IMG/VR virus record: IMGVR_UViG_3300025015_000009
Coordinates: 64,001 to 128,000 of that record
Strand: one strand, 5' to 3'
From: a virus
Taxonomy: Duplodnaviria > Heunggongvirae > Uroviricota > Caudoviricetes
DNA: 64,000 bases
Shown: positions 1-64,000 of the stretch, piece by piece
Position numbering within the stretch: the stretch's first letter is position 1
Layout of the letters: every line of letters starts with the position of its first letter
Notes under the pieces: generated by a model
What the model was told of the DNA's origin: nothing
Seen by the model: the letters and a program-made list of their open reading frames with translations, nothing else
Databases searched by the model: none
Program-made: the position numbers and the translations under genes

Positions 1-536
1 CAGCGGCTGACTATCGCAGCTTTGAGATCAGTTGTTTGGTATCTAGCAGAGTTTAGTCTAGAATACACCTCACGACGCAGAAGGAACGGGTCGATTCGAT
101 TTGTGGCTGGGTCTGTCATATCGTTCATTGATATTCGGTTTATAAGATCGAACGTAAAGTCCTCAACAATGGGTGACCAACAGAACGAGAAATGTCCGAT
201 TGGGAACATCGTAAAAACTTCACCGTATTCCTCTGCATTTTGCCTTGATCCAGTTGCGAACGTTACGTCGGATCGATACTTGTGTCCAAAACTTTGGTTA
301 AACCACGCATCTGCATGTCGATGAACTTCTTGTCTTGTGTCTCGCGGTGTCCTATTTGCTTGTTGCTGTAACTTTACAAATTCTGCCTGATCACCTAGTC
401 CACGAAACAACTTTAATCTGTCAGGGTGATACTCGATCTGTTCTAAAAACGGCGAGCAGTCAGTTAGTATTAGTTTTGCTATTTTCTTGTATGATAGCTC
501 ATCGAGCTCTTCACTTAGTATTTCTGTTGCTTTCAT
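1..536 (-). CDS. ADP-ribosyltransferase-like protein, paralog 1 (partial, runs off window start; absent from the ORF track)
   Basis: Manual translation from ATG 536: MKATEILSEE...KLFRGL...RTPRDT...YRSDVTFATG...AEEYGEVFTMFPIGHFSFCWSPIVED; same motifs as 583..1194. Confidence 0.75.
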   Translation of the reverse strand, partial: MKATEILSEELDELSYKKIAKLILTDCSPFLEQIEYHPDRLKLFRGLGDQAEFVKLQQQANRTPRDTRQEVHRHADAWFNQSFGHKYRSDVTFATGSRQNAEEYGEVFTMFPIGHFSFCWSPIVEDFTFDLINRISMNDMTDPATNRIDPFLLRREVYSRLNSARYQTTDLKAAIVSR

Positions 537-582
537 TTGTAATATCCATTGGGGAATCGAGACAACCGTAACACATCGGTTA

Positions 583-1194
583 TCACAAGTAGTCAGATAC
601 CCAGACTGGGTTAATAAGAGCTACCTGTTTACATGCTACCATTACTTCGTTGCGACGGAATTTTCCAGCGGCGTCGGACAACCCAGTGTTATGCATGTAT
701 TTGCCGTCTGACATGAACTCATTGACTGCTTCATCTGAGGGACTTGCGCCGGTGGATCTAACAAAATCTCGAAACGCAGATTGAAACGCAGAATACATAT
801 CTGCGTATTCACGTGACCAGCAATAGTCGAACTGCCCGAGAGGAAACACAATAACAGGTTCACCGTACGAACTAGCAGTTTGCTCAGCGAACACACAAAA
901 CAGCGAAGCCGATCTGAACCTAATACCGAAGTTAAGGTAGAACCAATCGTCGGCTGCCTGATGTAAATAAATCGAAGAGTCCTTAGGGCTGCGGCTCAGA
1001 TTTACGTCAACTACTTGTACAGGTGACCTCTCCCAATTCACGTGATGCACACCTCTGTACAACGGAACACTCAACGCCTCTTCTAACCCGCCTCTGGAGT
1101 TGATGTATTGAGAACAGTTAGTACGTAAGAAAGAAAATATTTTATCAACTTCGCTGTTCTGCAATCGATCCTGTATTACTTCATTTACTCTCAT
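583..1194 (-). CDS. ADP-ribosyltransferase-like protein, paralog 2
   Basis: Start at MRVNEV (ATGA overlap with the upstream stop); LYRG, RSPKDS, RSASLFC, ASSYG, FPLGQFDYCWS, C-terminal NEV. Confidence 0.65.
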   Translation of the reverse strand: MRVNEVIQDRLQNSEVDKIFSFLRTNCSQYINSRGGLEEALSVPLYRGVHHVNWERSPVQVVDVNLSRSPKDSSIYLHQAADDWFYLNFGIRFRSASLFCVFAEQTASSYGEPVIVFPLGQFDYCWSREYADMYSAFQSAFRDFVRSTGASPSDEAVNEFMSDGKYMHNTGLSDAAGKFRRNEVMVACKQVALINPVWVSDYL

Positions 1195-1958
1195 TGTTTT
1201 CCTAATAACGTAGTTATACTCCGGAACCAAGTTGCTGTTCCTTCTTGAATAGACTCTGGTAACGTCAGCCCTTCTTTGCCAAATGTTTCGCGGGCATCAG
1301 CAGTTAGTTCGGCATAGTTTGGTTGTCCTTTGATCTTAGCAAGAATAGACTCTACTGTATTTAGATCATTCCTATTTGCGTTAGGGCCAAGCAGATACCT
1401 GGCAATTTCATCAGGATCTTTAGTGACCACATTATTAGATGCTCTACTAACGAGCCCTTGATTGAAGCTCCATTTAAACCCATACGCTTTTGCTACACTG
1501 GCAAGCAATACGTGCTTATGAGATCCTCTGAACGTCGAGTTGGCAGCGCCGCCTTGCATTGCAAACTTTTGCCATTCGGGATCACCTAACATGAAATCAG
1601 TCTGGACGAACCCATTACTAGCATCACCTAAAATAGGAGTTCTAAAATGAACGTTCACCCCGGACTTCCGTACATAGCTGCGTGGATCTAAGTTATTCGT
1701 TTTGCACCAATTAATAAGAGCATTGTACACGGTATCTTTGTTTGTTGTCTTTTCATCGACTGCTAAATCCAGATCGCCGCTTGTTGGGTTCTTACCTGTT
1801 GTCCCCAGCATGTTATCTAGTAACGGTAACCCTGTGATTTTTTCTAACCAAGCGACGGTCGGAATAACATCTGCTTTGTTAATTCGTTGAGTAAGTTCAG
1901 ACCCGTCTGCTGACTTAAATACGTTCCCACCTTCTATTAAGTGTTGTGTGTTTTTCAT
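1191..1958 (-). CDS. Pol-beta superfamily nucleotidyltransferase-like protein
   Basis: GTTGK...SGDLDLAVD motif plus later VQTDFM acidic strand; LIE-GG after N-terminal leader. Confidence 0.6.
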   Translation of the reverse strand: MKNTQHLIEGGNVFKSADGSELTQRINKADVIPTVAWLEKITGLPLLDNMLGTTGKNPTSGDLDLAVDEKTTNKDTVYNALINWCKTNNLDPRSYVRKSGVNVHFRTPILGDASNGFVQTDFMLGDPEWQKFAMQGGAANSTFRGSHKHVLLASVAKAYGFKWSFNQGLVSRASNNVVTKDPDEIARYLLGPNANRNDLNTVESILAKIKGQPNYAELTADARETFGKEGLTLPESIQEGTATWFRSITTLLGKQ

Positions 1959-1969
1959 GTTAAGTGTCC

Positions 1970-2221
1970 TTATGCGGCATTGCTGCTATTATCTTGTCTT
2001 TTCCTATAGTACTCAGTTGTTGTTTTTATTTTTGCTCTGTATTCTGCAATTTTCTCCAGTGCTTTTTTACGATCGACTGTTCCGGCTTGTATCTGCCTGG
2101 TGATAGAATCGATTGCCGCTTTATATGACTGTAACGACAATGCTAACGATGATTCATTGACTTTCTTATCGCTAATTATACCTTTTGCACTATCCTCGGT
2201 TACTACCTCGTTTACTCTCAT
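1970..2221 (-). CDS. Hypothetical protein with MRVNEVVTE leader
   Basis: ORF track; AAGG RBS; shares DNA blocks with 2257..2709. Confidence 0.6.
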   Translation of the reverse strand: MRVNEVVTEDSAKGIISDKKVNESSLALSLQSYKAAIDSITRQIQAGTVDRKKALEKIAEYRAKIKTTTEYYRKRQDNSSNAA

Positions 2222-2256
2222 ATTACGTTCCTACCCTTCTAGTAAGTGTTGTGTCC

Positions 2257-2709
2257 TTATGCGGCAGCATTAGCACTAATCGCTGCCATTATTGTTTTAT
2301 ACCGTGGATCTGTTGGCATTATTTTGTCTTTTCCTATAGTAATCGGTTGTTGCTGAGTAACAGGCTTCGCCAGCACACTGTCGGTGTTAGGTTTGGTTCG
2401 AGGTTTATTCACCGCGTTCAGGGAATTAGCTGCCACCTTTGTCACTGCCGTCTTTTCCTGCGGTGTGCGTGAAGCAGCAACAGTTGGCGGTAACAACGGG
2501 TTCGGAGTTGCTCCGTGTTTAGCATCCCACTCTGCTTGACGTTTCTTCCCGATTTCTACTTCTGTTTGTTTCTGGGTTGCTGCTAAGTCGGCCGTTCTAA
2601 CTGCATTCGCTTGTTCTTGCTTCTTTTTATTAAGAGCTGCTTTTCCTGCATTATACGCAACTTTTGCACTATCCCAGAACCCCTCGTTTACTACTTCGTT
2701 TACTCTCAT
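2257..2709 (-). CDS. Hypothetical Ala/Lys/Gln-rich protein with MRVNEVVNE leader
   Basis: ORF track. Confidence 0.7.
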   Translation of the reverse strand: MRVNEVVNEGFWDSAKVAYNAGKAALNKKKQEQANAVRTADLAATQKQTEVEIGKKRQAEWDAKHGATPNPLLPPTVAASRTPQEKTAVTKVAANSLNAVNKPRTKPNTDSVLAKPVTQQQPITIGKDKIMPTDPRYKTIMAAISANAAA

Positions 2710-2750
2710 ATTTGGCCACTCTTATAGTCGGTTAATTTATCTATGTCAGA

Positions 2751-3173
2751 TTACTTTGTATTAATATCAAACTGTACGTTCTTTAAGTTTTGTGCATTAT
2801 CAAATATAAACTTACGCACTTCCTGAAACCTTGCGAGTAGCTTTGCTTCGTTTGCATTTTTAATGGTTTTAAGGCGAAGCTTAACCGAGCTGTATGCCAT
2901 ATGTGGAATCGTTGGTTTCACTAATAAACTTAGGCTGTGTTCTTTAACTGCGCCGTCCGTAATAATAACAATGTAACGAAATGGATCGTTATCTCGAATT
3001 CTATTAGAGCATTCGTTTGCATCTTTTGTTAAAAACAGGCGAACAATATGATTGTTACCATATTGTTTGTTAGTCGTTGCATCACTATTCGGGAATACTT
3101 TTAGCCAACATTGCATAACAACGGCAGGTGTAATGTCAGTGGTATCTTCTTTTATTATCTCTGTCACTCTCAT
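2751..3173 (-). CDS. Hypothetical protein with MRVTEIIKE leader
   Basis: ORF track, co-oriented in the cluster. Confidence 0.7.
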   Translation of the reverse strand: MRVTEIIKEDTTDITPAVVMQCWLKVFPNSDATTNKQYGNNHIVRLFLTKDANECSNRIRDNDPFRYIVIITDGAVKEHSLSLLVKPTIPHMAYSSVKLRLKTIKNANEAKLLARFQEVRKFIFDNAQNLKNVQFDINTK

Positions 3174-3205
3174 GTTAGTTTTTCCTTTTCTTGTTTACTA
3201 GATTA

Positions 3206-3955
3206 TTAATCACTAAATTCCTCGCCGTTATACAGCGGGTCGGATATTACTAACTGCCAACCAAATTGAGTGCGGCGGAACATCATATTGTTGCTATGCA
3301 AATCAAATACGTCAGTGAAACTTTGTTGTGTGTTAATTTTGTTATATACACCGATGATTATGTTTGCTGCTTGTTTAAAATAAGGGTCAATAATTGGCAT
3401 TTTGTTTAGTACACCAGCTCGGACTGCCGTAGCAAAATCCGATGGGAAATTTACCTTGGTGTCCGGATCAACCTTGTCACCATATATCTTATGTAACATA
3501 TCCATCCGTGCATCATCTGGTACTTCAGCTAAGTGCCATAGCCGTTCGATTCTAATTGCATAACCTTTAATATCAGGATGCTCATCAGACGGGTGTGGCA
3601 ACTCTTGGATAGATAATACTCTCGGCAAATACGGATTTCCTGCTGCATATTTTTTAGTAGCCAGCAGATATTGGAGATGAGCATTGTGTTTAATTTGCTG
3701 AGTTGTCCCAAAGATTTTAACTACAGCGTTTTCGTCTTTGTGTTTAACAACAGTTGCTTCTGCACCGGTGCCAAGCTTCTTAATTCCGGTGTTATCACCA
3801 AACGGTTCTCCGTTTGCGTCATATTCGTCGTCAACGTCAACTCGTAGCTCACCTGGCCTAACAAATTCGTTACGCCATGCCTGTTGATACAGATCTCGTC
3901 GATCTGTCGCAACTGGGGCAATTGGTTTTTCAGTTAAGAATTCACTGGCTTTCAC
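3206..3955 (-). CDS. Protein kinase-like enzyme (T7 gp0.7-like)
   Basis: LGTGAEATVV Gly-loop, VVKIF Lys, DLHSNNMMF catalytic loop, ISDP metal-binding motif. Confidence 0.75.
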   Translation of the reverse strand: MKASEFLTEKPIAPVATDRRDLYQQAWRNEFVRPGELRVDVDDEYDANGEPFGDNTGIKKLGTGAEATVVKHKDENAVVKIFGTTQQIKHNAHLQYLLATKKYAAGNPYLPRVLSIQELPHPSDEHPDIKGYAIRIERLWHLAEVPDDARMDMLHKIYGDKVDPDTKVNFPSDFATAVRAGVLNKMPIIDPYFKQAANIIIGVYNKINTQQSFTDVFDLHSNNMMFRRTQFGWQLVISDPLYNGEEFSD

Positions 3956-3960
3956 TGTTA

Positions 3961-5214
3961 CTACCTCTGCTTTCTTCGAGACACCTTGCCGGCCTCCGAT
4001 ACAACGATGTTATCATCAACCCACCTTGCTAATCTGTGGTTATCGCGGTCATGACATATGTAAGATACTACTTGGTCGAGTTGATCAATCGTTGGCATAA
4101 ACTCATTTGCGTTAACAAACTCATGTGTATTCTCTCTTAAGTCACTGGGCGAAATGCTAACTGAGGCTATCATCGATCGATAGTCTTCGTCGGCTTCTGT
4201 GTTATATTCTAAGTAACTTGCACCATCGGCGTAGAAATCTGGATCGCCTTCTTCATCAACATACCCGTTATCTTTGAGCCAGGTGTAATAGTAATCATCC
4301 CCTTGTTCGAGCTCAGACAAGCAGTCATTTATAAAATCCATCGCATACTCTTTAATTTTAGCCAAAATAGGCTCGAGAACGTTGTCGTCAGCAAACGCAA
4401 CGAGCTGACTGATCTGTGGTTCCACTTGTTTAAACAGCGGAATTAGGTTACCAAATCTGCTACTCAAGAGTACCTGGCAGTCAACTGACTGGTCACTCTC
4501 GTCCATAAATTGACCAACGCCGAAGTGCAGTTGGTATTTCTCACCATCGTGCCTAGGACTCTTAGGTAGCAGAATGTACATAGAACCGTCTGCATTGTAC
4601 CGATCGAACATGTTATTATTTTTAGCAGCGGTACACCACTTAGTACCTTGCCCGTAGTATATTGCTGCATCCATGTCCTCAGGCACAATAACACGAACTT
4701 GGTCGTTGTTTAGTACTTCATGAGCGTTGCCCTTAGACATAGTAGCTTGTTCAACCGCATCCATCTTATCTAATAATACATCAATGTATTGTTCTTTAAC
4801 ATCGTACAGCTGATCAAATGATAGTCTATTAATATCAGTCAGGTTAGGTGGCAATATTCTATGTAGTTTTAATAGCTGGTATGTCTTTAACCAGTCGGTA
4901 CACTTGCTTAGTATGTCCTCTAGGTGTCTCTTTTCATTTGCATATACGTTAGCTAACCACCGAGTGTACTGTTTGTTTGGGGTTGGATCAGCTCCTTCTA
5001 ATGCACTTAATACGTCGCTGATAATTTGTTGCTTACTTGAATCAGTTAAGGTAGTTTCGATCTTTTCTTTTTGTTTTAAGTATGCTCGGCTAGTGGCTAA
5101 CGCACCTGGAAGGTAGGTGCTCCGATCTAATGCCAACGCCGTCAACAGCTTATTACCAAATACCTGTGCAGTCTTTGCTTGGTTGTACTCTACGACAAAT
5201 TCTTTAGCTTTCAT
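3961..5214 (-). CDS. Large-phage protein with GTKWCTA domain, function unknown
   Basis: Probable start MKAKEFVVE at 5214; DPTPNKQYTRWL, GTKWCTAA...KYQLHF...FMDESD. Confidence 0.65.
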   Translation of the reverse strand: MKAKEFVVEYNQAKTAQVFGNKLLTALALDRSTYLPGALATSRAYLKQKEKIETTLTDSSKQQIISDVLSALEGADPTPNKQYTRWLANVYANEKRHLEDILSKCTDWLKTYQLLKLHRILPPNLTDINRLSFDQLYDVKEQYIDVLLDKMDAVEQATMSKGNAHEVLNNDQVRVIVPEDMDAAIYYGQGTKWCTAAKNNNMFDRYNADGSMYILLPKSPRHDGEKYQLHFGVGQFMDESDQSVDCQVLLSSRFGNLIPLFKQVEPQISQLVAFADDNVLEPILAKIKEYAMDFINDCLSELEQGDDYYYTWLKDNGYVDEEGDPDFYADGASYLEYNTEADEDYRSMIASVSISPSDLRENTHEFVNANEFMPTIDQLDQVVSYICHDRDNHRLARWVDDNIVVSEAGKVSRRKQR

Positions 5215-5461
5215 ATCTACCTTCTTTGATTCGATGTAACCCTCGGCTAAACTTAGCAGCATCTTGCCCTTTTATACTATTGATTAACCTGCGTTCTAAC
5301 TCTGATGCCTCCTCAGGAGAATAATTCTCCTTTAATAAGGTGATCAAATTAATAGCACTCTGTATCACGTGTGTCGCTCGCGCCTCTATTACATTTTCAC
5401 GGTCTTTGTGATGTATTTGTGCATCTAATTCGTCAAGAATTGATCGAGATTTTCTAATCAT
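5204..5461 (-). CDS. Conserved phage hypothetical protein downstream of helicase
   Basis: ORF track; TAAATA motif upstream. Confidence 0.7.
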   Translation of the reverse strand: MIRKSRSILDELDAQIHHKDRENVIEARATHVIQSAINLITLLKENYSPEEASELERRLINSIKGQDAAKFSRGLHRIKEGRYES

Positions 5462-5505
5462 GTGAGATCCAAGTTTATATATTTATTCCAATATAGAATA
5501 ACATG

Positions 5506-6921
5506 TTACTGATTCCGCTTGATACTATTTAACATATCTTTAAGACTGGTTTCTTGCGCTTGTCTTGGAATCCCTGGATCGATTGCAGTCACAGAACTAA
5601 CCTCGCCAGTTCCCTTATCAACAACTTCTGTTACTGTGGACCTGGGTTTTATTTGGTTACTGATAGCGTTAGGCGATATTCCGCCCAACGGTGATTCGTC
5701 TGTTACTCCGGTGATACGCAAACTCTCTACGTTAAACTCAAGATCAACGTGCTGGCCTACACCAGAGCTCGACCTGGTTTTTAACAACTGTAGCTGGTAT
5801 CGCCCACGCTCTCTCATTGCCCTAGAAGTAAAGATACCAAACACGTTGTCTGCTGTATTAATTTTGCTGATGCCGCCACTTATATGTGAATGATTAAACT
5901 CTACTTCGTCTACACTCGACCTATTTAACTGTGACGCTGTTAGCATTACGACGTTAAACTCTTTTGCCAGATTTCGTAATTCTTCTGCTACATATTTGTC
6001 CTTGACGTACAGATCCGACGGGCTAACTTTAACAGACACTGGCATCAAAAGATCCAGGTAATCAACACAAACAAAGTCAAGTTTCCGTTGCTGGGAAATT
6101 TCCAACTCACGTAAGTATGCTCGCACATCATTTGCTGTACTCTGCGCCGGCAAATATTTAACTTGTAATCCGCCTGCTTTTCTACCGAACGACTTAATCC
6201 GTAACTCGGTGTCGTCTAAGTTCTTAAATACATCTCTAGTACTAACTCCTGTTACCATGGCATCTAACCGCAGCGAACATAGTTCTTCACTTAGTTCCAG
6301 TGTAATATATACGCCATTGAACGACTGAGTGATTAAATTAACCGACCAGTTCTGTAAAAAAAGGCTCTTACCTGACCCAGACTGACCAGCAACAATATTC
6401 AAAGTTCCGCGGGACCATCCGCCGAATAGTTTCTTGTCGAGATCAGGCATGCCAGTTGACATGTCTCCGTTATTAAGTCTAATCTGCTGTAAACGAAGCT
6501 TAGGACTTTCAAAGTAATCTAACCCTAAATCTCGAGTTAAGCTAATCTGCACTGCATCTTTGATTAGTTTTTCCACTGGGTCATATTCGCCTTTCTCCAG
6601 CATGTCAGCAGCTAACAAGATTGCTCGCTCGAGTTCTTGCCGCTTCGTGAACTGTTCGAACTCGGTTAAGAACCAATCGGTATACTGTTCGTGTATATCG
6701 GCTATTATTTTTAGGTGCGTACCTTCTGATGCATTGCATTGGTCGACCGTCGGTAAACACTTGTACTTCTCTGCATACTCTTTAACAAACCTAGCAGCAT
6801 GTTTTAATGACTTATCGAAGTTGTCAGGATTAAAGATATTTTGAACTCGTGCATAACTAACTGCATCGGATAGCATAAACTCGATGAATATCCGCTGTAC
6901 ATCTGTTGTGTAATTTGTCAT
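5506..6921 (-). CDS. Replicative DNA helicase (DnaB / T4 gp41-like)
   Basis: Walker A GQSGSGKS, ITLELSE, VDYLDL, TASQLNR, KTRSS. Confidence 0.93.
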   Translation of the reverse strand: MTNYTTDVQRIFIEFMLSDAVSYARVQNIFNPDNFDKSLKHAARFVKEYAEKYKCLPTVDQCNASEGTHLKIIADIHEQYTDWFLTEFEQFTKRQELERAILLAADMLEKGEYDPVEKLIKDAVQISLTRDLGLDYFESPKLRLQQIRLNNGDMSTGMPDLDKKLFGGWSRGTLNIVAGQSGSGKSLFLQNWSVNLITQSFNGVYITLELSEELCSLRLDAMVTGVSTRDVFKNLDDTELRIKSFGRKAGGLQVKYLPAQSTANDVRAYLRELEISQQRKLDFVCVDYLDLLMPVSVKVSPSDLYVKDKYVAEELRNLAKEFNVVMLTASQLNRSSVDEVEFNHSHISGGISKINTADNVFGIFTSRAMRERGRYQLQLLKTRSSSGVGQHVDLEFNVESLRITGVTDESPLGGISPNAISNQIKPRSTVTEVVDKGTGEVSSVTAIDPGIPRQAQETSLKDMLNSIKRNQ

Positions 6922-7955
6922 TGTTTGTATAACCTTTTCTTCTTAATTTCTATTCTTAGTTTAGACACTTCTTTTCCTTCGATTATCGACTTCAACACAA
7001 ATAGTTTACCATACTTACACACTGCGTCGTTTACGTCTTTACAATCAGGGTCGTCGAACCAAATTGGGAAGCTCACAGCCCATTGGCAATCGATTGCATG
7101 TTGTATCAGTGTTGCTCCAGGCCCGTCGTCGTTGTCAGGAACCACAATTACTTCTTTTCCCAGGGCATCGATTATATCTACTTGCTGTTCAGACAACGTA
7201 TTATGCATTACTGCAACTCCGTCAATTGACATTGCGTCAAACACACCCTCACATACTATAACAAATTTCCGTTCTTTGGTCTGTGCAGTAACATTGAACA
7301 CAAAATGTGAATCAACTTGGTTGAAGTACTTCGGTGTAATAGTATCATCAACTGCCCGAGCAGTATATCCTACTAATTGGTTCTCCCAATAATAAGGAAC
7401 GATAACTCTGTGAAGCATATTGTTACGACGCGAAGGTGCCCAATAAAAGGTGTATACCCCGAGGTCTATGTTTCTGTTATGTACGTATTTAACACCAGCA
7501 ACAAAGTCGATCGGTAATACCTCATCAGTGTTTGCTTGCAATATTTCATTAAATGTCTTCGCACCAGGCGGTAATGCAACAGGAACAAAGCATACTTTTT
7601 CTTTTACAACTAACTCGGGTTGTGTTTCCCCAATGTACTCTTTAAGTCGCAATGCCTCTAGCACAAGTCGGTTTATATCTACGTCAGATGCACCCATCCA
7701 TTGTAGAAGTTTTCTAAACTTAAAGCTGAGGTGATACCCAGGCTGAAATGACGCTTTAAACGAACAATTAAAGCACGAGTACGTCGCAACACCAGTCTGG
7801 TTAATTATCAGCCCACCCCTACCTTTTGTGTCAGCTCGTTCACCTCTATGCTGACAACAGACGGCGTTTCCTGAGATCCAGCCGTCGGGTTTTTCTTTCG
7901 TTCGCCGATTCGATCTCCACAGTTGTTTGGTAAAGTCAGATATAATGTTGTGCAT
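6918..7955 (-). CDS. DNA primase (T4 gp61-like)
   Basis: N-terminal Cys/His Zn-binding domain; TOPRIM EGVFDAM and PDND; adjacent to helicase. Confidence 0.9.
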   Translation of the reverse strand: MHNIISDFTKQLWRSNRRTKEKPDGWISGNAVCCQHRGERADTKGRGGLIINQTGVATYSCFNCSFKASFQPGYHLSFKFRKLLQWMGASDVDINRLVLEALRLKEYIGETQPELVVKEKVCFVPVALPPGAKTFNEILQANTDEVLPIDFVAGVKYVHNRNIDLGVYTFYWAPSRRNNMLHRVIVPYYWENQLVGYTARAVDDTITPKYFNQVDSHFVFNVTAQTKERKFVIVCEGVFDAMSIDGVAVMHNTLSEQQVDIIDALGKEVIVVPDNDDGPGATLIQHAIDCQWAVSFPIWFDDPDCKDVNDAVCKYGKLFVLKSIIEGKEVSKLRIEIKKKRLYKQ

Positions 7956-8061
7956 ATAGCATTATATAGTGTTTACAATGTTATTGCAACTTTTTCAACT
8001 CAACCAGATGGTTTGTATAAATAAATTGATAACAAGGTATGCCAACCATCTTTATGACCCG

Positions 8062-8439
8062 ATGATCGATCCAAAACAACAAAAAATTCGAGCCGAGTAT
8101 CCGTTCCTTAGTTATATAATATATGGCGGTAATGAGTACATCGGTATTATACAGAATATCGACGATACTATTGCTACGATATACGACTATGGGATGCTAT
8201 GTAACGCTGAACAAAAGGATCGATTCTTAGAGTTAGGTGAACAATGGTGGTTCGAGAGCAATAGACTGGTTCCTATAAACATCTTTCTTCGATCAGACTG
8301 GACCGTGTTTAAATGTATCTTAAAGACGTTCAATGCAAAAGATGTACAAGTAATGTTCGGGCCACATTTAAACCTAAAAGAACTTGCCCAAAAAAGATCT
8401 AAGAAAAAGAGTATCACATTAGTTAGGCGAGTGCCATAA
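8062..8439 (+). CDS. Conserved large-phage hypothetical protein
   Basis: YPFLS...EYIGIIQN...WWFESNRLVPINIFL...KKSITLVRR; start uncertain (ATG 8062 preferred). Confidence 0.7.
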   Translation: MIDPKQQKIRAEYPFLSYIIYGGNEYIGIIQNIDDTIATIYDYGMLCNAEQKDRFLELGEQWWFESNRLVPINIFLRSDWTVFKCILKTFNAKDVQVMFGPHLNLKELAQKRSKKKSITLVRRVP

Positions 8440-10041
8440 CCACACGTCGGTGCCACAGTCCCAAATTCGATCATATCCATTAAGTTTCATATTATCCCAC
8501 TCACTGAGAGCGTCATCAAAATTTGATAAGATATTCTTTAATTTATGTTTTTGATATTTTATTCGGTTCTCAAATAATTTATAATCTCGTGTGTATTGGT
8601 AAGCAGGTGTAGATTCGTGCGATTTCGCAAAGCCTAACGTTTTATATACCGTTCCTTTATTAAATGCTTTATCTGAATAAGATATAACAGAACGCGGCGA
8701 GTATGTCTTAATAAAGTGCAAAAATAACCGCGAAGCTGCACCAACAACAGTATGATCTAGCATATTCGCAAATCTAAGTAACTCGAACTCTGCATTAGTA
8801 GTAAATCTACTTTTACTAAAAGTCATTAGACTAACTATCTCATTGTTATAAGACAACCCGATTCTAATAGATGCTGAACAATTACCTTGAATATGGTTAT
8901 CAGTCAAAAAGGTCGTAGACTGTTCTGGATCGACCACTATTATTTTGCATTTCCTCGCTGGAATAGTCACGTTCTTCTTTAGAAACGACTTTAGCCGAGA
9001 TCTAATTATATGTTGCTTATCAGCCCAATCATGCTCCCATATATGGACTAAATGGATTCCTAACTTGTTTGCGTTCTTTGTTTTGGTTAGGTGATACTCG
9101 CGAGAACGACCGTTTAACTCTGAGTGCCAATATGATCCATTGCATTCAATTGCTAGATTAAGATCTGGAATAAAAATGTCAACTTCTTTATTATCGAGCA
9201 TTCGCTGATTTACTTTTATCTCACCCGAATAATTACGCGCAATGAAATCGACCACTGCCAATTCAAATGCTGACTTTGATGGAGACGATATGTTATGTAT
9301 AGATGCGTACTTTCTAACAGTGTCGATCGATACTTGCAACAAAGAAGCAACACCGACGTACCCCAATCGACAGACCGAATCCTTCATCCATTCGGCATCA
9401 AGTAAGAATACCATTTGTTCTTTAATCTGCTGTTGGTTACTGTGTTCGACTCCGTATCTAGACAGGTTCGTTTGTTTTGTTTTGAGTTGTACCGCAGGAG
9501 TAAGGTTCGTAGCCGAGATCTTCTCCTTAATTATATCTGATTTTGCAGCATTTATGTTTCCGAAAACAGAGAAGCATGTTTGTTCAATTTGCGCTCGTAT
9601 AGGTTCGTACAAGATAGGATGTTTGACTCCGTATCGCGCCAGTAAGGTGTCTTCACGTGTTAACCGCACAGTCGGATCTGCCCAGGGATGGCCGCCCTCA
9701 TACTTCTCCCATTTTCTTTTTATTTTTTGTTGAATTTCGTGCGATCTACAAGCATGTTCATTACCGTACTTCTTTAAGTTGGTTTCGGCAGCCTTCTGTC
9801 GAACTTCTTTGTTCTGTAACACATGATGAACACCGTAACGAGATAAGCAAGTTTCTACGCGTTTCAGCAACACCGATGTGGCCTTTGCCGGGTTGTCTAC
9901 TCCGTATTTTTGTAAGTTAGTAGCTTTCCTGATTAAGCAACTAAATCTTGATGCACATTTCCTGGAACAAAATCTACCGATTTTTCCGTTGTTGTTTATT
10001 CTTGCCTTTGCGCCGCAATGTTCGCATATATCAACTGTCAT
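8419..10041 (-). CDS. Homing endonuclease-like protein (NLxKYG repeats, PD-(D/E)XK/Vsr-like nuclease, Hef-like C-terminal domain)
   Basis: Repeated T.L.KYG units; DIFIP...IECNGSYWHS...HIWEHDW; NHIQG...ELLRFA...GAASRL. Confidence 0.75.
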   Translation of the reverse strand: MTVDICEHCGAKARINNNGKIGRFCSRKCASRFSCLIRKATNLQKYGVDNPAKATSVLLKRVETCLSRYGVHHVLQNKEVRQKAAETNLKKYGNEHACRSHEIQQKIKRKWEKYEGGHPWADPTVRLTREDTLLARYGVKHPILYEPIRAQIEQTCFSVFGNINAAKSDIIKEKISATNLTPAVQLKTKQTNLSRYGVEHSNQQQIKEQMVFLLDAEWMKDSVCRLGYVGVASLLQVSIDTVRKYASIHNISSPSKSAFELAVVDFIARNYSGEIKVNQRMLDNKEVDIFIPDLNLAIECNGSYWHSELNGRSREYHLTKTKNANKLGIHLVHIWEHDWADKQHIIRSRLKSFLKKNVTIPARKCKIIVVDPEQSTTFLTDNHIQGNCSASIRIGLSYNNEIVSLMTFSKSRFTTNAEFELLRFANMLDHTVVGAASRLFLHFIKTYSPRSVISYSDKAFNKGTVYKTLGFAKSHESTPAYQYTRDYKLFENRIKYQKHKLKNILSNFDDALSEWDNMKLNGYDRIWDCGTDVWLWHSPN

Positions 10042-10049
10042 ACATGTAT

Positions 10050-10634
10050 TTACGTTATTACTGATTGAGTCAGCAAGTTCATATGGACTACAACTAAATG
10101 CGAGTATCCCACTGAGTGAGACATCTTAAATGCAAACGACCCGTCGCTCGGTTTACTCCACACGGTTTTTTCGACTTCTTTCCACGGTTTCCCTATTAGG
10201 TGTTTCTTCCCTGGGCGTATAACAGCCAAGAACATGGCAAGTCGCACAATACTGTCAACTGGTTCGGGCATCCGAATTAACGTGTTATAATGATTTCCGA
10301 CATGTATCACTTTCTTACAGAACTCTTTGTCATATAACAGTGCCCAATTTGGTTCAGTGTTCATAAGATCAATCAGATGCTGTTCAGATTTTACTTGTTG
10401 GTACAATGTTACGTTTAAGAAGTCAAACTTAAAATACCCTCTATCTTCTGCTTGCTTATAATCGATCGCAGCATTTCCGGTTATCGAATTGGTCGGAATC
10501 GGAGTAACGTATATACCCGAGTTATGCTTTGCTGTCTTGTTACTGGTCTTAATACTGGCTGGGACATGTGGTATTAATACCAACGCAGTATTACGATCAG
10601 CAAAATCGATATCTATGTCAAATTGACATTTCAT
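10050..10634 (-). CDS. Minimal DnaE (Pol III alpha)-like polymerase palm protein
   Basis: DIDIDFADR, KHNSGIY, YFKFDFLN, IRPG, FKMSHSVGY motifs in 194 aa. Confidence 0.75.
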   Translation of the reverse strand: MKCQFDIDIDFADRNTALVLIPHVPASIKTSNKTAKHNSGIYVTPIPTNSITGNAAIDYKQAEDRGYFKFDFLNVTLYQQVKSEQHLIDLMNTEPNWALLYDKEFCKKVIHVGNHYNTLIRMPEPVDSIVRLAMFLAVIRPGKKHLIGKPWKEVEKTVWSKPSDGSFAFKMSHSVGYSHLVVVHMNLLTQSVIT

Positions 10635-10635
10635 T

Positions 10636-10941
10636 TCACCCCCACTTAAGAGTTAGTAGTACATATGTTGATTTCGGAATTACGACAAAATTGTATGACC
10701 GGTACGACGCAGTAGTAACCGTATACTCTGCTTCAGTTAATAGTGTCGCAAGCTCGTTGATCTCTGCCAGCGCCAGTCTAATATAGAAGTACGTTTCTCC
10801 GTTCATTTCCCACGAATCTAACAACGTCATCTTCGGATCAGCTGGTACGTCGTCACCAAATCCGCGCAGTAGGCTATCTACTTCTTGTTGAGACAGAAAC
10901 TCATTACCACTTAACTTACCCGAACTACAACCCAGCAGCAT
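10636..10941 (-). CDS. Hypothetical protein ending in LLTLKWG
   Basis: ORF track; start uncertain. Confidence 0.5.
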   Translation of the reverse strand: MLLGCSSGKLSGNEFLSQQEVDSLLRGFGDDVPADPKMTLLDSWEMNGETYFYIRLALAEINELATLLTEAEYTVTTASYRSYNFVVIPKSTYVLLTLKWG

Positions 10942-11596
10942 TTAACACCCCTTTAACCCAATTGGTATCCTCTACATGTGAAGACAGCCGTTTATTCCAG
11001 TAACTGGGATCAATTATCGTGTATACAATCTTCAGTTGATCTTGATTTAACTTCTCAAGAAATTCAATGCCGGTGGAGCAGTTGTATAGTACCCAGGGAC
11101 TAATTCTACCGTTATTGATTAATCGGCAGATTGCATTTGCATTTCCGAACATAAAGAAGTGATTAAAGCTGCTGTTGTTTACTGCCGACCAGGCTTCCAT
11201 TTCTTTCAATGCACGTTCTAATGCATCCTGCGGGTTTTCTGTACGAAGGTACTGTAACAAATATTCGTCATAGTACGAATCTTTTGTCCATAGATCCAGT
11301 TTTTTATTACTGGATATTATCCAACTTATAAATGACGCCGGATTAACTGCTTGGATAGCAACAATGTACTGCCCGAACTTAACGAACGCAGAATAGTACG
11401 GACTCTCAACGAAATCTGCATATGTCTTACCTTTGCTGGATCCTTGTGTCATGTCGAAGAACTTTAAGAACGCATGTAATCCAAACCTAACCCCAGTTTC
11501 GTTTTCCTGCTGCCAACGCCGTTTGGGTTCGCATAGATGTGTTGCCAGTGTCTTCTCTGCGCGGAACTGCTTACTACAGTATTTACAAGTAACCAT
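10925..11596 (-). CDS. Conserved phage protein with N-terminal zinc finger
   Basis: CKYC...HLC; TAAATA motif near start. Confidence 0.75.
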   Translation of the reverse strand: MVTCKYCSKQFRAEKTLATHLCEPKRRWQQENETGVRFGLHAFLKFFDMTQGSSKGKTYADFVESPYYSAFVKFGQYIVAIQAVNPASFISWIISSNKKLDLWTKDSYYDEYLLQYLRTENPQDALERALKEMEAWSAVNNSSFNHFFMFGNANAICRLINNGRISPWVLYNCSTGIEFLEKLNQDQLKIVYTIIDPSYWNKRLSSHVEDTNWVKGVLNAAGL

Positions 11597-11616
11597 TTGT
11601 TATGTAGAGAAGTACA

Positions 11617-12087
11617 TTAGCATTTTAATTCTTTTTTAATCTGAGCCGGTGACATTCCAAGGTCTTTTGCAAACTGCTTTATATCTGTACTATCGTTTAT
11701 CTTAAGCAATAGATCAATCTCAGAATTGCTGGCCGACGGAAAATGAGTTTCTAACAATCGTCTAAACCCGTTTGATGTTCCAGTTTTCTTTTTAAACCCC
11801 ACCCAGGGGTGGTACAGTTTGCCAACCCCAGGGCTAACAGTTGTTGCTAGTAACCAATGTAACTGTGCGTGGTCTTTACCGCTGATATCAAAGAAATGGG
11901 TGTTTAGCCGTTCGTTTACAGAACGCAGATAATATCGTTGGAGCTCTTCGTTACTGTCAACGGTTGCGCCCCACCTAATCATCATAAAGTTGCTGAAGTT
12001 TTTCCGTTCGTCGTCGGTTAGGTTCTTAAAGAAATCTCGATTCTTAGTGTCAAACGCAGCCATTTCTCGTTTTATATCAAATGCCAT
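11617..12087 (-). CDS. Probable clamp-loader small subunit (T4 gp62-like)
   Basis: Size; FMMIRW...N...QLHWLL...HPW pattern; replication context. Confidence 0.5.
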   Translation of the reverse strand: MAFDIKREMAAFDTKNRDFFKNLTDDERKNFSNFMMIRWGATVDSNEELQRYYLRSVNERLNTHFFDISGKDHAQLHWLLATTVSPGVGKLYHPWVGFKKKTGTSNGFRRLLETHFPSASNSEIDLLLKINDSTDIKQFAKDLGMSPAQIKKELKC

Positions 12088-12295
12088 GTTTATCTCCTTT
12101 GCGACTTAGTATATACAATACAACGCATCTGTCAAGTGCATCTTTAATCGTCGGGTTTGTTTCTGCTGCTCGATGAATGTTCCCCCACAATGCGGCCTTT
12201 TTGAGATTATCATGCAGTGTTGTCTTGGCTGCATTTAGGTCCGCCTCGTATAGATCCCACAACGGGTCGGTTGACACTGGTTGCGAATTTGACAT
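12077..12295 (-). CDS. Hypothetical protein
   Basis: ORF track. Confidence 0.6.
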   Translation of the reverse strand: MSNSQPVSTDPLWDLYEADLNAAKTTLHDNLKKAALWGNIHRAAETNPTIKDALDRCVVLYILSRKGDKHGI

Positions 12296-12301
12296 AATTT
12301 C

Positions 12302-12808
12302 TTACCAGGCGAGTGAGTAGTTTACGATTTCTGACGCTCTTGAAATATCTTTGACAAAGAACACACACAACGGTTCATCTACATTCTCGTCGAGCGGAAC
12401 TGCCAACATTTGACCAGAGCGCAACTTAGGAAAATACCATTTAACATCCTGGTAAATGTCAATCACCTCCACTGTAAAGAACTCTGGTTTGAAGCTCGCA
12501 ATAGGGTTAATCGCGAATGCTTTAAAACCTCTGTCATTCACACCGGTCAACGGAACTACCTCTAGGTCCCCGAACTCTGGTTCACCGATTAATATTTGCC
12601 AATCCACTGGCATCTTAATAACGCGGCCACCGATACTTAGTACTAATGCCGGACTATTAAAACTCTCTAAGAATATAAGAGGAATGTAAAAATAATCTGG
12701 GTCCTTCGGATTAGAGTTATCCAATACACAGAAGCGGAGATCGTCGGCTTCCTCTGGAATCTCACTCATATCAAAGGATCTGTTGGGGTCCAAGGTCAAA
12801 AGTCTAAT
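12302..12808 (-). CDS. Conserved large-phage hypothetical protein (probable ATT start)
   Basis: RFCVLDNSNP...PLIFLESFNSPA...DVKWYFPK; AAGGAG 6 nt upstream of an in-frame ATT. Confidence 0.75.
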   Translation of the reverse strand: MRLLTLDPNRSFDMSEIPEEADDLRFCVLDNSNPKDPDYFYIPLIFLESFNSPALVLSIGGRVIKMPVDWQILIGEPEFGDLEVVPLTGVNDRGFKAFAINPIASFKPEFFTVEVIDIYQDVKWYFPKLRSGQMLAVPLDENVDEPLCVFFVKDISRASEIVNYSLAW

Positions 12809-12809
12809 G

Positions 12810-13745
12810 TTATTCTCCTTTAAATTTTGTTACTTTTTGCTTATTTCGATAATCGTATTCCCAGATCTCAATCAGTGTGTACCCTGCGTTCTGAATCATC
12901 GATCTTTTATTCATTGTGCGTTCATATAACTCACCAAATGTTTTATTACACTTAGTATTCTTATCCGACGGTGAAAATTTTACTGGATTACCATGCCAAA
13001 AATCTCCCCAAAACTCATAAACTGTATTTTCTACGTTAGCATCTACTAGAAATGATTTACCGTTTATTCTAATCCGTTTTTGTCTGCAATCTTGCGGAAC
13101 ACTTAATTCATCTAACCAATTTATTTCAGGCCAGGACCTATTACCTGGGTAACATGTTGGGCATCCCCTCTGGTTAAAAAGATGAGCCACTGGCGACATT
13201 GAGAATGGTCCGTGCTTTTTACAGGTAATCGTAACAGGGGTATAATTGTTTTTATAAACAGTATTCTCGTATGTGTATCTATCATAGTGTATATCTGCTG
13301 CTTCTTGCATAAAAGTTGATAATGATTTTCGTAATGTTTTATATCCACAATGTGGGCAACCATACCCGTTCCAATGACTTTGTGGATTTTGAGAAAACTC
13401 ACCGTGAACCTTACAAATAATAGATATTGGGGTTCGCGAATCTACCCAAATACTCTTTGAATAATCATAATAATCTCCGTGTTTTTGCTGAGACTTATTA
13501 AGAAAATCGGTTATGGTATATCCATTCAGTTCTGATATATTATCAGATTTACATTGATGACATCGTTTAATTCCTTGCATCATATTGTTTGCTGTATTCA
13601 AAAACTCAAAATCATGTTTAATGCATCTAACAATAGATTTGGTTCTAGCTGTTACATATTCAAACTTAGTCAAATCTAATCCCAGGTTATCCGGGTATCG
13701 GGTAAATAAGTTTTGTAAAAATTCTTCAGTGTTAAGTTTTCTCAT
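12810..13745 (-). CDS. Free-standing homing endonuclease (Zn-ribbon repeats plus Vsr/PD-(D/E)XK-like domain)
   Basis: Three CxxH..F...CxxC repeats; YEFWGDFWHG; IEIWE. Confidence 0.75.
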   Translation of the reverse strand: MRKLNTEEFLQNLFTRYPDNLGLDLTKFEYVTARTKSIVRCIKHDFEFLNTANNMMQGIKRCHQCKSDNISELNGYTITDFLNKSQQKHGDYYDYSKSIWVDSRTPISIICKVHGEFSQNPQSHWNGYGCPHCGYKTLRKSLSTFMQEAADIHYDRYTYENTVYKNNYTPVTITCKKHGPFSMSPVAHLFNQRGCPTCYPGNRSWPEINWLDELSVPQDCRQKRIRINGKSFLVDANVENTVYEFWGDFWHGNPVKFSPSDKNTKCNKTFGELYERTMNKRSMIQNAGYTLIEIWEYDYRNKQKVTKFKGE

Positions 13746-13776
13746 TATGTCCTAACATATTACATAAACTTATTTA

Positions 13777-15240
13777 TCAACTACCTTTCCAATTAACTTT
13801 TTCAACCGAAAATGGATATTTTGCTTCAGTGTAGTAACTTTTTCTTTTAGTCAGGTGTCTCTTTGCAAATTTACATGTCGACGTAATATCCCAAATATTA
13901 ACTTCCTTTTTGTTAGAAGATAGACGTAAGCCTCGGCCAATCGATTGTATTACTCTAACAAACGACTTCCCTGGCTCAATGAGAACTACGTTATGTAATT
14001 TCGGTACGTTAATACCCGTTGATGCTACTCCATACGTAGCGATCAATGCCTTGTTATCTGACGTTGCAACGTCGTCGTACTGCTCTTTTCTGTCAACCTC
14101 TTTAGTTGCTCCACTGATAAACGTCCCTTCTGTGAGCGCGGCCAACGCCTTTCCTGCTGCAACCCGATCAACTAACACTAACGTATTACCAGTCTTAGTA
14201 ATGTCGGATATCATCTTAGCAAGTTGAGCAAGACGATCAGTGTTAGATAACAAATAACTCAACTCAGACTGATACTCCTTGAACTCGACATGGTCAACAA
14301 GCTGTTTAATATGTATATGACAATTTGCCAGCACACCAGCATCCTGTAAATCTGATGCTTGCATCGAATTGACAATCTCGCCAAATGCAATTTGCAATGA
14401 CCGGAACTCAAACTCTTCCTTAGGGATAGTTCCGGTCATTCCCCAACGAAGTTGCACATGGCCCATCGGACCAGTTAGTATTGTTTTCAGTGCGTCAGCT
14501 TTTACACCATGACACTCGTCACAGATAACACAGCAAACGCCCTCGATGAACTCATCGATTGTTACCTCTGCTTCACCACTCTTTGTATTCTTCATCATAT
14601 TATTTAAACTCTGCCAGGTACAAATAGTATGAGTTTTATTTTGTTCTTTCCTATCGCCAAAGTACACGCCAACATCAAGACCAAGTACAATATAATCAGC
14701 CTCAGTTTGATTCACCAATGTCTTATTCGGAACAATAACTATCGTTCTCCCGTATGCTTCACACGCATGACTAAGGGCCGCAGTAATTATTGTCTTCCCA
14801 CTTCCCGTTGGAAGTTTTCCTAACGATTGCGGGTTTCTAAAGAACCCATTGATTGCAGTTACTTGGTAATCTCTGAGTACAATCGGCTGACCAGCCAGCG
14901 AGTGCCCAACGGGCCACATAATATGATTATAACTATTCTCTGTTATCTCAACAAAGTTAAAAGAGTTCACGTTATACGCTCGTTGGTCATCAATCGAGAT
15001 AGTGTACTTCTCTTCTTCTAATACCGGCAGTATCTCGGGTAACAAGTTAATATATGTTTGACCCGCTAGACTAAAAAAGGTTACTTTCCCGTCCCATCGT
15101 CCTAACCGAACAGCCGGCATGTGTCTAGCACCAGGAATCTCGTAACTAAACTGCTTAGACAATCGTCGCCGAGTGTCTGCATCAAGTCCTGATATTCTGC
15201 AACTGGTTTCAGATTGTACTTCGATTATAGCTTCATTCAT
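13777..15240 (-). CDS. uvsW: SF2 DNA helicase, UvsW-like
   Basis: LRDYQ, PTGSGKT, DECH, MTGT, QSIGRGLR. Confidence 0.88.
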   Translation of the reverse strand: MNEAIIEVQSETSCRISGLDADTRRRLSKQFSYEIPGARHMPAVRLGRWDGKVTFFSLAGQTYINLLPEILPVLEEEKYTISIDDQRAYNVNSFNFVEITENSYNHIMWPVGHSLAGQPIVLRDYQVTAINGFFRNPQSLGKLPTGSGKTIITAALSHACEAYGRTIVIVPNKTLVNQTEADYIVLGLDVGVYFGDRKEQNKTHTICTWQSLNNMMKNTKSGEAEVTIDEFIEGVCCVICDECHGVKADALKTILTGPMGHVQLRWGMTGTIPKEEFEFRSLQIAFGEIVNSMQASDLQDAGVLANCHIHIKQLVDHVEFKEYQSELSYLLSNTDRLAQLAKMISDITKTGNTLVLVDRVAAGKALAALTEGTFISGATKEVDRKEQYDDVATSDNKALIATYGVASTGINVPKLHNVVLIEPGKSFVRVIQSIGRGLRLSSNKKEVNIWDITSTCKFAKRHLTKRKSYYTEAKYPFSVEKVNWKGS

Positions 15241-16403
15241 ATTGTATTGTTTTTAGAAATCTCATCATGGGTATATATTACTTGCTCAAACGAATTAATC
15301 CATGTTCTTTTTGTTCCAAACAACATAGATTGGTACGAAATGCAGACTGTTGGCTTTACGTCGACAGCAATATTAGTATAGTACACATCTGCCGGAGAAA
15401 TCAAATCTTTCTTAGACAAAACAGTACACACACTGTCAAACTTACTGGTTAATGCTAACATCACATGATCTGTTGCTGTTGCATTAACGTTATACACAAC
15501 CACTGGTAATCGATTAGCATCTTTGGCCCAGGTGATAATGTCGATGATAGTCAGATTAGATGAAGAAGGGTAATGCATGTGATATCGCCGATTCGTGCAA
15601 AAACGAAGATAGTCAGCTGCCACTGCTCCTTTCTCCGTTTGAACCTCAGTTAATAGTTCTTCTGATATACTATATGCCAATAAGCCACTGTGCGCCAGTA
15701 ACGCGGCTTTGTTGGTTTTAAACGGGGCAATATACTCTTCCAACGATGCGGCTGCATTCGTAACCATATACTGGCCATCGATTCTAACTAACTCGATACG
15801 AAACGGAACGCGCTCTACTTCGGCAATTCTCTCAAACAAGTGCAGCACCTCTTCGTCTACATCAAAATTGTGTAATGCAGCATACGCAACTATCCAACTT
15901 ACGTTGTCTTCAGTTAAAGACAATTGCCAAACACACCCAGGACTGTTCCATTTTACAGTCCCGATATTTGACTTGCTTGCTTCTCTGAACTCAGCGATCA
16001 TGTCTGCGTTATACGGAAAACGAACGTTTATGGTCTCATCGTCGACCATGTACACTCGACTAGTTCTGTCTATTTTTCTAATTCCGAGGGAACTATTGAA
16101 TGATTCAGGAAGATCTATAAAATGGGCACGCAACTGTCGTTGATACTTAGTGACAACTTTTTCGGCCAATGCGAACTGTTTATCTGTTAATCCTATTTTC
16201 TTACCTAGTTGCTCTACTACCGAAAAAATAAATTCCTCATCGTACCTTGCTAGTGCGATATTGCACCTGTCGACGATTCTAGCAAGGTCTGTAATTATCA
16301 CTACTTCTTCGTTGTGGTTAATTACACCTGCTATCCAGAATAAGTAATCTTCTAAGTACAGGAACGTTTTCATTATACAAGTATAATACAACCACTGGAA
16401 CAA
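15237..16403 (-). CDS. Hypothetical protein
   Basis: 388-aa ORF overlapping the uvsW start. Confidence 0.7.
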   Translation of the reverse strand: MFQWLYYTCIMKTFLYLEDYLFWIAGVINHNEEVVIITDLARIVDRCNIALARYDEEFIFSVVEQLGKKIGLTDKQFALAEKVVTKYQRQLRAHFIDLPESFNSSLGIRKIDRTSRVYMVDDETINVRFPYNADMIAEFREASKSNIGTVKWNSPGCVWQLSLTEDNVSWIVAYAALHNFDVDEEVLHLFERIAEVERVPFRIELVRIDGQYMVTNAAASLEEYIAPFKTNKAALLAHSGLLAYSISEELLTEVQTEKGAVAADYLRFCTNRRYHMHYPSSSNLTIIDIITWAKDANRLPVVVYNVNATATDHVMLALTSKFDSVCTVLSKKDLISPADVYYTNIAVDVKPTVCISYQSMLFGTKRTWINSFEQVIYTHDEISKNNTI

Positions 16404-16412
16404 AAGCTCAAA

Positions 16413-17051
16413 TTATACTATACCAAACTGCTTCAACGTATCTTTAACCTCGTCGTAGTTAATGCAAAGCTCCTTGTAGTTCTTTTCTGTTGGAATGGTT
16501 CCGATTACCGGTGAGTGATTTACAACTGGAAATCCCAATGCTTCGATCTTGGAATGTAAGATTGCATCGTTGCATATCTCGTCATATGTAAACGTTGGGA
16601 TTGGCTTTTGATGTAACTCTGATATAATATTTTGGAATGATATCAACGGAACATATTCGTTTTCTATCCAAGTACGAAGCGTTAATATATTTGCTTCAAC
16701 TGGTTCTATCTTCCAGTTTGAAGTCGGAGTATTGATCCATTGTTTTGTAACCTTGCCAACAGCATGACTAACAGCGGCATCAAGTGGGTCACGTGCAGTA
16801 AACACAACCAAGTCTAGTTGCTGCCATTTGATTACATTTGCTGGAATACGATGCACTGACTGAAGACTAGAAAGAAACTTAACCACAAAAGACGAGGTAT
16901 AATGTAATGCATCTATTCTGTTTATACCTAACTGGCGTGGTTGTCCTGACTTCAGAATTTCGTTTAGATTCTGAACTGCAAACATAGAGGCCAGGGTTGA
17001 GCATAGCTTTGTGGTTCCAGTGCGTGGTAATCCTATTACAGCAATTTTCAT
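16413..17051 (-). CDS. Sulfotransferase-like P-loop protein
   Basis: Start MKIAV; GLPRTGTT (5'-PSB-like) and RDPLDAAVS (3'-PB-like). Confidence 0.6.
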   Translation of the reverse strand: MKIAVIGLPRTGTTKLCSTLASMFAVQNLNEILKSGQPRQLGINRIDALHYTSSFVVKFLSSLQSVHRIPANVIKWQQLDLVVFTARDPLDAAVSHAVGKVTKQWINTPTSNWKIEPVEANILTLRTWIENEYVPLISFQNIISELHQKPIPTFTYDEICNDAILHSKIEALGFPVVNHSPVIGTIPTEKNYKELCINYDEVKDTLKQFGIV

Positions 17052-17129
17052 GTTTATTCCTTTGTAATATTTAGTCAAGAGAAAGCTGGGCAACTCGCCC
17101 AGTCTGGTATCACACTTCGTGTATTGTGT

Positions 17130-17429
17130 TTACTCGCTTGCCGTTGCTGTATTGCCGAACCGCAATACAAACATCAACATGTCATCTTTAGAATCGAAAT
17201 AATACGCATGGAAATACGCTGATATGTAACCTTGCGACCCAGGGTTACATATGGGTACATACACATTAGTTTGCTGGTCACCGCAAACAAGCTCTGAGGA
17301 GAACCGCCCAGTGGCACTCTGGTATAGCCAAGCCTTACGCGGATCTTTACTTCCAGGGATCCACGGCAATACCACCGAGTGCTCGTACCGCATGTCGGGT
17401 CGCAGCATATTCAGATTATTGTGTCTCAT
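17130..17429 (-). CDS. Hypothetical protein ending in MFVLRFG
   Basis: ORF track. Confidence 0.55.
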   Translation of the reverse strand: MRHNNLNMLRPDMRYEHSVVLPWIPGSKDPRKAWLYQSATGRFSSELVCGDQQTNVYVPICNPGSQGYISAYFHAYYFDSKDDMLMFVLRFGNTATASE

Positions 17430-17661
17430 TTTTAGCCTGCAACACGTTTGCTAGGGTGCGTAACTCGGATCGATGGAACCCAGTTGGTAATTTGTTAACA
17501 AGAGCCATACTCTGTTCGACGTCTTCTGTCGCTGCCACTTCGGTAACAATCGGCATCAGCAGGCCGTCGATTACAATATCTGTCTGCTCTATTAAACGGG
17601 TCAGCTTGCACACTTTAACCAGAACTCGGTTTATTTCGGCATCAGTTATCATATTAGGCAA
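17416..17661 (-). CDS. Hypothetical protein
   Basis: ORF track. Confidence 0.6.
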   Translation of the reverse strand: MPNMITDAEINRVLVKVCKLTRLIEQTDIVIDGLLMPIVTEVAATEDVEQSMALVNKLPTGFHRSELRTLANVLQAKNETQ

Positions 17662-18682
17662 CCCTCATGCATGTAGTTTCTGCCAGTTCAACCCAACGAT
17701 GTGGGAAGCTCTTTACCAAGTCGGCAATTTTAAGTGCTTGACGAAGCGAAATTTCTCTCATACGCTTCTGGTTCTTTTCGATGAATTGCAACACTTCTTC
17801 TACTTGCTCTTCAGTGAAGTCGTAATCTGAGAACAGTTCTCCGCCAGTTGCAATTTGACGAATACGCAACAGTTTATCACGAGTTGTATCGATAGTAAGG
17901 TCCAGATAATGGCAACGGGATTGCAGAGCAGCAAGATGATCCGCAAGTTTCTTGCTGCGAATCTGATCAAACTTGAGGTTGGTGATAAAAATGATACTTC
18001 CTTTGAAGTCAAAGGACGACGGAACATCCTCTTGACGCAGCATACGGCTGTCGCTTATCCAGGAAATGCGGCGCTTCTTGCCGCTGTCCAGCGCGCCTTT
18101 AAGCAAGTTCAATGAAACCTCGTCCCACAGAATTGTGTCGCAATCGTCAAACGCAATAACCGAACCTTCGCTGCGATACTTATATAACAGGCAATACAAA
18201 CCGATTGCTGACGCGGCACCTTTAATGATTGTACACTTCTCAGAACGGCCACTTATGGTGTCAAATGTTGCAGACTTCTCAATTTCAGTTTCAACCCCAA
18301 AGCTCTTGCCGACGCCCGGTGGGCCTGTGACAATCATTGCTCGCACGTCGCCTGCGATTGCTGCGGTTGTCATGTCTTTGAGAATCTCGAATCGGTTTGC
18401 AATACGCGCCATTGCTTCTTCATCTGTTTCAGTTACGGCTGGTGCCGCTACAACATGACAGGGAATCTCACTCTCGTTGGCTCCGTCGATGAATTCGTAT
18501 GACTTTGTATTCGCTACCTTAATACGTATCTTGTTCTTATCTGGTCCGAACAAAGACGAGCCATCTACCGTTACGAACCCACCATTTGCACCTTCTTTGT
18601 AGTGTGCAATAAGCGGAAACACGTGATCCACGACGTCTTGGTTACGATAGCTACCATTAAATATCTTTATATGCTGTGCCAT
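17654..18682 (-). CDS. AAA+ / P-loop ATPase
   Basis: GPPGVGKS Walker A; FDDCD Walker B; ITN; SRC arginine finger. Confidence 0.85.
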   Translation of the reverse strand: MAQHIKIFNGSYRNQDVVDHVFPLIAHYKEGANGGFVTVDGSSLFGPDKNKIRIKVANTKSYEFIDGANESEIPCHVVAAPAVTETDEEAMARIANRFEILKDMTTAAIAGDVRAMIVTGPPGVGKSFGVETEIEKSATFDTISGRSEKCTIIKGAASAIGLYCLLYKYRSEGSVIAFDDCDTILWDEVSLNLLKGALDSGKKRRISWISDSRMLRQEDVPSSFDFKGSIIFITNLKFDQIRSKKLADHLAALQSRCHYLDLTIDTTRDKLLRIRQIATGGELFSDYDFTEEQVEEVLQFIEKNQKRMREISLRQALKIADLVKSFPHRWVELAETTCMRVA

Positions 18683-18689
18683 CTCTTTG

Positions 18690-18750
18690 TCTCCGTTTTG
18701 TTATTCAATGTAGACATTATACACTCTTTAACCAAAAAGTCAACCGAAAT
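18690..18750 (-). promoter_or_regulatory. Early sigma70-type promoter cassette, copy A
   Basis: TTGACT-N16-TATAAT, then TGTCTACATTGAATAACAAAACGGAG leader/RBS. Confidence 0.85.
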
Positions 18751-18785
18751 ATACCCGTTGTAACTAGTTGATTATTGCATTTAAT

Positions 18786-19316
18786 TTAGTTAGAACGAGC
18801 TAAATAACACCGGAACGGGCCGTCGTTAGCGGTCCCGTCGATATACCAAATTTTGGTTCCATCTGTGTATTCAACAGCGGGGCCGTCTTCTCTGTGGCGT
18901 TTGTTGTTGATATACCAACATTTGGTTCCATCTGCGCGTATTACAGCGGGGCCATCTTCTCTGTGGCGTTTGTTGTTGATATACCAACATTTGGTTCCAT
19001 CTGTGTATTCAACAGCGGGGCCATCTTCTCTGTGCTGTCGCCCGTTGATCCACCACTCTTTGGATCCATCTGTGTATTCAACAGCGGGGCCGTCTTCTCT
19101 GTGGCATTCGTCGTTGATATACCAATATTTGGTTCCATCTGCGCGTATAACAGCGGGGCCATCTTCTCTGTGCAACTTGCCGTTGATATGCCACTCTTTG
19201 TGTCCATCTGCGTATATAACAGCGGGGCCATCATCCCTGTGCAGTTGCCCATTGAAATACCATCGGGTTGTTCCGTGACTATTTGTAGTACTCGATGGGA
19301 TAACCCTGGGGTTCAT
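18786..19316 (-). CDS. W.NG..HREDGPAV (22-aa, MORN-like) repeat protein 1
   Basis: Tandem 66-nt / 22-aa repeats. Confidence 0.8.
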   Translation of the reverse strand: MNPRVIPSSTTNSHGTTRWYFNGQLHRDDGPAVIYADGHKEWHINGKLHREDGPAVIRADGTKYWYINDECHREDGPAVEYTDGSKEWWINGRQHREDGPAVEYTDGTKCWYINNKRHREDGPAVIRADGTKCWYINNKRHREDGPAVEYTDGTKIWYIDGTANDGPFRCYLARSN

Positions 19317-19319
19317 GCT

Positions 19320-19721
19320 TTACTCAACCACAAAGTTCTTGTCCCATTTGCCGATGTTCACGTTAACATACCAACCAACGCAGAAGTAATCTGATTGTGA
19401 ATCGCTGTGGTCAAAATTACCATCGTTCATCGCAGTAATAACTTCGGTTAAGAACTGTTTTGCTTTACCGCTGAAGTGCTGTTTGTAATGATATTCATTG
19501 ACTTGGATGTGCCCGATTGCTTCTCTTCGATCACCACTGGCGTACCGTTGTTTTGCTGTTTCGTTAAAATCTGCAATGAAGTCGATTGGTGCAGACTTTA
19601 CATTAAGGACCAACGTCGAGTGATTACGCACTGCAATCGACCCTTTGACGTTATATTTCTTCAGAATTGCTTTGATCGTCGGAGCAAGTTTTGCTTTAAG
19701 TTCGGGGGATACATACGCCAT
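19320..19721 (-). CDS. Conserved phage hypothetical protein
   Basis: Real start MAYVSP at 19721; the longer track ORF reads through the promoter. Confidence 0.75.
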   Translation of the reverse strand: MAYVSPELKAKLAPTIKAILKKYNVKGSIAVRNHSTLVLNVKSAPIDFIADFNETAKQRYASGDRREAIGHIQVNEYHYKQHFSGKAKQFLTEVITAMNDGNFDHSDSQSDYFCVGWYVNVNIGKWDKNFVVE

Positions 19722-19727
19722 TTCGTT

Positions 19728-19782
19728 CTCCGTTTTGTTATTCAATGTAGACATTATACACTCTTTAACCAAAAAGTCAACC
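19728..19782 (-). promoter_or_regulatory. Early promoter cassette, copy B
   Basis: Near-identical to copy A. Confidence 0.85.
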
Positions 19783-19856
19783 AAAATAAGTCATGTGTAA
19801 GTCGTTGTTTACTCACACGATATAAGAAAATATACATATTGGTGGTAATTGGTGTT

Positions 19857-20252
19857 TTAGTTGGATAACGTCGTTAATAACTGCTGGTATATGCCGTTGA
19901 TATACCACTCTTTGGTTCCATCTGCGTGTATCACAGCGGGACCATCTTCTCTGTGACGCTTGCCGTTAATCCACCACTCTTTGGTTCCATCTGCGTATAT
20001 AACAGCGGGACCATCTTCTCTGTGCCGTTCGCCATTAACAAACCACAGTGTGGATCCATTTGCGTGGACCACTGCAGGGCCATCTTCTCTGTGCAGGGCG
20101 CCGTTGATATACCACTCTTGTCTGCCGTCTGCGTATATAACAGCGGGACCGTCTTCTCTGTGTCGTTTGCCGTTGATCCGCCAGGACCTGGTCCCGCTAT
20201 CGTCTGTTGTGACTGTCGATTTAAGCAACGTTAAAAACTGGTCAGGAGACAT
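19857..20252 (-). CDS. HREDGPAV repeat protein 2
   Basis: Tandem 22-aa repeats. Confidence 0.8.
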   Translation of the reverse strand: MSPDQFLTLLKSTVTTDDSGTRSWRINGKRHREDGPAVIYADGRQEWYINGALHREDGPAVVHANGSTLWFVNGERHREDGPAVIYADGTKEWWINGKRHREDGPAVIHADGTKEWYINGIYQQLLTTLSN

Positions 20253-20266
20253 ATAATATTAGGCCT

Positions 20267-20311
20267 GTTATTCAATGTAGACATTATACACTCTTTAACC
20301 AAAAGTCAACC
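20267..20311 (-). promoter_or_regulatory. Early promoter cassette, copy C
   Basis: Same core, one A shorter in the spacer. Confidence 0.8.
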
Positions 20312-20336
20312 GCTTAACAGTAACCTTCTTTGTTGG

Positions 20337-20954
20337 TTATACTTGAGTAAAAAGTTGAGCAAATTGTATTTCTGCTCCAACTAACATTCTCTGCTTATCT
20401 GCTACAAAGTTAGCGTTCATGTACGGAACAGGGCGGGGTGTGGTTACAACAAACGACGTATCGACTGCACATAGCTCATCGAACGTCTGAACTTCAAAGT
20501 CCTTCCACCATTTGTTGCGTCTCTTTGGAAATCCGGTGTCTTTGTAAAACGGTATTTCGATATGAGTGTATCCACTATAGGCGTTATATGGAATACGAAA
20601 AAAGTACTCGGCATTTTGAATACGTTCGAATACGTACACTCGAAGAAAGCCTTTTTTATTATGAAAGTCCCCTACTCTCGCTGCGTATGTTTTTCCATGA
20701 CTCTTCAGTCGAACTGTGGAAAATTTACAATCGCTGCCGTCAATGTGATCTTTTCCAAACGTAGGATCATGAGCAATGCCACCGACTTCCGTAACTGCCA
20801 TCTCAAACAAATGCGAACACATCCGATGATTGTCTTTGATTGCTCGACGAAACCAGGCCTTCCCTTCGTCGCTTATGGTAGGGTACGCTCGATCAATCAG
20901 TTTGTCGAACGCTGCAAGCTCAATCATTACTTGCATATCGTCTGTCTCAGCCAT
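20337..20954 (-). CDS. Hypothetical protein, possible PD-(D/E)XK nuclease fold
   Basis: KDHIDGSDCK acidic/Lys motif. Confidence 0.45.
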   Translation of the reverse strand: MAETDDMQVMIELAAFDKLIDRAYPTISDEGKAWFRRAIKDNHRMCSHLFEMAVTEVGGIAHDPTFGKDHIDGSDCKFSTVRLKSHGKTYAARVGDFHNKKGFLRVYVFERIQNAEYFFRIPYNAYSGYTHIEIPFYKDTGFPKRRNKWWKDFEVQTFDELCAVDTSFVVTTPRPVPYMNANFVADKQRMLVGAEIQFAQLFTQV

Positions 20955-20957
20955 GCG

Positions 20958-21191
20958 TTACCCTTTCTTGTTGAGTTGAGTTTTAACGTGCCACTTATTG
21001 AAAAGACGACGCAATACATAACTTCTAACCAACGAAATTACTGTGTATATTGCGACTAACTTTATATTCTGTTCCGTTGATATTTCATAGCCAAGGAACG
21101 GAAAAATAAACAAGTTAGCAACATATGAGATGATTATACCAGCAACAACATTTGCCCAGCTTTCTATAAAACTATGCCATCTCGTTTGCAT
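20958..21191 (-). CDS. Small two-TM conserved phage membrane protein
   Basis: SFIESWANV...RSY.LRRLFN. Confidence 0.7.
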   Translation of the reverse strand: MQTRWHSFIESWANVVAGIIISYVANLFIFPFLGYEISTEQNIKLVAIYTVISLVRSYVLRRLFNKWHVKTQLNKKG

Positions 21192-21594
21192 TGTCGATCA
21201 CCGTGTTAAGTACTTCCCATAAGATTTCTTCGTCTGTTGCAAGTAGGTTTACGTTAATGCAGATTTGTGTCCGCTGCTCGGGTGACATTGCTAACCAGTT
21301 TTGTACGTTCTCTTCTGAACCATAACATTGCTTCGGGGCGCTATGCTGCAACCATTTCTCAAATTTTACAATTGCTCCCCAGGTATTCATGACATGAGAA
21401 CTACATACTGCCGCCATAAGGTCGTTTGCATATAACGCTCTAAAAAACCGACTAGGGGCAAGACCAAGCACAATATACGAGTATAGTTCGTCTTGCCATT
21501 CTGGCGGAACATAATAAGATATAGAGTCGTTAAATGTAAGCCAGAATCTATTCTGGACTGGTCCTGCACTGTTAGGTTTTTGGAATGACGGCAT
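21172..21594 (-). CDS. Conserved phage hypothetical protein
   Basis: ORF track; AP..CYGS.E.V..W. Confidence 0.7.
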   Translation of the reverse strand: MPSFQKPNSAGPVQNRFWLTFNDSISYYVPPEWQDELYSYIVLGLAPSRFFRALYANDLMAAVCSSHVMNTWGAIVKFEKWLQHSAPKQCYGSEENVQNWLAMSPEQRTQICINVNLLATDEEILWEVLNTVIDNANEMA

Positions 21595-21596
21595 CG

Positions 21597-21884
21597 CTAA
21601 TAAGTCAACAAGAGTAGTAGTAACTCGTACTCAGGAGGAGCAGTTACGATAACCTTATTAAGAGTTACACGTATCGACCATATCCACTCTAACGACCCTC
21701 CTTTATTGCTAACTTTTTCTTCGCTGTGTACCAATGAATAGTAGTTAATATTAAGGAGTCGGTTACCATGACTATCTATGTCATAAGAAGGAGGATTTAT
21801 CGTCTTCAGGAGTGAGAGAACGTCCTTTGCAACCTGGTACTTTTTTGGTCCTATTACACGATTTAGATCAATTGTAACTGTCAT
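21597..21884 (-). CDS. Hypothetical protein (tandem paralog A)
   Basis: Shares P.SYD, W.IR, IVTAP...ELLL with the next gene. Confidence 0.65.
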   Translation of the reverse strand: MTVTIDLNRVIGPKKYQVAKDVLSLLKTINPPSYDIDSHGNRLLNINYYSLVHSEEKVSNKGGSLEWIWSIRVTLNKVIVTAPPEYELLLLLLTY

Positions 21885-21885
21885 G

Positions 21886-22173
21886 TTATTTTTGGTACTT
21901 GAGCATAAGTAATAACTCGTGATCGGAAGGGGCAGTTACAATAATCCCGTGCAACTCGTTTCGTATCATCCAGTCGTAACCGACTGAGCCGATTGTCTGG
22001 ATCGAACCATGCACAATATCTGTTTCGTCAAAACAAAGCGTTAGTTTACCGTTCTCGGATAAGCAATCGTAACTAGCAGGGCTGAGCTTACTCGATAGAT
22101 ACATAATAACATCTCGGAGCATCTCAGCCCTGCTACTCGTCGTCATTGTTACCGAATAGGTAATTGTAATCAC
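21886..22173 (-). CDS. Hypothetical protein (tandem paralog B)
   Basis: As above. Confidence 0.65.
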   Translation of the reverse strand: MITITYSVTMTTSSRAEMLRDVIMYLSSKLSPASYDCLSENGKLTLCFDETDIVHGSIQTIGSVGYDWMIRNELHGIIVTAPSDHELLLMLKYQK

Positions 22174-23564
22174 TGTTGCTTGTTTGCGGTTGCCCTGATT
22201 TCATCCAACGTCCAGTCTTTCAGCAGCACGCCGTTTTCCCAGACTGGAATCAAAGTTTCGGTCCATCCCTGCAACACAAACGACCCAACGTCTTCTTCGC
22301 GAACAGTTTGGTACTCAGTGTTCTTCTCGATCAACGTGACTCTACCTTTCTTACTACGTTTGCCCGAGTCAGTTACAGGGTCTTTCCAGACGTCAATCCA
22401 CTTGCCATTGATCCGGGCTGCCGATGCCTTCATTGCGAATTTCTGCGTGTCACGATTGGAGTGTTGCAGCAATGCTCCGCCCATTCCAAATGCAACATTG
22501 TCGGCCGAGTAGCCAGCAATGGTCAGGTTCAGCAATATTCCGCGGATGCTGCTCTCGTTGATACCATCACCTTGAATAACGCGAACATTGTTAAGCACCT
22601 TATATCCTTTGCTGTTGACAACTGATCCAAAGTGCTTATCCAGACGACGCACCACTGCGGTAACTACTGTTGCTGGTTCTCCACTATCAGGACGAATAAT
22701 CAATACTGCCCCTGAATCGATTACTTCTTGCTTCAGTTCGGTGCCCCACATGTCACATGCAGCAAAAATATCGTAACTGTCACTTACTACTGCAAACAAC
22801 GTGCCAGGCTTTGCAAACTGCTGTACCATGTTTCGATATGCGCTAACTTCGTTTTCGCGCCCCCAGGAAGTGATAGAGCTGTGTTCAGCTGCTGGCACAC
22901 TAAAAGCGGGCATCCCGATTACGTTATAATACTGTTGCAACGCCAAGATGCCACTTATCGTGTCACTTCCCATAAAGTTAACCAAGTGGGCAGCACCGCC
23001 GATTGCCGCTGACTCAAAACTAGAAACGCCGCGAGCGCCAAAATCGTGCAATTTAAACGGCAGGCCAGATTCGTCGCCAGTTTGCTGCAGGTACTCGCGA
23101 ATAATTTGTTTAATGGACCAGCTTACTGTTGCTACAGTTGTCGGATACCATACTGCGCGCAGCAACGCGGTCTCGATGTAACTGGTTATCCAGTAGAACT
23201 CTGGGTCGGTGTTCTCAACCGTAACCATCGGCGATAACACAGGTACTACCGTTCCTTCGGGCACTGCTTTGATCCTGACAGGAAAATAGCCATTGTGTTT
23301 TTCCAGCAGCCGTTGCCAACCAGCTTTGTTAAACGGCTCACCGTGTGCTTTCAAAAATTGCTCTGCTTGATCGATATCAGCCTGGGTGATCGGCTTACTC
23401 AGGTATTCTTTCAAGAACATCTGGAGTCCAAACACCAGAGTCTGGGGATACTCACCACCACGGGATTCGATGTAGCTAAACACGTACTCGGTGCCCGGCG
23501 GATATTGCAGATAGTGTGACGGCTTGTATGAATCGGTGTTCAGAATTGGGTTAATACTGTTCAT
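22170..23564 (-). CDS. nadV: Nicotinamide phosphoribosyltransferase (NAMPT)
   Basis: TDSYKPSH, LHDFGARG, AAEHS, VSDSYD, IRPDSG, IQGDG, FGMGG. Confidence 0.95.
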   Translation of the reverse strand: MNSINPILNTDSYKPSHYLQYPPGTEYVFSYIESRGGEYPQTLVFGLQMFLKEYLSKPITQADIDQAEQFLKAHGEPFNKAGWQRLLEKHNGYFPVRIKAVPEGTVVPVLSPMVTVENTDPEFYWITSYIETALLRAVWYPTTVATVSWSIKQIIREYLQQTGDESGLPFKLHDFGARGVSSFESAAIGGAAHLVNFMGSDTISGILALQQYYNVIGMPAFSVPAAEHSSITSWGRENEVSAYRNMVQQFAKPGTLFAVVSDSYDIFAACDMWGTELKQEVIDSGAVLIIRPDSGEPATVVTAVVRRLDKHFGSVVNSKGYKVLNNVRVIQGDGINESSIRGILLNLTIAGYSADNVAFGMGGALLQHSNRDTQKFAMKASAARINGKWIDVWKDPVTDSGKRSKKGRVTLIEKNTEYQTVREEDVGSFVLQGWTETLIPVWENGVLLKDWTLDEIRATANKQQ

Positions 23565-23581
23565 AATAAATCTCCTTTATT

Positions 23582-23616
23582 ATATAAACAACGGAGTCTA
23601 TCTCCGTTGACTTGAC
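23582..23616 (-). promoter_or_regulatory. Hairpin with ATAGA loop in the nadV leader
   Basis: CAACGGAG-ATAGA-CTCCGTTG followed by TTTATAT; motif shared with the nadM leader. Confidence 0.6.
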
Positions 23617-23670
23617 TGGACCAAGATTTTACTATAGTGCGTACCAGGTACGCACTATCCAATTTAAGTA

Positions 23671-23699
23671 ATTATATACTCAAACCACCTGCTTGTCAA
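23671..23699 (-). promoter_or_regulatory. Consensus sigma70 promoter of nadV
   Basis: TTGACA-N17-TATAAT. Confidence 0.85.
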
Positions 23700-23844
23700 C
23701 CGAAATAGCAGACATTGTTTCTGTTACTAAACACATCTGGCCACATGCAGCACCAGCTTGAACCTCGGCATCCGTTGCAATCGCAATTGCTCCATCGAAT
23801 CCAGCAGTCTTGATATCAGCAATAATCTTTCTTACGTTTTCCAT
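23680..23844 (-). CDS. 54-aa peptide equivalent to the RlmN/Cfr C-terminus (AACGQ motif)
   Basis: AGGAG RBS; MENVRKIIADIKTAGFDGAIAIATDAEVQAGAACGQMCLVTETMSAISVDKQVV. Confidence 0.8.
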   Translation of the reverse strand: MENVRKIIADIKTAGFDGAIAIATDAEVQAGAACGQMCLVTETMSAISVDKQVV

Positions 23845-23856
23845 TTTGTTTCTCCT

Positions 23857-24717
23857 TTAAATTGAATTTTCATACTTAAACAACGTTTCCAACGAATTCT
23901 CCTCTGAAACAGGATTTTCATTGATAGGTGACACTTTAATAAAAACCGACTCTGAGTTAAAGTCCTTTACTAACTCACTTGCTACAAACGGAGTTCCTGT
24001 GGACAACGCAAAGTTCAATGTTGCTTTCCAGGGACGGTTCTTAAACTTACTATACCACTTACTTGCTACTTCGCCTACTTCTTTGTTAGACATAACCGAT
24101 CTTGTTTGCAACCACTGCCGGTACGTGTCGTCTGTACTGTGTATACTAAACTGGAGCTCAAGCCAATCAGTTCCAAACTCCTCTTCAAGGACTGTTAACG
24201 CATTAACTAATTCAACTGATTGCTGCAACCCGATTGTAGAAATCTGTATCCTTGCCTTTGGGTACATAGTCTTAATAGCAGACACTGCGTCTACTACGTT
24301 ATCGATGTTCAAACTTGGCTCACCCATTCGGGTAAACAGGACTCTAAAAATCTCACTGTTATTCGGATCCAGTCCTCCGTTTATTTCTTGAGCGGCAGTA
24401 ACAGCATACATTACCTGCTCAATCATCTCCAGGGTAGTTAGGTTGCGCCAACCTTGTTTGTCAGTTAGCCTGTTAACAGCACAGAACTTACACTTAACCG
24501 GGCAGCCTGATTGTGTCGAAATACCGACCGTCCACTTTTCTTTCCAGTTGTCAGGTGAAAACGCATTAATGTCAACCTTGTTATTGTCTCGGCCAGTTGC
24601 CCTGATCTCAGTCTGGCCAGGCAAACACGTTGACGTAACTTCGATCAACTTGCCGTCATCAAGTTCAACAACTGACACAAATCCATTCGTAAATTGTTTT
24701 GAGTTAATTTTTTTCAT
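23857..24717 (-). CDS. RlmN/Cfr-like radical SAM enzyme, C-terminally truncated
   Basis: ISTQSGCPVKCKFC (CxxxCxxC), MGEP, ISTIG, QFSIHS. Confidence 0.85.
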   Translation of the reverse strand: MKKINSKQFTNGFVSVVELDDGKLIEVTSTCLPGQTEIRATGRDNNKVDINAFSPDNWKEKWTVGISTQSGCPVKCKFCAVNRLTDKQGWRNLTTLEMIEQVMYAVTAAQEINGGLDPNNSEIFRVLFTRMGEPSLNIDNVVDAVSAIKTMYPKARIQISTIGLQQSVELVNALTVLEEEFGTDWLELQFSIHSTDDTYRQWLQTRSVMSNKEVGEVASKWYSKFKNRPWKATLNFALSTGTPFVASELVKDFNSESVFIKVSPINENPVSEENSLETLFKYENSI

Positions 24718-24718
24718 T

Positions 24719-25774
24719 TTAAATCTTTCCCAAGAAATACGAAATAATTGAAAAATGATCTTCGAACATATCTTCTTCTCTTACTGATGAGAGAGGAATC
24801 CAAGTAGCAGATTCGGCATCGTCGCCGCCCTTAACAACCGGCAACTCACCAGATTGAAGTTCAATATAAAATGCTTCTGTCACAGTTCTTCCTCTGAGGC
24901 TCCGGGCGGGCTGGTCAAATACTGCTTTGTCCTTAATACTACCTCTGAGCACCGGTCCAGGCACTCGTATTTTAGTTTCTTCTCTCAGCTCACGAATCAT
25001 CGCATCTTCGATCCGTTCTGTTTGACCGACGAACCCGCCTGGCAATGCCAACAACCCTTTGCCTGGGGCAGCTTTCCTCTTAATAAGCAACACATGGCCG
25101 GATTGGACAACAACCGCATCGCACGTAAGAAATGTCGGAGCATATGGTGCTGCATCCCATGCCTTCTTGTACGCATTAACAAATGCTTGTTCCGCTGCCA
25201 AATTCTTGAATTCGTCGCTTATTGAGAATCGCGCAAGGTCATGATACACCGACATCGGAACCACATTACTGATATACTTGATATTCGACTCGAAGTACAG
25301 TTTTCTAATATCAGTAGCATTTACTACTTCGTTTATAAAATGCTCTATCCGTTCCCACTGTGGGAACAACTTCAGATAATAACTTGTTTCGTCTTTCAAA
25401 TGACCGATAATGCCGCCTTTAAGTGGTTTATCTGTCCAACCAAACGAGCGAAGAACAGCGTCGTTTACTGTAGTTTGAACTGACGCTGCCCAAACTTGGT
25501 CGTTGTATCGTTGGTCTCGCAGAGGTTCAATTATCAGTCTATCGGTTTCACCGTAGTTACTGAGAATCATATGTTTGCGTTCTTCGAACGTGAACGGGTT
25601 CTTTATTGTACGTGGTTGATTGGAACTGCCGACTAATATCACAACCTTCTTCGCAAGCTTCAGCGCAGCATCAATAACTTCTTTGTGGCCAATGTGAAAC
25701 GGTTGGAATCTTCCGATAAAAACCATGTAGTCAACTATAGTATCTGATGGGGCATTACTGGTGATCTGTTGCAT
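24719..25774 (-). CDS. nadM: Bifunctional NMN adenylyltransferase / ADP-ribose pyrophosphatase (NadM-Nudix)
   Basis: GRFQPFHIGH; Nudix box GG...E....A..RELREET; start ATG 25774 with GGAGG RBS. Confidence 0.93.
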   Translation of the reverse strand: MQQITSNAPSDTIVDYMVFIGRFQPFHIGHKEVIDAALKLAKKVVILVGSSNQPRTIKNPFTFEERKHMILSNYGETDRLIIEPLRDQRYNDQVWAASVQTTVNDAVLRSFGWTDKPLKGGIIGHLKDETSYYLKLFPQWERIEHFINEVVNATDIRKLYFESNIKYISNVVPMSVYHDLARFSISDEFKNLAAEQAFVNAYKKAWDAAPYAPTFLTCDAVVVQSGHVLLIKRKAAPGKGLLALPGGFVGQTERIEDAMIRELREETKIRVPGPVLRGSIKDKAVFDQPARSLRGRTVTEAFYIELQSGELPVVKGGDDAESATWIPLSSVREEDMFEDHFSIISYFLGKI

Positions 25775-25797
25775 TTGGAAATCCTCCAATTGAATTG

Positions 25798-25834
25798 ATA
25801 TAAACAGTCTATCTGCTTACTTACTTTATTTATA
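25798..25834 (-). promoter_or_regulatory. T4-type late promoter TATAAATA followed by an ATAGA-loop hairpin
   Basis: TATAAATA at 25827-25834; CAG-ATAGA-CTG then TTTATAT. Confidence 0.6.
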
Positions 25835-25911
25835 TGTATTGTAACACCAATGTCGATAAATTCCTAGTCTTTTGTCAAAATAATACATAAATAATACAAC
25901 AGGATACAAAC

Positions 25912-27117
25912 ATGCCAGCAAAAGACCAAAATTGGGACTTTAAAAAGAAGATTTCACCAGGTGAAATCTATGATGTTGACCCAACTAAAATCAAGGTTGA
26001 TTATACAGCAATCGCAAAGTCATTGCAGGCATCCCCAGAGACCAAGCAAAAAGCATTAGCCCTTGCAGCAAGCATCGCAGCGCACGAAGAATTGATTGCT
26101 AGTTTACGAGAACAAATGAACCTAGCCATCGATAAAAGAGACAACGATGTTATCTATCGTGATAGCTTACAAACAATGAACGACAATGTTCTGAAACTGT
26201 TTTCATATATAGAGACTAATTGTTCAGACGCTGTTGCTGCAATGGTAGCAAACAAACAATTGTTATTCCGCGGAATGAACATAACCAAGAGCGTGTTTAT
26301 TGGCCACCCTAAGGAAAACCGAAAACCTAAGGATTCGTCAGTTAAAGATCAACAATTGTTTGACGAGTTGCTTACTATCGCAGGGTTCACCGCTCTCCGC
26401 TCTAACAGCATATTTTGTACTGCGTCTGTATCACATGCAAGTGACTTTGGTAATACATACATAATCTTTCCTATGAATGGATTTAAATTCACATGGAGTC
26501 CGATGTATAAGGACGTCATCATAAGAGAACATTCATTCTTTGACATCGCAGACAACACAGAGCAGATAGAAGAGTACTATGACTCAGCGGCTGAATTCTC
26601 TAGGAGAATTCAAATTGGCACAGAAGACGAAATAGCATACACCCACAGTAAGTCACCAGGGATAGCAAGCAAGATAAAGAAGTTCCTTGCACCCTTGCTC
26701 TCTACATTCGCAGAACTACGTAAGATACACTATAACTACACTGGGTCGCCGCTTAATTTAACTAAAGAGACTGCCGTTGCATACCTACTCTTCTACGACA
26801 CATGTCGGCAATATTCCGAGATTCCTAATCTACCAGACAGTATCAAGAAACAATTCAACGTTTGGATCAAACAGAACGGCGACTTGGCCGAGGCTGCAAA
26901 ACAAGATGCTGCCGCTAATATTGATATTATTAAAAAGAAACTAGCAAACGAGATGGTTACTAAGCACAAATTCACAAATACTAATTTTGGTGCGGCACTC
27001 AATGTGAAGAACGAGATATACGTTTTAGGCAAATACGTTGCTATAGATTACGACGAGTTCATTGACGACGCACTACAATACTTTATCAAAGCGCGAAATA
27101 AAAAAGGTAAAAAGTAA
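25912..27117 (+). CDS. ADP-ribosyltransferase-like protein, paralog 3 (N-terminal coiled coil)
   Basis: LFRG, RKPKDS, RSNSIFCT, ASDFG, IFP...FTWS, KNEIY. Confidence 0.65.
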   Translation: MPAKDQNWDFKKKISPGEIYDVDPTKIKVDYTAIAKSLQASPETKQKALALAASIAAHEELIASLREQMNLAIDKRDNDVIYRDSLQTMNDNVLKLFSYIETNCSDAVAAMVANKQLLFRGMNITKSVFIGHPKENRKPKDSSVKDQQLFDELLTIAGFTALRSNSIFCTASVSHASDFGNTYIIFPMNGFKFTWSPMYKDVIIREHSFFDIADNTEQIEEYYDSAAEFSRRIQIGTEDEIAYTHSKSPGIASKIKKFLAPLLSTFAELRKIHYNYTGSPLNLTKETAVAYLLFYDTCRQYSEIPNLPDSIKKQFNVWIKQNGDLAEAAKQDAAANIDIIKKKLANEMVTKHKFTNTNFGAALNVKNEIYVLGKYVAIDYDEFIDDALQYFIKARNKKGKK

Positions 27118-27118
27118 C

Positions 27119-27400
27119 TTATTTCTTAGTACTCAGGCAACGACTAATATGTTGGTGAAACGCCCAGGTAGCCAACTGCTCTTTGGTCATCTCGTTCGGG
27201 CAGTACTTGAGCATTAACGCATCAATCTTTGCTTGCATTGCTTGCAATTTATACTCCATCTCAGACCTTCCTTTTTCTATTCCTTTTTCGTACACAGTGT
27301 CGATCAAGTCTACTTTTTCTAAGTCATCTTTCCAATTCGGTGAACATATGTCGCAGTAGCCACTCGCAGTATCATGCTTACATAAGGAATAGTCGCCCAA
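27119..27400 (-). CDS. Hypothetical protein
   Basis: ORF track. Confidence 0.6.
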   Translation of the reverse strand: MGDYSLCKHDTASGYCDICSPNWKDDLEKVDLIDTVYEKGIEKGRSEMEYKLQAMQAKIDALMLKYCPNEMTKEQLATWAFHQHISRCLSTKK

Positions 27401-27988
27401 TTAAATCTCTCTCTGCGTGATAACTTTGTCTGCCAGACCGTACTCAACTGAGAACTCAGCAGGCATAAAGTTATCACGCTCCATGTCTACGTTAAGAGTT
27501 GTAAATTCTTTACCAGTGTTCTTAACATAGATGTCAGTTAGTACTCGTTTCCATCGTAAAAGTTCTCTAGCTTGGATTTCAACGTCAGTTGCCTGACCAC
27601 GAGCACCACCAAGAGGTTGATGTATCATGTGGGTTGCATGTGGCAATATGAATCGTTTACCTTTTGTCCCTGAACTGGCAAGCAAACTGCCCATGCTTGC
27701 AGCTTGTCCAAGAACAATAGTCGATACATCACACCGAATAAATTGCATAGTATCGTATATAGCCATTCCTGCGGTGACGCTGCCGCCTGGGGAATTAATA
27801 TAAAACAAAATGTCTTTATCTGGCTCTTCTGCTTCGAGAAAAAGCATTTGTGCAACCACTATTGCAGCGGTGTGCTCATTTACTTCAGAGTTAAGCATCA
27901 CGATTCGCTCCCGAAGTAGTCGACTAAAAATGTCAAAACTACGTTCACCTTTACTGGTTTGTTCTACTACCATTGGCACTAATGTCAT
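27401..27988 (-). CDS. clpP: ATP-dependent Clp protease proteolytic subunit
   Basis: [24 protein letters not shown] (Ser), IHQP (His), ERD. Confidence 0.95.
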
Positions 27989-28013
27989 TATTATTCCTTA
28001 TGTTGAATATGAA

Positions 28014-29081
28014 TTACGCCAGCAAACCAAACGAACTATAGTTAAGTTTCTTCCGACGGAGTTCAACCTTAATATTATCCTTGATCAAAACGTACCTCCC
28101 TTCGGTTGGCACCATTTGAATGATATTGTCGGGAGTCATCACAACGTTAATCTCTTGTGTTTTGTCGTCCCCATCTTCATCTTTGCCGATAACTGCGTAA
28201 AAGTTAAAGGTTAGTTGTGGTTTCGCTACAGGGTTTCCGTTAATTTCTTTGGGCCAAGCGTCCTGCTCCTCACCGTTGTACCAAATAGTTGCAGAATATG
28301 TCCCAAATTCTTCTGCATACGGTTTTGCGTTTAGCATAGTAAGTGCTTCTATTGGTGTTTCGCCATAACGGTTCATCTCCTCGATGATCGCTTTAAGCAT
28401 GTCAAAGTTAAACGCATTGAACAACTGTGCAACGTCACATATCTTATTAACCCATTGTTTGTCAACAAGGGTATCCTCTGCATACTCACGCACAAATGAC
28501 ACGTCGAGCCCTTCATATTCGATCATATAGAATATCCGCCCTGGACGGTTACGCATATGCTCGTCGACTTTATACTTGTCGTTGCAAGTAATAACAAATA
28601 GTTTCTTAGTAGGGAATACACCATCAAATAGAGTTAATGTTGCCTCTTGCTCTTCTTTGTCATACACTTTTTCATACTCATCAAACAGAATCATACAAGG
28701 TTGTGTTATTGACTGGATAAGTTGGTTAAACTGTTCTCCACTCCAGGCTTCGTTGATGATAATAACAGGCCATCCGTGCTCATTGCACTTAATTGCCAAC
28801 ATCCTAGCAAGTAACGTTTTGCCACAGCCCTTCTCACCAGTAAGCATGACGCCAGTGCTAGTGTTCCGTTCGATATAGGTATTAATAATACGGTCTGCCT
28901 GCTGCGGTGCCTTTCCGTATACTTTATCTGATACTTTAAACGACGCAACCTCGTCGAAGAAGAACTGCTTAAACATGTCTTGTTTAATAATAAACGTGCC
29001 AGGTGGTAGGTTATCTTGAATAACAAGGCTCTGTGCATCTGTGGGACTAAACGAAGTACCGCGTTTTATGTAAAAAGTCAT
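28014..29081 (-). CDS. AAA ATPase
   Basis: GEKGCGKT, FDEYEK, NRPGRI. Confidence 0.85.
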   Translation of the reverse strand: MTFYIKRGTSFSPTDAQSLVIQDNLPPGTFIIKQDMFKQFFFDEVASFKVSDKVYGKAPQQADRIINTYIERNTSTGVMLTGEKGCGKTLLARMLAIKCNEHGWPVIIINEAWSGEQFNQLIQSITQPCMILFDEYEKVYDKEEQEATLTLFDGVFPTKKLFVITCNDKYKVDEHMRNRPGRIFYMIEYEGLDVSFVREYAEDTLVDKQWVNKICDVAQLFNAFNFDMLKAIIEEMNRYGETPIEALTMLNAKPYAEEFGTYSATIWYNGEEQDAWPKEINGNPVAKPQLTFNFYAVIGKDEDGDDKTQEINVVMTPDNIIQMVPTEGRYVLIKDNIKVELRRKKLNYSSFGLLA

Positions 29082-29410
29082 TATGCTGCCTCGTAGGTGT
29101 TAATAGGAGTTGGGAGTATATCTGTCAGATGAAGTTCTGTCGGATTGTACGTTAGTTTTTCTGAGAAATCGAGTTGGTTCTTTTCAGTCTGAGTCATTGC
29201 GGTGTCGCTTAACATTGCATACTCGGTAAGTTTTACAACTACACCGGGGTGACTCTTTTCCATCTTAGTTTTTATTGCTTCTATTAGAACCTCTTGATCT
29301 ACCTGCATGTAATTAGGAATACGGATTATGTAGTTGGTCGCTTCACAGTGACTACCTGACAGTAGTGTATCTCCCGAGATCTTATATTCAATAGTAAACG
29401 CAAACTTCAT
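29081..29410 (-). CDS. Hypothetical protein
   Basis: ORF track. Confidence 0.6.
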   Translation of the reverse strand: MKFAFTIEYKISGDTLLSGSHCEATNYIIRIPNYMQVDQEVLIEAIKTKMEKSHPGVVVKLTEYAMLSDTAMTQTEKNQLDFSEKLTYNPTELHLTDILPTPINTYEAA

Positions 29411-29411
29411 A

Positions 29412-29561
29412 TTAACTTGCGTCCTTAGGATCCAATCGTTCTTTTAAGAACCTAAACACCTTACGCATGTTATCAAATACGTACTCTTCTGAAGAGTCTT
29501 CACTGTTTATCATAACAACGAACCCGTTTTTTGCTTTTCTAATCTCGACTGTGTCTATCAT
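29412..29561 (-). CDS. Small hypothetical protein (49 aa)
   Basis: Manual: MIDTVEIRKAKNGFVV...; AGGA RBS; sigma70-like promoter upstream. Confidence 0.6.
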   Translation of the reverse strand: MIDTVEIRKAKNGFVVMINSEDSSEEYVFDNMRKVFRFLKERLDPKDAS

Positions 29562-29687
29562 TATGTTCCTGTCATTGGTTGTGTTGCATAGTAGTAACTA
29601 TACTATAACACTAAGCCGATGTCAATTTGTACCTCACCAAAACTACTAATGCCCGAAATTAGATAAATATCAAATACTAGGATCAAT

Positions 29688-30044
29688 ATGACAAATTGGG
29701 AACTCACTATTCAAACCATCAGCTCAACAACCTTTATAAATAATGCATTACTGGTTGCGTTCTTTGTTATCTTCTCTGTTGCTTTTTCAAAAGAAAACAA
29801 GAACGAAAAAAGTCCAGTCCAATGGATAGATGCGATAATCGATAAGAAACAAAACCGAATCAGCGTCAGTAAACTGGGGCAGTTCTTTGGCATAGCAGTG
29901 TCAACGTGGGTTATTATTACTTTATCACAAAACCCAGCTGCATATGGGATCTTTCCTGCGGTATTTGCTATGTGGTTAGCATTCTTGGGCGGGACTTGGT
30001 CGTATAGTCAGTACGTTAAAACAACTCAAATAAACAAGGAATAA
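29688..30044 (+). CDS. Three-TM membrane protein, possibly holin-like
   Basis: Three hydrophobic segments; TAAATA upstream. Confidence 0.45.
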   Translation: MTNWELTIQTISSTTFINNALLVAFFVIFSVAFSKENKNEKSPVQWIDAIIDKKQNRISVSKLGQFFGIAVSTWVIITLSQNPAAYGIFPAVFAMWLAFLGGTWSYSQYVKTTQINKE

Positions 30045-30047
30045 TGC

Positions 30048-31190
30048 ATGCCTGGAATTAAAAAAAGTTGGGATTTTACCTCTGACGTTGCTCCGGGCAA
30101 GCTATTGAAGATAGATGCTGAGAATATACCAGACGACTTCTCACTGTATGCAAAGAAGTTGCTACCTTCTGAAGCAGAACAGGCGGCCGCGGTTGCACTA
30201 GCAAACAAGATAAAGAAGTACCAAACCGAACTTGCTAAACTAAAGAAACAACTTGCTGTTACTAACAAAAAACCTGCAATCAATACAACCACGCTGAAAC
30301 TATTCTCATACATCGACAAGCACTGTTCGAGTGTGGTTGCTACTGTTCGATCAACAAAAAAGGTACTGTATAGAGGTATGGATCAGGACGCCCCGTATTT
30401 TATCGGGCACCCGAGAAAAAATAGACACCCAAAAGATTCGTCTACTAGTAGTCAGAAGCAACTGGACAAGCTATTGTCCTCGCTTGGTTTTACTGCATTG
30501 CGTCAAAATAGTTTATTCGTAACATCAAATCCGAACTTTGCAGCACAATATGGTGACATATATGTTATCTTCCCTAAGGATCCATTTACCTTTACTTGGA
30601 GCTCTGAGTATGACGATGTAGTAATAGACGAACTAGACCTATTAGGTATCGACAATTTTGCCCTATTAGTAAACATAGAAGGTGCGTTCGCCGGCTATCG
30701 CAATGCTCTAAACACGTTTCTTTCAACAAATAAGTTGTCCCCACCATTGTCATCTGCACTTAGTAGAGCGTTACGCCAAGCCGACATTATTGCCGATAAG
30801 ATTGATCATTCACTACCGCACTTCTCTGGAAAAGCAATACAAAATAAGTACATCGACGATTACTTAAAATTCTGTGCATATCTTAATAAGGCAGTCCCTC
30901 AACTAGCGCAATCCAGCACACTAGTTCCTATTTCTAAAGAGATCTCAGCTATACTGCATCGAAAGAAAGAAACAACACAGTCAGCGTCTGCGTATTTAAA
31001 AGGCACGCCTGCGTCAGTTCTAGCAAGAAACCTCGTAACCAAGCATGGATTTAAGAACACAAACCTCGAAGCTGCAATAAAATCTGGACACGAGATATAC
31101 ATACATGGCGAGTATATCGCATTGCGTTTAAGTGAATTCGGTAGCGCAATTACTAAGTATTACCTTAAACCAATTGTAAAGAAGGCATAA
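30048..31190 (+). CDS. ADP-ribosyltransferase-like protein, paralog 4
   Basis: LYRG, RHPKDS, RQNSLFVTS, AAQYG, IFP...FTWS, GHEIY; N-terminus resembles 25912..27117. Confidence 0.65.
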   Translation: MPGIKKSWDFTSDVAPGKLLKIDAENIPDDFSLYAKKLLPSEAEQAAAVALANKIKKYQTELAKLKKQLAVTNKKPAINTTTLKLFSYIDKHCSSVVATVRSTKKVLYRGMDQDAPYFIGHPRKNRHPKDSSTSSQKQLDKLLSSLGFTALRQNSLFVTSNPNFAAQYGDIYVIFPKDPFTFTWSSEYDDVVIDELDLLGIDNFALLVNIEGAFAGYRNALNTFLSTNKLSPPLSSALSRALRQADIIADKIDHSLPHFSGKAIQNKYIDDYLKFCAYLNKAVPQLAQSSTLVPISKEISAILHRKKETTQSASAYLKGTPASVLARNLVTKHGFKNTNLEAAIKSGHEIYIHGEYIALRLSEFGSAITKYYLKPIVKKA

Positions 31191-31903
31191 TGTTTATATC
31201 TGAACTTTTTACCCCGACCTTAGCCGAAGGGCTGCACGACACAAACATATTCAAAGCCGTCTTTGTAGTTGGGCCTCCTGGGGCTGGTAAAGACACTGTT
31301 ATTTCGGCGCTTGACCTAACTAACCAACTCAAGAGCATCGACATCGACGACGTGATCTATCGGTTGAAGAACATACAGCAACAGAAACATCGAACCGAAC
31401 TAACACCAGGCTACAACCAACAAACATACGACATCGTTAACAAGCGGCAATCACTGTGGGTACAAAACTACCTAGGGTTACTTCTTAACCAGACTGGTCG
31501 GAACTACGAGCTGATCGCTGATACAAATAGAATGCTATTAGACGCTGGGTATTCGACGTATATGATCTTTATTAACACTGAAGAAGAAATGGCATTTACT
31601 CGAGTTAACGATCGAGTTAACACCGATTTGCTGCCAGGTCAGAAGAATAAAGACATAGGAAGAACAGTAGATGAACCGTATTTTGACAAAACATATAAAG
31701 CGGTACAACAAAACCGAGTTATGTTCAGCTTACTGTTCGGAAAGAACTTTGCATATATAGATAACAGCGAGGAACTATCTCCTGCTGATCTTCGAGCCGA
31801 AGTTGCTCAGGTAAGGCGAAAAGTTGCTGCGTTCTTAGCGGCACCACTTAGCGGCAAAGCACTAAGCATCACAAGTCGAATTGCACCGAAACGAACTACT
31901 TGA
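31190..31903 (+). CDS. P-loop kinase (zeta-toxin/AAA_33-like)
   Basis: LAE-GLHDTNIFKAVFVVGPPGAGKD; A..RV..R lid. Confidence 0.6.
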   Translation: MFISELFTPTLAEGLHDTNIFKAVFVVGPPGAGKDTVISALDLTNQLKSIDIDDVIYRLKNIQQQKHRTELTPGYNQQTYDIVNKRQSLWVQNYLGLLLNQTGRNYELIADTNRMLLDAGYSTYMIFINTEEEMAFTRVNDRVNTDLLPGQKNKDIGRTVDEPYFDKTYKAVQQNRVMFSLLFGKNFAYIDNSEELSPADLRAEVAQVRRKVAAFLAAPLSGKALSITSRIAPKRTT

Positions 31904-32198
31904 TGTGATTTGCCATTACACAGAAGACTAACCGCATTTCAACACTCTGGTAGAAGTCAGGCCAGATCTTCAATAGCTCTGCTTCACCTACCCGATCGTA
32001 CTTCTTTTCTTTACTTCGTTGAACTTCATCTAAATCATAACAACATGTATGCCGTTTAAAGTTAACGGTTTTCCCACGCGCTCCCCAACACGCATAATAA
32101 CTATCGTTTAGTTCAAAGGAAGCCCAGATCTTATCGTGCTCACCTTTACTGTCTTTATTATGACACCACCCAATAAACCTAAACTCTAGAGCAGCCAT
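31896..32198 (-). CDS. Hypothetical protein, WGR-like
   Basis: KIW...CWGARGK. Confidence 0.55.
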   Translation of the reverse strand: MAALEFRFIGWCHNKDSKGEHDKIWASFELNDSYYACWGARGKTVNFKRHTCCYDLDEVQRSKEKKYDRVGEAELLKIWPDFYQSVEMRLVFCVMANHIK

Positions 32199-32213
32199 TT
32201 CCTTCTCCTTAAC

Positions 32214-33470
32214 TTATGCGAGCTCAGCCAACGTATTCGCTGTTGTCTTGTCAAACCTAACCACGGCGAGTCTCGGCAAAAACAACGACGCCTTATCTTT
32301 CCCTTTGGATGTTATTTTTTGATTATACGTTACCTCAACCACTGAGCCAATAAGCGATTGATTAATCCACATTTCTTTACGCTGCTCGTCACTTAAGCCG
32401 GTACCAACATTTACCCGTAATAGTGAGTCGGATGTTTCACATACCAACGCACCGACCATACCAACATACTTACCGGTGCCTTCAACTATGTCGACAACAA
32501 CAAGATCAGCAGTGTTGATCTCTTTCAGCTTACACAGATCTTTGCTGCGTTTAGGAACCCACAGGTGGTTCATGTTCTTAATAATAGCGCCTTCTTGGCC
32601 TTGTGACAATTGCTCTGCGAAGAACTGCATAGCCTCGTTTTCGTCAGCAACAACAACCGATGTTACTGCTGAGATCCTGTCGTTTATTTTATTACCGAGT
32701 CGTGATAACAATGTGCTGAACCGCACAGTATAAGGAATGGTGCCTGTGAAATCTACTATGTCCCATACTACCGCAACAATCATGTCTGCTTCAGCTTGAG
32801 TAATGGTGCCTTTGTTTGCCTTATTAAGAATACCGTTGCCGATCTCCCTGGGCGCAATCTTACCGTTTTGAACTACGAGCAATTCGCCGTCCCAGCAATC
32901 ACCTTTTGCCATAATTGGTGCAGCCGTCTTATCAAGTGACCCACGCAACTGAAATTCTTTTCCAGATCGGCTCATCGCCTTAACTGTTGTCCCATCAAAA
33001 TACAGATGCACACGCGCTCCATCACATTTAGTTTGGGCATATGCTGGGTATTTAATACGACTCATATCCTTGTCGCACAACATAACATCAAACGTTGGCA
33101 CAAGCCCTGGCCACACACGGGAGGCCAATGTATCACTTGTACCACAACGTAGATCGCGCAAGATGATTCGTTCAACTACAACTGGCTCGGTACAATACGT
33201 TAGCACGTTTCTGAGCAACGCAACCGCATCATTTCCTGTTACTTCACGGCGTTGAAGCTTTTCTATAAAAGTCAGAGCCCAAGGAAGATCGCTTGTTGGT
33301 TCATTGTCGTACTCTGGTATTGCTTTGATCCCATAGGTAATCATCGGATTATATGCCGCTTGAAATACTTGCTTCAACAGCATATTATCTTTCTCACGTT
33401 TCAGAATTGCTTCTTTTCCAAGTGTAGAAGAAGTAGCAGCAAGTTCATCTAAAATTTGAAGAATTGTCAT
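32214..33470 (-). CDS. ATP-dependent DNA ligase (T4 gp30-like)
   Basis: QTKCDGAR, DGEL, WD, EGAIIK, KLKE, VGTG; start MTILQ. Confidence 0.93.
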   Translation of the reverse strand: MTILQILDELAATSSTLGKEAILKREKDNMLLKQVFQAAYNPMITYGIKAIPEYDNEPTSDLPWALTFIEKLQRREVTGNDAVALLRNVLTYCTEPVVVERIILRDLRCGTSDTLASRVWPGLVPTFDVMLCDKDMSRIKYPAYAQTKCDGARVHLYFDGTTVKAMSRSGKEFQLRGSLDKTAAPIMAKGDCWDGELLVVQNGKIAPREIGNGILNKANKGTITQAEADMIVAVVWDIVDFTGTIPYTVRFSTLLSRLGNKINDRISAVTSVVVADENEAMQFFAEQLSQGQEGAIIKNMNHLWVPKRSKDLCKLKEINTADLVVVDIVEGTGKYVGMVGALVCETSDSLLRVNVGTGLSDEQRKEMWINQSLIGSVVEVTYNQKITSKGKDKASLFLPRLAVVRFDKTTANTLAELA

Positions 33471-33476
33471 CTTTGA

Positions 33477-33533
33477 CTCCGTTTCGTTATTCAATGTAAA
33501 CATTATACACTCTTTAACCAAAAAGTCAACCGA
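33477..33533 (-). promoter_or_regulatory. Early promoter cassette, copy D
   Basis: Near-identical to copy A, similarity extends about 45 nt further upstream. Confidence 0.85.
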
Positions 33534-33571
33534 AAGATACCCGTTGTAACTAGTTGATTATTATATTTAAT

Positions 33572-34111
33572 TTAGTTGGGTGTGCTGGACAATATCGACA
33601 TTAACGCTTGATAGGTTCCGTTAATCCACCACTCTTTTGTTCCATCTGCGTATATAACAGCGGGGCCATCTTCTTTGTGCAACTGGCCGTTGCTGTACCA
33701 GGCCGTACTTCCATCTGCCCTGCTAACAGCTGGGCCATCTTCTCTGTACCGTTCGCCGTTGACCCACCACTCTTTGGATCCATCTGTGTATTCAACAGCT
33801 GGGCCATCTTCTCTATGCCGTTCGCCGTTGATGTACCACTCCTTGCCTCCATCTGCGTATATAACAGCGGGGCCGTCTGCTCGATGCCGGCGACCGTTAG
33901 TCCACCACGTGGTGGTTCCATCTGCGTACTCAACAGCGGGACCATCTTCTCTGTGGCGTTTGCCATTAATCCACCACTGCTTCGTTCCATTTGCTTGTTC
34001 AACAGCGGGGCCATCTTCTCTGTGGCGCTCACCGTTGACTTGCCATTCTCTGCCCCCACTTGTGTCGGTGGTCATTATTGGCGATGTTAGAAACTGATTA
34101 GAATTAGTCAA
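33572..34111 (-). CDS. HREDGPAV repeat protein 3
   Basis: Tandem 22-aa repeats; TTG start. Confidence 0.8.
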   Translation of the reverse strand: MTNSNQFLTSPIMTTDTSGGREWQVNGERHREDGPAVEQANGTKQWWINGKRHREDGPAVEYADGTTTWWTNGRRHRADGPAVIYADGGKEWYINGERHREDGPAVEYTDGSKEWWVNGERYREDGPAVSRADGSTAWYSNGQLHKEDGPAVIYADGTKEWWINGTYQALMSILSSTPN

Positions 34112-34154
34112 CGTAGACCTGTACTTTCCATTGACATAATGTTAACTCACAGTG

Positions 34155-34204
34155 CTATTCAATGTAAATATTATACACTCTTTAACCAAAAAGTCAACCG
34201 AAAA
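34155..34204 (-). promoter_or_regulatory. Early promoter cassette, copy E
   Basis: Same TTGACT/TATAAT core. Confidence 0.85.
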
Positions 34205-34312
34205 TAAGATATAGTTAAATCACTGACTTAGTATACTATTCCGTACAATATACACCAAACCTCAAGTGACAGTCGGTACAAACCGTATACTAAGAGAAGA
34301 GTAAGTAATGTG

Positions 34313-34465
34313 TTACGAGTTATTTCCTGAGTTGGGGTCATTATAGATAAGTTGTTCATTAGATGGGGCCATAAGTTGTTCGAATTGGTCGTCAGTGATA
34401 GGAACATCACTGTTAACCGGAAAGAGAATTTCGTCCCAAGTGTATTGTCGCAATAGTGTTGTCAT
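34313..34465 (-). CDS. Small hypothetical protein (50 aa) coupled to flgK
   Basis: ATGA overlap with the flgK stop; MTTLLRQYTWDEILFP... Confidence 0.5.
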   Translation of the reverse strand: MTTLLRQYTWDEILFPVNSDVPITDDQFEQLMAPSNEQLIYNDPNSGNNS

Positions 34466-35484
34466 ACAATCGCAATCAGTGTATCAAAATTCTCTTTCTC
34501 GATTTGTATCACCTTAGACATCGCATCGTATAACTGCGTTGCACGTTGAATTTTCATTGTTTCGTCAACTACATTAACGCCGAACATCTGCTGATACGAA
34601 TCAAGTAATCGCTGCTTTGCTTCGGTGTCTGACAGTGTTTGAGTATCAATTTGATGTGAGACAATACCTAACTGTTGTAATATATCACCCATTGCTGTTG
34701 CTAACGTATCACCTGTTATCGAAGATGTTACTATCTGCGCACCCGTTAGTTGGTTGCTGTCATAATGCACTACCCCCGTTGATGTTCTGGTAATAGGCGA
34801 ACTACCAAACTCTGTGTTAATTTTAGCGATAGCTTTATCTAGTACAGCGTCAAACTTACCCTCTAGGTCAGGAATCACCCTGGTTATGAGATCCCCTTGA
34901 CCTCGCATCTTACCTTCAAGAGTAGAGAGTTCTTCTTGAACTGATGAGCGAACAGTATCATCAGTTATCAGTGACAACTGCACTTGGAGTTGCACAAGGC
35001 GGTCGGCATCGATGTTTTGCTGTTTCTGGATATTTGCTTTGACATCGGCGACAGACGAAGACCACGTATTGATATCAGCGGCCAACTGCTTACCGTAATG
35101 ATCTACATTTGCTTTGTTGCCAGCTGGATTACCTTTTTGTCGGAAGTCGTACACTGCACCTACAAACGAATCCCATGTATCTGCAATGTTAGAGTTTCTA
35201 GCAGAGAATTCTAAATCTTTTAAAGTTCGTTGTACCGTTTCGTCACTCACAACCAACTTAATAGACTCGTTCTTAGCTCGTTCCATGTTCGAGTCAAACC
35301 GACGTACCGCCGCAGCATCGACTCCTGCACGAATAGCACGTTCAGTATAGACAACGTCTGATCGAACAAACCCATTAGTATCTGCATTTGCTATATTGTG
35401 AGATGCAACTTTTATTTGCGCTTGAGCGGCTGCTAGGCCCGAAGAACCTATTCCGAACATTTGAGCATTTGATATTATAGCCAT
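34462..35484 (-). CDS. flgK: Flagellar hook-associated protein FlgK-like (shortened)
   Basis: SGLAAAQAQIKVASHNIANADTNGFVR N-terminus; GVNVVDET...YDAMSKVIQ...FDTLI C-terminus. Confidence 0.85.
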   Translation of the reverse strand: MAIISNAQMFGIGSSGLAAAQAQIKVASHNIANADTNGFVRSDVVYTERAIRAGVDAAAVRRFDSNMERAKNESIKLVVSDETVQRTLKDLEFSARNSNIADTWDSFVGAVYDFRQKGNPAGNKANVDHYGKQLAADINTWSSSVADVKANIQKQQNIDADRLVQLQVQLSLITDDTVRSSVQEELSTLEGKMRGQGDLITRVIPDLEGKFDAVLDKAIAKINTEFGSSPITRTSTGVVHYDSNQLTGAQIVTSSITGDTLATAMGDILQQLGIVSHQIDTQTLSDTEAKQRLLDSYQQMFGVNVVDETMKIQRATQLYDAMSKVIQIEKENFDTLIAIV

Positions 35485-35491
35485 TTGCTAT

Positions 35492-35518
35492 AAGGAGAGG
35501 ATTGTTAGCCCTCTCCTT
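35492..35518 (-). promoter_or_regulatory. 9-bp hairpin between fliC and flgK
   Basis: AAGGAGAGG / CCTCTCCTT perfect stem sequestering the only SD-like sequence before flgK. Confidence 0.55.
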
Positions 35519-35527
35519 CCTATTATG

Positions 35528-36343
35528 TTAACGTAGCAAACCTAACAAAGTTTGTGGCATCGAGTTTGTTATTGCTAAACTCTGCACCATTAACTGTTGT
35601 TTAACTTGCAACTGTGCTAATTGGGCAGACAACGCCGGGATATCAGCATCTTCGATCGAAGATATCGAACTCTGAAGATTCAGTTTATTTGCTGCGGCTG
35701 ACTCTGCTGTCTTCTCGATACCAGTGATCTGTGTTCCGATAATTGCTTGGTTAGACGCAACTGTTGCTACTGCTGCGTCAAGAGCTGTCATCGCTGCGGC
35801 AGAGGTTGTTGGATCTGTGAGTACTTCCGCTGTCAGGGCCAACGTTGCAGCATCGCTCTTAACCGCGGTAATAGTCTTAGTATTACCAGAGTTAATTCCA
35901 GACTGGATAGTTACGTTCGCTGCGGCAGTTCCTGTTAAGTTTTGGCCGAACAAGTTTGCAGTATTAACAGCATTGTCTAGCTGAGTTTTTAGTTCAGTGA
36001 ATTGCGAAACAATAGCTGCGCGTTGATCCGCACTTAACAGCGCGCTGGATGCCTGTGTTGCAAGATCCTTCATCTGAAGCAGAGTACTTTGCTGACTATT
36101 CAGAGACGTTTCTGCTGTCTTCAGCAACGATTTGCCAGCAGATAGGTTCTTTGCTACCGCGTTATATGACGACTCTTGCGCTTTTAGCGTTGACAGAATA
36201 CCAACGCCTGCTGGATCGTCTGCGGCAGTTAGAATACGCTTGCCACTGGATATTTGCTGTGATACTTTTGAAATGTCTTCTGTGTTACGGTTTAGTTGCA
36301 ATGCACCAAACAACGATGAAATATTTGTATTAAGTGATAACAT
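35528..36343 (-). CDS. fliC: Flagellin (minimal, D0/D1 only)
   Basis: LNTNISSL...ISSGKRILTAADDPAG N-terminus; SIEDADI...ITNSMPQTLLGLLR C-terminus. Confidence 0.92.
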   Translation of the reverse strand: MLSLNTNISSLFGALQLNRNTEDISKVSQQISSGKRILTAADDPAGVGILSTLKAQESSYNAVAKNLSAGKSLLKTAETSLNSQQSTLLQMKDLATQASSALLSADQRAAIVSQFTELKTQLDNAVNTANLFGQNLTGTAAANVTIQSGINSGNTKTITAVKSDAATLALTAEVLTDPTTSAAAMTALDAAVATVASNQAIIGTQITGIEKTAESAAANKLNLQSSISSIEDADIPALSAQLAQLQVKQQLMVQSLAITNSMPQTLLGLLR

Positions 36344-36428
36344 TTTGATTCTCCTTAGGATTAATTCTAACGCTTATTACAGCGTCCTGTTTAAAGGAGC
36401 AACAACAGGGTTTGCTTACTTCTACTAG

Positions 36429-36436
36429 TATTTATC
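36429..36436 (-). promoter_or_regulatory. T4-like late promoter upstream of flagellin
   Basis: GATAAATA about 85 nt before the fliC ATG. Confidence 0.55.
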
Positions 36437-36464
36437 ACATCCAATGCAGCATTATGTGATAGTA

Positions 36465-36797
36465 TTATTCAGTTACTAACAACTTTAAGAAACCGATCTC
36501 ATCTTTAAATACGTACACAGTAAATCGATTAATCGATGCTTCTTTTGCTTTTGTTAAGATCTTAATGAACCCTGAAAACAGCAAGTTCTGCTCGTTTTCA
36601 GGTAAGTTTATGTTTAAATCAACAGTCAGATACTCCAGAATAGTAACAGCACTGTCTAGACCTGAGTACCTCTTAACCTTACTGTTGCTGGTGTCTTGGT
36701 ATTCTGTCAGGTACAATATAAGAGAACGCAAGATCTTGTTGTTAACCTGGGCAGGTGTTCCGGTGTCGGCAGCAACATTCTTGTATAATTGTATCAT
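36465..36797 (-). CDS. fliS: FliS-like flagellin chaperone
   Basis: LYKNVAADTGTPAQV matches the FliS Y...T.SP.QL pattern; helical, 110 aa; directly upstream of fliC. Confidence 0.55.
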   Translation of the reverse strand: MIQLYKNVAADTGTPAQVNNKILRSLILYLTEYQDTSNSKVKRYSGLDSAVTILEYLTVDLNINLPENEQNLLFSGFIKILTKAKEASINRFTVYVFKDEIGFLKLLVTE

Positions 36798-36856
36798 AAT
36801 ATCCTCTACTTAGTATAAACATTAACACAATTGTCTGACTAGCACAACCTGGTATA

Positions 36857-37036
36857 TTACCGTTTCCAGCGTTTACCAGATCGAGAACAAAAATAATGTG
36901 CTCGCGGAGTGACATTAGACGTCGTTACTGTCCAAGTTGACGTAGCCCTCGCGGTCGGGTACACGTTCGAGTAACACGCGCCCGAGTATGCATTAACGGT
37001 GTTATTACGAAACCATCCGAGAAATGAAAACCCCAT
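36857..37036 (-). CDS. Small hypothetical protein (59 aa)
   Basis: Manual; AGGAG RBS. Confidence 0.45.
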   Translation of the reverse strand: MGFSFLGWFRNNTVNAYSGACYSNVYPTARATSTWTVTTSNVTPRAHYFCSRSGKRWKR

Positions 37037-37045
37037 ACTAATCTC

Positions 37046-37963
37046 CTATGTCCAAAGATTCTTACGAACATTGATAAGCCGAGTCAAACACTCAGTGTCT
37101 TCTTTGTCGTACCTTGCTTCTATCGAATGCATCTTTTTAAGCAACTTACGCAATAGTGCTCGCGTTTCTTTGTTTTCGTTTGTTGATGAGATCCACAAGA
37201 CATCCTCGTCATCCTCATCAGGATTGTCGGCTTTTCTCTTAGCTTTCTGAGCGGCATAATATGCATCTAGTCCACTTGCTTCATGCGGATCAGGTCTAGC
37301 TGGTCGAGTAACAGTCCACCAGTTATACAGATACAACACCTCTGCTGCTGTTTTAGCTTGATCTGTTGGTTGGTTGTACCGTTTGTTTGCAAGTCGTTCT
37401 GCTGCGACCTTCTCTGGTTCGGTTTTCTCTCGCCAGTTGTACCCGAACCATTCGTCGTCTTGCTTCAGTGTTGCTTCCCAAGTCAAGTACTCTATTCCTA
37501 GTCTGGGCTCATTAAATCGGCACATATACCTATATGGCCACTTCCGCTTCCAGAAAGGCAACACACCGTCGTATTTCTTGCTGTGACAAACATATTCCAT
37601 CCAGGCTTTTTCGTCCTCGACAAATCGCCGTAGCGTGTCAAACACTCCGTGAAGCAGCCTTGTATCAAAATCTGCCCACTCCCCAGGGGGTAACCCTGTG
37701 GTCATAACATGCGTTTTTTCTATGAAACGGTTATTAAAGTAGTACGACAAGCTATATAGTTTATCGTACGGGTAATACACAAAATTCTGAATCGAATCAA
37801 TTAAATCATCAGTGACCCAATAGAACAGAGGGCTCGCCTCTTTTGCAGCTTTACGATAATCTCGCCATTCTTCTGATGTTCCTGAGGCAAGCATCGCAGG
37901 AATTCCTGCAAACTTCCGTATGCGATCAGCTGTCTTGCTTAGACTCCAATATGTTTTTCTCAT
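37046..37963 (-). CDS. Conserved phage hypothetical protein
   Basis: 305-aa ORF. Confidence 0.75.
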   Translation of the reverse strand: MRKTYWSLSKTADRIRKFAGIPAMLASGTSEEWRDYRKAAKEASPLFYWVTDDLIDSIQNFVYYPYDKLYSLSYYFNNRFIEKTHVMTTGLPPGEWADFDTRLLHGVFDTLRRFVEDEKAWMEYVCHSKKYDGVLPFWKRKWPYRYMCRFNEPRLGIEYLTWEATLKQDDEWFGYNWREKTEPEKVAAERLANKRYNQPTDQAKTAAEVLYLYNWWTVTRPARPDPHEASGLDAYYAAQKAKRKADNPDEDDEDVLWISSTNENKETRALLRKLLKKMHSIEARYDKEDTECLTRLINVRKNLWT

Positions 37964-37980
37964 TGCCTCTCTGCCTACGG

Positions 37981-38253
37981 TTAGTACTTCTCAGTTACAA
38001 CGCCTCGGCTCACTAAATTGTGCAGCGGAGTACAATGTGCGCGGATAAAGGCTCTCTCTGCCGTTTTCCATTTTGCTGATACTGCTCGTACACCATGACT
38101 ACCTTTTTGATGCAACGATGCAAATATCTGTGACATAACTGTGGCGCGCGGGTATCTCGAACCGCGATGGGGATAGAACCGGGCAGTTGCAATCTCTCGA
38201 CCATGACGGCGTGCTAGTGTGGTTCCAGATACGTACATCTTCACAATGAACAT
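37981..38253 (-). CDS. Hypothetical protein
   Basis: ORF track. Confidence 0.4.
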   Translation of the reverse strand: MFIVKMYVSGTTLARRHGREIATARFYPHRGSRYPRATVMSQIFASLHQKGSHGVRAVSAKWKTAERAFIRAHCTPLHNLVSRGVVTEKY

Positions 38254-38810
38254 GCCTTTACTTTGTTAACAACTTCAAGCCAGTGTTTCTCAAACCGATG
38301 GCCGCCATCGGTTTTAATTACACACGACGCAACATACGGTATATGCTTGATAACAGCCAGGGGGTTTACCAAGTTATCATCTTTTGCTATGAACATATTA
38401 ATCAACGATCCGTTTGTGTTTTCACTGAGGTACTTTTCTCTCTTTTCGTACTCGGTTACATACGCGGGCAATAAAACAATCTGTTCACCTGTAGTGTAAT
38501 TCGGGATTGGGTTGTCTATGTATTTCTGAATCACAACACTGCCCAACACAACCGGATTAACAATGACACACCTAGCATCCCACTTTTGAGCAAAATAATT
38601 CGCCCAGAACCCTCCCAAACTTGTACCGACAAAGACTAACGGATACGATTTGTTAGTACGCACAATGTTATTAACAATTCGCTCTATTTCGTTTGGATCG
38701 GCAGGTAACGTCGGAGCAACAACGACATCATCTCCTAGTTCTTTTCTTAGTAATTGAGTCTTAGAACTCTCACCTGTACTGCCGTAACCGTGTAAATATA
38801 TTACTTTCAT
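38241..38810 (-). CDS. YqiA-like alpha/beta-hydrolase (esterase)
   Basis: YLHGYGS, GTSLGG, DD, GGHRF. Confidence 0.85.
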   Translation of the reverse strand: MKVIYLHGYGSTGESSKTQLLRKELGDDVVVAPTLPADPNEIERIVNNIVRTNKSYPLVFVGTSLGGFWANYFAQKWDARCVIVNPVVLGSVVIQKYIDNPIPNYTTGEQIVLLPAYVTEYEKREKYLSENTNGSLINMFIAKDDNLVNPLAVIKHIPYVASCVIKTDGGHRFEKHWLEVVNKVKACSL

Positions 38811-38850
38811 AGTATAATTATATAACAAAAATTGAAGGAAGTCAACCGAA

Positions 38851-39441
38851 TTACGTCGGTAAATGAATATTATCTGGGAATAAACGCAACCGAATTCCAG
38901 CTGCTTCTATTCGGTTTGCAGTTTCTGTGTCTAAGTATATGTTTCCATATATTACCTTCTCGTGCGGGGTCCCCTGAATTAAACGAGTATAATGGAAACC
39001 ATCTGAGCTATAATCTAATATCTCTTTGTCTATTAAAAATCGAGCAAACCTACTCGGAACAGGGTTACAACCAAGCCGTTGTAACATCTGCTCAGGTTTA
39101 CCACTCACTTCGGCCCAGGCGCGCTTTAATCGAACATCTTCCTGTCGCACCATTTTGTAGTCTGCGAGACCTTGTTTTGTTCCGTTAGTACCACTTGCAA
39201 TAGACTTTCGTCCGAGCTGATCTCGATGAATAAACACTGCGGTTACTTTTCCTTGCCTGGTAACCAACTTCCACAATCCAGACTTACTAATTAGCTCGTC
39301 TACAGACGCAGCCGATTTGAATCCGCCTGCATTTTTATAACTTTGTTGTAACACATCCCACACTACATCCGCATATTGCTGCTTTGTTGTGGCATCGGTT
39401 ATATTTAGTATTCGTTCTAATAGAAAGTCTGTTGATCGCAT
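38851..39441 (-). CDS. Conserved large-phage protein with MRSTDFLLE leader
   Basis: ORF track; TAAATA upstream. Confidence 0.7.
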   Translation of the reverse strand: MRSTDFLLERILNITDATTKQQYADVVWDVLQQSYKNAGGFKSAASVDELISKSGLWKLVTRQGKVTAVFIHRDQLGRKSIASGTNGTKQGLADYKMVRQEDVRLKRAWAEVSGKPEQMLQRLGCNPVPSRFARFLIDKEILDYSSDGFHYTRLIQGTPHEKVIYGNIYLDTETANRIEAAGIRLRLFPDNIHLPT

Positions 39442-39451
39442 TACGTATTTA

Positions 39452-40204
39452 TTAAACTATCAGGCAAGACGTACCACAGTGTTGACAGAACTTTGCGGTT
39501 GCTTTGTTTTGTTTCCCGCAAGTAACACATCTCGGTTTGTGTTTAACTGTAACAGTTTGTGTCACCGGATTGTTCTGTTCTGTCTCACCACATAAGTGCA
39601 ACACAATAGAATGATCGATACCGTCGGTTAACATTGCACCAACTGGTGCAAACTGTTGGTCACTCACCGAACCTGGTGCAGTAATACCTACATCAGCCGA
39701 TGCGTTACGTTGTGCTGAGCGAAGAACTGAGTTACAGCAAGTGACCGGGATATTTGCCGGGTATACCGTATTAGGTTGAGTCGGCTGTTGGTACGGGTAT
39801 GGTCCTGGATACGCATTTGTGTATACCCATTGGGCCGGCGGGGTCCGCCAATATTTCGGTTGTTCGAACTGCCATTCAACCCTAACTAACCCGTCTTCTG
39901 CACCTACGCCTCGATGTTGCTCTATTCGATCGGTTCGTTCTATAAACTTAAACCTATTACCTTTAGATAAGTTACTAACAAACCTCTCTAAATCAACACT
40001 CGAGTTTGCATCAATGGTTAAAGAATGCCCATCAAGGACATCGTTCCCATCAATGCTAACCATTACCCGTGCTCTTACCGAACTTTGATTTTTAAGAAAA
40101 AGACTATATTCACTGCCAAACGGCAAGAACACCTTATCTCCAAACTCTCTGAGTACTTTGTTGTTTGATTTTACTGCCACTACGAACTTATTGTGATATA
40201 CCAT
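39452..40204 (+). CDS. Conserved phage protein with C-terminal zinc ribbon
   Basis: PFGSEYS...GNRFKFIERT; CxxC...CxxC. Confidence 0.75.
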
Positions 40205-40306
40205 TTTAACTTCTCCTTGTACGGGCCTCTGTCTAGGACCCTGTTATTAAAGACAGATTCGGTTAACGCAAGTAATAGTGCCTTACGTTTGAGTTTGGTG
40301 TTAATG

Positions 40307-40696
40307 CTACAGAATATCTCCTACGCACGCCACTACATCTGTAGTAGCAGCGGTTGCAACAGCGCAAGCCCCATCTGTGTATGTCGGAACTATGTAATCA
40401 GTTCCATTGATAGAAATCGTTATTCCGGTAGCAACAGCAACGCCAGCAGGTGTAACACCAGCAGCAAGTTGAACAACAGTCGGATTAACTGGCGTAGATC
40501 CAGCAACAGCTCTTTGCGCTACTAATACAGAATGTGTTGATTTCAATGCACCGCTAACACCTTTCTTGGCAGCTATTCGTGCATCGTTACTAAGATCCAC
40601 AAACTTCGGTAATGCAGTTGCGGACAAAATTCCCAATATCACAATTACCATAACCAACTCGATTAAGGTAAAACCAGCCTGTTGTTTCGTTTTCAT
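40307..40696 (-). CDS. Type IV pilin (MshA/PilA-like)
   Basis: Class III signal KQQAG/FTLIELVMVIVILGILSATALPKF; C-terminal Cys pair. Confidence 0.9.
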   Translation of the reverse strand: MKTKQQAGFTLIELVMVIVILGILSATALPKFVDLSNDARIAAKKGVSGALKSTHSVLVAQRAVAGSTPVNPTVVQLAAGVTPAGVAVATGITISINGTDYIVPTYTDGACAVATAATTDVVACVGDIL

Positions 40697-40735
40697 TGTT
40701 GTTCTCCTTAGCACAAGACTGATGTTAGTGACCTT

Positions 40736-41146
40736 TTATTTGCACCAACCTGCTCTGCGGCCACCAGTGTACGAGCGAACATGACCTGCTGCAATCATCT
40801 CACTCGCAATGTCTTTTCCATTGACAATCACCGTAGCATTAACTCTGCCACCATACTTGTCCCATTTGAAGTTAGTCAGCGTTAGTGTCTTGGCATCGCC
40901 AATAAGAGTTTTCATAAACTCTTTCGCTTTCTTCGCTTGCTCTATCTCGCTTGCACACTTCCCTTTTATTTCCGGTGCATCAATTCCGTTGATCCGAACC
41001 GACGCATTGTTTAATGGAATCGGCAACTGAGGTAACGATATCATAATCGAGTCACCGTCATATACGTACCTCATTGGGACATCAAACGACTCTGCATTAA
41101 CCGGCAGTGATACAAACAATAACAGTGCAATCGCGAGTTTCTTCAT
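40736..41146 (-). CDS. Thermonuclease (SNase) family protein with signal peptide
   Basis: VYDGDS, VRINGIDAPE, DKYGGR. Confidence 0.88.
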   Translation of the reverse strand: MKKLAIALLLFVSLPVNAESFDVPMRYVYDGDSIMISLPQLPIPLNNASVRINGIDAPEIKGKCASEIEQAKKAKEFMKTLIGDAKTLTLTNFKWDKYGGRVNATVIVNGKDIASEMIAAGHVRSYTGGRRAGWCK

Positions 41147-41153
41147 AGTGTCC

Positions 41154-41747
41154 TTAGTTTAGTTGATCTCCGAACTTCCGTTCCATCAGAACCTTCATCC
41201 TAGAGTGTTCGGGTACAAAGTTTAGCAAGAACTTTGCTTGGTCGATAAGAATGTTTCTATTCTGCATAATCAGGTGCTCGTCCTTCGTTGGGGTGTACGG
41301 CACCCAGAGCAACTCTAAGTCAGTATCAGACAACAAATTATCATCTTTGTAATTATTGCACTTCTTGCACGCCGAAATACAATTCGTCCAAGTATCTTTT
41401 CCTCCGCGGGATACCGGAATAATGTGGTCCCGTGTCAATACTGTTGATTTTGACTCTAACCGACCACAGTAACCGCAGATGTGCAAGTCGCGTTTAAACA
41501 AGTTTTGGTTTGTCAACGCAGGAATACGAGGCTGAAACTTAAAGTTCCCTTTAAGTGCAATAATAGACTTAACCTCAATGGTCGATCGTTCTCCGGTCAT
41601 TCTTGACACTCCGCCGAAGTACAACGACTCATCACCGAATTCGTATGAAATTAGACCTTTAAACTTTGCCGTGATCGCATCCTGCCAATGCATCCATTGG
41701 TGTGGTGTTCCGCTCGAAGTTAACGCTAATACGTCTTGATGTGACAT
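41154..41747 (-). CDS. HNH endonuclease
   Basis: CGYCG...TRDHIIP...GG..TWTNCISACKKCN. Confidence 0.88.
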   Translation of the reverse strand: MSHQDVLALTSSGTPHQWMHWQDAITAKFKGLISYEFGDESLYFGGVSRMTGERSTIEVKSIIALKGNFKFQPRIPALTNQNLFKRDLHICGYCGRLESKSTVLTRDHIIPVSRGGKDTWTNCISACKKCNNYKDDNLLSDTDLELLWVPYTPTKDEHLIMQNRNILIDQAKFLLNFVPEHSRMKVLMERKFGDQLN

Positions 41748-41789
41748 GATTATTCCTAAGTTAATTATTTATCATCATAAGTACAAGTA

Positions 41790-42236
41790 ATGTGTATTAT
41801 ACTACAGTCATACGAAACAATCCTACCAATTTGGACAACCAAACTCTGGCCTAACCGCACCAGTAAAATTGAGGCAAACAGTGCTATGACTCTTAATCGA
41901 ACATACGACATGGCCAATATGGAAGCGCATCCTACTTTCTTTAGCTGGGTAGAAGATGGAGCGATAGTCGGTATAAACAGCGGCCATCGCTGTGGGGACA
42001 ACAGCTACCGATCAAGAGGCCTATGGGTTAATCCTGCATACAGACGAAAAGGGATCGGTGTCCAGCTATTACTTGCAACTATAGAACAAGCAAAGAGTGA
42101 ACACTGCGTTGTTGCTTGGAGTTACCCGAAGTTAGAAAGCTGGCGAACTTACGAGAAAGCTGGGTTCATCTTAGCAAGCGGATGGGAGGAAAGTGAACTA
42201 GGTCAAAACGCATATTGCACTCTATACATCGTCTAG
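41790..42236 (+). CDS. GNAT acetyltransferase
   Basis: LWVNPAYRRKGIG; YEKAGF. Confidence 0.8.
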   Translation: MCIILQSYETILPIWTTKLWPNRTSKIEANSAMTLNRTYDMANMEAHPTFFSWVEDGAIVGINSGHRCGDNSYRSRGLWVNPAYRRKGIGVQLLLATIEQAKSEHCVVAWSYPKLESWRTYEKAGFILASGWEESELGQNAYCTLYIV

Positions 42237-42428
42237 TAATCGATCAATCCCAATTTGGCAGTCATCACATATCCGGAGTCCGGTACCAGTGTTACAGTTC
42301 CGAGCTTTCCGAAGGGCTCTTCGTAGATCGTCATTCTTAGATCGGAGTTTCTTAATTTCACGTTGTCTGTCTTGCCATACAGCAAAACCAACATCATAGT
42401 ATCCACCGGCTGGCCGGTGTTCTTCCAT
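42222..42428 (-). CDS. Hypothetical protein
   Basis: ORF track. Confidence 0.5.
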   Translation of the reverse strand: MEEHRPAGGYYDVGFAVWQDRQREIKKLRSKNDDLRRALRKARNCNTGTGLRICDDCQIGIDRLLDDV

Positions 42429-42467
42429 CTATTTTGTGTACTCTTGTTTATCTAACATACTTCCTCC

Positions 42468-43022
42468 TCACTTGAAGCCAATGAGCATAAACCTGGTATA
42501 CGGATTAACGCTGTAATCAAACTGCTTAGACCCCTTAAAGATAACTGTTGTTAGCCGGAACAACTCTTCAAACTCAGTTAAGTCCTTAATTGAGAGCTCA
42601 CACCCGTCGTTCTCATAGTAGGTTCTCCCTTGAAGAACAACTAGGGTGCCAGCTGGGATTCTCTCGAACCACAGCAACTCAGACATATTCTCTGTTGACG
42701 TGTTAACAACAATATTGCCAACCTGTTTTGGTACTAATACCTCGTTGCAATCGCCGACGTTGCTTTCTAGTTTTCCAGAGCAGTTAAGACAATCCAAGAC
42801 CATCTTTGCTTCTTCTACAACTTGTGGTCTAATATCAATGTTTATCACATGCTTAAATGCAATTCGTTGTCTTGCATGAATCAACAAACCGGTGATACCC
42901 GACCATCCACCAAATAAGAAAATGTTGTCACACTGCGAAACATGCTTCTCGAGCTCAACGCACAACCAGATCTTAGATTCGACTAACCCGTGTGCAAATG
43001 AACGCAATACGTCAGACATCAT
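42468..43022 (-). CDS. Class I SAM-dependent methyltransferase-like protein
   Basis: LFGGWSG, NIDI, VVNTSTE. Confidence 0.65.
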   Translation of the reverse strand: MMSDVLRSFAHGLVESKIWLCVELEKHVSQCDNIFLFGGWSGITGLLIHARQRIAFKHVINIDIRPQVVEEAKMVLDCLNCSGKLESNVGDCNEVLVPKQVGNIVVNTSTENMSELLWFERIPAGTLVVLQGRTYYENDGCELSIKDLTEFEELFRLTTVIFKGSKQFDYSVNPYTRFMLIGFK

Positions 43023-43160
43023 AGCAACCAGTCAATTACGGTGGTGACTCCAATTACAATTGCAATAACTAGTAACCCGTGTGCAAATGAACGCAATACG
43101 TCAGACATCATAGCAACCAGTCAACTAAGTTGACTCCGATTACAATTGCAATCACTAGTA
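42984..43160. repeat. Tandem duplication, about 89-bp unit
   Basis: 52-bp identical block at 42984-43035 and 43073-43124 with diverged tails. Confidence 0.9.
43019..43111 (-). CDS. Chimeric 30-aa membrane peptide
   Basis: MMSDVLRSFAHGLLVIAIVIGVTTVIDWLL; ATGA-coupled on both sides. Confidence 0.5.
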   Translation of the reverse strand: MMSDVLRSFAHGLLVIAIVIGVTTVIDWLL

Positions 43161-43200
43161 CAACGTAATCAATAACCTCCCAGTCTGGATCAACTATCAT
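43108..43200 (-). CDS. 30-aa membrane peptide
   Basis: MIVDPDWEVIDYVVLVIAIVIGVNLVDWLL. Confidence 0.5.
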   Translation of the reverse strand: MIVDPDWEVIDYVVLVIAIVIGVNLVDWLL

Positions 43201-43430
43201 ACAGTCAGCCCGTGTTTCTGCATGTTCTCGATCATTTTTGTTATTACTTTCTCTCCGTCACACACCCGTTCGAGTATCTGTTGAGCCATCGCCTCATGAC
43301 CTTTACTACATAGATACGAGTAATATACTACCAACGCATCCCAACACTGCGGGCGATATACCGCCCCAGTCTTCGAGTCAACTAATGCTCTTTCTGTCAT
43401 GTTTACATGTATCATTCTATTCCACCGCAT
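43197..43430 (-). CDS. Hypothetical protein
   Basis: ORF track. Confidence 0.55.
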   Translation of the reverse strand: MRWNRMIHVNMTERALVDSKTGAVYRPQCWDALVVYYSYLCSKGHEAMAQQILERVCDGEKVITKMIENMQKHGLTV

Positions 43431-43639
43431 CTGACGGGTTTCCCGTCTTTATCAACTATGTCTATTCCAGACACCGAAAGCAATATACCATTACTACAAA
43501 AAGTAACAATCGACCCTGTAACTAATGCAACCTTAGGTTTATAGTAGAGCGAATTGTATACTGCAATCGTTAGTATAACAAAAATAACGCCCACCACCAA
43601 TACTGCTTCTAATACCTTCTTAGTTTCTTTTGAAAACAT
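43412..43639 (-). CDS. Small membrane protein
   Basis: N-terminal TM segment. Confidence 0.6.
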   Translation of the reverse strand: MFSKETKKVLEAVLVVGVIFVILTIAVYNSLYYKPKVALVTGSIVTFCSNGILLSVSGIDIVDKDGKPVRCGGIE

Positions 43640-43641
43640 AT

Positions 43642-43866
43642 TTATGCTCGCAACTTGGTTCGATCTATGTTATAAAATGTAACTGGATACACCTTGTTTC
43701 GTTCTGCTGAAATAACATCTTGTGTGTACTCGTGTATCACTGGGAGCATTAACTCAATAACCCCTTCAATACCAATATCAGTTGTTATAGTCTGTGCAGT
43801 TGCCCACAGTTCTGTTGCAAGGTCAGTCGGTGTCATTCCTTGCTTATTATTAAACGACTTATTCAT
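43642..43866 (-). CDS. Hypothetical protein
   Basis: ORF track. Confidence 0.55.
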   Translation of the reverse strand: MNKSFNNKQGMTPTDLATELWATAQTITTDIGIEGVIELMLPVIHEYTQDVISAERNKVYPVTFYNIDRTKLRA

Positions 43867-44090
43867 AATATGGTCCTCTTTAAATAATCATACATATAGT
43901 AGTAGTTGTGTTTTCATGTTCATTTCTCCATTTGTTCTTCTGAGATCGGCAGGCTGGTTAACTTTGCGTAGCCACCAATGCGACTGTACTCTATGCACAC
44001 CTGCTCAGTCATCGGCATCAGCACCTTCCCTGTCGGTTGCAGGCGTGGTCTAGTTTCGCTCTTCGCGCATAGCCAGGCGTTTTTTGAGCA

Positions 44091-44354
44091 TCATGTTTGG
44101 GCGTGTTCAGCTAGTAGATTGAATGCTTCATCGAGTATTTTCTTGATGTGCGGTTGCCTTCCTTTTTTTGATGGGTTGCGCGCCATCGCAGTTTGCTTGA
44201 TATTTTCAAGCTCCCACTCTGGAGTTACTTCAAGTGCAGCATATATTCGCCCCCACTCGGCCCCTGACCCTGCTGCAAGGTCATTTGGTGTCAGTACCTG
44301 CTTACTACTAACCGACGTATTCATATTATAGCCCTCTTTAAAATAATCATACAC
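44091..44354 (-). CDS. Hypothetical protein
   Basis: ORF track; start probably MNTSV. Confidence 0.5.
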   Translation of the reverse strand: MYDYFKEGYNMNTSVSSKQVLTPNDLAAGSGAEWGRIYAALEVTPEWELENIKQTAMARNPSKKGRQPHIKKILDEAFNLLAEHAQT

Positions 44355-44384
44355 ATAGCAGCGGCTGCCACTGCTATGTATGGA

Positions 44385-45620
44385 TTACTTCTTAATCGTA
44401 GTATCCAGGTTCAAATCACGGGCAGTCTTAACCATCAGCATATCCATAAGACCGGTTACGCTATTGGGTTGTCCGGTGGTTGCTCCGCCACCGATAACTG
44501 TAGTTGGAACCAACGGACCGACATGTTTGGCCAGTGCGTCGGCGTACATTCCGTTGATCGCTTTCCACGTAGCAAGTTTCTGCTCAAGCGCGCCGTTTGC
44601 TTGCATTTCCAGACGCTGTTTAGTAGAATTACCTTCACCAATCAAGATCTGTTGACGCTTGTATTGTTCAGCCTCTTTTGCAGCCAAAGTTGCAACTTCA
44701 TACTTCTGCTGGGCCAGGGTAACTTCTTTTGCTTTAATAGTTTCCTGATCCCATTTTGCTTTCGCCGCTGCGGCTTTACCTTCTGCTTCTACTGTTTTCG
44801 CTTGCTGCTCTGCTTTCAACGACGTTGCCATTGCAAGCTGCACTTCGGTTGTAGACGCTTGTCGATCAGCAATTTGCTTTTCAACCACGCGATCATACTT
44901 AAGCTCGTTAATTGAGATCGGCAACAGTTTAATCTTAAAGTCTGACAGAACAGACCCTTGCTGTCGCATCGGCAAACCGTTCTTTCGAGTAATCTCAGTG
45001 ATAGTAACTGTTTGTTCTTTACCACTTGGATCTTTGGTTACAACCTGGTTAGCTTCGGTAACATAGATACCGTTCTCTGCTTGATCGTTAATATATTGAA
45101 CAAGCTCGCCGCGTCGCGCACCAGATGATTCGGTAGATGACATCAGCGGACCTGAAAAATATACAGCCGAGTCGATCATCTTGCCGACTGCCATCGATTC
45201 GACTGCCGCCGTGCTGCTGAACTTTTTGTGGATCTCGATCACACTCACGGTATCCAATGGCATTTCCCAGTTTACTGCCCCGTTTAGCAGTGCATGTCCG
45301 CCTTCACTAAATCGAACTTTCTTTGCTGAAGATGTTGCACCTGAACACGGCGCTTCTGCGTTATTAACCAGTTCAGTACAGAATGAATACTGAGACTGGC
45401 GCGGGTATGTTGTTACTTTACCGAAGCCCTGCCATTTCGGGCCTGGATCGGTATGCACGGTTAGTTCACCCATAACCGATTGAACCACCAGGATATCTTT
45501 TGCATCTAGATTTTCAACTAGATTCGGGATTGCTACAACCAATGTTGCTGCGATCACAGCGGCGATACCGACCTTAGACAGTGACCGAACCAAACCTTCT
45601 TTATCAATGCTCTTATCCAT
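44385..45620 (-). CDS. SPFH/band-7 domain membrane protein
   Basis: N-terminal TM, SPFH core, Ala/Glu/Lys coiled coil; start MDKSI. Confidence 0.75.
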   Translation of the reverse strand: MDKSIDKEGLVRSLSKVGIAAVIAATLVVAIPNLVENLDAKDILVVQSVMGELTVHTDPGPKWQGFGKVTTYPRQSQYSFCTELVNNAEAPCSGATSSAKKVRFSEGGHALLNGAVNWEMPLDTVSVIEIHKKFSSTAAVESMAVGKMIDSAVYFSGPLMSSTESSGARRGELVQYINDQAENGIYVTEANQVVTKDPSGKEQTVTITEITRKNGLPMRQQGSVLSDFKIKLLPISINELKYDRVVEKQIADRQASTTEVQLAMATSLKAEQQAKTVEAEGKAAAAKAKWDQETIKAKEVTLAQQKYEVATLAAKEAEQYKRQQILIGEGNSTKQRLEMQANGALEQKLATWKAINGMYADALAKHVGPLVPTTVIGGGATTGQPNSVTGLMDMLMVKTARDLNLDTTIKK

Positions 45621-45828
45621 TACGTTGTTTCTCCTTTTTAGATTTAATTTTAGCTTCCAACGCAATTTCTGCGTCTCGTTGGTTCAACTCTTCTATTTCC
45701 TTTTCTAACTTTGCTTGCTTCCTAAACATCGGAAACACTGGCCTTCCCTTAATTGCTGGGTCTATTACTTGCGTTAGAACTACAAATAGCACACCAATAA
45801 TAAGTATTAGTTCAAGTACAATTAACAC
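45613..45828 (-). CDS. Small membrane protein with coiled coil
   Basis: N-terminal TM; typical partner upstream of phage SPFH genes. Confidence 0.65.
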   Translation of the reverse strand: MLIVLELILIIGVLFVVLTQVIDPAIKGRPVFPMFRKQAKLEKEIEELNQRDAEIALEAKIKSKKEKQRNG

Positions 45829-45864
45829 ACTTCCTCCTTTCGTTGATTTTAAGTAAAGTACGAG

Positions 45865-46362
45865 TTAAAAAATAGCACCTACGTTCGAATATGTAGTCAT
45901 ACACATATCGAATCCAACTTTGATTTTTCGGTTTGCGTTGTCGTCCAATGAAGTAAACGTGTACCTATTAGACAGTAATGCGTTTCTGAGAGTATCATAG
46001 AGCGTACCTACTCGAGAATACTGCATAACAATCCCTTCGTTTCGAAGTTGTCTTGCTGTTGCTTGACTCATACCGGTCGTCTTGTCGAAGTTGTCATTTA
46101 TCGAACAGAACGCTGGATACACAGTCAACGTACCTACACTGTAGTCGATAACACAAATAACTGTCAGGCCGCCAGCACTTGACGTCGCGTCCAGCATATC
46201 GTCATACCGGCGAAAATAGCGAGCCACAGTAACAATGTCAGGTTTTTGTTTAACTTGTGCGCCCTTAACATCGGTCTTGTTTTTGTTCTTCTTGTTCGTA
46301 ACACTGAAGAATAGATTTGTGAGATTTGCAGCGCCCCTTCCTTTCAGACTAAATGATTGCAA
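45865..46362 (-). CDS. Hypothetical protein (possibly 5'-frameshifted)
   Basis: ORF track; frame open to 46494. Confidence 0.5.
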   Translation of the reverse strand: MQSFSLKGRGAANLTNLFFSVTNKKNKNKTDVKGAQVKQKPDIVTVARYFRRYDDMLDATSSAGGLTVICVIDYSVGTLTVYPAFCSINDNFDKTTGMSQATARQLRNEGIVMQYSRVGTLYDTLRNALLSNRYTFTSLDDNANRKIKVGFDMCMTTYSNVGAIF

Positions 46363-46555
46363 AGCGGTACCATCTTTGTCGATCGAAAAATACGCACGGC
46401 GGCCAGTATCTTCATCTGCTACTGCTGAGCATAACAGACCTTCAAATTTAATACTTCGGTATCCGTCGGAATGTGTGTTTTTGCCAAACCACCATTAATA
46501 AAATTATTCACGTTAAACTGTTTCATTATTTACACCTCTAAAATTAAATTATTGA

Positions 46556-47086
46556 TTACTGTGCTGTGACACCAACACGAATAGTACTACCTGGCTTGTT
46601 CCTGGTTACCGTCTTGCCAACTTGGTTGTTATATTGATAAGTTACGTCCCAACCATCTGTTACGTCACGGTAAGAAGTAACAGGGTTACACCGTTGCACA
46701 GTTCGAGTCTGGTATTGTGGTCCGCTGTTATATGACTTGCTCCCGACGTTACCGCCGACAACTGTTCCAAGAATTGCACCCGCTGCGGTTGCCGCAGTTT
46801 GTCCATTTCCCCTTCCGACCTGATGCCCGATAATGCCGCCTGCGATTCCGCCCAGGATTTGACCACCGGTGATCCCACTCGACGATTCGCCCGACGATAC
46901 TTGCTCACGCACTTGTTCACTGTAGCACTCTTGTGTCGTCTCTTGAACCTGGTGGGTCCGCGGACTAGCGTGTACGACTTCTGCAACATCAGTAAAGTCT
47001 GATGCAGAAGCGGTTCCAATACTCATTAGTGTTGCCAGTACGATCGCAATTTTCTTCATGTTGTTTTTCTTCATGTTGTTCTCCAT
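46556..47086 (-). CDS. Glycine-zipper 2TM exported protein (YcfJ-like)
   Basis: Signal peptide; GQILGGIAGGIIGHQVGRGNGQTAATAAGAILG. Confidence 0.85.
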   Translation of the reverse strand: MENNMKKNNMKKIAIVLATLMSIGTASASDFTDVAEVVHASPRTHQVQETTQECYSEQVREQVSSGESSSGITGGQILGGIAGGIIGHQVGRGNGQTAATAAGAILGTVVGGNVGSKSYNSGPQYQTRTVQRCNPVTSYRDVTDGWDVTYQYNNQVGKTVTRNKPGSTIRVGVTAQ

Positions 47087-47166
47087 TGGTTGTTAAATAT
47101 TTGTCTGTTACTGCACTTCTACAAACACATTATAACACCTAAGATACTCAGTGTCAACCGAAATTA

Positions 47167-47685
47167 TTACTCAAACCACGTGTCGATAATGCGATATTCT
47201 TGAAAACGTGTCTTAATCTCTCCCAATTCAGCATCGGATATATTGGTTAACTTCCAGTCGTTGTCTGGCCGACCTTGCATTCGATAAACAACGGCGTGGT
47301 ATTGCACTGTCTTTGTTTGGTGCGAGTCTGGTTGAATCTCGAAGCTTACTCGAAAGCGATCAGTATAAATGATAGTTGGTTCTACGTTCATTACTGTTTC
47401 ACCGACCGAGTTCAGCACAGTGTACACCTTCGATACTGTGTTACTGTCTGCATCTAGTTCGGCGTCGAGCTCAACGGCATATCCAATAAATCGCCCGTTA
47501 CAATAACCGCCATCTTCGGGGTTATGAACCGAAGCACCCGATACAAGCTGCTCGGCAAACGATCCGTCACATTTAACTTTTTTCATATTGTCCTCTTTTG
47601 TAAAACACTCGTCGTAGATATGTTGCATTTGACGGAGAAGCCCGTCAGATTCGAATTCTAGAACTTCTACTTCACTTCTGCTGCT
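47167..47685 (-). CDS. Hypothetical protein
   Basis: ORF track. Confidence 0.55.
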   Translation of the reverse strand, partial: SSRSEVEVLEFESDGLLRQMQHIYDECFTKEDNMKKVKCDGSFAEQLVSGASVHNPEDGGYCNGRFIGYAVELDAELDADSNTVSKVYTVLNSVGETVMNVEPTIIYTDRFRVSFEIQPDSHQTKTVQYHAVVYRMQGRPDNDWKLTNISDAELGEIKTRFQEYRIIDTWFE

Positions 47686-47820
47686 CATATTACTGCCCTT
47701 TACCATTGATAAACATCGTGAGCGTCGATTTGATCTCGTCTAATATGTTCCCTGGAAAGAACACCACCCACATGAAAGCATAACACGTTGCTATTGCTCC
47801 ACCCAATACAAATATATTAC

Positions 47821-48663
47821 TCATTTTATCTCCAGTACAGTATGTTTCACAAAACCTTGTTGTTCTCTGTGTTCACTCTGGTAACCAACGCAATTATTAA
47901 TCAGCAAACATTCACCAAGTTGGTACTCGTTCGAGTAGTGCGTGTGACCGTAGAACCAATATCTAATGTTAGGGTTGTCCAGTATAAGATTGCTTAGATC
48001 GCTCGAATAGTACCCGTTTCCGCTACTATTCAAATACATCGGGTCCGTTAACGTTGTCAGCGGAATGTGATGTGTTATCACTACTACCGTTTTATCTTTA
48101 TTCTGCGCCGCTACGTGTTTAATATAGTCGCGATGCTTTATGTGTTCCCTGACCCAGCGTTCTGATGTGAAACGTGCCCATTGTCCGTTTGGACCTGTTT
48201 CGTATGCTATTTTCCCATCATAATTCATATGGGTAGGCATGTTATGCATTGTCAATGGTGACCCTTTGTCCATGTCAGTCCACAGTGTGGCTCCAATAAA
48301 TAGAACACCGTTTTCTTCAAACGTGCTCATATCTAAGACGTGAACGTTGAATATGCAATGTGCAACTAACATGTCGTTTAGTTTCTTGCCCCCGTTACGA
48401 ATTGTTATCGCACGTTTATTATCAGGCCAGTAATCATGGTTTCCGAGAACAACCAAAACAGTTTTAAACTTGCTGGCGACTGTTCCTAACCACGACGTGC
48501 TGTCCCACTCTACACACTTTGTTCCGACCCAAATATCACCAGCTAAAATCAGCGTAGTCTCTTTGTCGTCTGGCATCTCAGGTGGGTACCATGTCTTAGT
48601 AGACCCTTCGTACCAATCTAAATGCGTGTCGCTGTATAACCTAACCTTCATTTGTGTTCCCAT
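47821..48663 (-). CDS. Calcineurin-like metallophosphoesterase
   Basis: SDTH, AGD, GNHD, THH, GHTH. Confidence 0.9.
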   Translation of the reverse strand: MGTQMKVRLYSDTHLDWYEGSTKTWYPPEMPDDKETTLILAGDIWVGTKCVEWDSTSWLGTVASKFKTVLVVLGNHDYWPDNKRAITIRNGGKKLNDMLVAHCIFNVHVLDMSTFEENGVLFIGATLWTDMDKGSPLTMHNMPTHMNYDGKIAYETGPNGQWARFTSERWVREHIKHRDYIKHVAAQNKDKTVVVITHHIPLTTLTDPMYLNSSGNGYYSSDLSNLILDNPNIRYWFYGHTHYSNEYQLGECLLINNCVGYQSEHREQQGFVKHTVLEIK

Positions 48664-49093
48664 GCACAGGACAGTCCAGGTTCACTATCGAATATGATGT
48701 TCCGTATGAATCTTCGTTGTCGAGCCGAGGGCAAGTACACCCTGGGAATTTCCAGAACCTGTGGAACTTCGCGTCCAATGGAAATTTCCACACCCGTTGC
48801 AATTCGAATTCAAGTAGCTCGACCATTTTTGCATACATCCGCAATAGGTTACGATCTTCGATTGCTGCTGTTGCACTCTCTAAGATCCCATACTTGAGTT
48901 GGTGCAACATAATAATTTTAGCAACTGCTACGTCATCGATGCCTTGTTTTTCGACTAACCGCGAGTTGATCCGAGCAACTGCTTTTCCTTCGTACATAAC
49001 CGTATACTTACTATCTGTACTAATGTCGGGTTTCATTTCGCCCATTCGTTTCATCATGTCTTCGACAGACACACCTTCTATGTTAGCTGACAT
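48641..49093 (-). CDS. Conserved phage hypothetical protein
   Basis: CTCP..DN...CPVHG. Confidence 0.7.
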   Translation of the reverse strand: MSANIEGVSVEDMMKRMGEMKPDISTDSKYTVMYEGKAVARINSRLVEKQGIDDVAVAKIIMLHQLKYGILESATAAIEDRNLLRMYAKMVELLEFELQRVWKFPLDAKFHRFWKFPGCTCPRLDNEDSYGTSYSIVNLDCPVHGNTNEG

Positions 49094-49196
49094 ACTAATT
49101 TTCCTTTTGTGTAATTAACTTAACAACAGTATAACACCAACTCAAAAAAAAAGCAACCAGTTTTTACGTGGTTGCTTTACTTTATCCTACTGTGGG

Positions 49197-50498
49197 TTAC
49201 TTGTTCTCGTTAGTTACATCTGTGAATTCTGCATCAACAGTATTGCCACCTGGAGGACCATCAGCCGCCGATTCAGTGGTCTGCGCCTTTGCAGCAAGTG
49301 TTTGAGCAACTGCGATCAGTGCGGCCGATTTAATCTCAATCGACTCTTTGTCACCAGTTTTAACTGCCTCTTCTGCTTCTGTAATCGCAGCCTCGATCTT
49401 AGCTCTCTCGTCGGGCTGGATAGCATCCCCTTGCTCTGCTACCATTTTCTTAGTTGAATGCACGATCCCGTCGAGTTGGTTTCTGGCTGCCACCAATTCT
49501 ACCGTTTTCTTGTCTTCATCTGCATGAGAAGCAGCATCTGCTACCATCCGATTAATCTCGTCTTCAGACAACCCAGAACTTGCTTGTATCTTAATCTTGT
49601 TCTCTTTACCTGTAGCTTTGTCTTTTGCTGATACATGTAGTATTCCGTTTGCATCAATATCGAAAGTTACTTCGATTTGCGGCTGACCGCGTGGCGCAGG
49701 CGGAATATCCGACAAATTAAACTGGCCCAAACTCTTGTTACCAGATGCTACCTCTCGTTCACCTTGCAGAACATGGATAGTAACTGCGTTCTGATTGTCG
49801 TCTGCTGTCGAAAACACCTGAGAAGCCTTAGTCGGAATAGTAGTGTTCTTCTTAATGAGCTTAGTCATAACTCCACCCATTGTTTCTAGCCCCAACGACA
49901 ATGGGGTCACATCAAGTAATAGTACGTCTTTAACTTCACCTTGCAGTACACCACCTTGAATTGCAGCTCCCGCGGCCACTGCTTCATCTGGGTTTACGTC
50001 TTTGCGTGGTTCTTTTCCAAAGAACGCTTGCACTCTTTCTTGCACCTTAGGCATTCTTGTTTGGCCGCCTACTAGGATAACATCAGTGATATCTGACGTT
50101 GAGACTCCAGCATCTTTCATTGCAACCTTACATGGTTCAATGGTTCGCGCAATTAGATCATCAACAATACTCTCTAGTTTGGCTCTTGTAATCTTAATAG
50201 CCAGATGTTTCGGTCCAGTTGAATCAGCAGTAATATACGGTAGATTTACCTCTGTTTGCTGTGCGCTGGAGAGCTCGATTTTTGCTTTTTCTGCAGAATC
50301 TTTAAGTCGTTGCAACGCAAGTATGTCGTTCTTTAGATCAATTCCGTGCTCTTTCTTAAATTCATCAACCAGATGCTCAATGATCCGCATGTCAAAATCT
50401 TCACCACCCAAGAAGGTATCGCCATTCGTTGACATAACTTCAAACTGATGTTCTCCGTCAATTTCAGCAATGTCGATGATTGATATGTCAAATGTTCC
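49197..50498 (-). CDS. dnaK: Chaperone DnaK (Hsp70), exon 2
   Basis: [37 protein letters not shown]. Confidence 0.95.
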
Positions 50499-53753
<3,255 letters not shown>

Positions 53754-53765
53754 TGTTTTCTCCTT

Positions 53766-54186
53766 AACAGAATAATATTCTTTGTATAATAAAGTTGTTT
53801 GCGGGAATTATTCTAAACTAGTGCCACGTGTTCAGTAAATAGGTGAATCAAACAGAATAACATCTTTTTTAAAGTAAAAGTATTGTTTGCGGTAGTTATT
53901 CTAAAACTGCGGTATCTTACGGTACGTACCTATACTCGAGGTGATTTCCTGTTTCGAGTATCTCAGAGAGTGAAGGAATCAATTTCGCTGCGACCAACAT
54001 ATCAACATATTGACTTAGGATCTGATGTGGGACTGCTCCTAGGTACTTGCCAACATAATGTACTTCCCAGTAAAAATCACGATTCATATTAGTACCTTTT
54101 TGTTAAACAGGATAGGGGTTGCCTTTTTACTTAACGTCAGTGCGACTAACTGACTCCAATATAGTGTTTGCTGGAACTATCCTAAA
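53766..54186 (-). ncRNA. Three related hairpin RNA units upstream of the TROVE-like gene
   Basis: TTTAGRATA..T.C.GCAAAC...TATYCTGTT at 53766-53817, 53851-53905, 54106-54186. Confidence 0.5.
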
Positions 54187-54254
54187 TCTTATTGTTTATA
54201 ATACGGCATTTACTACGTTAATGCAAGAAATAGTTACACGAGGTTAACCAAATC

Positions 54255-54560
54255 TTAGTACAACATTTTCTTGACTTTTGCGGCGAGTGCATTTTGGGTA
54301 TATGTTTTAATGTCTTTCTCAAGCGGGTCTAACTCATTAAGAAACAACAGATGATTGGCGACAATATCGTCGTGTAACAAATGAATCATTCGACGAACCG
54401 TTCCAGGGTGTGGGATTGTTGCCAACTCGTTAAACATGCTGAACGTATGTTCAAATAATCGACCAACTTTTCTTGATATCTTTTTACTACTTGGGTGTCT
54501 GGAGATCAACGACACTAACGTGATTGCTGCTTTATTATCTCCGTATACAGTCGGATCCAT
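54255..54560 (-). CDS. Hypothetical protein
   Basis: ORF track. Confidence 0.6.
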   Translation of the reverse strand: MDPTVYGDNKAAITLVSLISRHPSSKKISRKVGRLFEHTFSMFNELATIPHPGTVRRMIHLLHDDIVANHLLFLNELDPLEKDIKTYTQNALAAKVKKMLY

Positions 54561-54588
54561 TTGTTTCCTTTTGTCTGTAAGTTAAAAT

Positions 54589-54681
54589 TGGTACTCCTGC
54601 TGGGTAACGCTCCCAGGACTTGCCCTCATCTAGAGCCTTGGCAGTTTATAAATCTGCTTGTTTTCTTTAAACTACAGGAGC
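54589..54681 (-). tRNA. Atypical tRNA-like gene, anticodon UAU (Ile), long variable arm, non-canonical T-loop
   Basis: GCTCCTG/CAGGAGT acceptor, ACCA end, GCAG/CTGC anticodon stem. Confidence 0.55.
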
Positions 54682-54686
54682 ATATT

Positions 54687-54757
54687 TGGAGCCGCATAGT
54701 GGATTCGAACCACTCACTTCCAGCTTCGAAGGCTAGAGTCTGTCCATCAGATGCGAC
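54687..54757 (-). tRNA. tRNA-Arg(UCG)
   Basis: CTAGC-CTTCGAA-GCTGG; GTTCGAATCC; CCA. Confidence 0.75.
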
Positions 54758-54765
54758 TTTGTTCG

Positions 54766-55437
54766 TTAATTCCACAACAGATCAAAGTTACCAGCCATCA
54801 CCTTCTTAACAGACGAGGTCTTATTAGTAATATGATCTTTAACCACGTCATCTTGAAACCGATACGTGCGTATCTTGTCTCCACGCATCCCTGTTCCGAC
54901 CTGAGCCTTCCTAATTGCTGCTGACTTCGCTGCACAACTGCTCGCAACCACGTTCTTTACCTGAGCTACTAGTTGATCATACGCCAGTTTATAGCTGTTA
55001 GTTCGACTTCTTGTTTGTGCAGTCTGTACAATTCCTGTTGGTATATGTGTTAATCTACACGACGACTTTATTTTATTTCTGTTTTGTCCGCCGCAACCAG
55101 TTCCGCTGTACCACTCTACTTTTAAATCTAATTCACTGACCTCGTGCAACTGGACTGTCGGATCAATCAACGCCACTGTTACCGTCGAGGTATGAACTCG
55201 GCCTTTTCTCTCTGTTGGCGGGACACGCTGTATCCGATGGCCCCCAGGTTCGTTGTTAAGTTTATCTAAATCACGTCCTTCAACTGCAATACAAATCTCG
55301 CCTGATCTTGCAGAAACCAAGCGGGTAGTTCAACCAACTCGTGTGAAGAACTTCTGATACGCTTGCGCCAAATCAGTAACAAACAATGCTGCATCTTCGC
55401 CGCCTTCAGCAGCCCGAATTTCTAATACACGTTTCAT
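54766..55437 (-). CDS. RF1-like peptide chain release factor lacking domain 1, in-frame UGA at codon 36
   Basis: LEIRAAEGGEDAALF...RVG*TTRL...GGHRIQRVPPTE (PxT)...GGQ...KIRTYRF. Confidence 0.85.
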
Positions 55438-55453
55438 GTTCAACTCCTTTAAC

Positions 55454-55585
55454 TTACCCTTGCTTACTAACCTTGCTAACCGGCTGTGGGTACTTTACAC
55501 CACAGCGCGGGCAAGCATTATTTACCGGAATCATTGAGTACCTACAGCTCTCGCAGAATCTAAAGATGCTGGGCGCAGTTGTCAC
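55454..55585 (-). CDS. Small zinc-ribbon protein
   Basis: GTG start overlapping upstream TGA; CESC...CPRC. Confidence 0.45.
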   Translation of the reverse strand: MTTAPSIFRFCESCRYSMIPVNNACPRCGVKYPQPVSKVSKQG

Positions 55586-55746
55586 CCCAGCAACAAGTAC
55601 CCGAACAACAGTATAAGCAAAATCGACACTGTCGTTGATATATCTGAGAACGTATCCGAGGTGCAGTGTGCTTTCTGCTGAGTGCTGTTTGTTTCAACAG
55701 GACCGTCGGTAACCAAATCATCTCTCCTTAGCTTCCTCATTGCCAT
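55582..55746 (-). CDS. Small membrane protein
   Basis: Manual translation, C-terminal TM. Confidence 0.45.
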   Translation of the reverse strand: MAMRKLRRDDLVTDGPVETNSTQQKAHCTSDTFSDISTTVSILLILLFGYLLLG

Positions 55747-55747
55747 A

Positions 55748-56068
55748 TTACTTCGCCAATCCCAATATAAAGTCGATCATAGTAGCAGCATCAGTCTGGC
55801 TTAGCTTTGGGTTCGCTGGCATCGGCATGGTTCCCCATACTCCACCACCACCGTTTACCACTTTAAGCGACAGTTTCTCTTTTGCGGCAGGATCACCCTT
55901 ATACTTAGCAGCAATACTAGAGAACGCAGGGCCAACAACTTTCTTATCAACTGCGTGACATGCAGTGCAAGTATATTTCTTTAACATGTCCGGAACTTCA
56001 GTTGACGCTGCTGCTTGTGTTGCCAACGTGCTCATTACCAACATACCAGTTACGATTATCTTATTCAT
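55748..56068 (-). CDS. Class I cytochrome c (c551/c552-like)
   Basis: Signal peptide, CTACH heme motif, VGPAF, GVWG..PMP Met ligand. Confidence 0.92.
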   Translation of the reverse strand: MNKIIVTGMLVMSTLATQAAASTEVPDMLKKYTCTACHAVDKKVVGPAFSSIAAKYKGDPAAKEKLSLKVVNGGGGVWGTMPMPANPKLSQTDAATMIDFILGLAK

Positions 56069-56116
56069 TTTAACTTCTCCTTGTGTGTACATCAGTTTCG
56101 ATGTTGATGTTAATGT

Positions 56117-56144
56117 ATTATACAGTCACGCACTACGTTGTCAA
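56117..56144 (-). promoter_or_regulatory. sigma70 promoter of the cytochrome c / release factor operon
   Basis: TTGACA-N16-TATAAT. Confidence 0.8.
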
Positions 56145-56151
56145 TCAAAAC

Positions 56152-56297
56152 GGAATTCCTATCCTTAGGCAGGAAACATATCAAGTATATGTTAGACCCT
56201 TCAGTTACTCTGTTGCCAGTTGGCATACCACTGAATCCGATATGCCCTCTCAAGTTAGTAGTTGCTGAAGGAATTCCACTCGCCTTAACTGTATTTA
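56152..56297 (-). ncRNA. Candidate structured ncRNA with its own late promoter
   Basis: GATAAATA then closed GGAATTCCT/AGGAATTCC stem with internal hairpins. Confidence 0.5.
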
Positions 56298-56300
56298 TCG

Positions 56301-56708
56301 TCAGTCATATGTCCACCCCAACGATTTCATCATTTTTTGCTTCACTCTTGTGTTTGGTAGGCGGAATACCAGTGGATCAGTAAACCCCATCATAACTCCG
56401 ACTTCAACGACTGCTCCCGAGCGACACATACCGGCAGTGCAATGAACAACAATATCCATTTGCTGTTCGATTGCTTTGCGCAACAGAGCAACCAATTGTT
56501 CGGCTTGCTCGTCTGTTACTCCGAACTCGTCTACATATTCGTCGTTGTCTTCAATATCAAGAAACTCGAATATATGCGTTTCCTTAAAAGCATGTGGTGA
56601 CTGAGGTGGCAATCCTGCTGGGTCAACTATCTGGATTGCAAGCATGTTATCACTAGTCGGATGATTTCCCTTTTTAAAGTCTATCGCTGAGGCGTTGTAT
56701 ATAAACAT
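56301..56708 (-). CDS. Protein-tyrosine/dual-specificity phosphatase-like protein
   Basis: VHCTAGMCRS CX5R motif; upstream F.D..D. Confidence 0.85.
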   Translation of the reverse strand: MFIYNASAIDFKKGNHPTSDNMLAIQIVDPAGLPPQSPHAFKETHIFEFLDIEDNDEYVDEFGVTDEQAEQLVALLRKAIEQQMDIVVHCTAGMCRSGAVVEVGVMMGFTDPLVFRLPNTRVKQKMMKSLGWTYD

Positions 56709-56727
56709 GAATGTTCCGTAATTTAGT

Positions 56728-56800
56728 GCCGGGTGTTGGGTAATAAGGAACCCGGCGTATCCTCATCGGTTGCTACTTATTAGGCAGCTAACGCATAATT
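56728..56800 (-). pseudogene. Displaced tmRNA coding-piece 3' end (NYALAA tag end plus pseudoknot)
   Basis: AAT TAT GCG TTA GCT GCC TAA TAA, then CCGATGAGG pseudoknot. Confidence 0.7.
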
Positions 56801-56837
56801 TTAACATAATTTGATAAATAAGTAAAGAGGAATTAAT

Positions 56838-57500
56838 ATGTTTTTACCTTATGTATACAAAGTAACTCATAAATTAAATAACAAATTTTATATTGGAATG
56901 CGGTCAGCAAACAAAGTTGTTGCTGAGCTCGATTTAGGAATAAAGTACTTTACTTCATCTAAATATGTTAAGAATAACTTTGATGAGTTCAACATTGAAA
57001 TATTAGCATACTTTCAAGACTGGTCATCTGCTTTTGAATTCGAGAATACATTAATTAAAGACCATTGGAAAAATCCATTATTAATCAATCGACATTACCA
57101 GTTAACTATATCAAAGTTCTCAATGAGTGGTGTGAAGCGTCCAGATCTAGCGGAACGAAACAAAAAAAGAAGAAAGCCAAAAGAAGAAAGAGACTACCAG
57201 TGTAGTCGATGCAATATTCGTTTTATTAGATTAGAATTTTGCCATCATTTAATAAAAAAAATTGCATTCTGTTCACAAGCATGTGCGGCAGCCTACAATG
57301 GTTTAGTGGGAGGAGCAAAACAAAAAGGTATTTCAAACCTTAAACTACTAGGCAGGCCAGCGTGGAATAAAGGCCTGCCTAACCCAAACTCAGTTGAAAA
57401 TGCCAAAAAAGGAGCAGCAAGATTGTCACTAATAGCAACCGGAAGGAAAAGAAAGTACTTGGCCGACGGGAAATGGACCTGGGACTACCCAAAACAATAG
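56838..57500 (+). CDS. Free-standing GIY-YIG homing endonuclease
   Basis: YVYKVTHKLNNKFYIGMRS...YFTSS; WNKG; GATAAATA promoter. Confidence 0.85.
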   Translation: MFLPYVYKVTHKLNNKFYIGMRSANKVVAELDLGIKYFTSSKYVKNNFDEFNIEILAYFQDWSSAFEFENTLIKDHWKNPLLINRHYQLTISKFSMSGVKRPDLAERNKKRRKPKEERDYQCSRCNIRFIRLEFCHHLIKKIAFCSQACAAAYNGLVGGAKQKGISNLKLLGRPAWNKGLPNPNSVENAKKGAARLSLIATGRKRKYLADGKWTWDYPKQ

Positions 57501-57520
57501 GCCCATATTATGGGCCTATT
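57496..57520. terminator. Perfect hairpin between the convergent endonuclease and tmRNA
   Basis: AATAGGCCCATA/TATGGGCCTATT. Confidence 0.6.
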
Positions 57521-57885
57521 GTAATCATTTTTGATTATAAGGGATGATTGCCCCTCATCGGTGGTTGTATTTTACGCAACCAATTCATAGCTGTCAGCAT
57601 TGGCTGCAACTTTACCGCCGAAGCGGAAGTCTTTACCAACTTTAACTGCTACAGTTCCGAATGTATTTGCTTTGTTTGCATTTACGATTTTGCTTGATTT
57701 ACAGTCATCGCCTACTGTGTTGCCTCTATTCTATCTCACTCAATCGAACCCTGGTCTGCCCCATCAGGAACACATTACCCAACTTATCTAGAACGCTGTT
57801 TGTGCAGTAGCAATGTGTTTTTGGTGGAGCAGGGCGGAATCGAACCGCCGTCTTGAACGCCTTACCTTAAAGGAATTACAACAAT
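57520..57885 (-). ncRNA. ssrA: Circularly permuted (two-piece) tmRNA
   Basis: Acceptor piece ...GACGGCGGTTCGATTCCGCCCTGCTCCACCA (ends 57822) precedes GGGGCAGA...GGTTCGAT (starts 57762); tag frame 57679-57572. Confidence 0.88.
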
Positions 57886-57918
57886 TCTGTGTACGCAAAC
57901 CCTGCGTATCTTATCTAG

Positions 57919-57992
57919 TGGGTCGTGAAGGACTCGAACCTTCGACCAAAGGATTATGAGTCCTCTGCTCTAACCAACTGAGCTAACGACCC
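57919..57992 (-). tRNA. tRNA-Ile2(CAU)
   Basis: ileX-like body, CTCATAA loop, no encoded CCA. Confidence 0.85.
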
Positions 57993-58113
57993 TTATTCGT
58001 AATATATAATATTAGGTTGCCAATAAGAACCGTTGGCAACAAAAGGCATCGGATAGCAATTGCCCATATTTCGTACAACCAATTCGGCCAACCATGCATA
58101 CTTGCATCCTTTG

Positions 58114-58302
58114 TTAACTTACCACTGCCTCATTTACTTTCTCGAATTCTTCCCTGCACATCTCTTCTAACCGGTCAAGTAAGTCAGTTGACCCGTTTTC
58201 CGCTTCGACTTGAACTACATACGGCAAACGACGGTACCACGTATCTCGAAACAGGTCATACGTATTCATTAATTGATCCCCTATTAGCTGTCTAGAACAC
58301 AA
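58114..58302 (-). CDS. Hypothetical protein
   Basis: ORF track. Confidence 0.45.
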   Translation of the reverse strand: MCSRQLIGDQLMNTYDLFRDTWYRRLPYVVQVEAENGSTDLLDRLEEMCREEFEKVNEAVVS

Positions 58303-58499
58303 CTGTCTACCATCATACCAAGAATCTTTTTAATCGACTCTTTTGACATACATTCATTACTACAACAAAGTTTACCATCTGTATTAGTATAAAAGTAGAA
58401 CTGACCAAACCCTGTTCCTGTTACAGTCCAGCTCAGAGTAAACGAGTTATGTAGTTGAACACCGTCGTCGTAACGGTCAAACACGTCTTGCATTGACAT
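58284..58499 (-). CDS. Hypothetical protein
   Basis: ORF track. Confidence 0.55.
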   Translation of the reverse strand: MSMQDVFDRYDDGVQLHNSFTLSWTVTGTGFGQFYFYTNTDGKLCCSNECMSKESIKKILGMMVDSCVLDS

Positions 58500-58517
58500 A
58501 CTCGCCCTTATGTTGTA

Positions 58518-58712
58518 TCACCAACTATCGTAATCTGTTAAGTTCAATTCTGTGTTTGTTATCAAACACCGAACAGTGAGTGCAGTACCAAGTGAAGTCG
58601 GTGTAAAACAGAACTCAAATTGTGTACCCAATGTATCTCTGGATACTGGCTTGGTTTTTGCCCATTCTTTAAACTCAATTTCTTGTTCGTCTGTTAACGT
58701 AAAAGTACGCAT
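58518..58712 (-). CDS. Conserved small phage protein
   Basis: F.F.PTSLG...N.TDYDSW. Confidence 0.7.
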   Translation of the reverse strand: MRTFTLTDEQEIEFKEWAKTKPVSRDTLGTQFEFCFTPTSLGTALTVRCLITNTELNLTDYDSW

Positions 58713-58726
58713 GGTTACTTTCTATA

Positions 58727-58802
58727 TGGTAGTGACAACAGCGCTCGAAGCTGCACATTCATCGTTATGAGCGATGCTCTCTTCCTCTTGAGATATGTCA
58801 CC
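58727..58802 (-). tRNA. tRNA-Met(CAU)
   Basis: CATCG-CTCATAA-CGATG; CCA. Confidence 0.8.
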
Positions 58803-58806
58803 GTGG

Positions 58807-58947
58807 ATACTATCTAAAATGCAGTGTCTTCCTATCGTTACCGAATCACCAGCTATTGTCAGAACCTAACCTTGTTTGCTCTCACATTGACTATGATTAG
58901 TAGCCCTGGTTAATCGCACATTGATATCACTGCACTTGAGGTAGCAT
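58807..58947 (-). ncRNA. Candidate 141-nt ncRNA closed by an 18/20-bp terminal stem
   Basis: ATGCTACCTCAAGTGCAGTG pairs with CACTGCATTTTAGATAGTAT. Confidence 0.45.
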
Positions 58948-58951
58948 AGAG

Positions 58952-59269
58952 TTAGTCACATTTCAAGGAAAGTTGGGATGCAAACGAGACAATTGCCGCA
59001 TCTGGGTCAACAAACTCCTGGTCCAACGCAAGATACATATTGTAAACAACCGTACCGTAGAGAGCTACAATCTCAGACCAGATCAGATTATCTGAACTGA
59101 ACTCTGTCAACTGTATCGTCATCTTAGCTACTACCGTTTCGGCTAACCGTCGGTTCATACCTAAACTCTGAAGTCGATTGGTTAGCGCAATCATACACAA
59201 GAAGTTCGGTACCGTCTTAATGTCGACTGCTGCCATATTACGCATTACTTCCAATAGTTCTCTTTTCAC
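58952..59269 (-). CDS. Hypothetical protein
   Basis: ORF track; GTGA overlap. Confidence 0.6.
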   Translation of the reverse strand: MKRELLEVMRNMAAVDIKTVPNFLCMIALTNRLQSLGMNRRLAETVVAKMTIQLTEFSSDNLIWSEIVALYGTVVYNMYLALDQEFVDPDAAIVSFASQLSLKCD

Positions 59270-59475
59270 TTCTCGTTCCTTTCATCAGCAATAACTTGGT
59301 ATGTAGTTTTACCTTGCTGGTTAGCAATATACTCGATGACAATAGTCTTACATACTCCTCTGGCATGTCCGAATATACTCTGAAGTTTGCTCCCACTGTC
59401 CCTGGTCCCAAACCAACGGAAAAACTCACTCTCAAGCTCGATGTACTCTTGCTCAGTTACCATCTGGTATTTCAT
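59266..59475 (-). CDS. Hypothetical protein
   Basis: ORF behind promoter cassette F. Confidence 0.65.
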   Translation of the reverse strand: MKYQMVTEQEYIELESEFFRWFGTRDSGSKLQSIFGHARGVCKTIVIEYIANQQGKTTYQVIADERNEK

Positions 59476-59492
59476 CTTGTTGTCCTGTTCTG

Positions 59493-59541
59493 CTATTCAA
59501 TGTAAACATTATACACTCTTTTACCGAAAAGTCAACCGAAA
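59493..59541 (-). promoter_or_regulatory. Early promoter cassette, copy F
   Basis: TTGACT-N16-TATAAT with the same leader. Confidence 0.8.
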
Positions 59542-59555
59542 TAACCAGTATTTTG

Positions 59556-59627
59556 TGCCCTGTGCAGGATTCGAACCCACCAGTGTCGGAATAGGAATCC
59601 GATGCTTATCCAATCAGCCTACAGGGC
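59556..59627 (-). tRNA. tRNA-Arg(CCU)
   Basis: TCGGA-TTCCTAT-TCCGA. Confidence 0.8.
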
Positions 59628-59640
59628 AAGACTACTCGTA

Positions 59641-59853
59641 TTAATCGCTGGTTTTAGTACTACGGCGCGCTCGCTGCTGTTCTGCCACAGCAATAGCACA
59701 TTGCGACCGAATATAGTACCTGCGCTCACTCTTTGGCAACGTCGCAGCATACATCTTTGTCATCTTATCACACTTAACACCCTTAGGGAGTCGGGAGCGT
59801 GGTGTTTGCGTATTGTTCTCTTGAAACTCTGCTGTGTTGTTCGTTGCATTCAT
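59641..59853 (-). CDS. Hypothetical protein
   Basis: ORF track. Confidence 0.55.
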   Translation of the reverse strand: MNATNNTAEFQENNTQTPRSRLPKGVKCDKMTKMYAATLPKSERRYYIRSQCAIAVAEQQRARRSTKTSD

Positions 59854-59884
59854 TGTATTGTTCCTTAGTTAGTAAACGGTTGTA

Positions 59885-60130
59885 TTAACAATCTATTTGC
59901 TTCTCAATCAACTTCTCTAGCATTGCTACGTCGAATACATCATTGCGCCCCCAGGTAGGCTGGGTCTGATCTATGTCAGATTGCTGTATGGTTACCAAGT
60001 AACTAGTGTCCTCGATCTCATCTGGTTTGTACTCTTCTTGAACAGTAACTTCTACTATAGAACGTTCAATAGCACTTGGCCAGGCGATATGAGTTGAAGA
60101 TAACATGTTTCTCTCAGTTTTATGTAACAA
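59885..60130 (-). CDS. Hypothetical protein
   Basis: ORF track; promoter at 60135-60165. Confidence 0.5.
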   Translation of the reverse strand: MLHKTERNMLSSTHIAWPSAIERSIVEVTVQEEYKPDEIEDTSYLVTIQQSDIDQTQPTWGRNDVFDVAMLEKLIEKQIDC

Positions 60131-60169
60131 AAACAGTATACACTCTTTTTACTAGAAAGTCAATTAAAA

Positions 60170-60245
60170 TGGAAGGGGATGTAGGAATCGAACCTATCTA
60201 ACCTTGATTCAAAGTCAAGTATGCATACCATTGCATATATCCCCC
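60170..60245 (-). tRNA. tRNA-Gln(UUG)
   Basis: CTTGA-CTTTGAA-TCAAG; CCA. Confidence 0.8.
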
Positions 60246-60251
60246 AATGTT

Positions 60252-60325
60252 TGGCATCCTCGGGTCGAGTCGAGCGACCGCAACTAACCTTCGCAGGGTC
60301 AGTGCCTAAATCCCTAGGCGAGGAT
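60252..60325 (-). tRNA. Atypical tRNA-Arg(GCG)
   Basis: CTGACC-CTGCGAA-GGTTAG; T-loop CTCGACT; GCCA. Confidence 0.6.
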
Positions 60326-60355
60326 ATGTGTTATTATAACAGGTTAAAAATATAT

Positions 60356-60430
60356 TGGGGTGGCATACGAGACTCGAACTCGTTCTAATTCCGTCACAAG
60401 GAACGTTGCTAACCCTCACAATCATGCCAC
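60356..60430 (-). tRNA. tRNA-His(GUG)
   Basis: TTCC-TTGTGAC-GGAA; C73 then CCA. Confidence 0.8.
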
Positions 60431-60489
60431 ACTAATATACTCTTGCATTTTTCTGCTACTTACACCATTGATCAAATACTACATAAACT

Positions 60490-60565
60490 TGGTAGGTGGC
60501 ACAGGACTCGAACCTGTATAAAACGCCGTGTAAAGACGCTGGTTAACCTCTCACTCCAGCCACCC
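60490..60565 (-). tRNA. tRNA-Val(UAC)
   Basis: TTTACAC loop; ACCA. Confidence 0.8.
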
Positions 60566-60571
60566 ATTAAA

Positions 60572-60766
60572 TCATTGAATGTAACTCTTGCCAAACTGTT
60601 TCTCTCCGGCTTTCAGCAACTCACATTCTGTTACTGCTGAAAAATCACGCAACAACTCCAACACCCTTGCAACATCCTCCTCGGTGGGTTTTCTGGTTTG
60701 CAACTCTGCATAGAGAGTGTCGATCCCGGCGATGGTGATATTCATATCTGGAACAACTGTAGTCAT
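60572..60766 (-). CDS. Hypothetical protein
   Basis: ORF track; AAGGAG RBS. Confidence 0.55.
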   Translation of the reverse strand: MTTVVPDMNITIAGIDTLYAELQTRKPTEEDVARVLELLRDFSAVTECELLKAGEKQFGKSYIQ

Positions 60767-60787
60767 GTCACACTCCTTAAATTGAAT

Positions 60788-60950
60788 CTGTTGTTAGTAT
60801 GTACCACAGCTTTCGTTGCAACATACTTACCGTGGTCTCAGCAAGTCCAATCCCAGCGGGGACTGTTTGCGCTTCCTCTACACCGCATATCTTCGGCTAC
60901 TGCTAACTCCTTATCGAAGGGAGTTTTTCTTTTCACCGGTACTAACAACA
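60788..60950 (-). ncRNA. Candidate multi-hairpin ncRNA
   Basis: TGTTGTTAGTA / TACTAACAACA terminal stem with several internal hairpins. Confidence 0.45.
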
Positions 60951-60954
60951 AAAC

Positions 60955-61069
60955 TGGCGGCGCACCGATTAACACGTTACCTGTATCGCTACGACCTTTA
61001 TGAGCGTCCCCACGAGTCGATGTAACAATCTAACGTGAATACGTCCGGACCGGACGTATTCGATGCGCC
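60955..61069 (-). ncRNA. tRNA-like RNA with 10-bp acceptor stem and GCCA end
   Basis: GGCGCATCGA / TCGGTGCGCC-GCCA; non-cloverleaf body. Confidence 0.55.
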
Positions 61070-61074
61070 AAACT

Positions 61075-61149
61075 TGGTGCTCATGGTGAGAATCGGACTC
61101 ACAACCTCCTCATTACCAATGAGGTGCGCTGCCATTGTGCTACACGAGC
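61075..61149 (-). tRNA. tRNA-Thr(GGU)
   Basis: CCTCA-TTGGTAA-TGAGG; ACCA. Confidence 0.85.
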
Positions 61150-61155
61150 AAATCT

Positions 61156-61232
61156 TGGCGTCCCTGCACGGAATCGAACCGCGTCTATTCTGATTTTGGA
61201 GACCAGTGCACCACCACTTATGCGTCAGAGAC
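61156..61232 (-). tRNA. tRNA-Trp(CCA), atypical A8/C9
   Basis: CTGGT-CTCCAAA-ATCAG; GCCA. Confidence 0.8.
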
Positions 61233-61243
61233 ATTCTTAATAC

Positions 61244-61319
61244 TGGCAGAGGGTGTAGGAATCGAACCTACTTTTGTACAGGTTCAAAACCTGTTGCATT
61301 ACCATTCCGCGTACCCCCT
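61244..61319 (-). tRNA. tRNA-Gln(UUG), second copy
   Basis: ACAGG-TTTTGAA-CCTGT; GCCA. Confidence 0.8.
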
Positions 61320-61354
61320 AATTACTACATTAACCCATCGGGCTAGTTTGATTC

Positions 61355-61425
61355 TGGTGCGGGTGGTGAGACTCGAACTCACAACCTCCTCGTTGGCAAC
61401 GAGGTATTCTGGCCAATACACCTAC
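61355..61425 (-). tRNA. tRNA-Gly(GCC)
   Basis: CCTCG-TTGCCAA-CGAGG; ACCA. Confidence 0.75.
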
Positions 61426-61499
61426 TATAATCGTGGTGTTAGTGCGTCTTACATCGCAACTGTGTTGCCACTAGCACTGAATCGCTTCTATGCGGTAAT

Positions 61500-61573
61500 T
61501 GGCATCCCATGAGAGAATCGAACTCCCACAAAGAGATTTGGAGGCTCTTGTGCTACCTTTACACCAATGGGAC
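61500..61573 (-). tRNA. tRNA-Trp(CCA), second copy
   Basis: CTCCAAA loop; GCCA. Confidence 0.75.
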
Positions 61574-61727
61574 ATCGACTCTACAACTAATATCGCGCAA
61601 ACCTGCACAGGATTGTTGCTACTGCAACCTCACGGATAACGAGGCAACATGGCAACCCATTACTGAATTGTTATCCCATATTTACTTTCCCTGCTTTCGT
61701 TCTTGGCGTTTACATTCTTGCGATAAC

Positions 61728-61803
61728 TGGCGGGGGAGGTAGGAATCGAACCTACGAAAAACTGCCTCAGAAGCAGCGGCAACAGCCATTATGCGCCTCC
61801 CCT
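61728..61803 (-). tRNA. tRNA-Gln(CUG)
   Basis: CTGC-TTCTGAG-GCAG; GCCA. Confidence 0.8.
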
Positions 61804-61916
61804 ATAAAACTTAATTTGTCACACCCTCACATTGTGGCTATCCCAACGAACCCATCCCCTGCGACTTAACGCCTGCTTCAAGGCTCACGGCTTAGTTATT
61901 GAGCACGACAAAACTA

Positions 61917-61992
61917 TGGTGAACACGTCCGGTCTCGAACCGGAGACCTGAGCATTAAGAGTGCCCTGCTCTGCCAACTGAGCTACGTGTCC
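61917..61992 (-). tRNA. tRNA-Lys(CUU)
   Basis: GGGCA-CTCTTAA-TGCTC; ACCA. Confidence 0.88.
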
Positions 61993-62031
61993 GTCAATCG
62001 AAATACACTTGTTGAAATGCATTTTGATTGC

Positions 62032-62117
62032 TGGTAGGGGCGGTGAGACTCGAACTCGACCTCTAACTTACGTTGCCGGATTAAAAGTCCGGTGCCTGAC
62101 CTCTAGGCTACACCCCC
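62032..62117 (-). tRNA. tRNA-Lys(UUU) with long variable arm
   Basis: CCGGA-CTTTTAA-TCCGG then about 17-nt V-region. Confidence 0.7.
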
Positions 62118-62288
62118 AAAGCATTGTTACCTTGTCCAACCTACGCTGTGCTTTAAAGGTCTTGCCATGCACACCGTTTCCTGCGTTTCGTTTCATTAAT
62201 GCCACCACAACATGATTGCGTGGTGGCATCGGTTTTCGTTTCATAATGTTCTCCTTAATTTAATTCTTCGTCATTACCTTTAACCATT

Positions 62289-62365
62289 TGGTGCCCCGTG
62301 AGGGATTCGAACCCCCGACCCGTGAGGTAGAAGCTCACTGCTCTAGTCCACTGAGCTAACGAGAC
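62289..62365 (-). tRNA. tRNA-Arg(UCU)
   Basis: GTGAG-CTTCTAC-CTCAC; ACCA. Confidence 0.88.
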
Positions 62366-62371
62366 AATAAT

Positions 62372-62698
62372 CTACCAGTACCAGCTTGCATCCTTAACCC
62401 GAACCATCTTAGGGACTTCAAACTGCTCATTCCCTAATTTCTTCCAGCGATGGATAGCTTGCTTTTCGATATTGGTTGCTACTTTGTTTCTCCAACGGCG
62501 ATACCAGTGTGGTGGGGACTTTTTACAGTAACTCCCGAAACCAGCATCACTGTGATACACCGCCAATTTCTTTTTTCCCTCTTTCGAGTGACGGTCGATA
62601 ACACTTGTAACTCTTGTATCAAACCAGGCGCAAGCATAATGGATCAGCACCCAATCATAATTGTGTTTGACATTCTTCCTGCGAATCGTTCTTGCCAT
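62372..62698 (-). CDS. Basic hypothetical protein
   Basis: ORF track; AAGGAG RBS. Confidence 0.65.
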   Translation of the reverse strand: MARTIRRKNVKHNYDWVLIHYACAWFDTRVTSVIDRHSKEGKKKLAVYHSDAGFGSYCKKSPPHWYRRWRNKVATNIEKQAIHRWKKLGNEQFEVPKMVRVKDASWYW

Positions 62699-62761
62699 GA
62701 TAATTCTCCTTTTAAGATAACTATTTCATGGTGAACTCCTTTCTTCGTTAGGTTAAAAATT

Positions 62762-62803
62762 TGGTATCCTTGACTGGACCCGAACCAGTGACTTCTGCGT
62801 TAT
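62762..62803 (-). pseudogene. Orphan tRNA 3' half
   Basis: ATAA-CGCAG-AAGTC-ACTGGTTCGGGTCCAGT-CAAGGAT-ACCA. Confidence 0.75.
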
Positions 62804-62877
62804 TGGTAGGACGGGAAAGAGTTGAACTTTCGTAACTGGCTTATCAAGCCAACATTCTACCGTTGAATTACCGCCCC
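62804..62877 (-). tRNA. tRNA-Ile(GAU), overlapping the endonuclease stop codon
   Basis: TTGGC-TTGATAA-GCCAG; ACCA. Confidence 0.8.
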
Positions 62878-63468
62878 AATAAACTGCTTAGTAAGTTGTT
62901 CTTTTGTCAAAACATACAACTTAACATTATTTTGTTCTTTAACTTTTCGTATTTTTTCAGCATCACACTTTGCTTTGTAATCGTTCTTTGGGTCTAACCA
63001 CACCTCAAAGTCTACCAAGTAGAAATCAGCAAAATAATTTTTACCGTCATACTTTAATGCCTTTGGTCGTATCCAGTTAACCCCTAACTCACAAAGAATT
63101 TCAAAGCAAGCGTACTCATATGTGCTTTGCAAAGTAGTGCTGTTGCCATATGAGTCAAACACCTTGAATTTCTTTGTTCTACCTGCAAGAGGTTGATACC
63201 CTCCGAAACCGCGCGCCTTAGCAACTATAGAGAGACGAGCCTTTGTTGCCGCTGACACCGTATGTGACTTACCAAGCTGTCCCAAACTCTTTAACTGCAC
63301 CCGTACATCCGTCGATGCAGTTTTCCCTTTATTCCACGCCACCCGCCGCACAGGTATTGCGGGTATTACGCTAGGACAAATTCCCACGGTGTGACTTCGT
63401 GTTAGTTGGCCTGTAGTGGTTTCGCGTCTACATTTTAAACACGAGCAGATTATCTGATGTTTAGTCAT
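62857..63468 (-). CDS. Free-standing homing endonuclease (NUMOD3-like plus PD-(D/E)XK)
   Basis: WNKGK; QSTYE...YFADFYL...LDPK. Confidence 0.7.
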   Translation of the reverse strand: MTKHQIICSCLKCRRETTTGQLTRSHTVGICPSVIPAIPVRRVAWNKGKTASTDVRVQLKSLGQLGKSHTVSAATKARLSIVAKARGFGGYQPLAGRTKKFKVFDSYGNSTTLQSTYEYACFEILCELGVNWIRPKALKYDGKNYFADFYLVDFEVWLDPKNDYKAKCDAEKIRKVKEQNNVKLYVLTKEQLTKQFIGAVIQR

Positions 63469-63496
63469 ACGCTTAGTCTAACACAAGGCTACCAAA

Positions 63497-63533
63497 ATCA
63501 AGATTGCACTCTAGCCAACTGAGTTACGGAAGC
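63497..63533 (-). pseudogene. Orphan tRNA-Ile(GAU) 5' half
   Basis: GCTTCCG-TA-ACTCAGTTGGCTAGAGT-G-CAATC-TTGAT, ends right after the anticodon. Confidence 0.75.
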
Positions 63534-63567
63534 ATTAACATTAGAATAAATGAATTTGAAAAATTTA

Positions 63568-63651
63568 TGGAGAACAATAGGAGAATCGAACTCCTCACCT
63601 TTCGGTCCATTGGATTTGCAATCCAAGACATTGCCACTCTGTCAATTGTTC
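63568..63651 (-). tRNA. tRNA-Cys(GCA) with long variable arm
   Basis: TTGGA-TTGCAAA-TCCAA; U73; V-arm ACC-GAAA-GGT. Confidence 0.78.
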
Positions 63652-63679
63652 TCTATAAACCTCTCCATCTAAGTACATT

Positions 63680-63798
63680 TGGTCCGAGGAACGGGAGTCG
63701 AACCCGTATGCCCTTACGGGCGGCAGATTTTCAGAAACACCCGTTTTTGACAGATGCTTGAAAAAGTCTGCTATGGCTACCAATTACATCACCCTCGG
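63680..63798 (-). tRNA. tRNA-Leu (probably UAA) with 32-nt anticodon-loop insertion
   Basis: Leu-type body (long V-arm, A73); stem GCAGA/TCTGC encloses 39 nt. Confidence 0.8.
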
Positions 63799-63811
63799 AT
63801 AATACTGTATT

Positions 63812-64000
63812 TCAATGCTTTTGTTTTAATGCCAGCGAAATCTTTCGTTTATGTTCTTCAGATTTCGGTTTACCTTTATTCACAGCAGCACATTTGTTCC
63901 CTAACTTCATTCTACTATTTCTAGCACATGCTTCTTCGTATCCATACTTTTGCACCGAACGTTCCCACGGATTTTTATATCCCCCGGGTTGTTCTGCTCT
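63812..64000 (-). CDS. C-terminus of a probable homing endonuclease (NUMOD3), partial
   Basis: NKGKPKSEEHKRKISLAL. Confidence 0.6.
   Translation of the reverse strand, partial: RAEQPGGYKNPWERSVQKYGYEEACARNSRMKLGNKCAAVNKGKPKSEEHKRKISLALKQKH

Follow-up and report, generated by a model that had tools for sequence, protein, structure and literature searches.

A phage-only flagellin with a predicted FliS-type chaperone in a large groundwater phage: possible late action on the host flagellum

Why would a large phage carry genes for a flagellin, a flagellin chaperone and a hook-filament junction protein? We addressed this question in a stretch of 64,000 nucleotides (the window) from an uncultured groundwater phage, in which an earlier note had described a fliS-fliC-flgK module. 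All three genes were confirmed, on the minus strand. We favour, at a probability of about one half, the reading that late in infection the phage's own chaperone delivers the flagellin to the host export apparatus, and that the flagellin is built into the host filament. The argument draws on the following features.

34313..34465, minus strand: 50-aa open reading frame overlapping the flgK stop, probably outside the module
34462..35484, minus strand: 340-aa shortened FlgK-like hook-filament junction protein, D0/D1 only (Pfam and predicted fold)
35476..35492, minus strand: second small hairpin, with the flgK AUG in its loop (MFE and centroid fold)
35493..35517, minus strand: 9-bp hairpin with loop CUAACAA, starting about 10 nt past the fliC stop
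35528..36343, minus strand: 271-aa flagellin, D0/D1 only, of a phage-only clade (Pfam and end-to-end match)
36344..36424, minus strand: structured fliC leader, in which CUCCUU (36394-36399) is complementary to the Shine-Dalgarno (SD) sequence AAGGAG (36351-36356)
36369-36386, minus strand: leader hairpin with hexaloop GUAAUA, enclosed by the CUCCUU:SD pairing
36430..36437, minus strand: late-type promoter motif GATAAATA, 85 nt upstream of the fliC ATG (enrichment)
36465..36797, minus strand: 110-aa putative divergent FliS-type flagellin chaperone (predicted fold, profile alignment and synteny)
37058..37087, minus strand: candidate sigma-70-type promoter TTGACT-18-AAGAAT, upstream of the chaperone gene

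The source record is 318 kb long with a CheckV completeness of 91%, and no integrase was found across it. Its portal protein is 50% identical to that of the Pseudomonas jumbo phage PA5oct. By this measure the phage is a large, distant relative of PA5oct-type myoviruses, and only in that sense does its earlier description as a T4-like jumbo phage hold. The module's neighbours are non-structural genes such as DNA ligase and nucleases, and the structural block is 35 kb away. Another gene, 4 kb from the module and inside an operon preceded by another GATAAATA, encodes a type IV pilin. The sequencing runs listed as containing this DNA included no RNA run, and groundwater runs define the habitat given here. 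The genome holds a single Flagellin_N-type gene and a single rod-motif gene; a search of it found no FliD or other axial genes and no FlgL or FlgN partners. The module had been drawn to start at 34313, with the 50-aa frame, and we would move that border: the frame matched nothing in Pfam, PHROG or NCBIfam, and tblastn found no homologue of it in eight related loci. Among GenBank phages there was no nucleotide match, the only tblastn matches were weak ones to pieces of flagellin in Listeria and faecal records that lack annotation, and no cultured phage with a close homologue was present.

We found that the 271-aa protein is a flagellin over its whole length. It scored 80.1 bits against Flagellin_N (PF00669; gathering cut-off 26.6) and 37.1 bits against Flagellin_C (PF00700; cut-off 23). 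All 43 of its PDB sequence matches were named flagellin, 'Flagella', FliC or 'Flagellin homolog', and none was FlgL. Full-length flagellin models of NCBIfam gave 116 bits against 99 for the FlgL model, all below the equivalog cut-offs. An identity as FlgL was ruled out by these full-length flagellin matches. Residues 3-271 align with 5-273 of Caulobacter FljN/M/L/K (273 aa; PDB 6xl0, 8uxn, 9cef), which share the length and the D0/D1-only architecture of the phage protein, as does a short flagellin of Shewanella (272 aa; PDB 9lah). The size class is thus a normal one and the term 'minimal' used earlier does not fit. The likeness to these short flagellins is one of remote sequence similarity alone (E about 4e-20).

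Related flagellins of 271-274 aa form more than 120 sequence clusters, 45-80% identical, on phage-like contigs, and 15 IMG/VR contigs carry the flagellin. In a tree with 27 cellular flagellins the phage proteins formed one clade on a branch of 0.73 (SH-aLRT 100), apart from every cellular flagellin sampled. The best cellular flagellins found were 27-37% identical, in a search of one genome for each of 185,579 species. Throughout the clade the whole D0/D1 polymerisation core is conserved, and so is the LLR at the C-terminal end. Judged from its sequences, the clade is deep, old and viral.

More than 20 phage contigs from other samples carry the same pair of flagellin and FliS-like genes, and relatives of the module lie on contigs of phage type that are 96 to 328 kb long. 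The FliS-like gene adjoins the flagellin gene in all viral loci that were read. About half of the related loci have an FlgK-like gene downstream of fliC; a complete 328-kb relative lacks it, as does a 96-kb relative that is 90% complete. The core of the module is flagellin and chaperone, and the FlgK-like protein is accessory and dispensable. Both the flagellin phylogeny and the synteny, checks of a kind that the earlier note had proposed, place the module with phages.

The 110-aa protein itself matched nothing in Pfam (FliS PF02561 included), PHROG or NCBIfam. A word-based search with it returned one relative, and an exhaustive profile search was needed to recover its family, no member of which was found in 80 cellular flagellin loci. 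Two of the 67 family members gave a weak Pfam match to FliS and nine a weak match to FlaF. An hmmsearch of PDB sequences with the family profile recovered no FliS. When the family was aligned with six real FliS proteins by hhalign, the probability was 76.7% (E 2.1e-5, 110 aligned columns). The AF2 model (pLDDT 83) is an antiparallel four-helix bundle with an N-terminal cap helix. Structure searches with the model returned FliS as the top nine Foldseek matches in PDB and the top seven in Swiss-Prot (TM by query 0.62-0.77), and the top eight in VIA were likewise all FliS (Z 12.3-14.5), bearing in mind that helical bundles readily score high structurally. FlaF was considered as an alternative identity and rejected, as it ranked 13 in the Swiss-Prot structure search against ranks 1-7 for FliS; the weak Pfam FlaF matches of the family remain as a hint.

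The predicted fold and the profile match suggest that the protein is a FliS-type chaperone, in line with the earlier description of it as FliS-like. Tyr5 aligns with FliS Tyr10 in hhalign, and of the 61 family members with a residue at this position (67 aligned), 59 have Tyr and 2 have Phe. Ile2, Tyr5 and Val8 are spaced like Ile7, Tyr10 and Val13 of FliS. In Salmonella FliS, Tyr10 is an absolutely conserved residue that docks on the export gate FlhA (PMC5932034). The phage protein thus resembles the bacterial FliS-FliC-FlhA delivery system (PMC5932034; PDB 6ch3, 5maw, 6gow) in its four-helix chaperone, in an N-terminal recognition helix with a conserved Tyr, and in a gene beside the flagellin gene. 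It differs in being 110 aa long against about 125-135 and in its want of a Pfam FliS match, and its partner binding is putative.

The third protein carries axial motifs above the Pfam cut-offs (Flg_bb_rod, PF00460, 31.8 bits; Flg_bbr_C, PF06429, 24.9 bits). It matched TIGR02492 flgK_ends at 5e-24 with 85.4 bits, below the equivalog cut-off of 170.75, and PDB sequences gave no FlgK match. Its AF2 model (pLDDT 79) is almost entirely helical, and the top six PDB matches of the model were FlgK chains of junction complexes, Salmonella among them (E 6e-9 to 2e-7, TM by query 0.57-0.63; best entries 9go6 and 9u4r at E 6e-9, then 9gsx and 2d4y). The outer domains D2/D3 are missing. The earlier label of a shortened FlgK is thus upheld: the protein shares with FlgK/HAP1 of those entries (a family described by TIGR02492, PF00460, PF06429 and PF22638) the N- and C-terminal axial motifs and the D0/D1 helical core, and differs in its length of 340 aa against about 550. 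By eye, neither this protein nor the flagellin begins with the capsid-targeting tag described for this genome. Its gene lies downstream of flagellin in a phage without FlgL or FlgN, whereas bacterial FlgK is encoded in a flgKL operon.

We then turned to the signals that would control these genes. The 8-mer GATAAATA is the most enriched upstream of genes genome-wide, being found in 23 upstream regions against 34 occurrences in the whole genome. The motif NATAAATA stands upstream of the genes for tail sheath, portal, baseplate wedge and virion proteins, and the same motif lies 87 nt (related locus L002) and 65 nt (L004) upstream of fliC in relatives. From its distribution NATAAATA appears to be a late-type promoter motif of this phage, as had been proposed for the sequence before fliC. 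The late promoter of T4 is TATAAATA. TATAAATA itself was not enriched genome-wide and was rejected as the phage motif, which is NATAAATA with a first base that is mostly G. The two are alike as 8-mer -10 elements without a -35 element, upstream of virion genes and typically about 20 nt 5' of the ATG; they differ in that first base. The candidate promoter of the chaperone gene has 9 of 12 consensus matches in a consensus scan, and words containing TTGACT are over-represented upstream of genes genome-wide. This points weakly to transcription of the chaperone gene, probably, from a sigma-70-type promoter.

Two RNA structures flank the flagellin gene. In the MFE fold of the leader, CUCCUU was paired with the SD and the hairpin at 36369-36386 was formed, though the whole-leader fold was no better than that of shuffled sequences (z -0.96). 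A GUAAYA leader hairpin was found in 10 distinct loci with covarying stems, its four inner pairs 100% paired; covariation was 0.64 against 0.20 in shuffles, none of 500 of which scored as high. Rfam had no match within 34000-37200. A covariance model of a two-hairpin leader recovered only near copies of its training loci and the window (E 0.3) and missed the related loci L101, L126 and L199; the shared element is therefore the GUAAYA hairpin alone. A genome-wide repeat of the GUAAYA or the CYAAYAA hairpin was searched for and rejected.

Between fliC and flgK, the 9-bp hairpin gave -18.9 kcal/mol for the stretch (z -3.6). Its nine pairs, with the SD-like AAGGAG ahead of flgK in the 5' arm, agree with the earlier description. 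Hairpins with other stems and loops CUAAUAA or CCAAUAA occupy the same position in L004, L104 and L107, and terminator-like hairpins lie 3' of fliC in most other loci. That much flagellin and little FlgK would be made, as the earlier note had it, is plausible given the hairpin over the SD-like sequence.

Under the reading that we favour, the chaperone gene would be read from its probable sigma-70-type promoter, and the flagellin would be transcribed late from the NATAAATA promoter behind an 85-nt structured leader able to mask the ribosome-binding site. The strong hairpin past fliC would terminate or stabilise most transcripts and would also occlude the flgK ribosome-binding site, keeping the FlgK-like protein scarce; flgK translation might depend on the stem being opened by a ribosome that completes fliC. 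The chaperone would grip the flagellin C-terminus and, by way of its conserved N-terminal tyrosine, dock on host FlhA. Export of the phage flagellin by the flagellar type III system of the host would follow, then its polymerisation on the host hook or filament, and the infected cell would keep or change its filament as host gene expression fails. Host parts would be needed, since the phage genome has no FliD or other axial genes. We counted the pilin for this reading as a second host-appendage subunit, whose assembly would be possible solely by host machinery.

Several points weigh against flagellin delivery to the host filament. Late timing is typical of virion components, a lytic cell has little time to gain from a new filament, and a phage FlgK has no obvious use if the flagellin merely extends existing filaments. 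In addition, compatibility with the host filament, FlgL and cap is unproven, because no cellular flagellin found exceeds 37% identity to the clade, and the identification of the chaperone depends on a predicted fold and a 76.7% profile match.

A rather unlikely alternative is that the complex of chaperone and flagellin jams the export gate or acts as a regulatory decoy, occupying FlhA or titrating regulators of flagellin synthesis. Host flagellar assembly would be stopped or reprogrammed with no working filament made, for instance for energy saving or to remove the receptor of competing flagellotropic phages. The conserved FlhA-docking tyrosine would fit this, as would the massive late expression expected from the promoter and the 3' hairpin. 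A blocker, however, would not account for the full polymerisation core and LLR end kept across a deep clade, and the extra junction protein fits assembly, not blocking.

We consider it unlikely that the flagellin leaves through the flagellar system as a soluble or matrix protein. Flagellin homologues that do not form filaments exist, as described for FlaC of Campylobacter and the FHPs of Vibrio (PMC4863622 and PMC6692518), and whatever in the chaperone and in export speaks for incorporation speaks for this reading too. The phage flagellin, however, resembles filament-forming 273-aa flagellins end to end, and an FlgK-like partner is present.

Equally unlikely, in our judgement, is a virion fibre. 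The flagellin would form a filament in the cytoplasm, fixed to the head or tail, and this fibre would help the virion to catch hosts or host flagella. The FlgK-like protein, where present, would nucleate or anchor the fibre, and the chaperone would just block premature polymerisation. The late-type promoter common to tail sheath, portal and baseplate genes is in keeping with this, as are a junction-type adaptor next to a filament subunit, an old viral clade far from cellular flagellins, and the sufficiency of D0/D1-only subunits for filaments. Against it, the two relatives without an FlgK-like gene leave the core without a nucleator, the FlhA-docking tyrosine would be superfluous for cytoplasmic assembly, and the module sits among non-structural genes far from the structural block. 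The more specific version, a host-catching fibre as a virion part assembled in the cytoplasm and nucleated by the FlgK-like or another phage protein, is slightly less likely again; if true, it would be the first flagellin polymer to form independently of a type III secretion system. Action on the host flagellum is somewhat better supported by the evidence than a virion filament, because the core consists of flagellin and a chaperone with the FlhA-docking tyrosine while the FlgK-like protein is dispensable.

Finally, it is highly improbable that the module is an assembly chimera or captured host DNA without a phage role: the record is a metagenome assembly and Logan contigs break just left of the module, within a repeat gene, but in each of three runs (which may be the assembly source) a single contig of 8,840 nt covers the DNA from 34174 to beyond 39500, with a depth equal to that of the flank, GC content is uniform, the gene pair recurs on phage contigs from other samples, and no cellular genome was found with a close copy, so that the chimeric host insert considered in the earlier note is not borne out.

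To our knowledge, phage-encoded flagellins have so far been known from temperate enterobacterial phages, in which an RNA-guided repressor swaps the host flagellin. FRphi, a TldR-carrying temperate 'flagellin remodelling' phage of Enterobacter, encodes FliC_P (PMC13418256; bioRxiv 10.1101/2023.11.30.569447). A phage flagellin assembled by host machinery into the host filament was shown there and is expected here. In contrast to FRphi, the present phage is a large PA5oct-type myovirus with no integrase found in the record, and Pfam searches of the neighbouring genes found no TnpB/TldR-type gene beside the module. It supplies its own putative chaperone, and phages of this group often supply an FlgK-like protein too; the flagellin belongs to an old phage-only clade, and expression appears to be late-lytic, not lysogenic. 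In Nitrosospira phages, the flagellar genes FlaA, FlaG, FliJ and FliI are listed as morons, as annotations only (bioRxiv 10.64898/2026.05.02.722434); they are a case of flagellins reported in phage genomes of freshwater or soil proteobacteria.

The present phage and its relatives together carry a deep phage-only flagellin lineage with its own predicted chaperone, an optional junction protein, a late-type promoter and a conserved leader RNA. The module also supplies parts for testing: a minimal chaperone-flagellin pair distant from cellular ones, a 340-aa minimal FlgK and a new hairpin motif. No member of the flagellin clade turned up outside phage-type contigs; lytic phages of aquatic habitats thus probably modify or maintain the flagellum in the cells that they infect. 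The logic would be comparable to that of cyanophage psbA or, alternatively, to receptor masking. This suggests that lytic-phase handling of the host motility organelle may be a viral strategy that is both old and widespread in fresh and ground water.

The three genes of the proposed flagellar module (fliS-fliC-flgK) were all found in the window, co-oriented as the earlier note had described, on the minus strand. Its boundary at 34313 was revised: the 50-aa ORF at 34313-34465 was left out, and no homologue of it was found in eight related loci. The features used in the analysis are as follows.

31190-31903, plus strand: zeta-toxin/AAA_33-like kinase, flanking the module region
32214-33521, minus strand: ATP-dependent DNA ligase, flanking the module region
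33572-34111, minus strand: 179-aa protein of MORN-like repeats, with a weak DUF6745 match
34462-35484, minus strand: FlgK-like protein, 340 aa, passing Flg_bb_rod and Flg_bbr_C
35528-36343, minus strand: flagellin, 271 aa, with Pfam Flagellin_N and Flagellin_C above cut-offs
36465-36797, minus strand: FliS-like protein, 110 aa, assigned by predicted fold and profile comparison
within 40307-41747, minus strand: type IV prepilin (N_methyl motif; PHROG 'pilin'), 4 kb from the module
54589-63651, minus strand: 17 tRNA genes in a cluster, plus a tmRNA gene (tag peptide AANADSYELVA)

The module belongs to the phage. A check for a host insert bore out the earlier view of these as the phage's own genes: in three groundwater runs (Logan), a single 8,840-nt contig per run ran from 34174 to past 39500 with the same depth as the contig flanking it, and the module recurs in other samples. 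As the record may have been assembled from these three runs, this recurrence is the stronger argument against a chimera. The sole break in Logan contig coverage of the region fell in the repeat-rich gene at 33572-34111, where per-run assemblies contained several back-joints and summed contig depth rose about tenfold, so in the sample the MORN-like repeat is either abundant or variable. The IMG/VR virus record is 318,013 bp long (CheckV completeness 91%), G+C content is uniform along the 64-kb window (bases 64001-128000 of the record), and genes outside the module match tail sheath, portal and baseplate wedge families. No integrase was found in the 318-kb record. The portal is 50% identical to those of the Pseudomonas jumbo phage PA5oct and its relatives; PA5oct itself belongs distantly to the T4-related jumbo group (PMC7318152). 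"T4-like" in the earlier note is to be taken as a distant relative of PA5oct type.

Over its full length the flagellin aligned with the 273-aa flagellins for which Caulobacter filament structures have been solved. Its more than 120 cluster-level relatives (271-274 aa, 45-80% identity) were of metagenomic origin throughout, and their readable contexts were phage-like, with many small ORFs, DHFR, radical SAM, RNA ligase, dCMP deaminase and a split release factor; 15 IMG/VR contigs carried a family member. A release-factor gene split in two was seen in the close relative L199, whose flagellin is 79% identical (10500-11171; PCRF, then PCRF plus RF-1), and had been noted in the window (54766-55437). 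When one genome per species (185,579 prokaryotic species) was scanned with the family's own motifs, the closest cellular flagellins among the matches listed showed 27-37% identity and were mostly short ones of Sphingomonadales, plus some Gammaproteobacteria. In a maximum-likelihood tree, a branch of length 0.73 (SH-aLRT 100) set the 37 family members, with two AT-rich metagenome contigs, apart from 27 cellular and four other flagellins. The flagellins of these two very AT-rich contigs (L127 and L128, 40 and 65 kb) are 34-35% identical and group within the phage clade, on a long branch; no chaperone-family gene was detected near these flagellins. The flagellin-chaperone pair was found both in L114 (328,096 bp, terminal repeats) and in L113 (96,021 bp, 90% complete). 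The pair is therefore not confined to jumbo phages, its host phages differing greatly in genome size.

The 110-aa protein had no match in Pfam, PHROGs or NCBIfam. A seven-homologue profile run against 1.8 billion proteins recovered 71 representative clusters, all of about 100-120 aa. The AlphaFold model is a helical bundle (pLDDT 83), for which the top nine Foldseek PDB matches (TM by query 0.62-0.76) and the top eight VIA matches (Z 12.3-14.5, rmsd 2.1-3.0 over 93-103 residues) were all FliS. In the Swiss-Prot structure search FliS took ranks 1-7, with Caulobacter FlaF at rank 13. Because helical bundles score easily, we also aligned a profile of six genuine FliS from cellular genomes with that of the phage family, obtaining a probability of 76.7% and an E-value of 2.1e-5 over 110 columns. 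By predicted fold and profile match, then, the protein is probably a remote FliS, a putative flagellin chaperone. The same alignment placed its Tyr5 onto the FliS tyrosine. Ile7, Val13 and the absolutely conserved Tyr10 of Salmonella FliS enter a hydrophobic cleft of FlhA (PMC5932034); the window protein has Ile2, Tyr5 and Val8. Tyrosine occupies position 5 in 59 of the 61 members having that position (67 aligned). The chaperone gene adjoins the flagellin gene in all viral loci examined, and the family was absent from 80 cellular flagellin loci. In L114 it is placed downstream of flagellin.

The 340-aa protein scored 5e-24 against the FlgK model TIGR02492, under the model's cut-off. Its predicted structure (pLDDT 79) is nearly all helical, and the best six PDB matches were FlgK chains of Salmonella hook-filament junction complexes (E 6e-9 to 2e-7), followed by Campylobacter FlgK and the FlgK fragment 2d4y. 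By predicted structure it is a shortened FlgK: bacterial FlgK has 550 aa with outer domains, whereas the phage protein lacks them. The gene lies directly downstream of flagellin in the window, L199, L004, L008, L104, L107, L109 and L124, and probably also in L125 and L126. It is absent at L002, L003, L006, L101, L111, L112, L114 and L120. Profile searches found none anywhere in the complete 328-kb relative (terminal repeats) or the 90%-complete 96-kb relative, so the core of the module is chaperone plus flagellin, with the FlgK-like gene accessory. No FliD or other axial protein is encoded in the 318-kb record.

We examined the regions flanking fliC for control elements. The top-enriched 8-mer upstream of genes was GATAAATA, carried by 23 upstream regions and occurring 34 times genome-wide; TATAAATA itself was not enriched in the genome-wide test. 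NATAAATA, usually about 20 nt ahead of the start codon, precedes tail sheath, portal, baseplate wedge and other virion genes and appears to behave as a T4-style late promoter. The late-type motif reported before fliC is of this class. It stands 85 nt upstream of fliC, the longest distance among 56 cases; in L002 and L004 the same motif stands 87 and 65 nt ahead of fliC. A second family of overlapping 8-mers, tiling to roughly TTTCGGTTGACTTTTTGGTTAAA, was strongly enriched before genes in the whole record and probably represents the early or middle promoters, with the -35 region extended.

Within the fliC leader lies a hairpin closed by a U-A pair and capped by the hexaloop GUAAYA, found with differing stems in ten distinct loci. 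Its four inner pairs were paired in all sequences, with 13 double-sided changes, and covariation scored 0.64 against 0.20 in shuffles (0/500 as high) and at most 0.19 with partners slid, in a set picked by eye around the loop motif and hence biased towards paired cases. In the minimum-energy fold of the window leader, the Shine-Dalgarno AAGGAG is paired with CUCCUU, which lies 5' of the hairpin; such complementary segments differ between loci (e.g. GGUUCUC with GAGAACC in L004). RNAalifold gave a second covarying leader hairpin in one subclade, whose covariance model matched the window weakly at the correct position and had no match in cellular flagellin loci. Rfam gave no match across 34000-37200. 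On the 3' side, the 9-bp hairpin described before flgK (loop CUAACAA) starts about 10 nt after the fliC stop codon and does bury the SD-like sequence, AAGGAG sitting in its 5' arm; a smaller hairpin follows with the flgK AUG in its loop. In L199, GGAG lies in the 3' arm of the corresponding hairpin. Hairpins equally far past fliC occur in L004, L104 and L107, their stems differing and their loops reading CUAAUAA or CCAAUAA, and most other loci have terminator-like hairpins at this place. We may reasonably infer that flgK translation is low, possibly coupled to fliC.

The nearest described system is the flagellin encoded by TldR-carrying temperate phages (PMC13418256). Those phages carry the TldR repressor, whereas here no such repressor stands beside the module and no integrase was found, and the present phage adds a chaperone, a junction protein, a phage-only clade and a late promoter. 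Flagellar genes of Nitrosospira phages are listed without analysis in a 2026 preprint (bioRxiv 10.64898/2026.05.02.722434), and our literature search found no paper describing this clade.

The phage supplies a filament subunit, a chaperone and sometimes a junction protein, without export gate, hook or cap. The tyrosine conserved in the putative chaperone corresponds to a FliS residue with a single known role, docking on the host export gate. The simplest reading, to which we assign a probability of about one half, is that phage flagellin would be exported via the host flagellar type III system and, late in infection, added to the hooks or filaments of the host. That flagellin forms a fibre of the virion is unlikely: the late promoter and the age of the clade would suit it, but the nucleator is missing in complete relatives and the docking tyrosine is conserved. 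What weight remains falls to two other roles: jamming the export gate or acting as a decoy, and secretion without filament formation. The prepilin gene closes a compact operon of three genes that follows GATAAATA; the other two encode an HNH endonuclease and an SNase-like nuclease with a signal peptide. The prepilin is a second host-appendage subunit, probably expressed late, which fits a phage that tends to provide subunits for the surface filaments of its host. If the flagellin is exported and assembled on the host, the infected cell may stay motile once host expression fails; alternatively, the receptor may be altered, such that progeny or rival flagellotropic phages would fail to stick.

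Follow-up and report, generated by a model that had tools for sequence, protein, structure and literature searches.

A conserved in-frame UGA codon as a probable programmed recoding site in a phage gene for an RF1-type release factor

In the present study, a gene for an RF1-type release factor in the genome of a large phage was found to be interrupted by an in-frame TGA, and comparison with related genes indicates that this codon is a real, conserved and programmed recoding site. First, the TGA stands where cellular RF1 genes encode Trp, and it is kept throughout a deep clade of phage genes. Second, relatives in a separate clade reach the full product by a +1 frameshift, and this exchange of mechanisms suggests that what selection maintains is a termination-dependent gate. 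Third, we propose that the complete factor is probably made through readthrough of the UGA by tRNA-Trp in competition with the host RF2. The analysis was performed on a window of 64,000 nucleotides, which sits in a 318,013-bp IMG/VR virus record from groundwater metagenomes, and the parts of the gene in this window are as follows.

55444..55449, minus strand: Shine-Dalgarno sequence AAGGAG, 6 nt 5' of the ATG of codon 1
55437-55435, minus strand: start codon ATG, which opens the frame of 223 codons (54766-55437)
55333..55437, minus strand: codons 1-35, the N-terminal part of RF1 domain 2, including EIRAAEGG..D..LF
55330..55332, minus strand: in-frame TGA at codon 36 in the context GGT TGA A, the predicted recoding site, at the Trp column of RF1
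55299..55323, minus strand: 10-bp hairpin, 6 nt 3' of the TGA, a candidate stimulator of readthrough
54769..55329, minus strand: codons 37-223, with the remainder of domain 2, domain 3 and domain 4
55221-55213, minus strand: PPT motif
55092-55084, minus strand: GGQ motif
54766..54768, minus strand: terminal TAA

These positions and the translation agree exactly with the initial annotation, which had placed the ATG at 55437 and the TGA at 55330-55332, with the same frame running on to the PPT and GGQ motifs. The TGA of codon 36 is the sole in-frame stop of the window frame, and frame 0 resumes directly after it (GGT TGA ACT). Codon 1 likewise follows an AGGAG-type site in each of four other genes that were inspected (L002-L005), and TAA is the final stop in 83 of the 85 close family genes. 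The Pfam PCRF match covers residues 4-88 and thus spans the TGA (86.5 bits), and the Pfam RF-1 match covers residues 99-202 (68.8 bits).

The protein belongs with RF1 and is shorter at its N-terminus. All three NCBIfam models score it below their cut-offs: prfA gave 199.1 bits (NF001859, cut-off 400) in a match from profile position 107, and 191.7 bits with TIGR00019 (prfA, cut-off 423.25) in a match that begins at profile position 115; prfB gave 115 bits; and prfH (TIGR03072, cut-off 166.65) gave 44 bits, with residues 95-193 alone matching. Because the prfA match starts at profile position 107-115, domain 1 is absent. Against the sequences of solved structures, the protein scored 138 bits with RF1 and 77 with RF2, in an alignment that runs from RF1 residue 112/126 onward. 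In the alignment to solved RF1, codon 36 falls on the Trp of the "GW" sequence, and Trp, encoded by TGG, was observed at the equivalent offset in 68 of the 71 bacterial RF1 genes sampled, in support of the initial claim that the UGA occupies a conserved Trp position of RF1. The PPT and GGQ motifs are invariant in the family, and the Gln and His-Thr-Ser of the RF1 decoding region are retained in the window protein. An AlphaFold model (pLDDT 86) was best superposed on ribosome-bound RF1, with a TMq of 0.85-0.87 at 33-36% identity, and PrfH on a damaged ribosome followed at rank 50 of the structural matches, with a TMq of 0.71 at 23% identity. The initial annotation had likened the product to PrfH-type factors, and this comparison stands in one respect: PrfH/RFH, too, is without the N-terminal domain but has retained its decoding-like and GGQ domains (PMC6514570). 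The assignment itself gave way, however, as the window protein keeps the PxT region of RF1, scores under the prfH cut-off and far lower with prfH than with prfA, and fits the RF1 fold better, and RtcB (PF01139), the ligase that is a conserved neighbour of PrfH, was not found in the 318-kb genome, which is estimated to be 91% complete. By these comparisons, the gene product is predicted to be a "mini RF1" of 223 residues, comprising domains 2-4 with the PxT and GGQ motifs and without domain 1. RF1-type factors read UAA and UAG, not UGA, and the window factor, being of RF1 type, should lack recognition of UGA. In two relatives that use the frameshift site CTT TAG C (L190 and L212), PPT is replaced with SPL or SPT, nearer to the SPF of RF2, and the stop-codon specificity of these factors may differ from that of the members with PPT.

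The conservation of the TGA was examined in a set of 85 close genes, which consists of 80 IMG/VR loci fetched by conserved peptides, 4 contigs from sequencing runs and the window itself. Each of the 85 genes contains one in-frame stop, and this stop is always TGA; in 82 genes it is codon 36, and in the remaining 3 a difference in N-terminal length moves the same Trp column to codon 35 or 37. The remaining two Trp codons of the close genes are TGG. A wider sample was obtained from two further scans and counted as distinct C-terminal sequences. In all 102 distinct genes of the TGA type without domain 1, the frame is interrupted once by TGA; it occupies the Trp column in 99 and codon 47 in 3, and none of the 102 has TGG at the Trp column. 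The TGA is also kept in members that are only 48% identical, e.g. L086. The wider sample further included 17 genes with a +1 frameshift site and 3 uninterrupted phage genes, and all the bacterial RF1 genes with domain 1 in the sample are intact. Maximum-likelihood analysis placed the codon-36 genes, the window gene among them, in one deep clade (support 100/99). The initial annotation had proposed the comparison of TGA with TGG in homologs as the check on its reading, with TGG homologs as the result that would speak against it, and TGA was found throughout the TGA type.

Selection is evident on both sides of the stop. Residues are conserved before and after the TGA in the family, and 11 residues of codons 1-35 are invariant in 76 distinct genes although their codons vary, suggesting that this part of the frame is translated and under selection at the protein level. 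One transition would restore TGG, yet no codon-36 gene of the TGA type has TGG, which argues that selection keeps the stop, and the conservation of the TGA across the family excludes chance. Homologs with 55-71% identity numbered more than 100 in a protein search; most are of 222-225 aa with W at column 36, and a few are of approximately 184 aa. When traced to DNA, the homologs of approximately 184 aa begin just past an in-frame TGA, and translation of three of the "W" proteins works only with TGA as W. Both forms are thus annotation artefacts, and the W form arises where short contigs are translated under code 4 by gene callers. No match was obtained when the locus was compared by megablast with deposited phage genomes, and a protein search of these genomes gave matches of less than 60% identity only. 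Taken across the family, the conserved UGA is by far best read as a site of programmed readthrough.

The same gate is apparently built by another mechanism in related genes. In 17 of them, a Shine-Dalgarno-like element is followed by CTT and TGA, TAG or TAA, and the gene continues in the +1 frame; the pattern of this clade is GGAGG or GGGGG, a short spacer, CTT and then the stop. TGA is followed by C in 9 genes, by G in 2 and by A in 1, and the stop is TAG in 4 genes and TAA in 1. The CTT lies on the Trp column in 14 genes and at codon 47 in 2 (L130 and L179). For example, L130 reads GGGGG CAC CTT TGA C before the +1 frame, and L180-L182, which are close kin of L130 and L179, have an in-frame GGY TGA C at codon 47. 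Within the codon-36 TGA clade, L176 has TGG at the Trp codon and, two codons ahead of it, the frameshift site CTT TAG C. As the gate persists while the mechanism changes, the termination-dependent gate itself appears to be under selection, and this is the strongest argument of the present study.

The initial annotation had described the gene as an analogue of the prfB frameshift, and the analogy proved stronger than it was stated, as a separate clade of the family carries a prfB-like +1 cassette at the equivalent position. In both cases, a release factor gene is cut early by an in-frame UGA and its expression needs failed termination there, and the cassette of Shine-Dalgarno-like element, CTT and stop is borne by the relatives L130, L179, L183-L212 and L257. 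However, the +1 frameshift arrangement of prfB, in which a Shine-Dalgarno-like element precedes the slippery CUU UGA C, is absent in the window gene, where frame 0 is kept across GGT TGA ACT; the predicted event is readthrough without a change of frame. The window factor also differs in being of RF1 type, so that it cannot itself read UGA, and its site is located in domain 2 at a Trp codon, whereas that of prfB is in domain 1 at codon 26. A survey from 2025 found bacterial prfA to be free of programmed recoding and the frameshift motifs of prfB to lack TAG (PMC12421855), whereas CTT TAG is present in 4 of the phage relatives.

Several local signals might favour readthrough. GGY directly precedes the stop in 81 of the 85 close genes. 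At +4, A is found in 56 of these genes, G in 27 and C in 2, and T is absent; the commonest +4 base at the real TGA stops of the genome is T, and a U at +4 is reported to lower readthrough (PMC5289835). The synonymous codon entropy reaches the minimum of the gene at codons 37-45 (0.34, compared with a mean of 0.73), and in pairs with less than 72% protein identity, the identity of codons for the same amino acid is 0.66 over codons 37-45, compared with 0.38-0.53 in the other segments. A hairpin is predicted in this region. In the window (55323-55299), its minimum free energy is -13.2 kcal/mol (z -2.04), and across 46 distinct sequences of the family, 78% of the cells are paired at the equivalent place, compared with 29-42% in slid controls. 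The covariation score of the hairpin is 0.274, compared with at most 0.15 for the slid positions, and this score was reached by none of 500 shuffles. Relative to synonymous shuffles, the folding energy there is the most negative of 36 segments along the gene (mean z -1.53). However, the hairpin is not universal, as several members do not fit it, and the 10-pair model in the register of the window fits the family poorly (57% of the cells paired), the window using another inner register. The stem is also partly fixed by Arg, Gly and Glu codons, and RNAalifold gave no consensus structure for a stretch of 129 nt. Support for the downstream hairpin is therefore moderate and not decisive, and we know of no case in which downstream hairpins are established as stimulators of readthrough in bacteria. 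An intrinsic terminator or transcription attenuation was also considered and not adopted; although the hairpin is terminator-like in the window, the consensus of the family does not preserve a U-rich tail.

Trp-tRNA for the reading of UGA could be supplied by two phage genes in the window.

61156..61232, minus strand: tRNA-Trp(CCA) copy A, with A8, C9 and C11-G24 (ARAGORN fold)
61500..61573, minus strand: tRNA-Trp(CCA) copy B, with U8, G9, U11-A24 and a C31/U39 mismatch

The initial annotation had pointed to C9 in the phage tRNA-Trp as a means of readthrough. C9 is indeed present in copy A, but the other tRNA-Trp genes in the fetched loci have U8 and A9 in 15 of 15 distinct sequences, including six from four complete jumbo relatives, so that C9 is peculiar to this phage and not the device of the family. 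Besides C9, copy A has A in place of the near-universal U8. The U11-A24 pair of copy B was considered as a feature like that of the Hirsh suppressor and dropped, since it occurs in most of the other fetched tRNA-Trp genes. A tRNA-Trp(CCA) is found within 20 kb of the release factor gene in 4 of 5 complete jumbo relatives, and a UCA tRNA near this gene in none of the 5. The tRNA-Trp genes of the relatives were identified with ARAGORN on fetched regions of 40 kb, as BLAST gave weak matches only.

Herein, we propose that the mini RF1 of 223 residues is made through programmed readthrough of the UGA, with Trp inserted in competition with the host RF2 and a yield tied to the capacity for UGA termination, and we consider this reading probable, with real room for doubt. 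RF2 and tRNA-Trp compete at UGA. At GGU-UGA-A, the host RF2 would compete with the near-cognate Trp-tRNA(CCA), either that of the host or that of the two phage copies. When RF2 wins, a peptide of 35 residues would be released; when the tRNA wins, Trp, which is the residue of cellular RF1 at this place, would be inserted and the full factor would be made. The tRNA might be favoured by a +4 base that is never U and by the hairpin 6 nt downstream, which would lie at the mRNA entry channel with the UGA in the A site. Among the stops, tRNA-Trp can read only TGA, through a mismatch at the third position, which accounts for an in-frame stop that is always TGA. As the capacity for UGA termination goes down, the output of mini RF1 would go up. 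A shortage of RF2 would then increase readthrough, the mini RF1 would take over UAA, RF2 would be freed and the gate would close. Any such feedback must be indirect, because an RF1-type factor cannot read UGA, and an indirect loop between RF1 and RF2 is speculative. We infer each of these elements, namely the insertion of Trp, a yield set by RF2, the role of the hairpin and the logic of the feedback. In broader terms, a lineage of jumbo phages may have evolved a sensor of termination capacity, in which the host RF2 at UGA, or a prfB-like slippery site in the separate clade, sets the level of mini RF1; we hold the arguments for and against this wider proposal to be evenly balanced.

The main rival is a plain constitutive brake, in which a leaky UGA is read as Trp without regulation and acts as a fixed attenuator that holds a potentially harmful factor to a few percent of the output that its strong ribosome-binding site would allow. 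Such a brake would look identical in sequence, and the sequence demands no sensor. A strong Shine-Dalgarno element ahead of codon 1, together with an invariant stop, is consistent with this account, as is a 2025 study in which over-expression of release factors was harmful in B. subtilis, severely for RF2 and modestly for RF1 (PMC12421855). However, a weak ribosome-binding site would suffice for the same purpose and evolves easily, and the lineage keeps two termination-dependent devices at one site, i.e. readthrough and a prfB-like frameshift (at TAG in some genes). The frameshift device of prfB is known as regulatory. We regard a brake without regulation as rather unlikely, although it deserves to be taken seriously.

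A split gene, in which a peptide of 35 residues and a C-terminal protein of 184-187 residues (from TTG 55320) are made and the full-length product never is, appears very unlikely. ORF callers report the 184-aa ORF from the TTG; however, an in-frame ATG, GTG or TTG within 14 codons after the stop is present in just 16 of 76 distinct genes, at scattered positions, and the TTG at codon 40 is found in two genes, the window gene and one other. Furthermore, the stop breaks domain 2 between two elements of a single fold, a helix and a strand, and it falls exactly on the TGG codon, the one that tRNA-Trp can replace. The frameshift relatives also fuse both parts.

Still less credit is given to the insertion of selenocysteine at the UGA, for which the downstream hairpin would serve as the bacterial SECIS element. 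In the bacterial SECIS layout, the hairpin stands within a few nucleotides of the UGA, and a UGA with a hairpin within a few nucleotides matches the arrangement observed here. However, the aligned residue of cellular RF1 is Trp, not Cys, in those 68 of 71 genes; the site belongs to domain 2 and stands apart from the catalytic GGQ loop in domain 3; the loop sequences differ among subfamilies and share no motif; ARAGORN found no tRNA-Sec in the genome; and relatives reach the full product by frameshifting.

Also, the standard code applies to the genome, in which no recoded gene other than that of the release factor was found. The initial annotation had held that UGA is otherwise a true stop, and this was borne out: TGA terminates 68 of 314 long non-overlapping ORFs, and the coding density barely rises when TGA is taken as sense (0.890, compared with 0.877 under the standard code). 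TAA is the commonest stop and terminates 61% of the ORFs of the phage. The genome contains 31 tRNA genes and a tmRNA gene, and no UCA, CUA, UUA or Sec tRNA was found among the 31 with ARAGORN. As the full list of ORF pairs separated only by TGA is too noisy, the 8 best other candidates were taken for a Pfam check, and no Pfam domain across the TGA was detected in these pairs. Contigs from two groundwater runs are letter-identical to the locus at 14-16x; they possibly derive from the source sample and are thus not independent. The matches from sequencing runs are in contig form only, with a further contig (run X5) that covers a part of the gene, the TGA lying outside its coverage, and an RNA run that matches 34 nt of the tRNA region at less than 90% likeness. 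The known bacterial tRNA adenosine deaminase edits U-A-C-G. A sequencing error, a pseudogene, a genome of code 4 with TGA as Trp, or editing of the mRNA from UGA to UGG is the least credible of all. In favour of these readings, one transition from TGG to TGA is the simplest origin of the sequence, and code 4 is already applied to many relatives by gene callers; however, the TGA is invariant in the 102 distinct genes of a deep clade and identical in the contigs of two runs, TGA closes 68 ORFs, with a UCA tRNA absent and no real gain in coding density under code 4, and the window site is G-A-A, unlike U-A-C-G.

The release factor gene is embedded in a tRNA array of the phage, and tRNA genes are present within 3 kb in 57 of the 85 related loci. 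The following features adjoin the gene in the window.

54589..54757, minus strand: tRNA-Arg(UCG) and tRNA-Ile(UAU), which begin 9 nt after the stop of the release factor gene
56117..56144, minus strand: promoter-like sigma-70 consensus, TTGACA, 16 nt and TATAAT, with 12/12 matches (a consensus match only)

The promoter-like site is followed by a co-oriented run of genes for a cytochrome c, a zinc ribbon of 43 aa, the release factor, tRNA-Arg and tRNA-Ile, and it is likely the operon promoter, as predicted from the consensus. Ahead of the release factor gene (55748-56708, minus strand) lie an ORF resembling a Cys-based dual-specificity phosphatase, the cytochrome c with a signal peptide and the zinc-ribbon ORF of 43 aa. 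Elsewhere in the window, an ORF at 34231-35487 (minus strand) matches flagellar rod domains (Flg_bb_rod, 1.8e-7; Flg_bbr_C, 2.1e-5), and an ORF at 31169-32056 (plus strand) matches the Zeta_toxin / AAA_33 kinase family (7.7e-10). The arrays of two relatives also contain unusual RNA genes. In a relative of 362 kb (L269, G003:C1:141000-160999), a tRNA with a CUA (amber) anticodon, reported by ARAGORN as Pyl(cta), is located within 20 kb of the UGA-gated gene, and a tmRNA with the tag AANDAVFALAA is likewise located within 20 kb of the release factor gene. In a relative of 364 kb (L272, G004:C1:221000-240999), ARAGORN reported a tRNA with a four-base anticodon (tttc) in an array of 45 tRNAs, which could be a quadruplet-reading tRNA or a misfold.

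Known systems resemble the proposed readthrough in part. In the RNA phage Q-beta, the A1 extension of the coat protein is made by UGA readthrough with tRNA-Trp. Both phages would rely on low-level decoding of UGA as Trp by an ordinary tRNA-Trp in a leaky context. However, the stop of Q-beta ends a complete protein that readthrough extends, whereas the stop in the window gene interrupts a single fold, so that a working factor can come from readthrough alone, and it replaces an ancestral Trp codon. In stop-recoded phages, a stop is reassigned in many genes, with suppressor tRNAs and with the genes for the code change kept in the standard code (Borges et al., bioRxiv 10.1101/2021.08.26.457843). 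These are also large phages with their own class I release factors beside tRNA genes, whereas the window phage uses the standard code throughout and has no suppressor tRNA, and its sole recoded gene is that of the release factor. Papers on huge and recoded phages, including the one above, report phage RF1 and RF2 genes and mention no internal stop (bioRxiv 10.1101/2021.08.26.457843), and a review of release factors covers PrfH and no phage form (PMC6514570). Full-text searches of the literature gave no description of a stop-gated RF1-type gene in phages. To our knowledge, recoding control of release factor genes is a textbook case for RF2 only, and the gate of the phage RF1-type gene is a new take on the prfB theme.

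Thus, an RF1-type gene gated by a stop codon is present in more than 100 phages, and such genes are now either cut to a fragment of approximately 184 aa or translated with the wrong code in annotation. The family provides a natural series for the conversion between types of recoding and for the effect of a hairpin on readthrough in bacteria. If the sensor reading is true, programmed recoding would be described here for the first time in an RF1-type gene, one class I factor would for the first time be seen to gate another, and the family would offer a natural swap of readthrough and +1 frameshifting at one site. The presence of a factor without domain 1 in the tRNA and tmRNA arrays of phages implies that big phages may tune termination besides decoding, and through such a sensor, were it to operate, the phage could rebalance the activities of RF1 and RF2 in the infected cell.

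Follow-up and report, generated by a model that had tools for sequence, protein, structure and literature searches.

RNA ligase 1 (Rnl1) and Pnkp are widespread in phages; to our knowledge, the only established role of the phage enzymes is repair after the anticodon nuclease PrrC. In vitro, Pnkp and Rnl1 of phage T4 join endonuclease-cut pre-tRNA halves, and in vivo they replace the yeast tRNA-splicing ligase (PMC1920235). Protein-dependent tRNA splicing has been described for archaea and eukaryotes (PMC4090602), and the tRNA introns of bacteria and their viruses are, in the literature searched, self-splicing ribozymes (PMC3984707). At the DNA level, collaborative homing, in which an intron without an ORF is paired with a free-standing endonuclease gene next to it, has been established for psbA of cyanophage S-PM2 (PMC6083498).

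The 318-kb genome of a groundwater phage carries a tRNA-Leu(UAA) gene whose anticodon loop is interrupted by a short hairpin. We give about even chances to the reading that this insert is a ribozyme-free, mobile hairpin mini-intron that is associated with a homing-endonuclease gene (HEG) and is spliced by proteins, i.e., cut out by a nuclease and sealed by Rnl1. The locus lies in the window, by which we mean the whole 64,000-nt stretch of DNA that was analysed, and its features are collected in Table 1 together with two genes from elsewhere in the genome.

Table 1. Features of the interrupted tRNA-Leu(UAA) locus and of the RNA repair genes of the same phage (window positions unless marked as genome positions)
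Feature	Position	Strand	Description	Evidence
tRNA-Leu(UAA) gene with insert	63680..63798	-	119 nt, 87 nt without insert, CCA encoded	ARAGORN -i, Rfam RF00005, fold
5' exon	63764..63798	-	tRNA positions 1-34, 35 nt, ends ...GCAGACUU (U34)	ARAGORN, alignment to uninterrupted orthologues
Insert (mini-intron)	63732..63763	-	32 nt, UUUCAAGCAUCUGUCAAAAACGGGUGUUUCUG	ARAGORN, alignment to uninterrupted genes
Insert 5' tail	63760..63763	-	UUUC	
Insert hairpin	63735..63759	-	10 bp, AAGCAUCUGU / ACGGGUGUUU, loop CAAAA	
Insert 3' tail	63732..63734	-	CUG	
3' exon	63680..63731	-	starts AAAAUCUGC (A35...); long variable arm, T arm, A73, CCA	
HNH homing-endonuclease gene, 3' part	63812..64000	-	143 aa; genome 127812-128243; runs off window end	
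Rnl1	genome 286142-287251	-	369 aa	PF09511 1.9e-25, phrog_562 3.1e-74; T4_Rnl1_C faint only
Pnkp (bifunctional: 5' kinase + 3' phosphatase)	genome 259085-260038	-		AAA_33 + HAD_PNKP, phrog_505 2.6e-87

Read on the minus strand, the locus forms a complete class-II (type-II) tRNA of the bacterial tRNA-Leu kind, with a cloverleaf in which the acceptor stem has 7 bp (CCGAGGG/UCCUCGG) and the D stem 3 bp. Its variable arm is long, the T arm carries UUCGACU (T loop UUCGA), the discriminator is A73 and, once the insert is removed, the anticodon is UAA. The anticodon stem, GCAGA/UCUGC, closes a loop of 39 nt. The first pair, C1-G72, is unusual and is also present in L051. The Rfam tRNA model RF00005 matches the gene with 33.5 bits (gathering score 29), accommodating 35 inserted nucleotides in the anticodon loop. 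For the entire RNA, a folding energy of -45.6 kcal/mol (z = -3.8) was obtained, the insert hairpin lengthening the anticodon stem. Three pairs of the hairpin stem in this copy are G.U, so this hairpin pairs only on the tRNA-sense strand.

Window positions 61000 to 64000 are reproduced without difference by Logan contigs of two sequencing runs, which may be the source sample, and no insert-free variant was found in contigs of four DNA runs; a look-up of RNA data sets for the same segment gave none. A single copy of the insert is present in the 318-kb genome, and a repeat or MITE was therefore rejected. The phage encodes a second tRNA with a UAA anticodon (genome 133770-133843).

The insertion site was placed by comparison. 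From this gene alone, the splice points are ambiguous, and GAA, UAA, UUA or UUU anticodons are all possible. In related phages, six of six genes for tRNA-Leu(UAA) that lack an insert have the loop CUUAAAA, and the insert is therefore placed at U34|A35; its exact excision restores the same CUUAAAA loop. One of the uninterrupted genes (L030) has an identical anticodon stem, GCAGA/UCUGC. The sequence-only reading had proposed a tRNA-Leu(UAA) with a 32-nt hairpin at this bond, and this is confirmed. With intron search (-i option), ARAGORN calls the gene as tRNA-Leu(taa) i(36,32) with a 32-nt intron, tttcaagcatctgtcaaaaacgggtgtttctg, corresponding to plus-strand positions 63732-63763; the default run without intron search overlooks the gene. 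The "introns" called by ARAGORN in other tRNAs of the fetched loci were mostly mispredicted tandem tRNAs or long variable arms.

Pattern scans identified an insert at the same bond in 32 different tRNA-Leu(UAA) genes of phages and in one gene for tRNA-Leu(UAG). IMG/VR supplied 15 distinct cases and metagenome contigs approximately 18 more, to which the tRNA-Leu(UAG) case is added; in all of them the insert is at U34|A35, the counts and the range being bounded by the pattern used, which fixes AGACUU...AAAAUCU. A scan of 185,579 bacterial and archaeal genomes gave 36 matches to the pattern, none of them a true case. Within these pattern-limited scans, the family is found only on viral and metagenome contigs. 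Searches for closer relatives were empty: exact-pattern IMG/VR scans with the 3' exon, with the 5' exon plus the start of the insert, and with the joined exons gave no match, which leaves this tRNA with no near-identical relative and no intronless allele to compare. A related-locus search with a neighbouring 108-aa protein found no relatives. In GenBank phages, a megablast search with the 12-kb region returned chance tRNA matches only, and two family members compared by blastn with 50,697 GenBank phage records matched through their exons alone, so that no cultured phage bearing the insert was found.

Family members are 31-38 nt long and have a common architecture, consisting of a 4-5-nt 5' tail (30/33), a hairpin of 10-14 bp (31/33) and a 3' tail of exactly 3 nt (27/33). 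The copy described here (UUUC, 10 bp, CUG) follows it, and the covariance model (CM R1), whose training sequences include this copy, scores it at 51.3 bits (E = 3e-9). The 5' tail has the consensus Y-U-N-C-R. At least 90% conservation is seen for U2 and C4 of the intron and for A-U at stem pair 2, and U.G occupies stem pair 8 in 22 of 32 members. The splice-site bases are not conserved, the last insert base being A in 14, C in seven, G in six and U in six of the 33. The exons are intact in all of the approximately 33 diverged members, and removal of the insert always leaves a perfect 7-nt loop, CUUAAAA (or CUUAGAA). The interrupted gene is the sole tRNA-Leu gene in the complete genome G004 and in G003, and the sole class-II Leu gene with a UAA anticodon in the complete genome G001.

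Several observations indicate selection on the hairpin as RNA. The 353 stem positions of the family contain 288 Watson-Crick and 62 G.U pairs and a single A.C. The sense strand folds better than the antisense strand in 31 of 33 members (mean minimum free energy -12.4 vs -7.0 kcal/mol), and the mean z-score of the insert folds against shuffles is -4.5. In the alignment made with the covariance model, 86.6% of cells pair, compared with 65.3% in shuffled sequences (0/500), and the covariation score is 0.595 vs 0.208 (0/500); double changes occur at eight of the ten hairpin pairs. The covariation of the stems, together with the 62 G.U pairs against one A.C, thus shows that the fold is selected on the tRNA-sense RNA.

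We infer both that the insert is spliced and which enzymes splice it. The tRNA would be made as a 119-nt precursor, in which a structure-specific endonuclease would cut on either side of the conserved hairpin, 4-5 nt ahead of it and 3 nt behind it. The exon halves, held by the tRNA body, would then be sealed within the anticodon loop by the phage T4-type RNA ligase 1, yielding an ordinary tRNA-Leu(UAA) with the loop CUUAAAA. The cutting enzyme is most likely either a host enzyme or one that is encoded by phages with and without the intron.

The gene content of the phage is consistent with this route. By its genes it has the T4-type healing and sealing set, i.e., an Rnl1-family ligase and a bifunctional Pnkp, whose action on this pre-tRNA we infer, and it also encodes Rnl2; removal by a nuclease and a ligase, one of several routes named in the sequence-only reading, is the best reading. 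The sequence-only reading had also pointed to RtcB or an RNA ligase elsewhere in the genome; the ligases are present (Rnl1 and Rnl2), and RtcB is absent from this phage, as from the other insert-bearing phages searched. Among records of at least 100 kb, Rnl1 is found in six of nine that bear the insert vs two of 21 with an uninterrupted tRNA-Leu(UAA) (Fisher p = 0.003), a correlative link confounded by kinship. The insert-bearing lineage of G004, G006 and G008 lacks Rnl1, and three insert-free records have it. Of the 1064 ORFs of this phage, a single one, Rnl1, combines presence in three insert-bearing genomes retrieved in full with absence from three complete insert-free relatives, a profile of low power, as only 11 ORFs are common to the three insert-bearing genomes and other three-versus-three splits give 0-6. 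A full Pnkp is encoded only in this genome and is missing from the other 17 records searched.

The nuclease was sought by several routes. EndA (PF01974) was found in none of the 18 phage records, the search covering phage genomes only, with positive controls in archaea only and none in the bacterial controls. RNase III was not found in the insert-bearing phage genomes, and its 2-nt 3' overhang does not fit a 4-5-nt 5' tail with a 3-nt 3' tail (a 1-2-nt 5' overhang stagger). RNases P and Z were set aside, as they cleave where a helix begins rather than at a distance of 3-5 nt from it. A phosphoesterase gene (phrog_547) adjoins Rnl1 in this phage and the interrupted tRNA in L047; it was set aside as a splicing partner because it is also common in insert-free phages. 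No gene conserved beside Rnl1 was found across nine phages, and a narrower split, G003 vs G013/G014, leaves 50 unannotated candidate ORFs.

The tRNA gene has a further neighbour, an HNH gene on the same strand, whose stop codon lies 13 nt upstream. Its product matches HNH/endonuclease families of PHROG (6e-8 to 2e-4), with faint matches to Pfam zf-His_Me_endon and NUMOD3. A homing-endonuclease gene directly beside an intron-bearing gene is the arrangement of collaborative homing. A 51% identical homologue in G013 is also located directly upstream of a type-II tRNA-Leu gene, one with the anticodon CAA and no insert. Within 100 nt, a HEG accompanies seven of 23 insert-bearing genes vs 15 of 574 other tRNAs and two of 73 uninterrupted class-II Leu genes (Fisher p = 6e-6), a contrast that is inflated by seeding the HEG detector from neighbours of the family; only about 30% of family members have an adjacent HEG. 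At the DNA level, the insert would behave as a mobile or HEG-associated element. The HNH enzyme presumably targets the insertion site, in which case the insert, lying in the anticodon-loop DNA, probably splits the endonuclease target there, an arrangement like that of collaborative homing.

The same association would fit a dead gene, in which a selfish DNA insertion, e.g., a homing-immunity insert that breaks the endonuclease target, has inactivated a dispensable tRNA and simply stays in the RNA. Besides the HEGs that adjoin many copies, this explanation can draw on the second UAA-anticodon tRNA of the phage, on host tRNAs that could cover UUA and UUG codons, and on the empty search of phage genomes for a nuclease candidate (EndA, RNase III). 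A DNA-only insert is disfavoured because a sense-strand-only RNA hairpin, with its excess of G.U over A.C, its compensatory changes and its fixed tail lengths, has been kept. The intact exons of approximately 33 members and the genomes that have the interrupted gene as their sole tRNA-Leu (G004) or sole class-II UAA Leu gene (G001) likewise speak against this explanation, and we consider a dead gene unlikely.

Conservation at the RNA level also fits an RNA that works unspliced, either as a decoy for tRNA-targeting defence nucleases or as a chargeable, non-decoding Leu-tRNA that serves as a leucine donor or regulator. The sequence-only reading had proposed a decoy for anticodon nucleases and also a conditional tRNA, both of which stay hypothetical. 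The anticodon bases are buried in the lengthened helix, and the tRNA body, A73 and CCA are intact, which makes processing by RNase P and leucylation plausible; LeuRS of E. coli does not read the anticodon. The co-occurring tRNA-repair ligase would also suit an arms race over cleavage of anticodon loops. On the other hand, related phages have ordinary decoding tRNA-Leu(UAA) genes as orthologues, similarly placed within tRNA arrays, G004 and G003 have no tRNA-Leu gene other than the interrupted one, and the searches run turned up no anticodon nuclease specific for tRNA-Leu(UAA). Moreover, a decoy would not need an insert whose removal always yields a perfect 7-nt loop. We therefore regard function in the unspliced state as improbable.

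Of the splicing mechanisms already described, the archaeal and eukaryal type, in which a relaxed bulge-helix-bulge (BHB) would be cut by an EndA-like enzyme and joined by RtcB, appears very unlikely here. Subfamily A, which includes this copy, does permit a mirrored register, with C32-U33-U34 as a 3-nt bulge, UUUC paired with A38-A35 and the 3' tail as the second bulge, and the constant length of the 3-nt 3' tail resembles such a bulge. However, the central 4-bp helix is not conserved (four pairs in 0/33, three in 12/33 and at most two in 21/33), and EndA, which cuts after the second base of a bulge, would produce the anticodon N-A-A with a variable first base instead of UAA. The absence of tRNA_int_endo (PF01974) from the 18 phage records and of RtcB from insert-bearing records points in the same direction.

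A degenerate group I intron, whose ancestor would be that of tRNA-Leu(UAA) in cyanobacteria and plastids and which a ribozyme, e.g., the putative dnaK intron of the phage, would splice in trans, is barely credible: the bond U34|A35 is the classical one, and in this copy the exon ends in U and the insert in G, but 32 nt hold no P3-P9 core (approximately 200 nt or more), the Rfam group I model (Intron_gpI) has no match in window positions 63500-64000 even at E <= 10, the terminal guanosine (omega-G) is found in only six of 33 members, internal guide pairing is not conserved, and no evidence connects the dnaK intron with the site. The sequence-only reading had correctly held that the insert is far too short for a self-splicing group I intron, and the missing core match agrees. 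The exon-ends-U, insert-ends-G resemblance that it had noted holds for this copy and fails as a link to group I introns, given the last base and the undetected core; the U before the 5' splice site, present in all members as in group I introns, is merely the anticodon wobble base U34. Its suggestion of splicing in trans by the dnaK ribozyme found nothing to support it. Small self-cleaving ribozymes were also rejected, as the sole match, CPEB3, scored 18 bits against a threshold of 35 and the splice-site bases are not conserved.

The insert thus matches no intron class known so far. A hairpin that is conserved, covaries and is restricted to phages, yet lies outside these classes, implies either ribozyme-free splicing in infected bacteria or a new use of tRNAs with a masked anticodon. 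With somewhat less than even confidence, we tentatively suggest that phages have, in addition to group I/II ribozymes and BHB introns, a further kind of tRNA intron, a mobile hairpin of 30-40 nt that spreads between phage tRNA-Leu genes with free-standing HNH enzymes, is removed by a structure-measuring nuclease and is sealed by Rnl1. If this is true, routine splicing of their own tRNAs, beyond repair after PrrC, would be a main reason for phages to retain RNA ligase 1. The hairpin family also provides a concrete, testable job for this enzyme and Pnkp. The system is small, comprising a 119-nt RNA, a 143-aa HNH enzyme and a 369-aa ligase. For annotation, it is relevant that such genes escape standard bacterial tRNA searches, as this one did with ARAGORN defaults.

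The likely working analogue of the proposed route is the splicing of archaeal and eukaryal BHB introns (EndA/TSEN, with RtcB or Trl1), where two structure-guided cuts are made, the tRNA body holds the halves together and a ligase seals them. In contrast, we find no BHB at this locus and no EndA or RtcB in the phages, and the insertion lies at 34/35 rather than at the canonical 37/38, in a virus of bacteria. The restriction-repair pathway of T4, in which Pnkp and Rnl1 counteract PrrC, shares both enzymes and a substrate in the form of an anticodon-loop break. It mends damage done by a host nuclease to host tRNA-Lys, whereas here two programmed breaks are proposed, in a tRNA-Leu precursor that the phage itself encodes.

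In cyanobacteria and plastids, the group I intron of tRNA-Leu(UAA) interrupts the same gene at the same bond, U34|A35, and such an intron also occurs with homing endonucleases in bacteria and phages; it is, however, a self-splicing ribozyme of at least 200 nt with a conserved core and a terminal G, while the insert is a 31-38-nt hairpin. Similar in DNA arrangement is the F-CphI/psbA locus of S-PM2 (Zeng, Bonocora & Shub 2009; PMC6083498), where an ORF-less intron is situated in a gene beside a free-standing HEG in a T4-like phage and where, as suggested here, the intron would shield the resident allele. In S-PM2 the intron splices itself as a ribozyme, and the allele without it has been shown to be cleaved, whereas the present insert is ribozyme-free and the HNH target putative.

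Finally, the "enigmatic" tRNA introns of Lak megaphages (Devoto et al. 2019, PMC6784885) are likewise short inserts of a non-group-I kind in tRNA genes of phages. Related phages may have or lack them, their sequence is conserved wherever they occur, and their splicing route was left undescribed. They differ in affecting other tRNAs (Tyr, Thr and others), one of them being tRNA-shaped, and no common architecture of a hairpin with tails, no HEG link and no ligase link was reported for them. Compared with the Lak inserts, the present family is defined on tRNA-Leu, at U34|A35, with the support of covariation.

Read on the minus strand from window position 63798 to 63680, the interrupted gene encodes a full class-II tRNA. 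The acceptor stem has 7 bp, A73 is present and CCA is encoded; the variable arm is long and the T arm is normal. Between the two strands of the anticodon stem (GCAGA/UCUGC) lie 39 nt. ARAGORN made no call here without intron search and called tRNA-Leu(taa) i(36,32) with it; the Rfam tRNA model matched at 33.5 bits (gathering threshold, 29) and placed 35 inserted nt in the anticodon loop. The insert, present in a single copy in the genome, lengthens the anticodon stem of the interrupted tRNA, which folds at −45.6 kcal/mol (z = −3.8). The region is identical in Logan contigs from two runs, possibly the source sample itself. In a single-sequence view, removal of 32 nt could leave GAA, UAA, UUA or UUU. 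Among 41 loci fetched around homologues of the RF1-like gene of the array, six contain an uninterrupted class-II tRNA-Leu(UAA), all with the loop CUUAAAA, and one of these (L030) has an anticodon stem identical to ours. These relatives fix the position of the insert between U34 and A35 and show the interrupted state to be derived. Thus, ARAGORN, Rfam and the uninterrupted relatives bear out the sequence-only reading of a tRNA-Leu(UAA) with a 32-nt hairpin at the U^AA site.

The window covers bases 64001–128000 of its source, an IMG/VR virus record (318,013 bp; CheckV, 91% complete) that belongs to a giant phage from groundwater metagenomes. Its minus-strand array of approximately 31 tRNA genes and a permuted tmRNA runs from about 54.5 kb in the window to 133.8 kb of the genome, beyond the window end. 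Several tRNAs expected to be class I have long variable arms or extra hairpins in the ARAGORN structures, and this phage and its relatives encode class-I-like tRNAs of 74–80 nt with leucine anticodons (UAA, CAA, UAG, GAG, CAG) beside normal class-II tRNA-Leu. A 203-aa ORF of the array probably encodes another tRNA-array-associated endonuclease, since its homologues are localized inside the tRNA arrays of G001 (222519–223136) and G002 (179118–179624).

Features of the phage genome and of related loci (L-numbers, fetched loci or contigs)
Feature	Location	Strand	Details
tRNA-Ile(UAU)	window 54589-54681	-	93 nt; long variable arm/extra hairpin
tRNA-Lys(UUU)	window 62032-62117	-	86 nt; long variable arm/extra hairpin
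ORF, 203 aa	window 62857-63468	-	between tRNA-Ile and tRNA-Cys; PHROG 'Holliday junction resolvase' family, 2e-6
tRNA-Cys(GCA)	window 63568-63651	-	84 nt; long variable arm/extra hairpin
tRNA-Thr(UGU)	genome 129088-129170	-	83 nt; long variable arm/extra hairpin
tRNA-Asn(GUU)	genome 130437-130524	-	88 nt; long variable arm/extra hairpin
Class-I-like leucine-anticodon tRNA, UAA	genome 133770-133843 (L001:7771-7844)	-	74 nt
Class-I-like leucine-anticodon tRNAs in relatives	L007:7239-8970; L231:4632-5364; L235:4440-5172
Full bifunctional T4-type Pnkp	genome 259085-260038 (L070:2085-3038)	-	AAA_33 + HAD_PNKP; phrog_505, 2.6e-87
Rnl1 homologue	genome 286142-287251		PF09511, 1.9e-25; phrog_562, 3e-74
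phrog_547 phosphoesterase, not a homing endonuclease	L047:255-830	-	20 nt upstream of interrupted tRNA-Leu
P-loop kinase-like ORF (phrog_2071), not a homing endonuclease	L148:1021-1755	-	38 nt downstream of interrupted tRNA-Leu
39-nt hairpin-type insert, tRNA read by ARAGORN as Gly(UCC)	L095:4576-4690	-	outside scan pattern
45-nt insert at U34/A35 of another tRNA-Leu(UAA)	L131:850-979	+	outside scan pattern

Further inserts were sought with a pattern in which AGACTT and AAAATCT are separated by a gap and followed by a T arm, covering insert sizes of 25–42 nt. The scan gave 25 loci in IMG/VR, about 18 of them real (15 distinct sequences), and at least 119 stretches in metagenome contigs. After filtering for acceptor and T stems that pair, the matches listed contain 32 distinct inserts in tRNA-Leu(UAA) and one in tRNA-Leu(UAG), likewise between U34 and A35 (L046, L063). 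The 33 inserts have a common plan, with a 5' tail of 4–5 nt (30/33), a hairpin of 10–14 bp (31/33) with a loop mainly of 3–6 nt, and a 3' tail of exactly 3 nt (27/33). The first base is a pyrimidine in 32 of the 33, and at least 90% of the MAFFT-aligned sequences keep U and C at intron positions 2 and 4, respectively, and A-U as the second stem pair. Clear homologues of our insert include those of L051, L063, L062, L114 and L118; the unusual acceptor stem CCGAGGG is common to our tRNA and L051. The L095 and L131 inserts fall outside the pattern, and hence the family is wider than the size range scanned. On the contig of the insert-bearing genome G003, a class-I tRNA (L099:1204-1303, plus strand) has a 33-nt anticodon loop with a hairpin, AAGUACAUCC/GGGUGUAUUU, like the tRNA-Leu insert; no excision with the usual tail lengths yields a sensible 7-nt loop there.

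Within the pattern scan and a blastn search of GenBank cultured phages, the insert is restricted to phages. The pattern had 36 matches in 185,579 bacterial and archaeal species (one genome each), none a true insert: all are a chance AGACTT, or the preceding gene, ahead of a normal tRNA-Leu. The insert was not found in the cultured phages, and IMG/VR contains far more genes that have the same anticodon arm in uninterrupted form (at least 119 loci). The interrupted gene seems to be needed. It is the sole tRNA-Leu in G004 (complete, 202 kb) and G003, and the sole class-II UAA tRNA-Leu in G001 (complete, 345 kb); in our phage the second UAA-anticodon RNA is the odd 74-nt class-I-like tRNA.

The hairpin is under selection as RNA on the tRNA strand. 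Its 353 stem positions include 288 Watson-Crick, 62 G.U and only one A.C pair; the 62 G.U pairs turn into C.A mismatches when the other strand is read. The mean MFE is −12.4 kcal/mol in sense and −7.0 in antisense, sense being better in 31/33, with a mean z of −4.5 against shuffles. In an alignment of 32 matches (24 distinct) to a covariance model built from 22 members, 86.6% of cells pair, compared with 65.3% after shuffling (0/500), and the covariation score is 0.595 versus 0.208 (0/500). Pairing falls to 34–57% when partner columns are slid, both sides change in 8 of the 10 hairpin pairs, and U.G at stem position 8 is retained in 22/32. The main rivals of the preferred reading dispense with splicing and are each rather improbable: a selfish insertion that is never spliced, and an RNA that functions with the insert left in place, e.g., as a decoy.

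A bulge-helix-bulge intron is very unlikely. Our subfamily permits one mirrored register, but its central helix reaches four pairs in 0/33 inserts (three pairs in 12, two or fewer in 21), cuts of the splicing-endonuclease (EndA) type in this register would make the first anticodon base variable, and none of 18 phage records contains an EndA domain. A small self-cleaving ribozyme was rejected, as Rfam gave nothing significant and the cut sites have no invariant bases. Least credible of all is a degenerate group I intron, whose sole likeness to the 32-nt insert is the U34/A35 site: no Rfam group I model matches even at E ≤ 10, and the terminal G that had suggested this tie is not conserved (A 14, C 7, G 6, U 6; n = 33).

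We give about even odds to the whole chain of the preferred reading, namely, that the insert is a mobile, ribozyme-free mini-intron of phage tRNA-Leu, which we infer to be spliced by proteins. Tails of constant length, conservation at U2 and C4, and the retained U.G pair point to a protein measuring from the hairpin or the tRNA body. RNase III would leave the stagger opposite to that of the predicted excised piece (5' tail 4–5 nt, 3' tail 3 nt), RNase P and RNase Z cut at a helix base and not at such a distance from it, and the phosphoesterase phrog_547 occurs in insert-free phages too. EndA, RtcB and RNase III were not found in the insert-bearing phages searched, nor was any gene co-travelling with the T4-type RNA ligase 1 (Rnl1). 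No phage gene besides Rnl1 tracks the insert, which makes a host enzyme, or a phage enzyme kept by insert-free phages as well, the likeliest nuclease.

The sequence-only reading had directed attention to RtcB or an RNA ligase elsewhere in the genome. The ligase is there, as Rnl1 with an adjoining metallophosphoesterase gene, whereas RtcB is absent from every insert-bearing record and is encoded by G013 and G014, the insert-free genomes nearest ours. Among records of at least 100 kb, Rnl1 occurs in 6/9 with the insert versus 2/21 with an uninterrupted tRNA-Leu(UAA) (Fisher p = 0.003), or 4/5 versus 3/23 with lineages collapsed (p = 0.008). With our 1064 ORFs as queries, Rnl1 is the only one present in all of the insert-bearing G001–G003 and none of the complete insert-free G012–G014, a profile of low power: the three insert-bearing genomes have only 11 ORFs in common, and 0–6 ORFs also come out of other 3-versus-3 splits. 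The four nearest genomes split cleanly: insert and Rnl1 occur together in G000 and G003, and both are missing from G013 and G014, which encode RtcB instead. One insert-bearing lineage (G004/6/8) has no Rnl1 and contains another ligase-like gene beside a small kinase. Full Pnkp is confined to our genome among the records searched; six related giant-phage genomes have no homologue (tblastn, E < 0.01), only small stand-alone kinases. If the nuclease left 5'-phosphate and 3'-OH ends, Rnl1 alone would be enough for joining, which would fit the occurrence of the insert in Rnl1 phages and not in RtcB phages.

The ORF that stops 13 nt upstream of our tRNA-Leu, on the same strand, encodes 143 aa and gives hits to HNH/endonuclease families of PHROG (6e-8 to 2e-4), with faint zf-His_Me_endon and NUMOD3 similarity. 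HNH or homing-endonuclease ORFs lie within 100 nt of 10/34 family members. Given flanks of at least 500 nt, the count is 7/23, versus 15/574 for other tRNAs of the same loci and 2/73 for uninterrupted class-II tRNA-Leu (Fisher p = 6e-6), a contrast inflated by a detector seeded from the family's own neighbours. In the insert-free G013, an HNH homologue with 51% identity to ours (243446–243881, minus strand, in L431) is likewise situated directly upstream of a class-II tRNA-Leu. The anticodon there is CAA and the loop CUCAAAA, possibly an allele of the same target that is resistant. The genes adjoining the interrupted tRNA-Leu in L047 and L148 are, by their family matches, putative enzymes of the RNA-end-healing type; the phrog_2071 family also matches the Pnkp kinase domain.

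Our literature search found no paper on this hairpin family or its splicing. 'Enigmatic' introns were described in tRNAs of Lak megaphages, where phage tRNA introns were said not to have been reported previously (Devoto et al., 2019, PMC6784885). In vitro, T4 Pnkp and Rnl1 together join pre-tRNA halves produced by an endonuclease, and in vivo they can stand in for yeast Trl1 (PMC1920235). The HNH gene and the insert share the layout of collaborative homing, where a free-standing endonuclease is encoded next to a resident gene that is protected against it by an ORF-less intron (PMC6083498).
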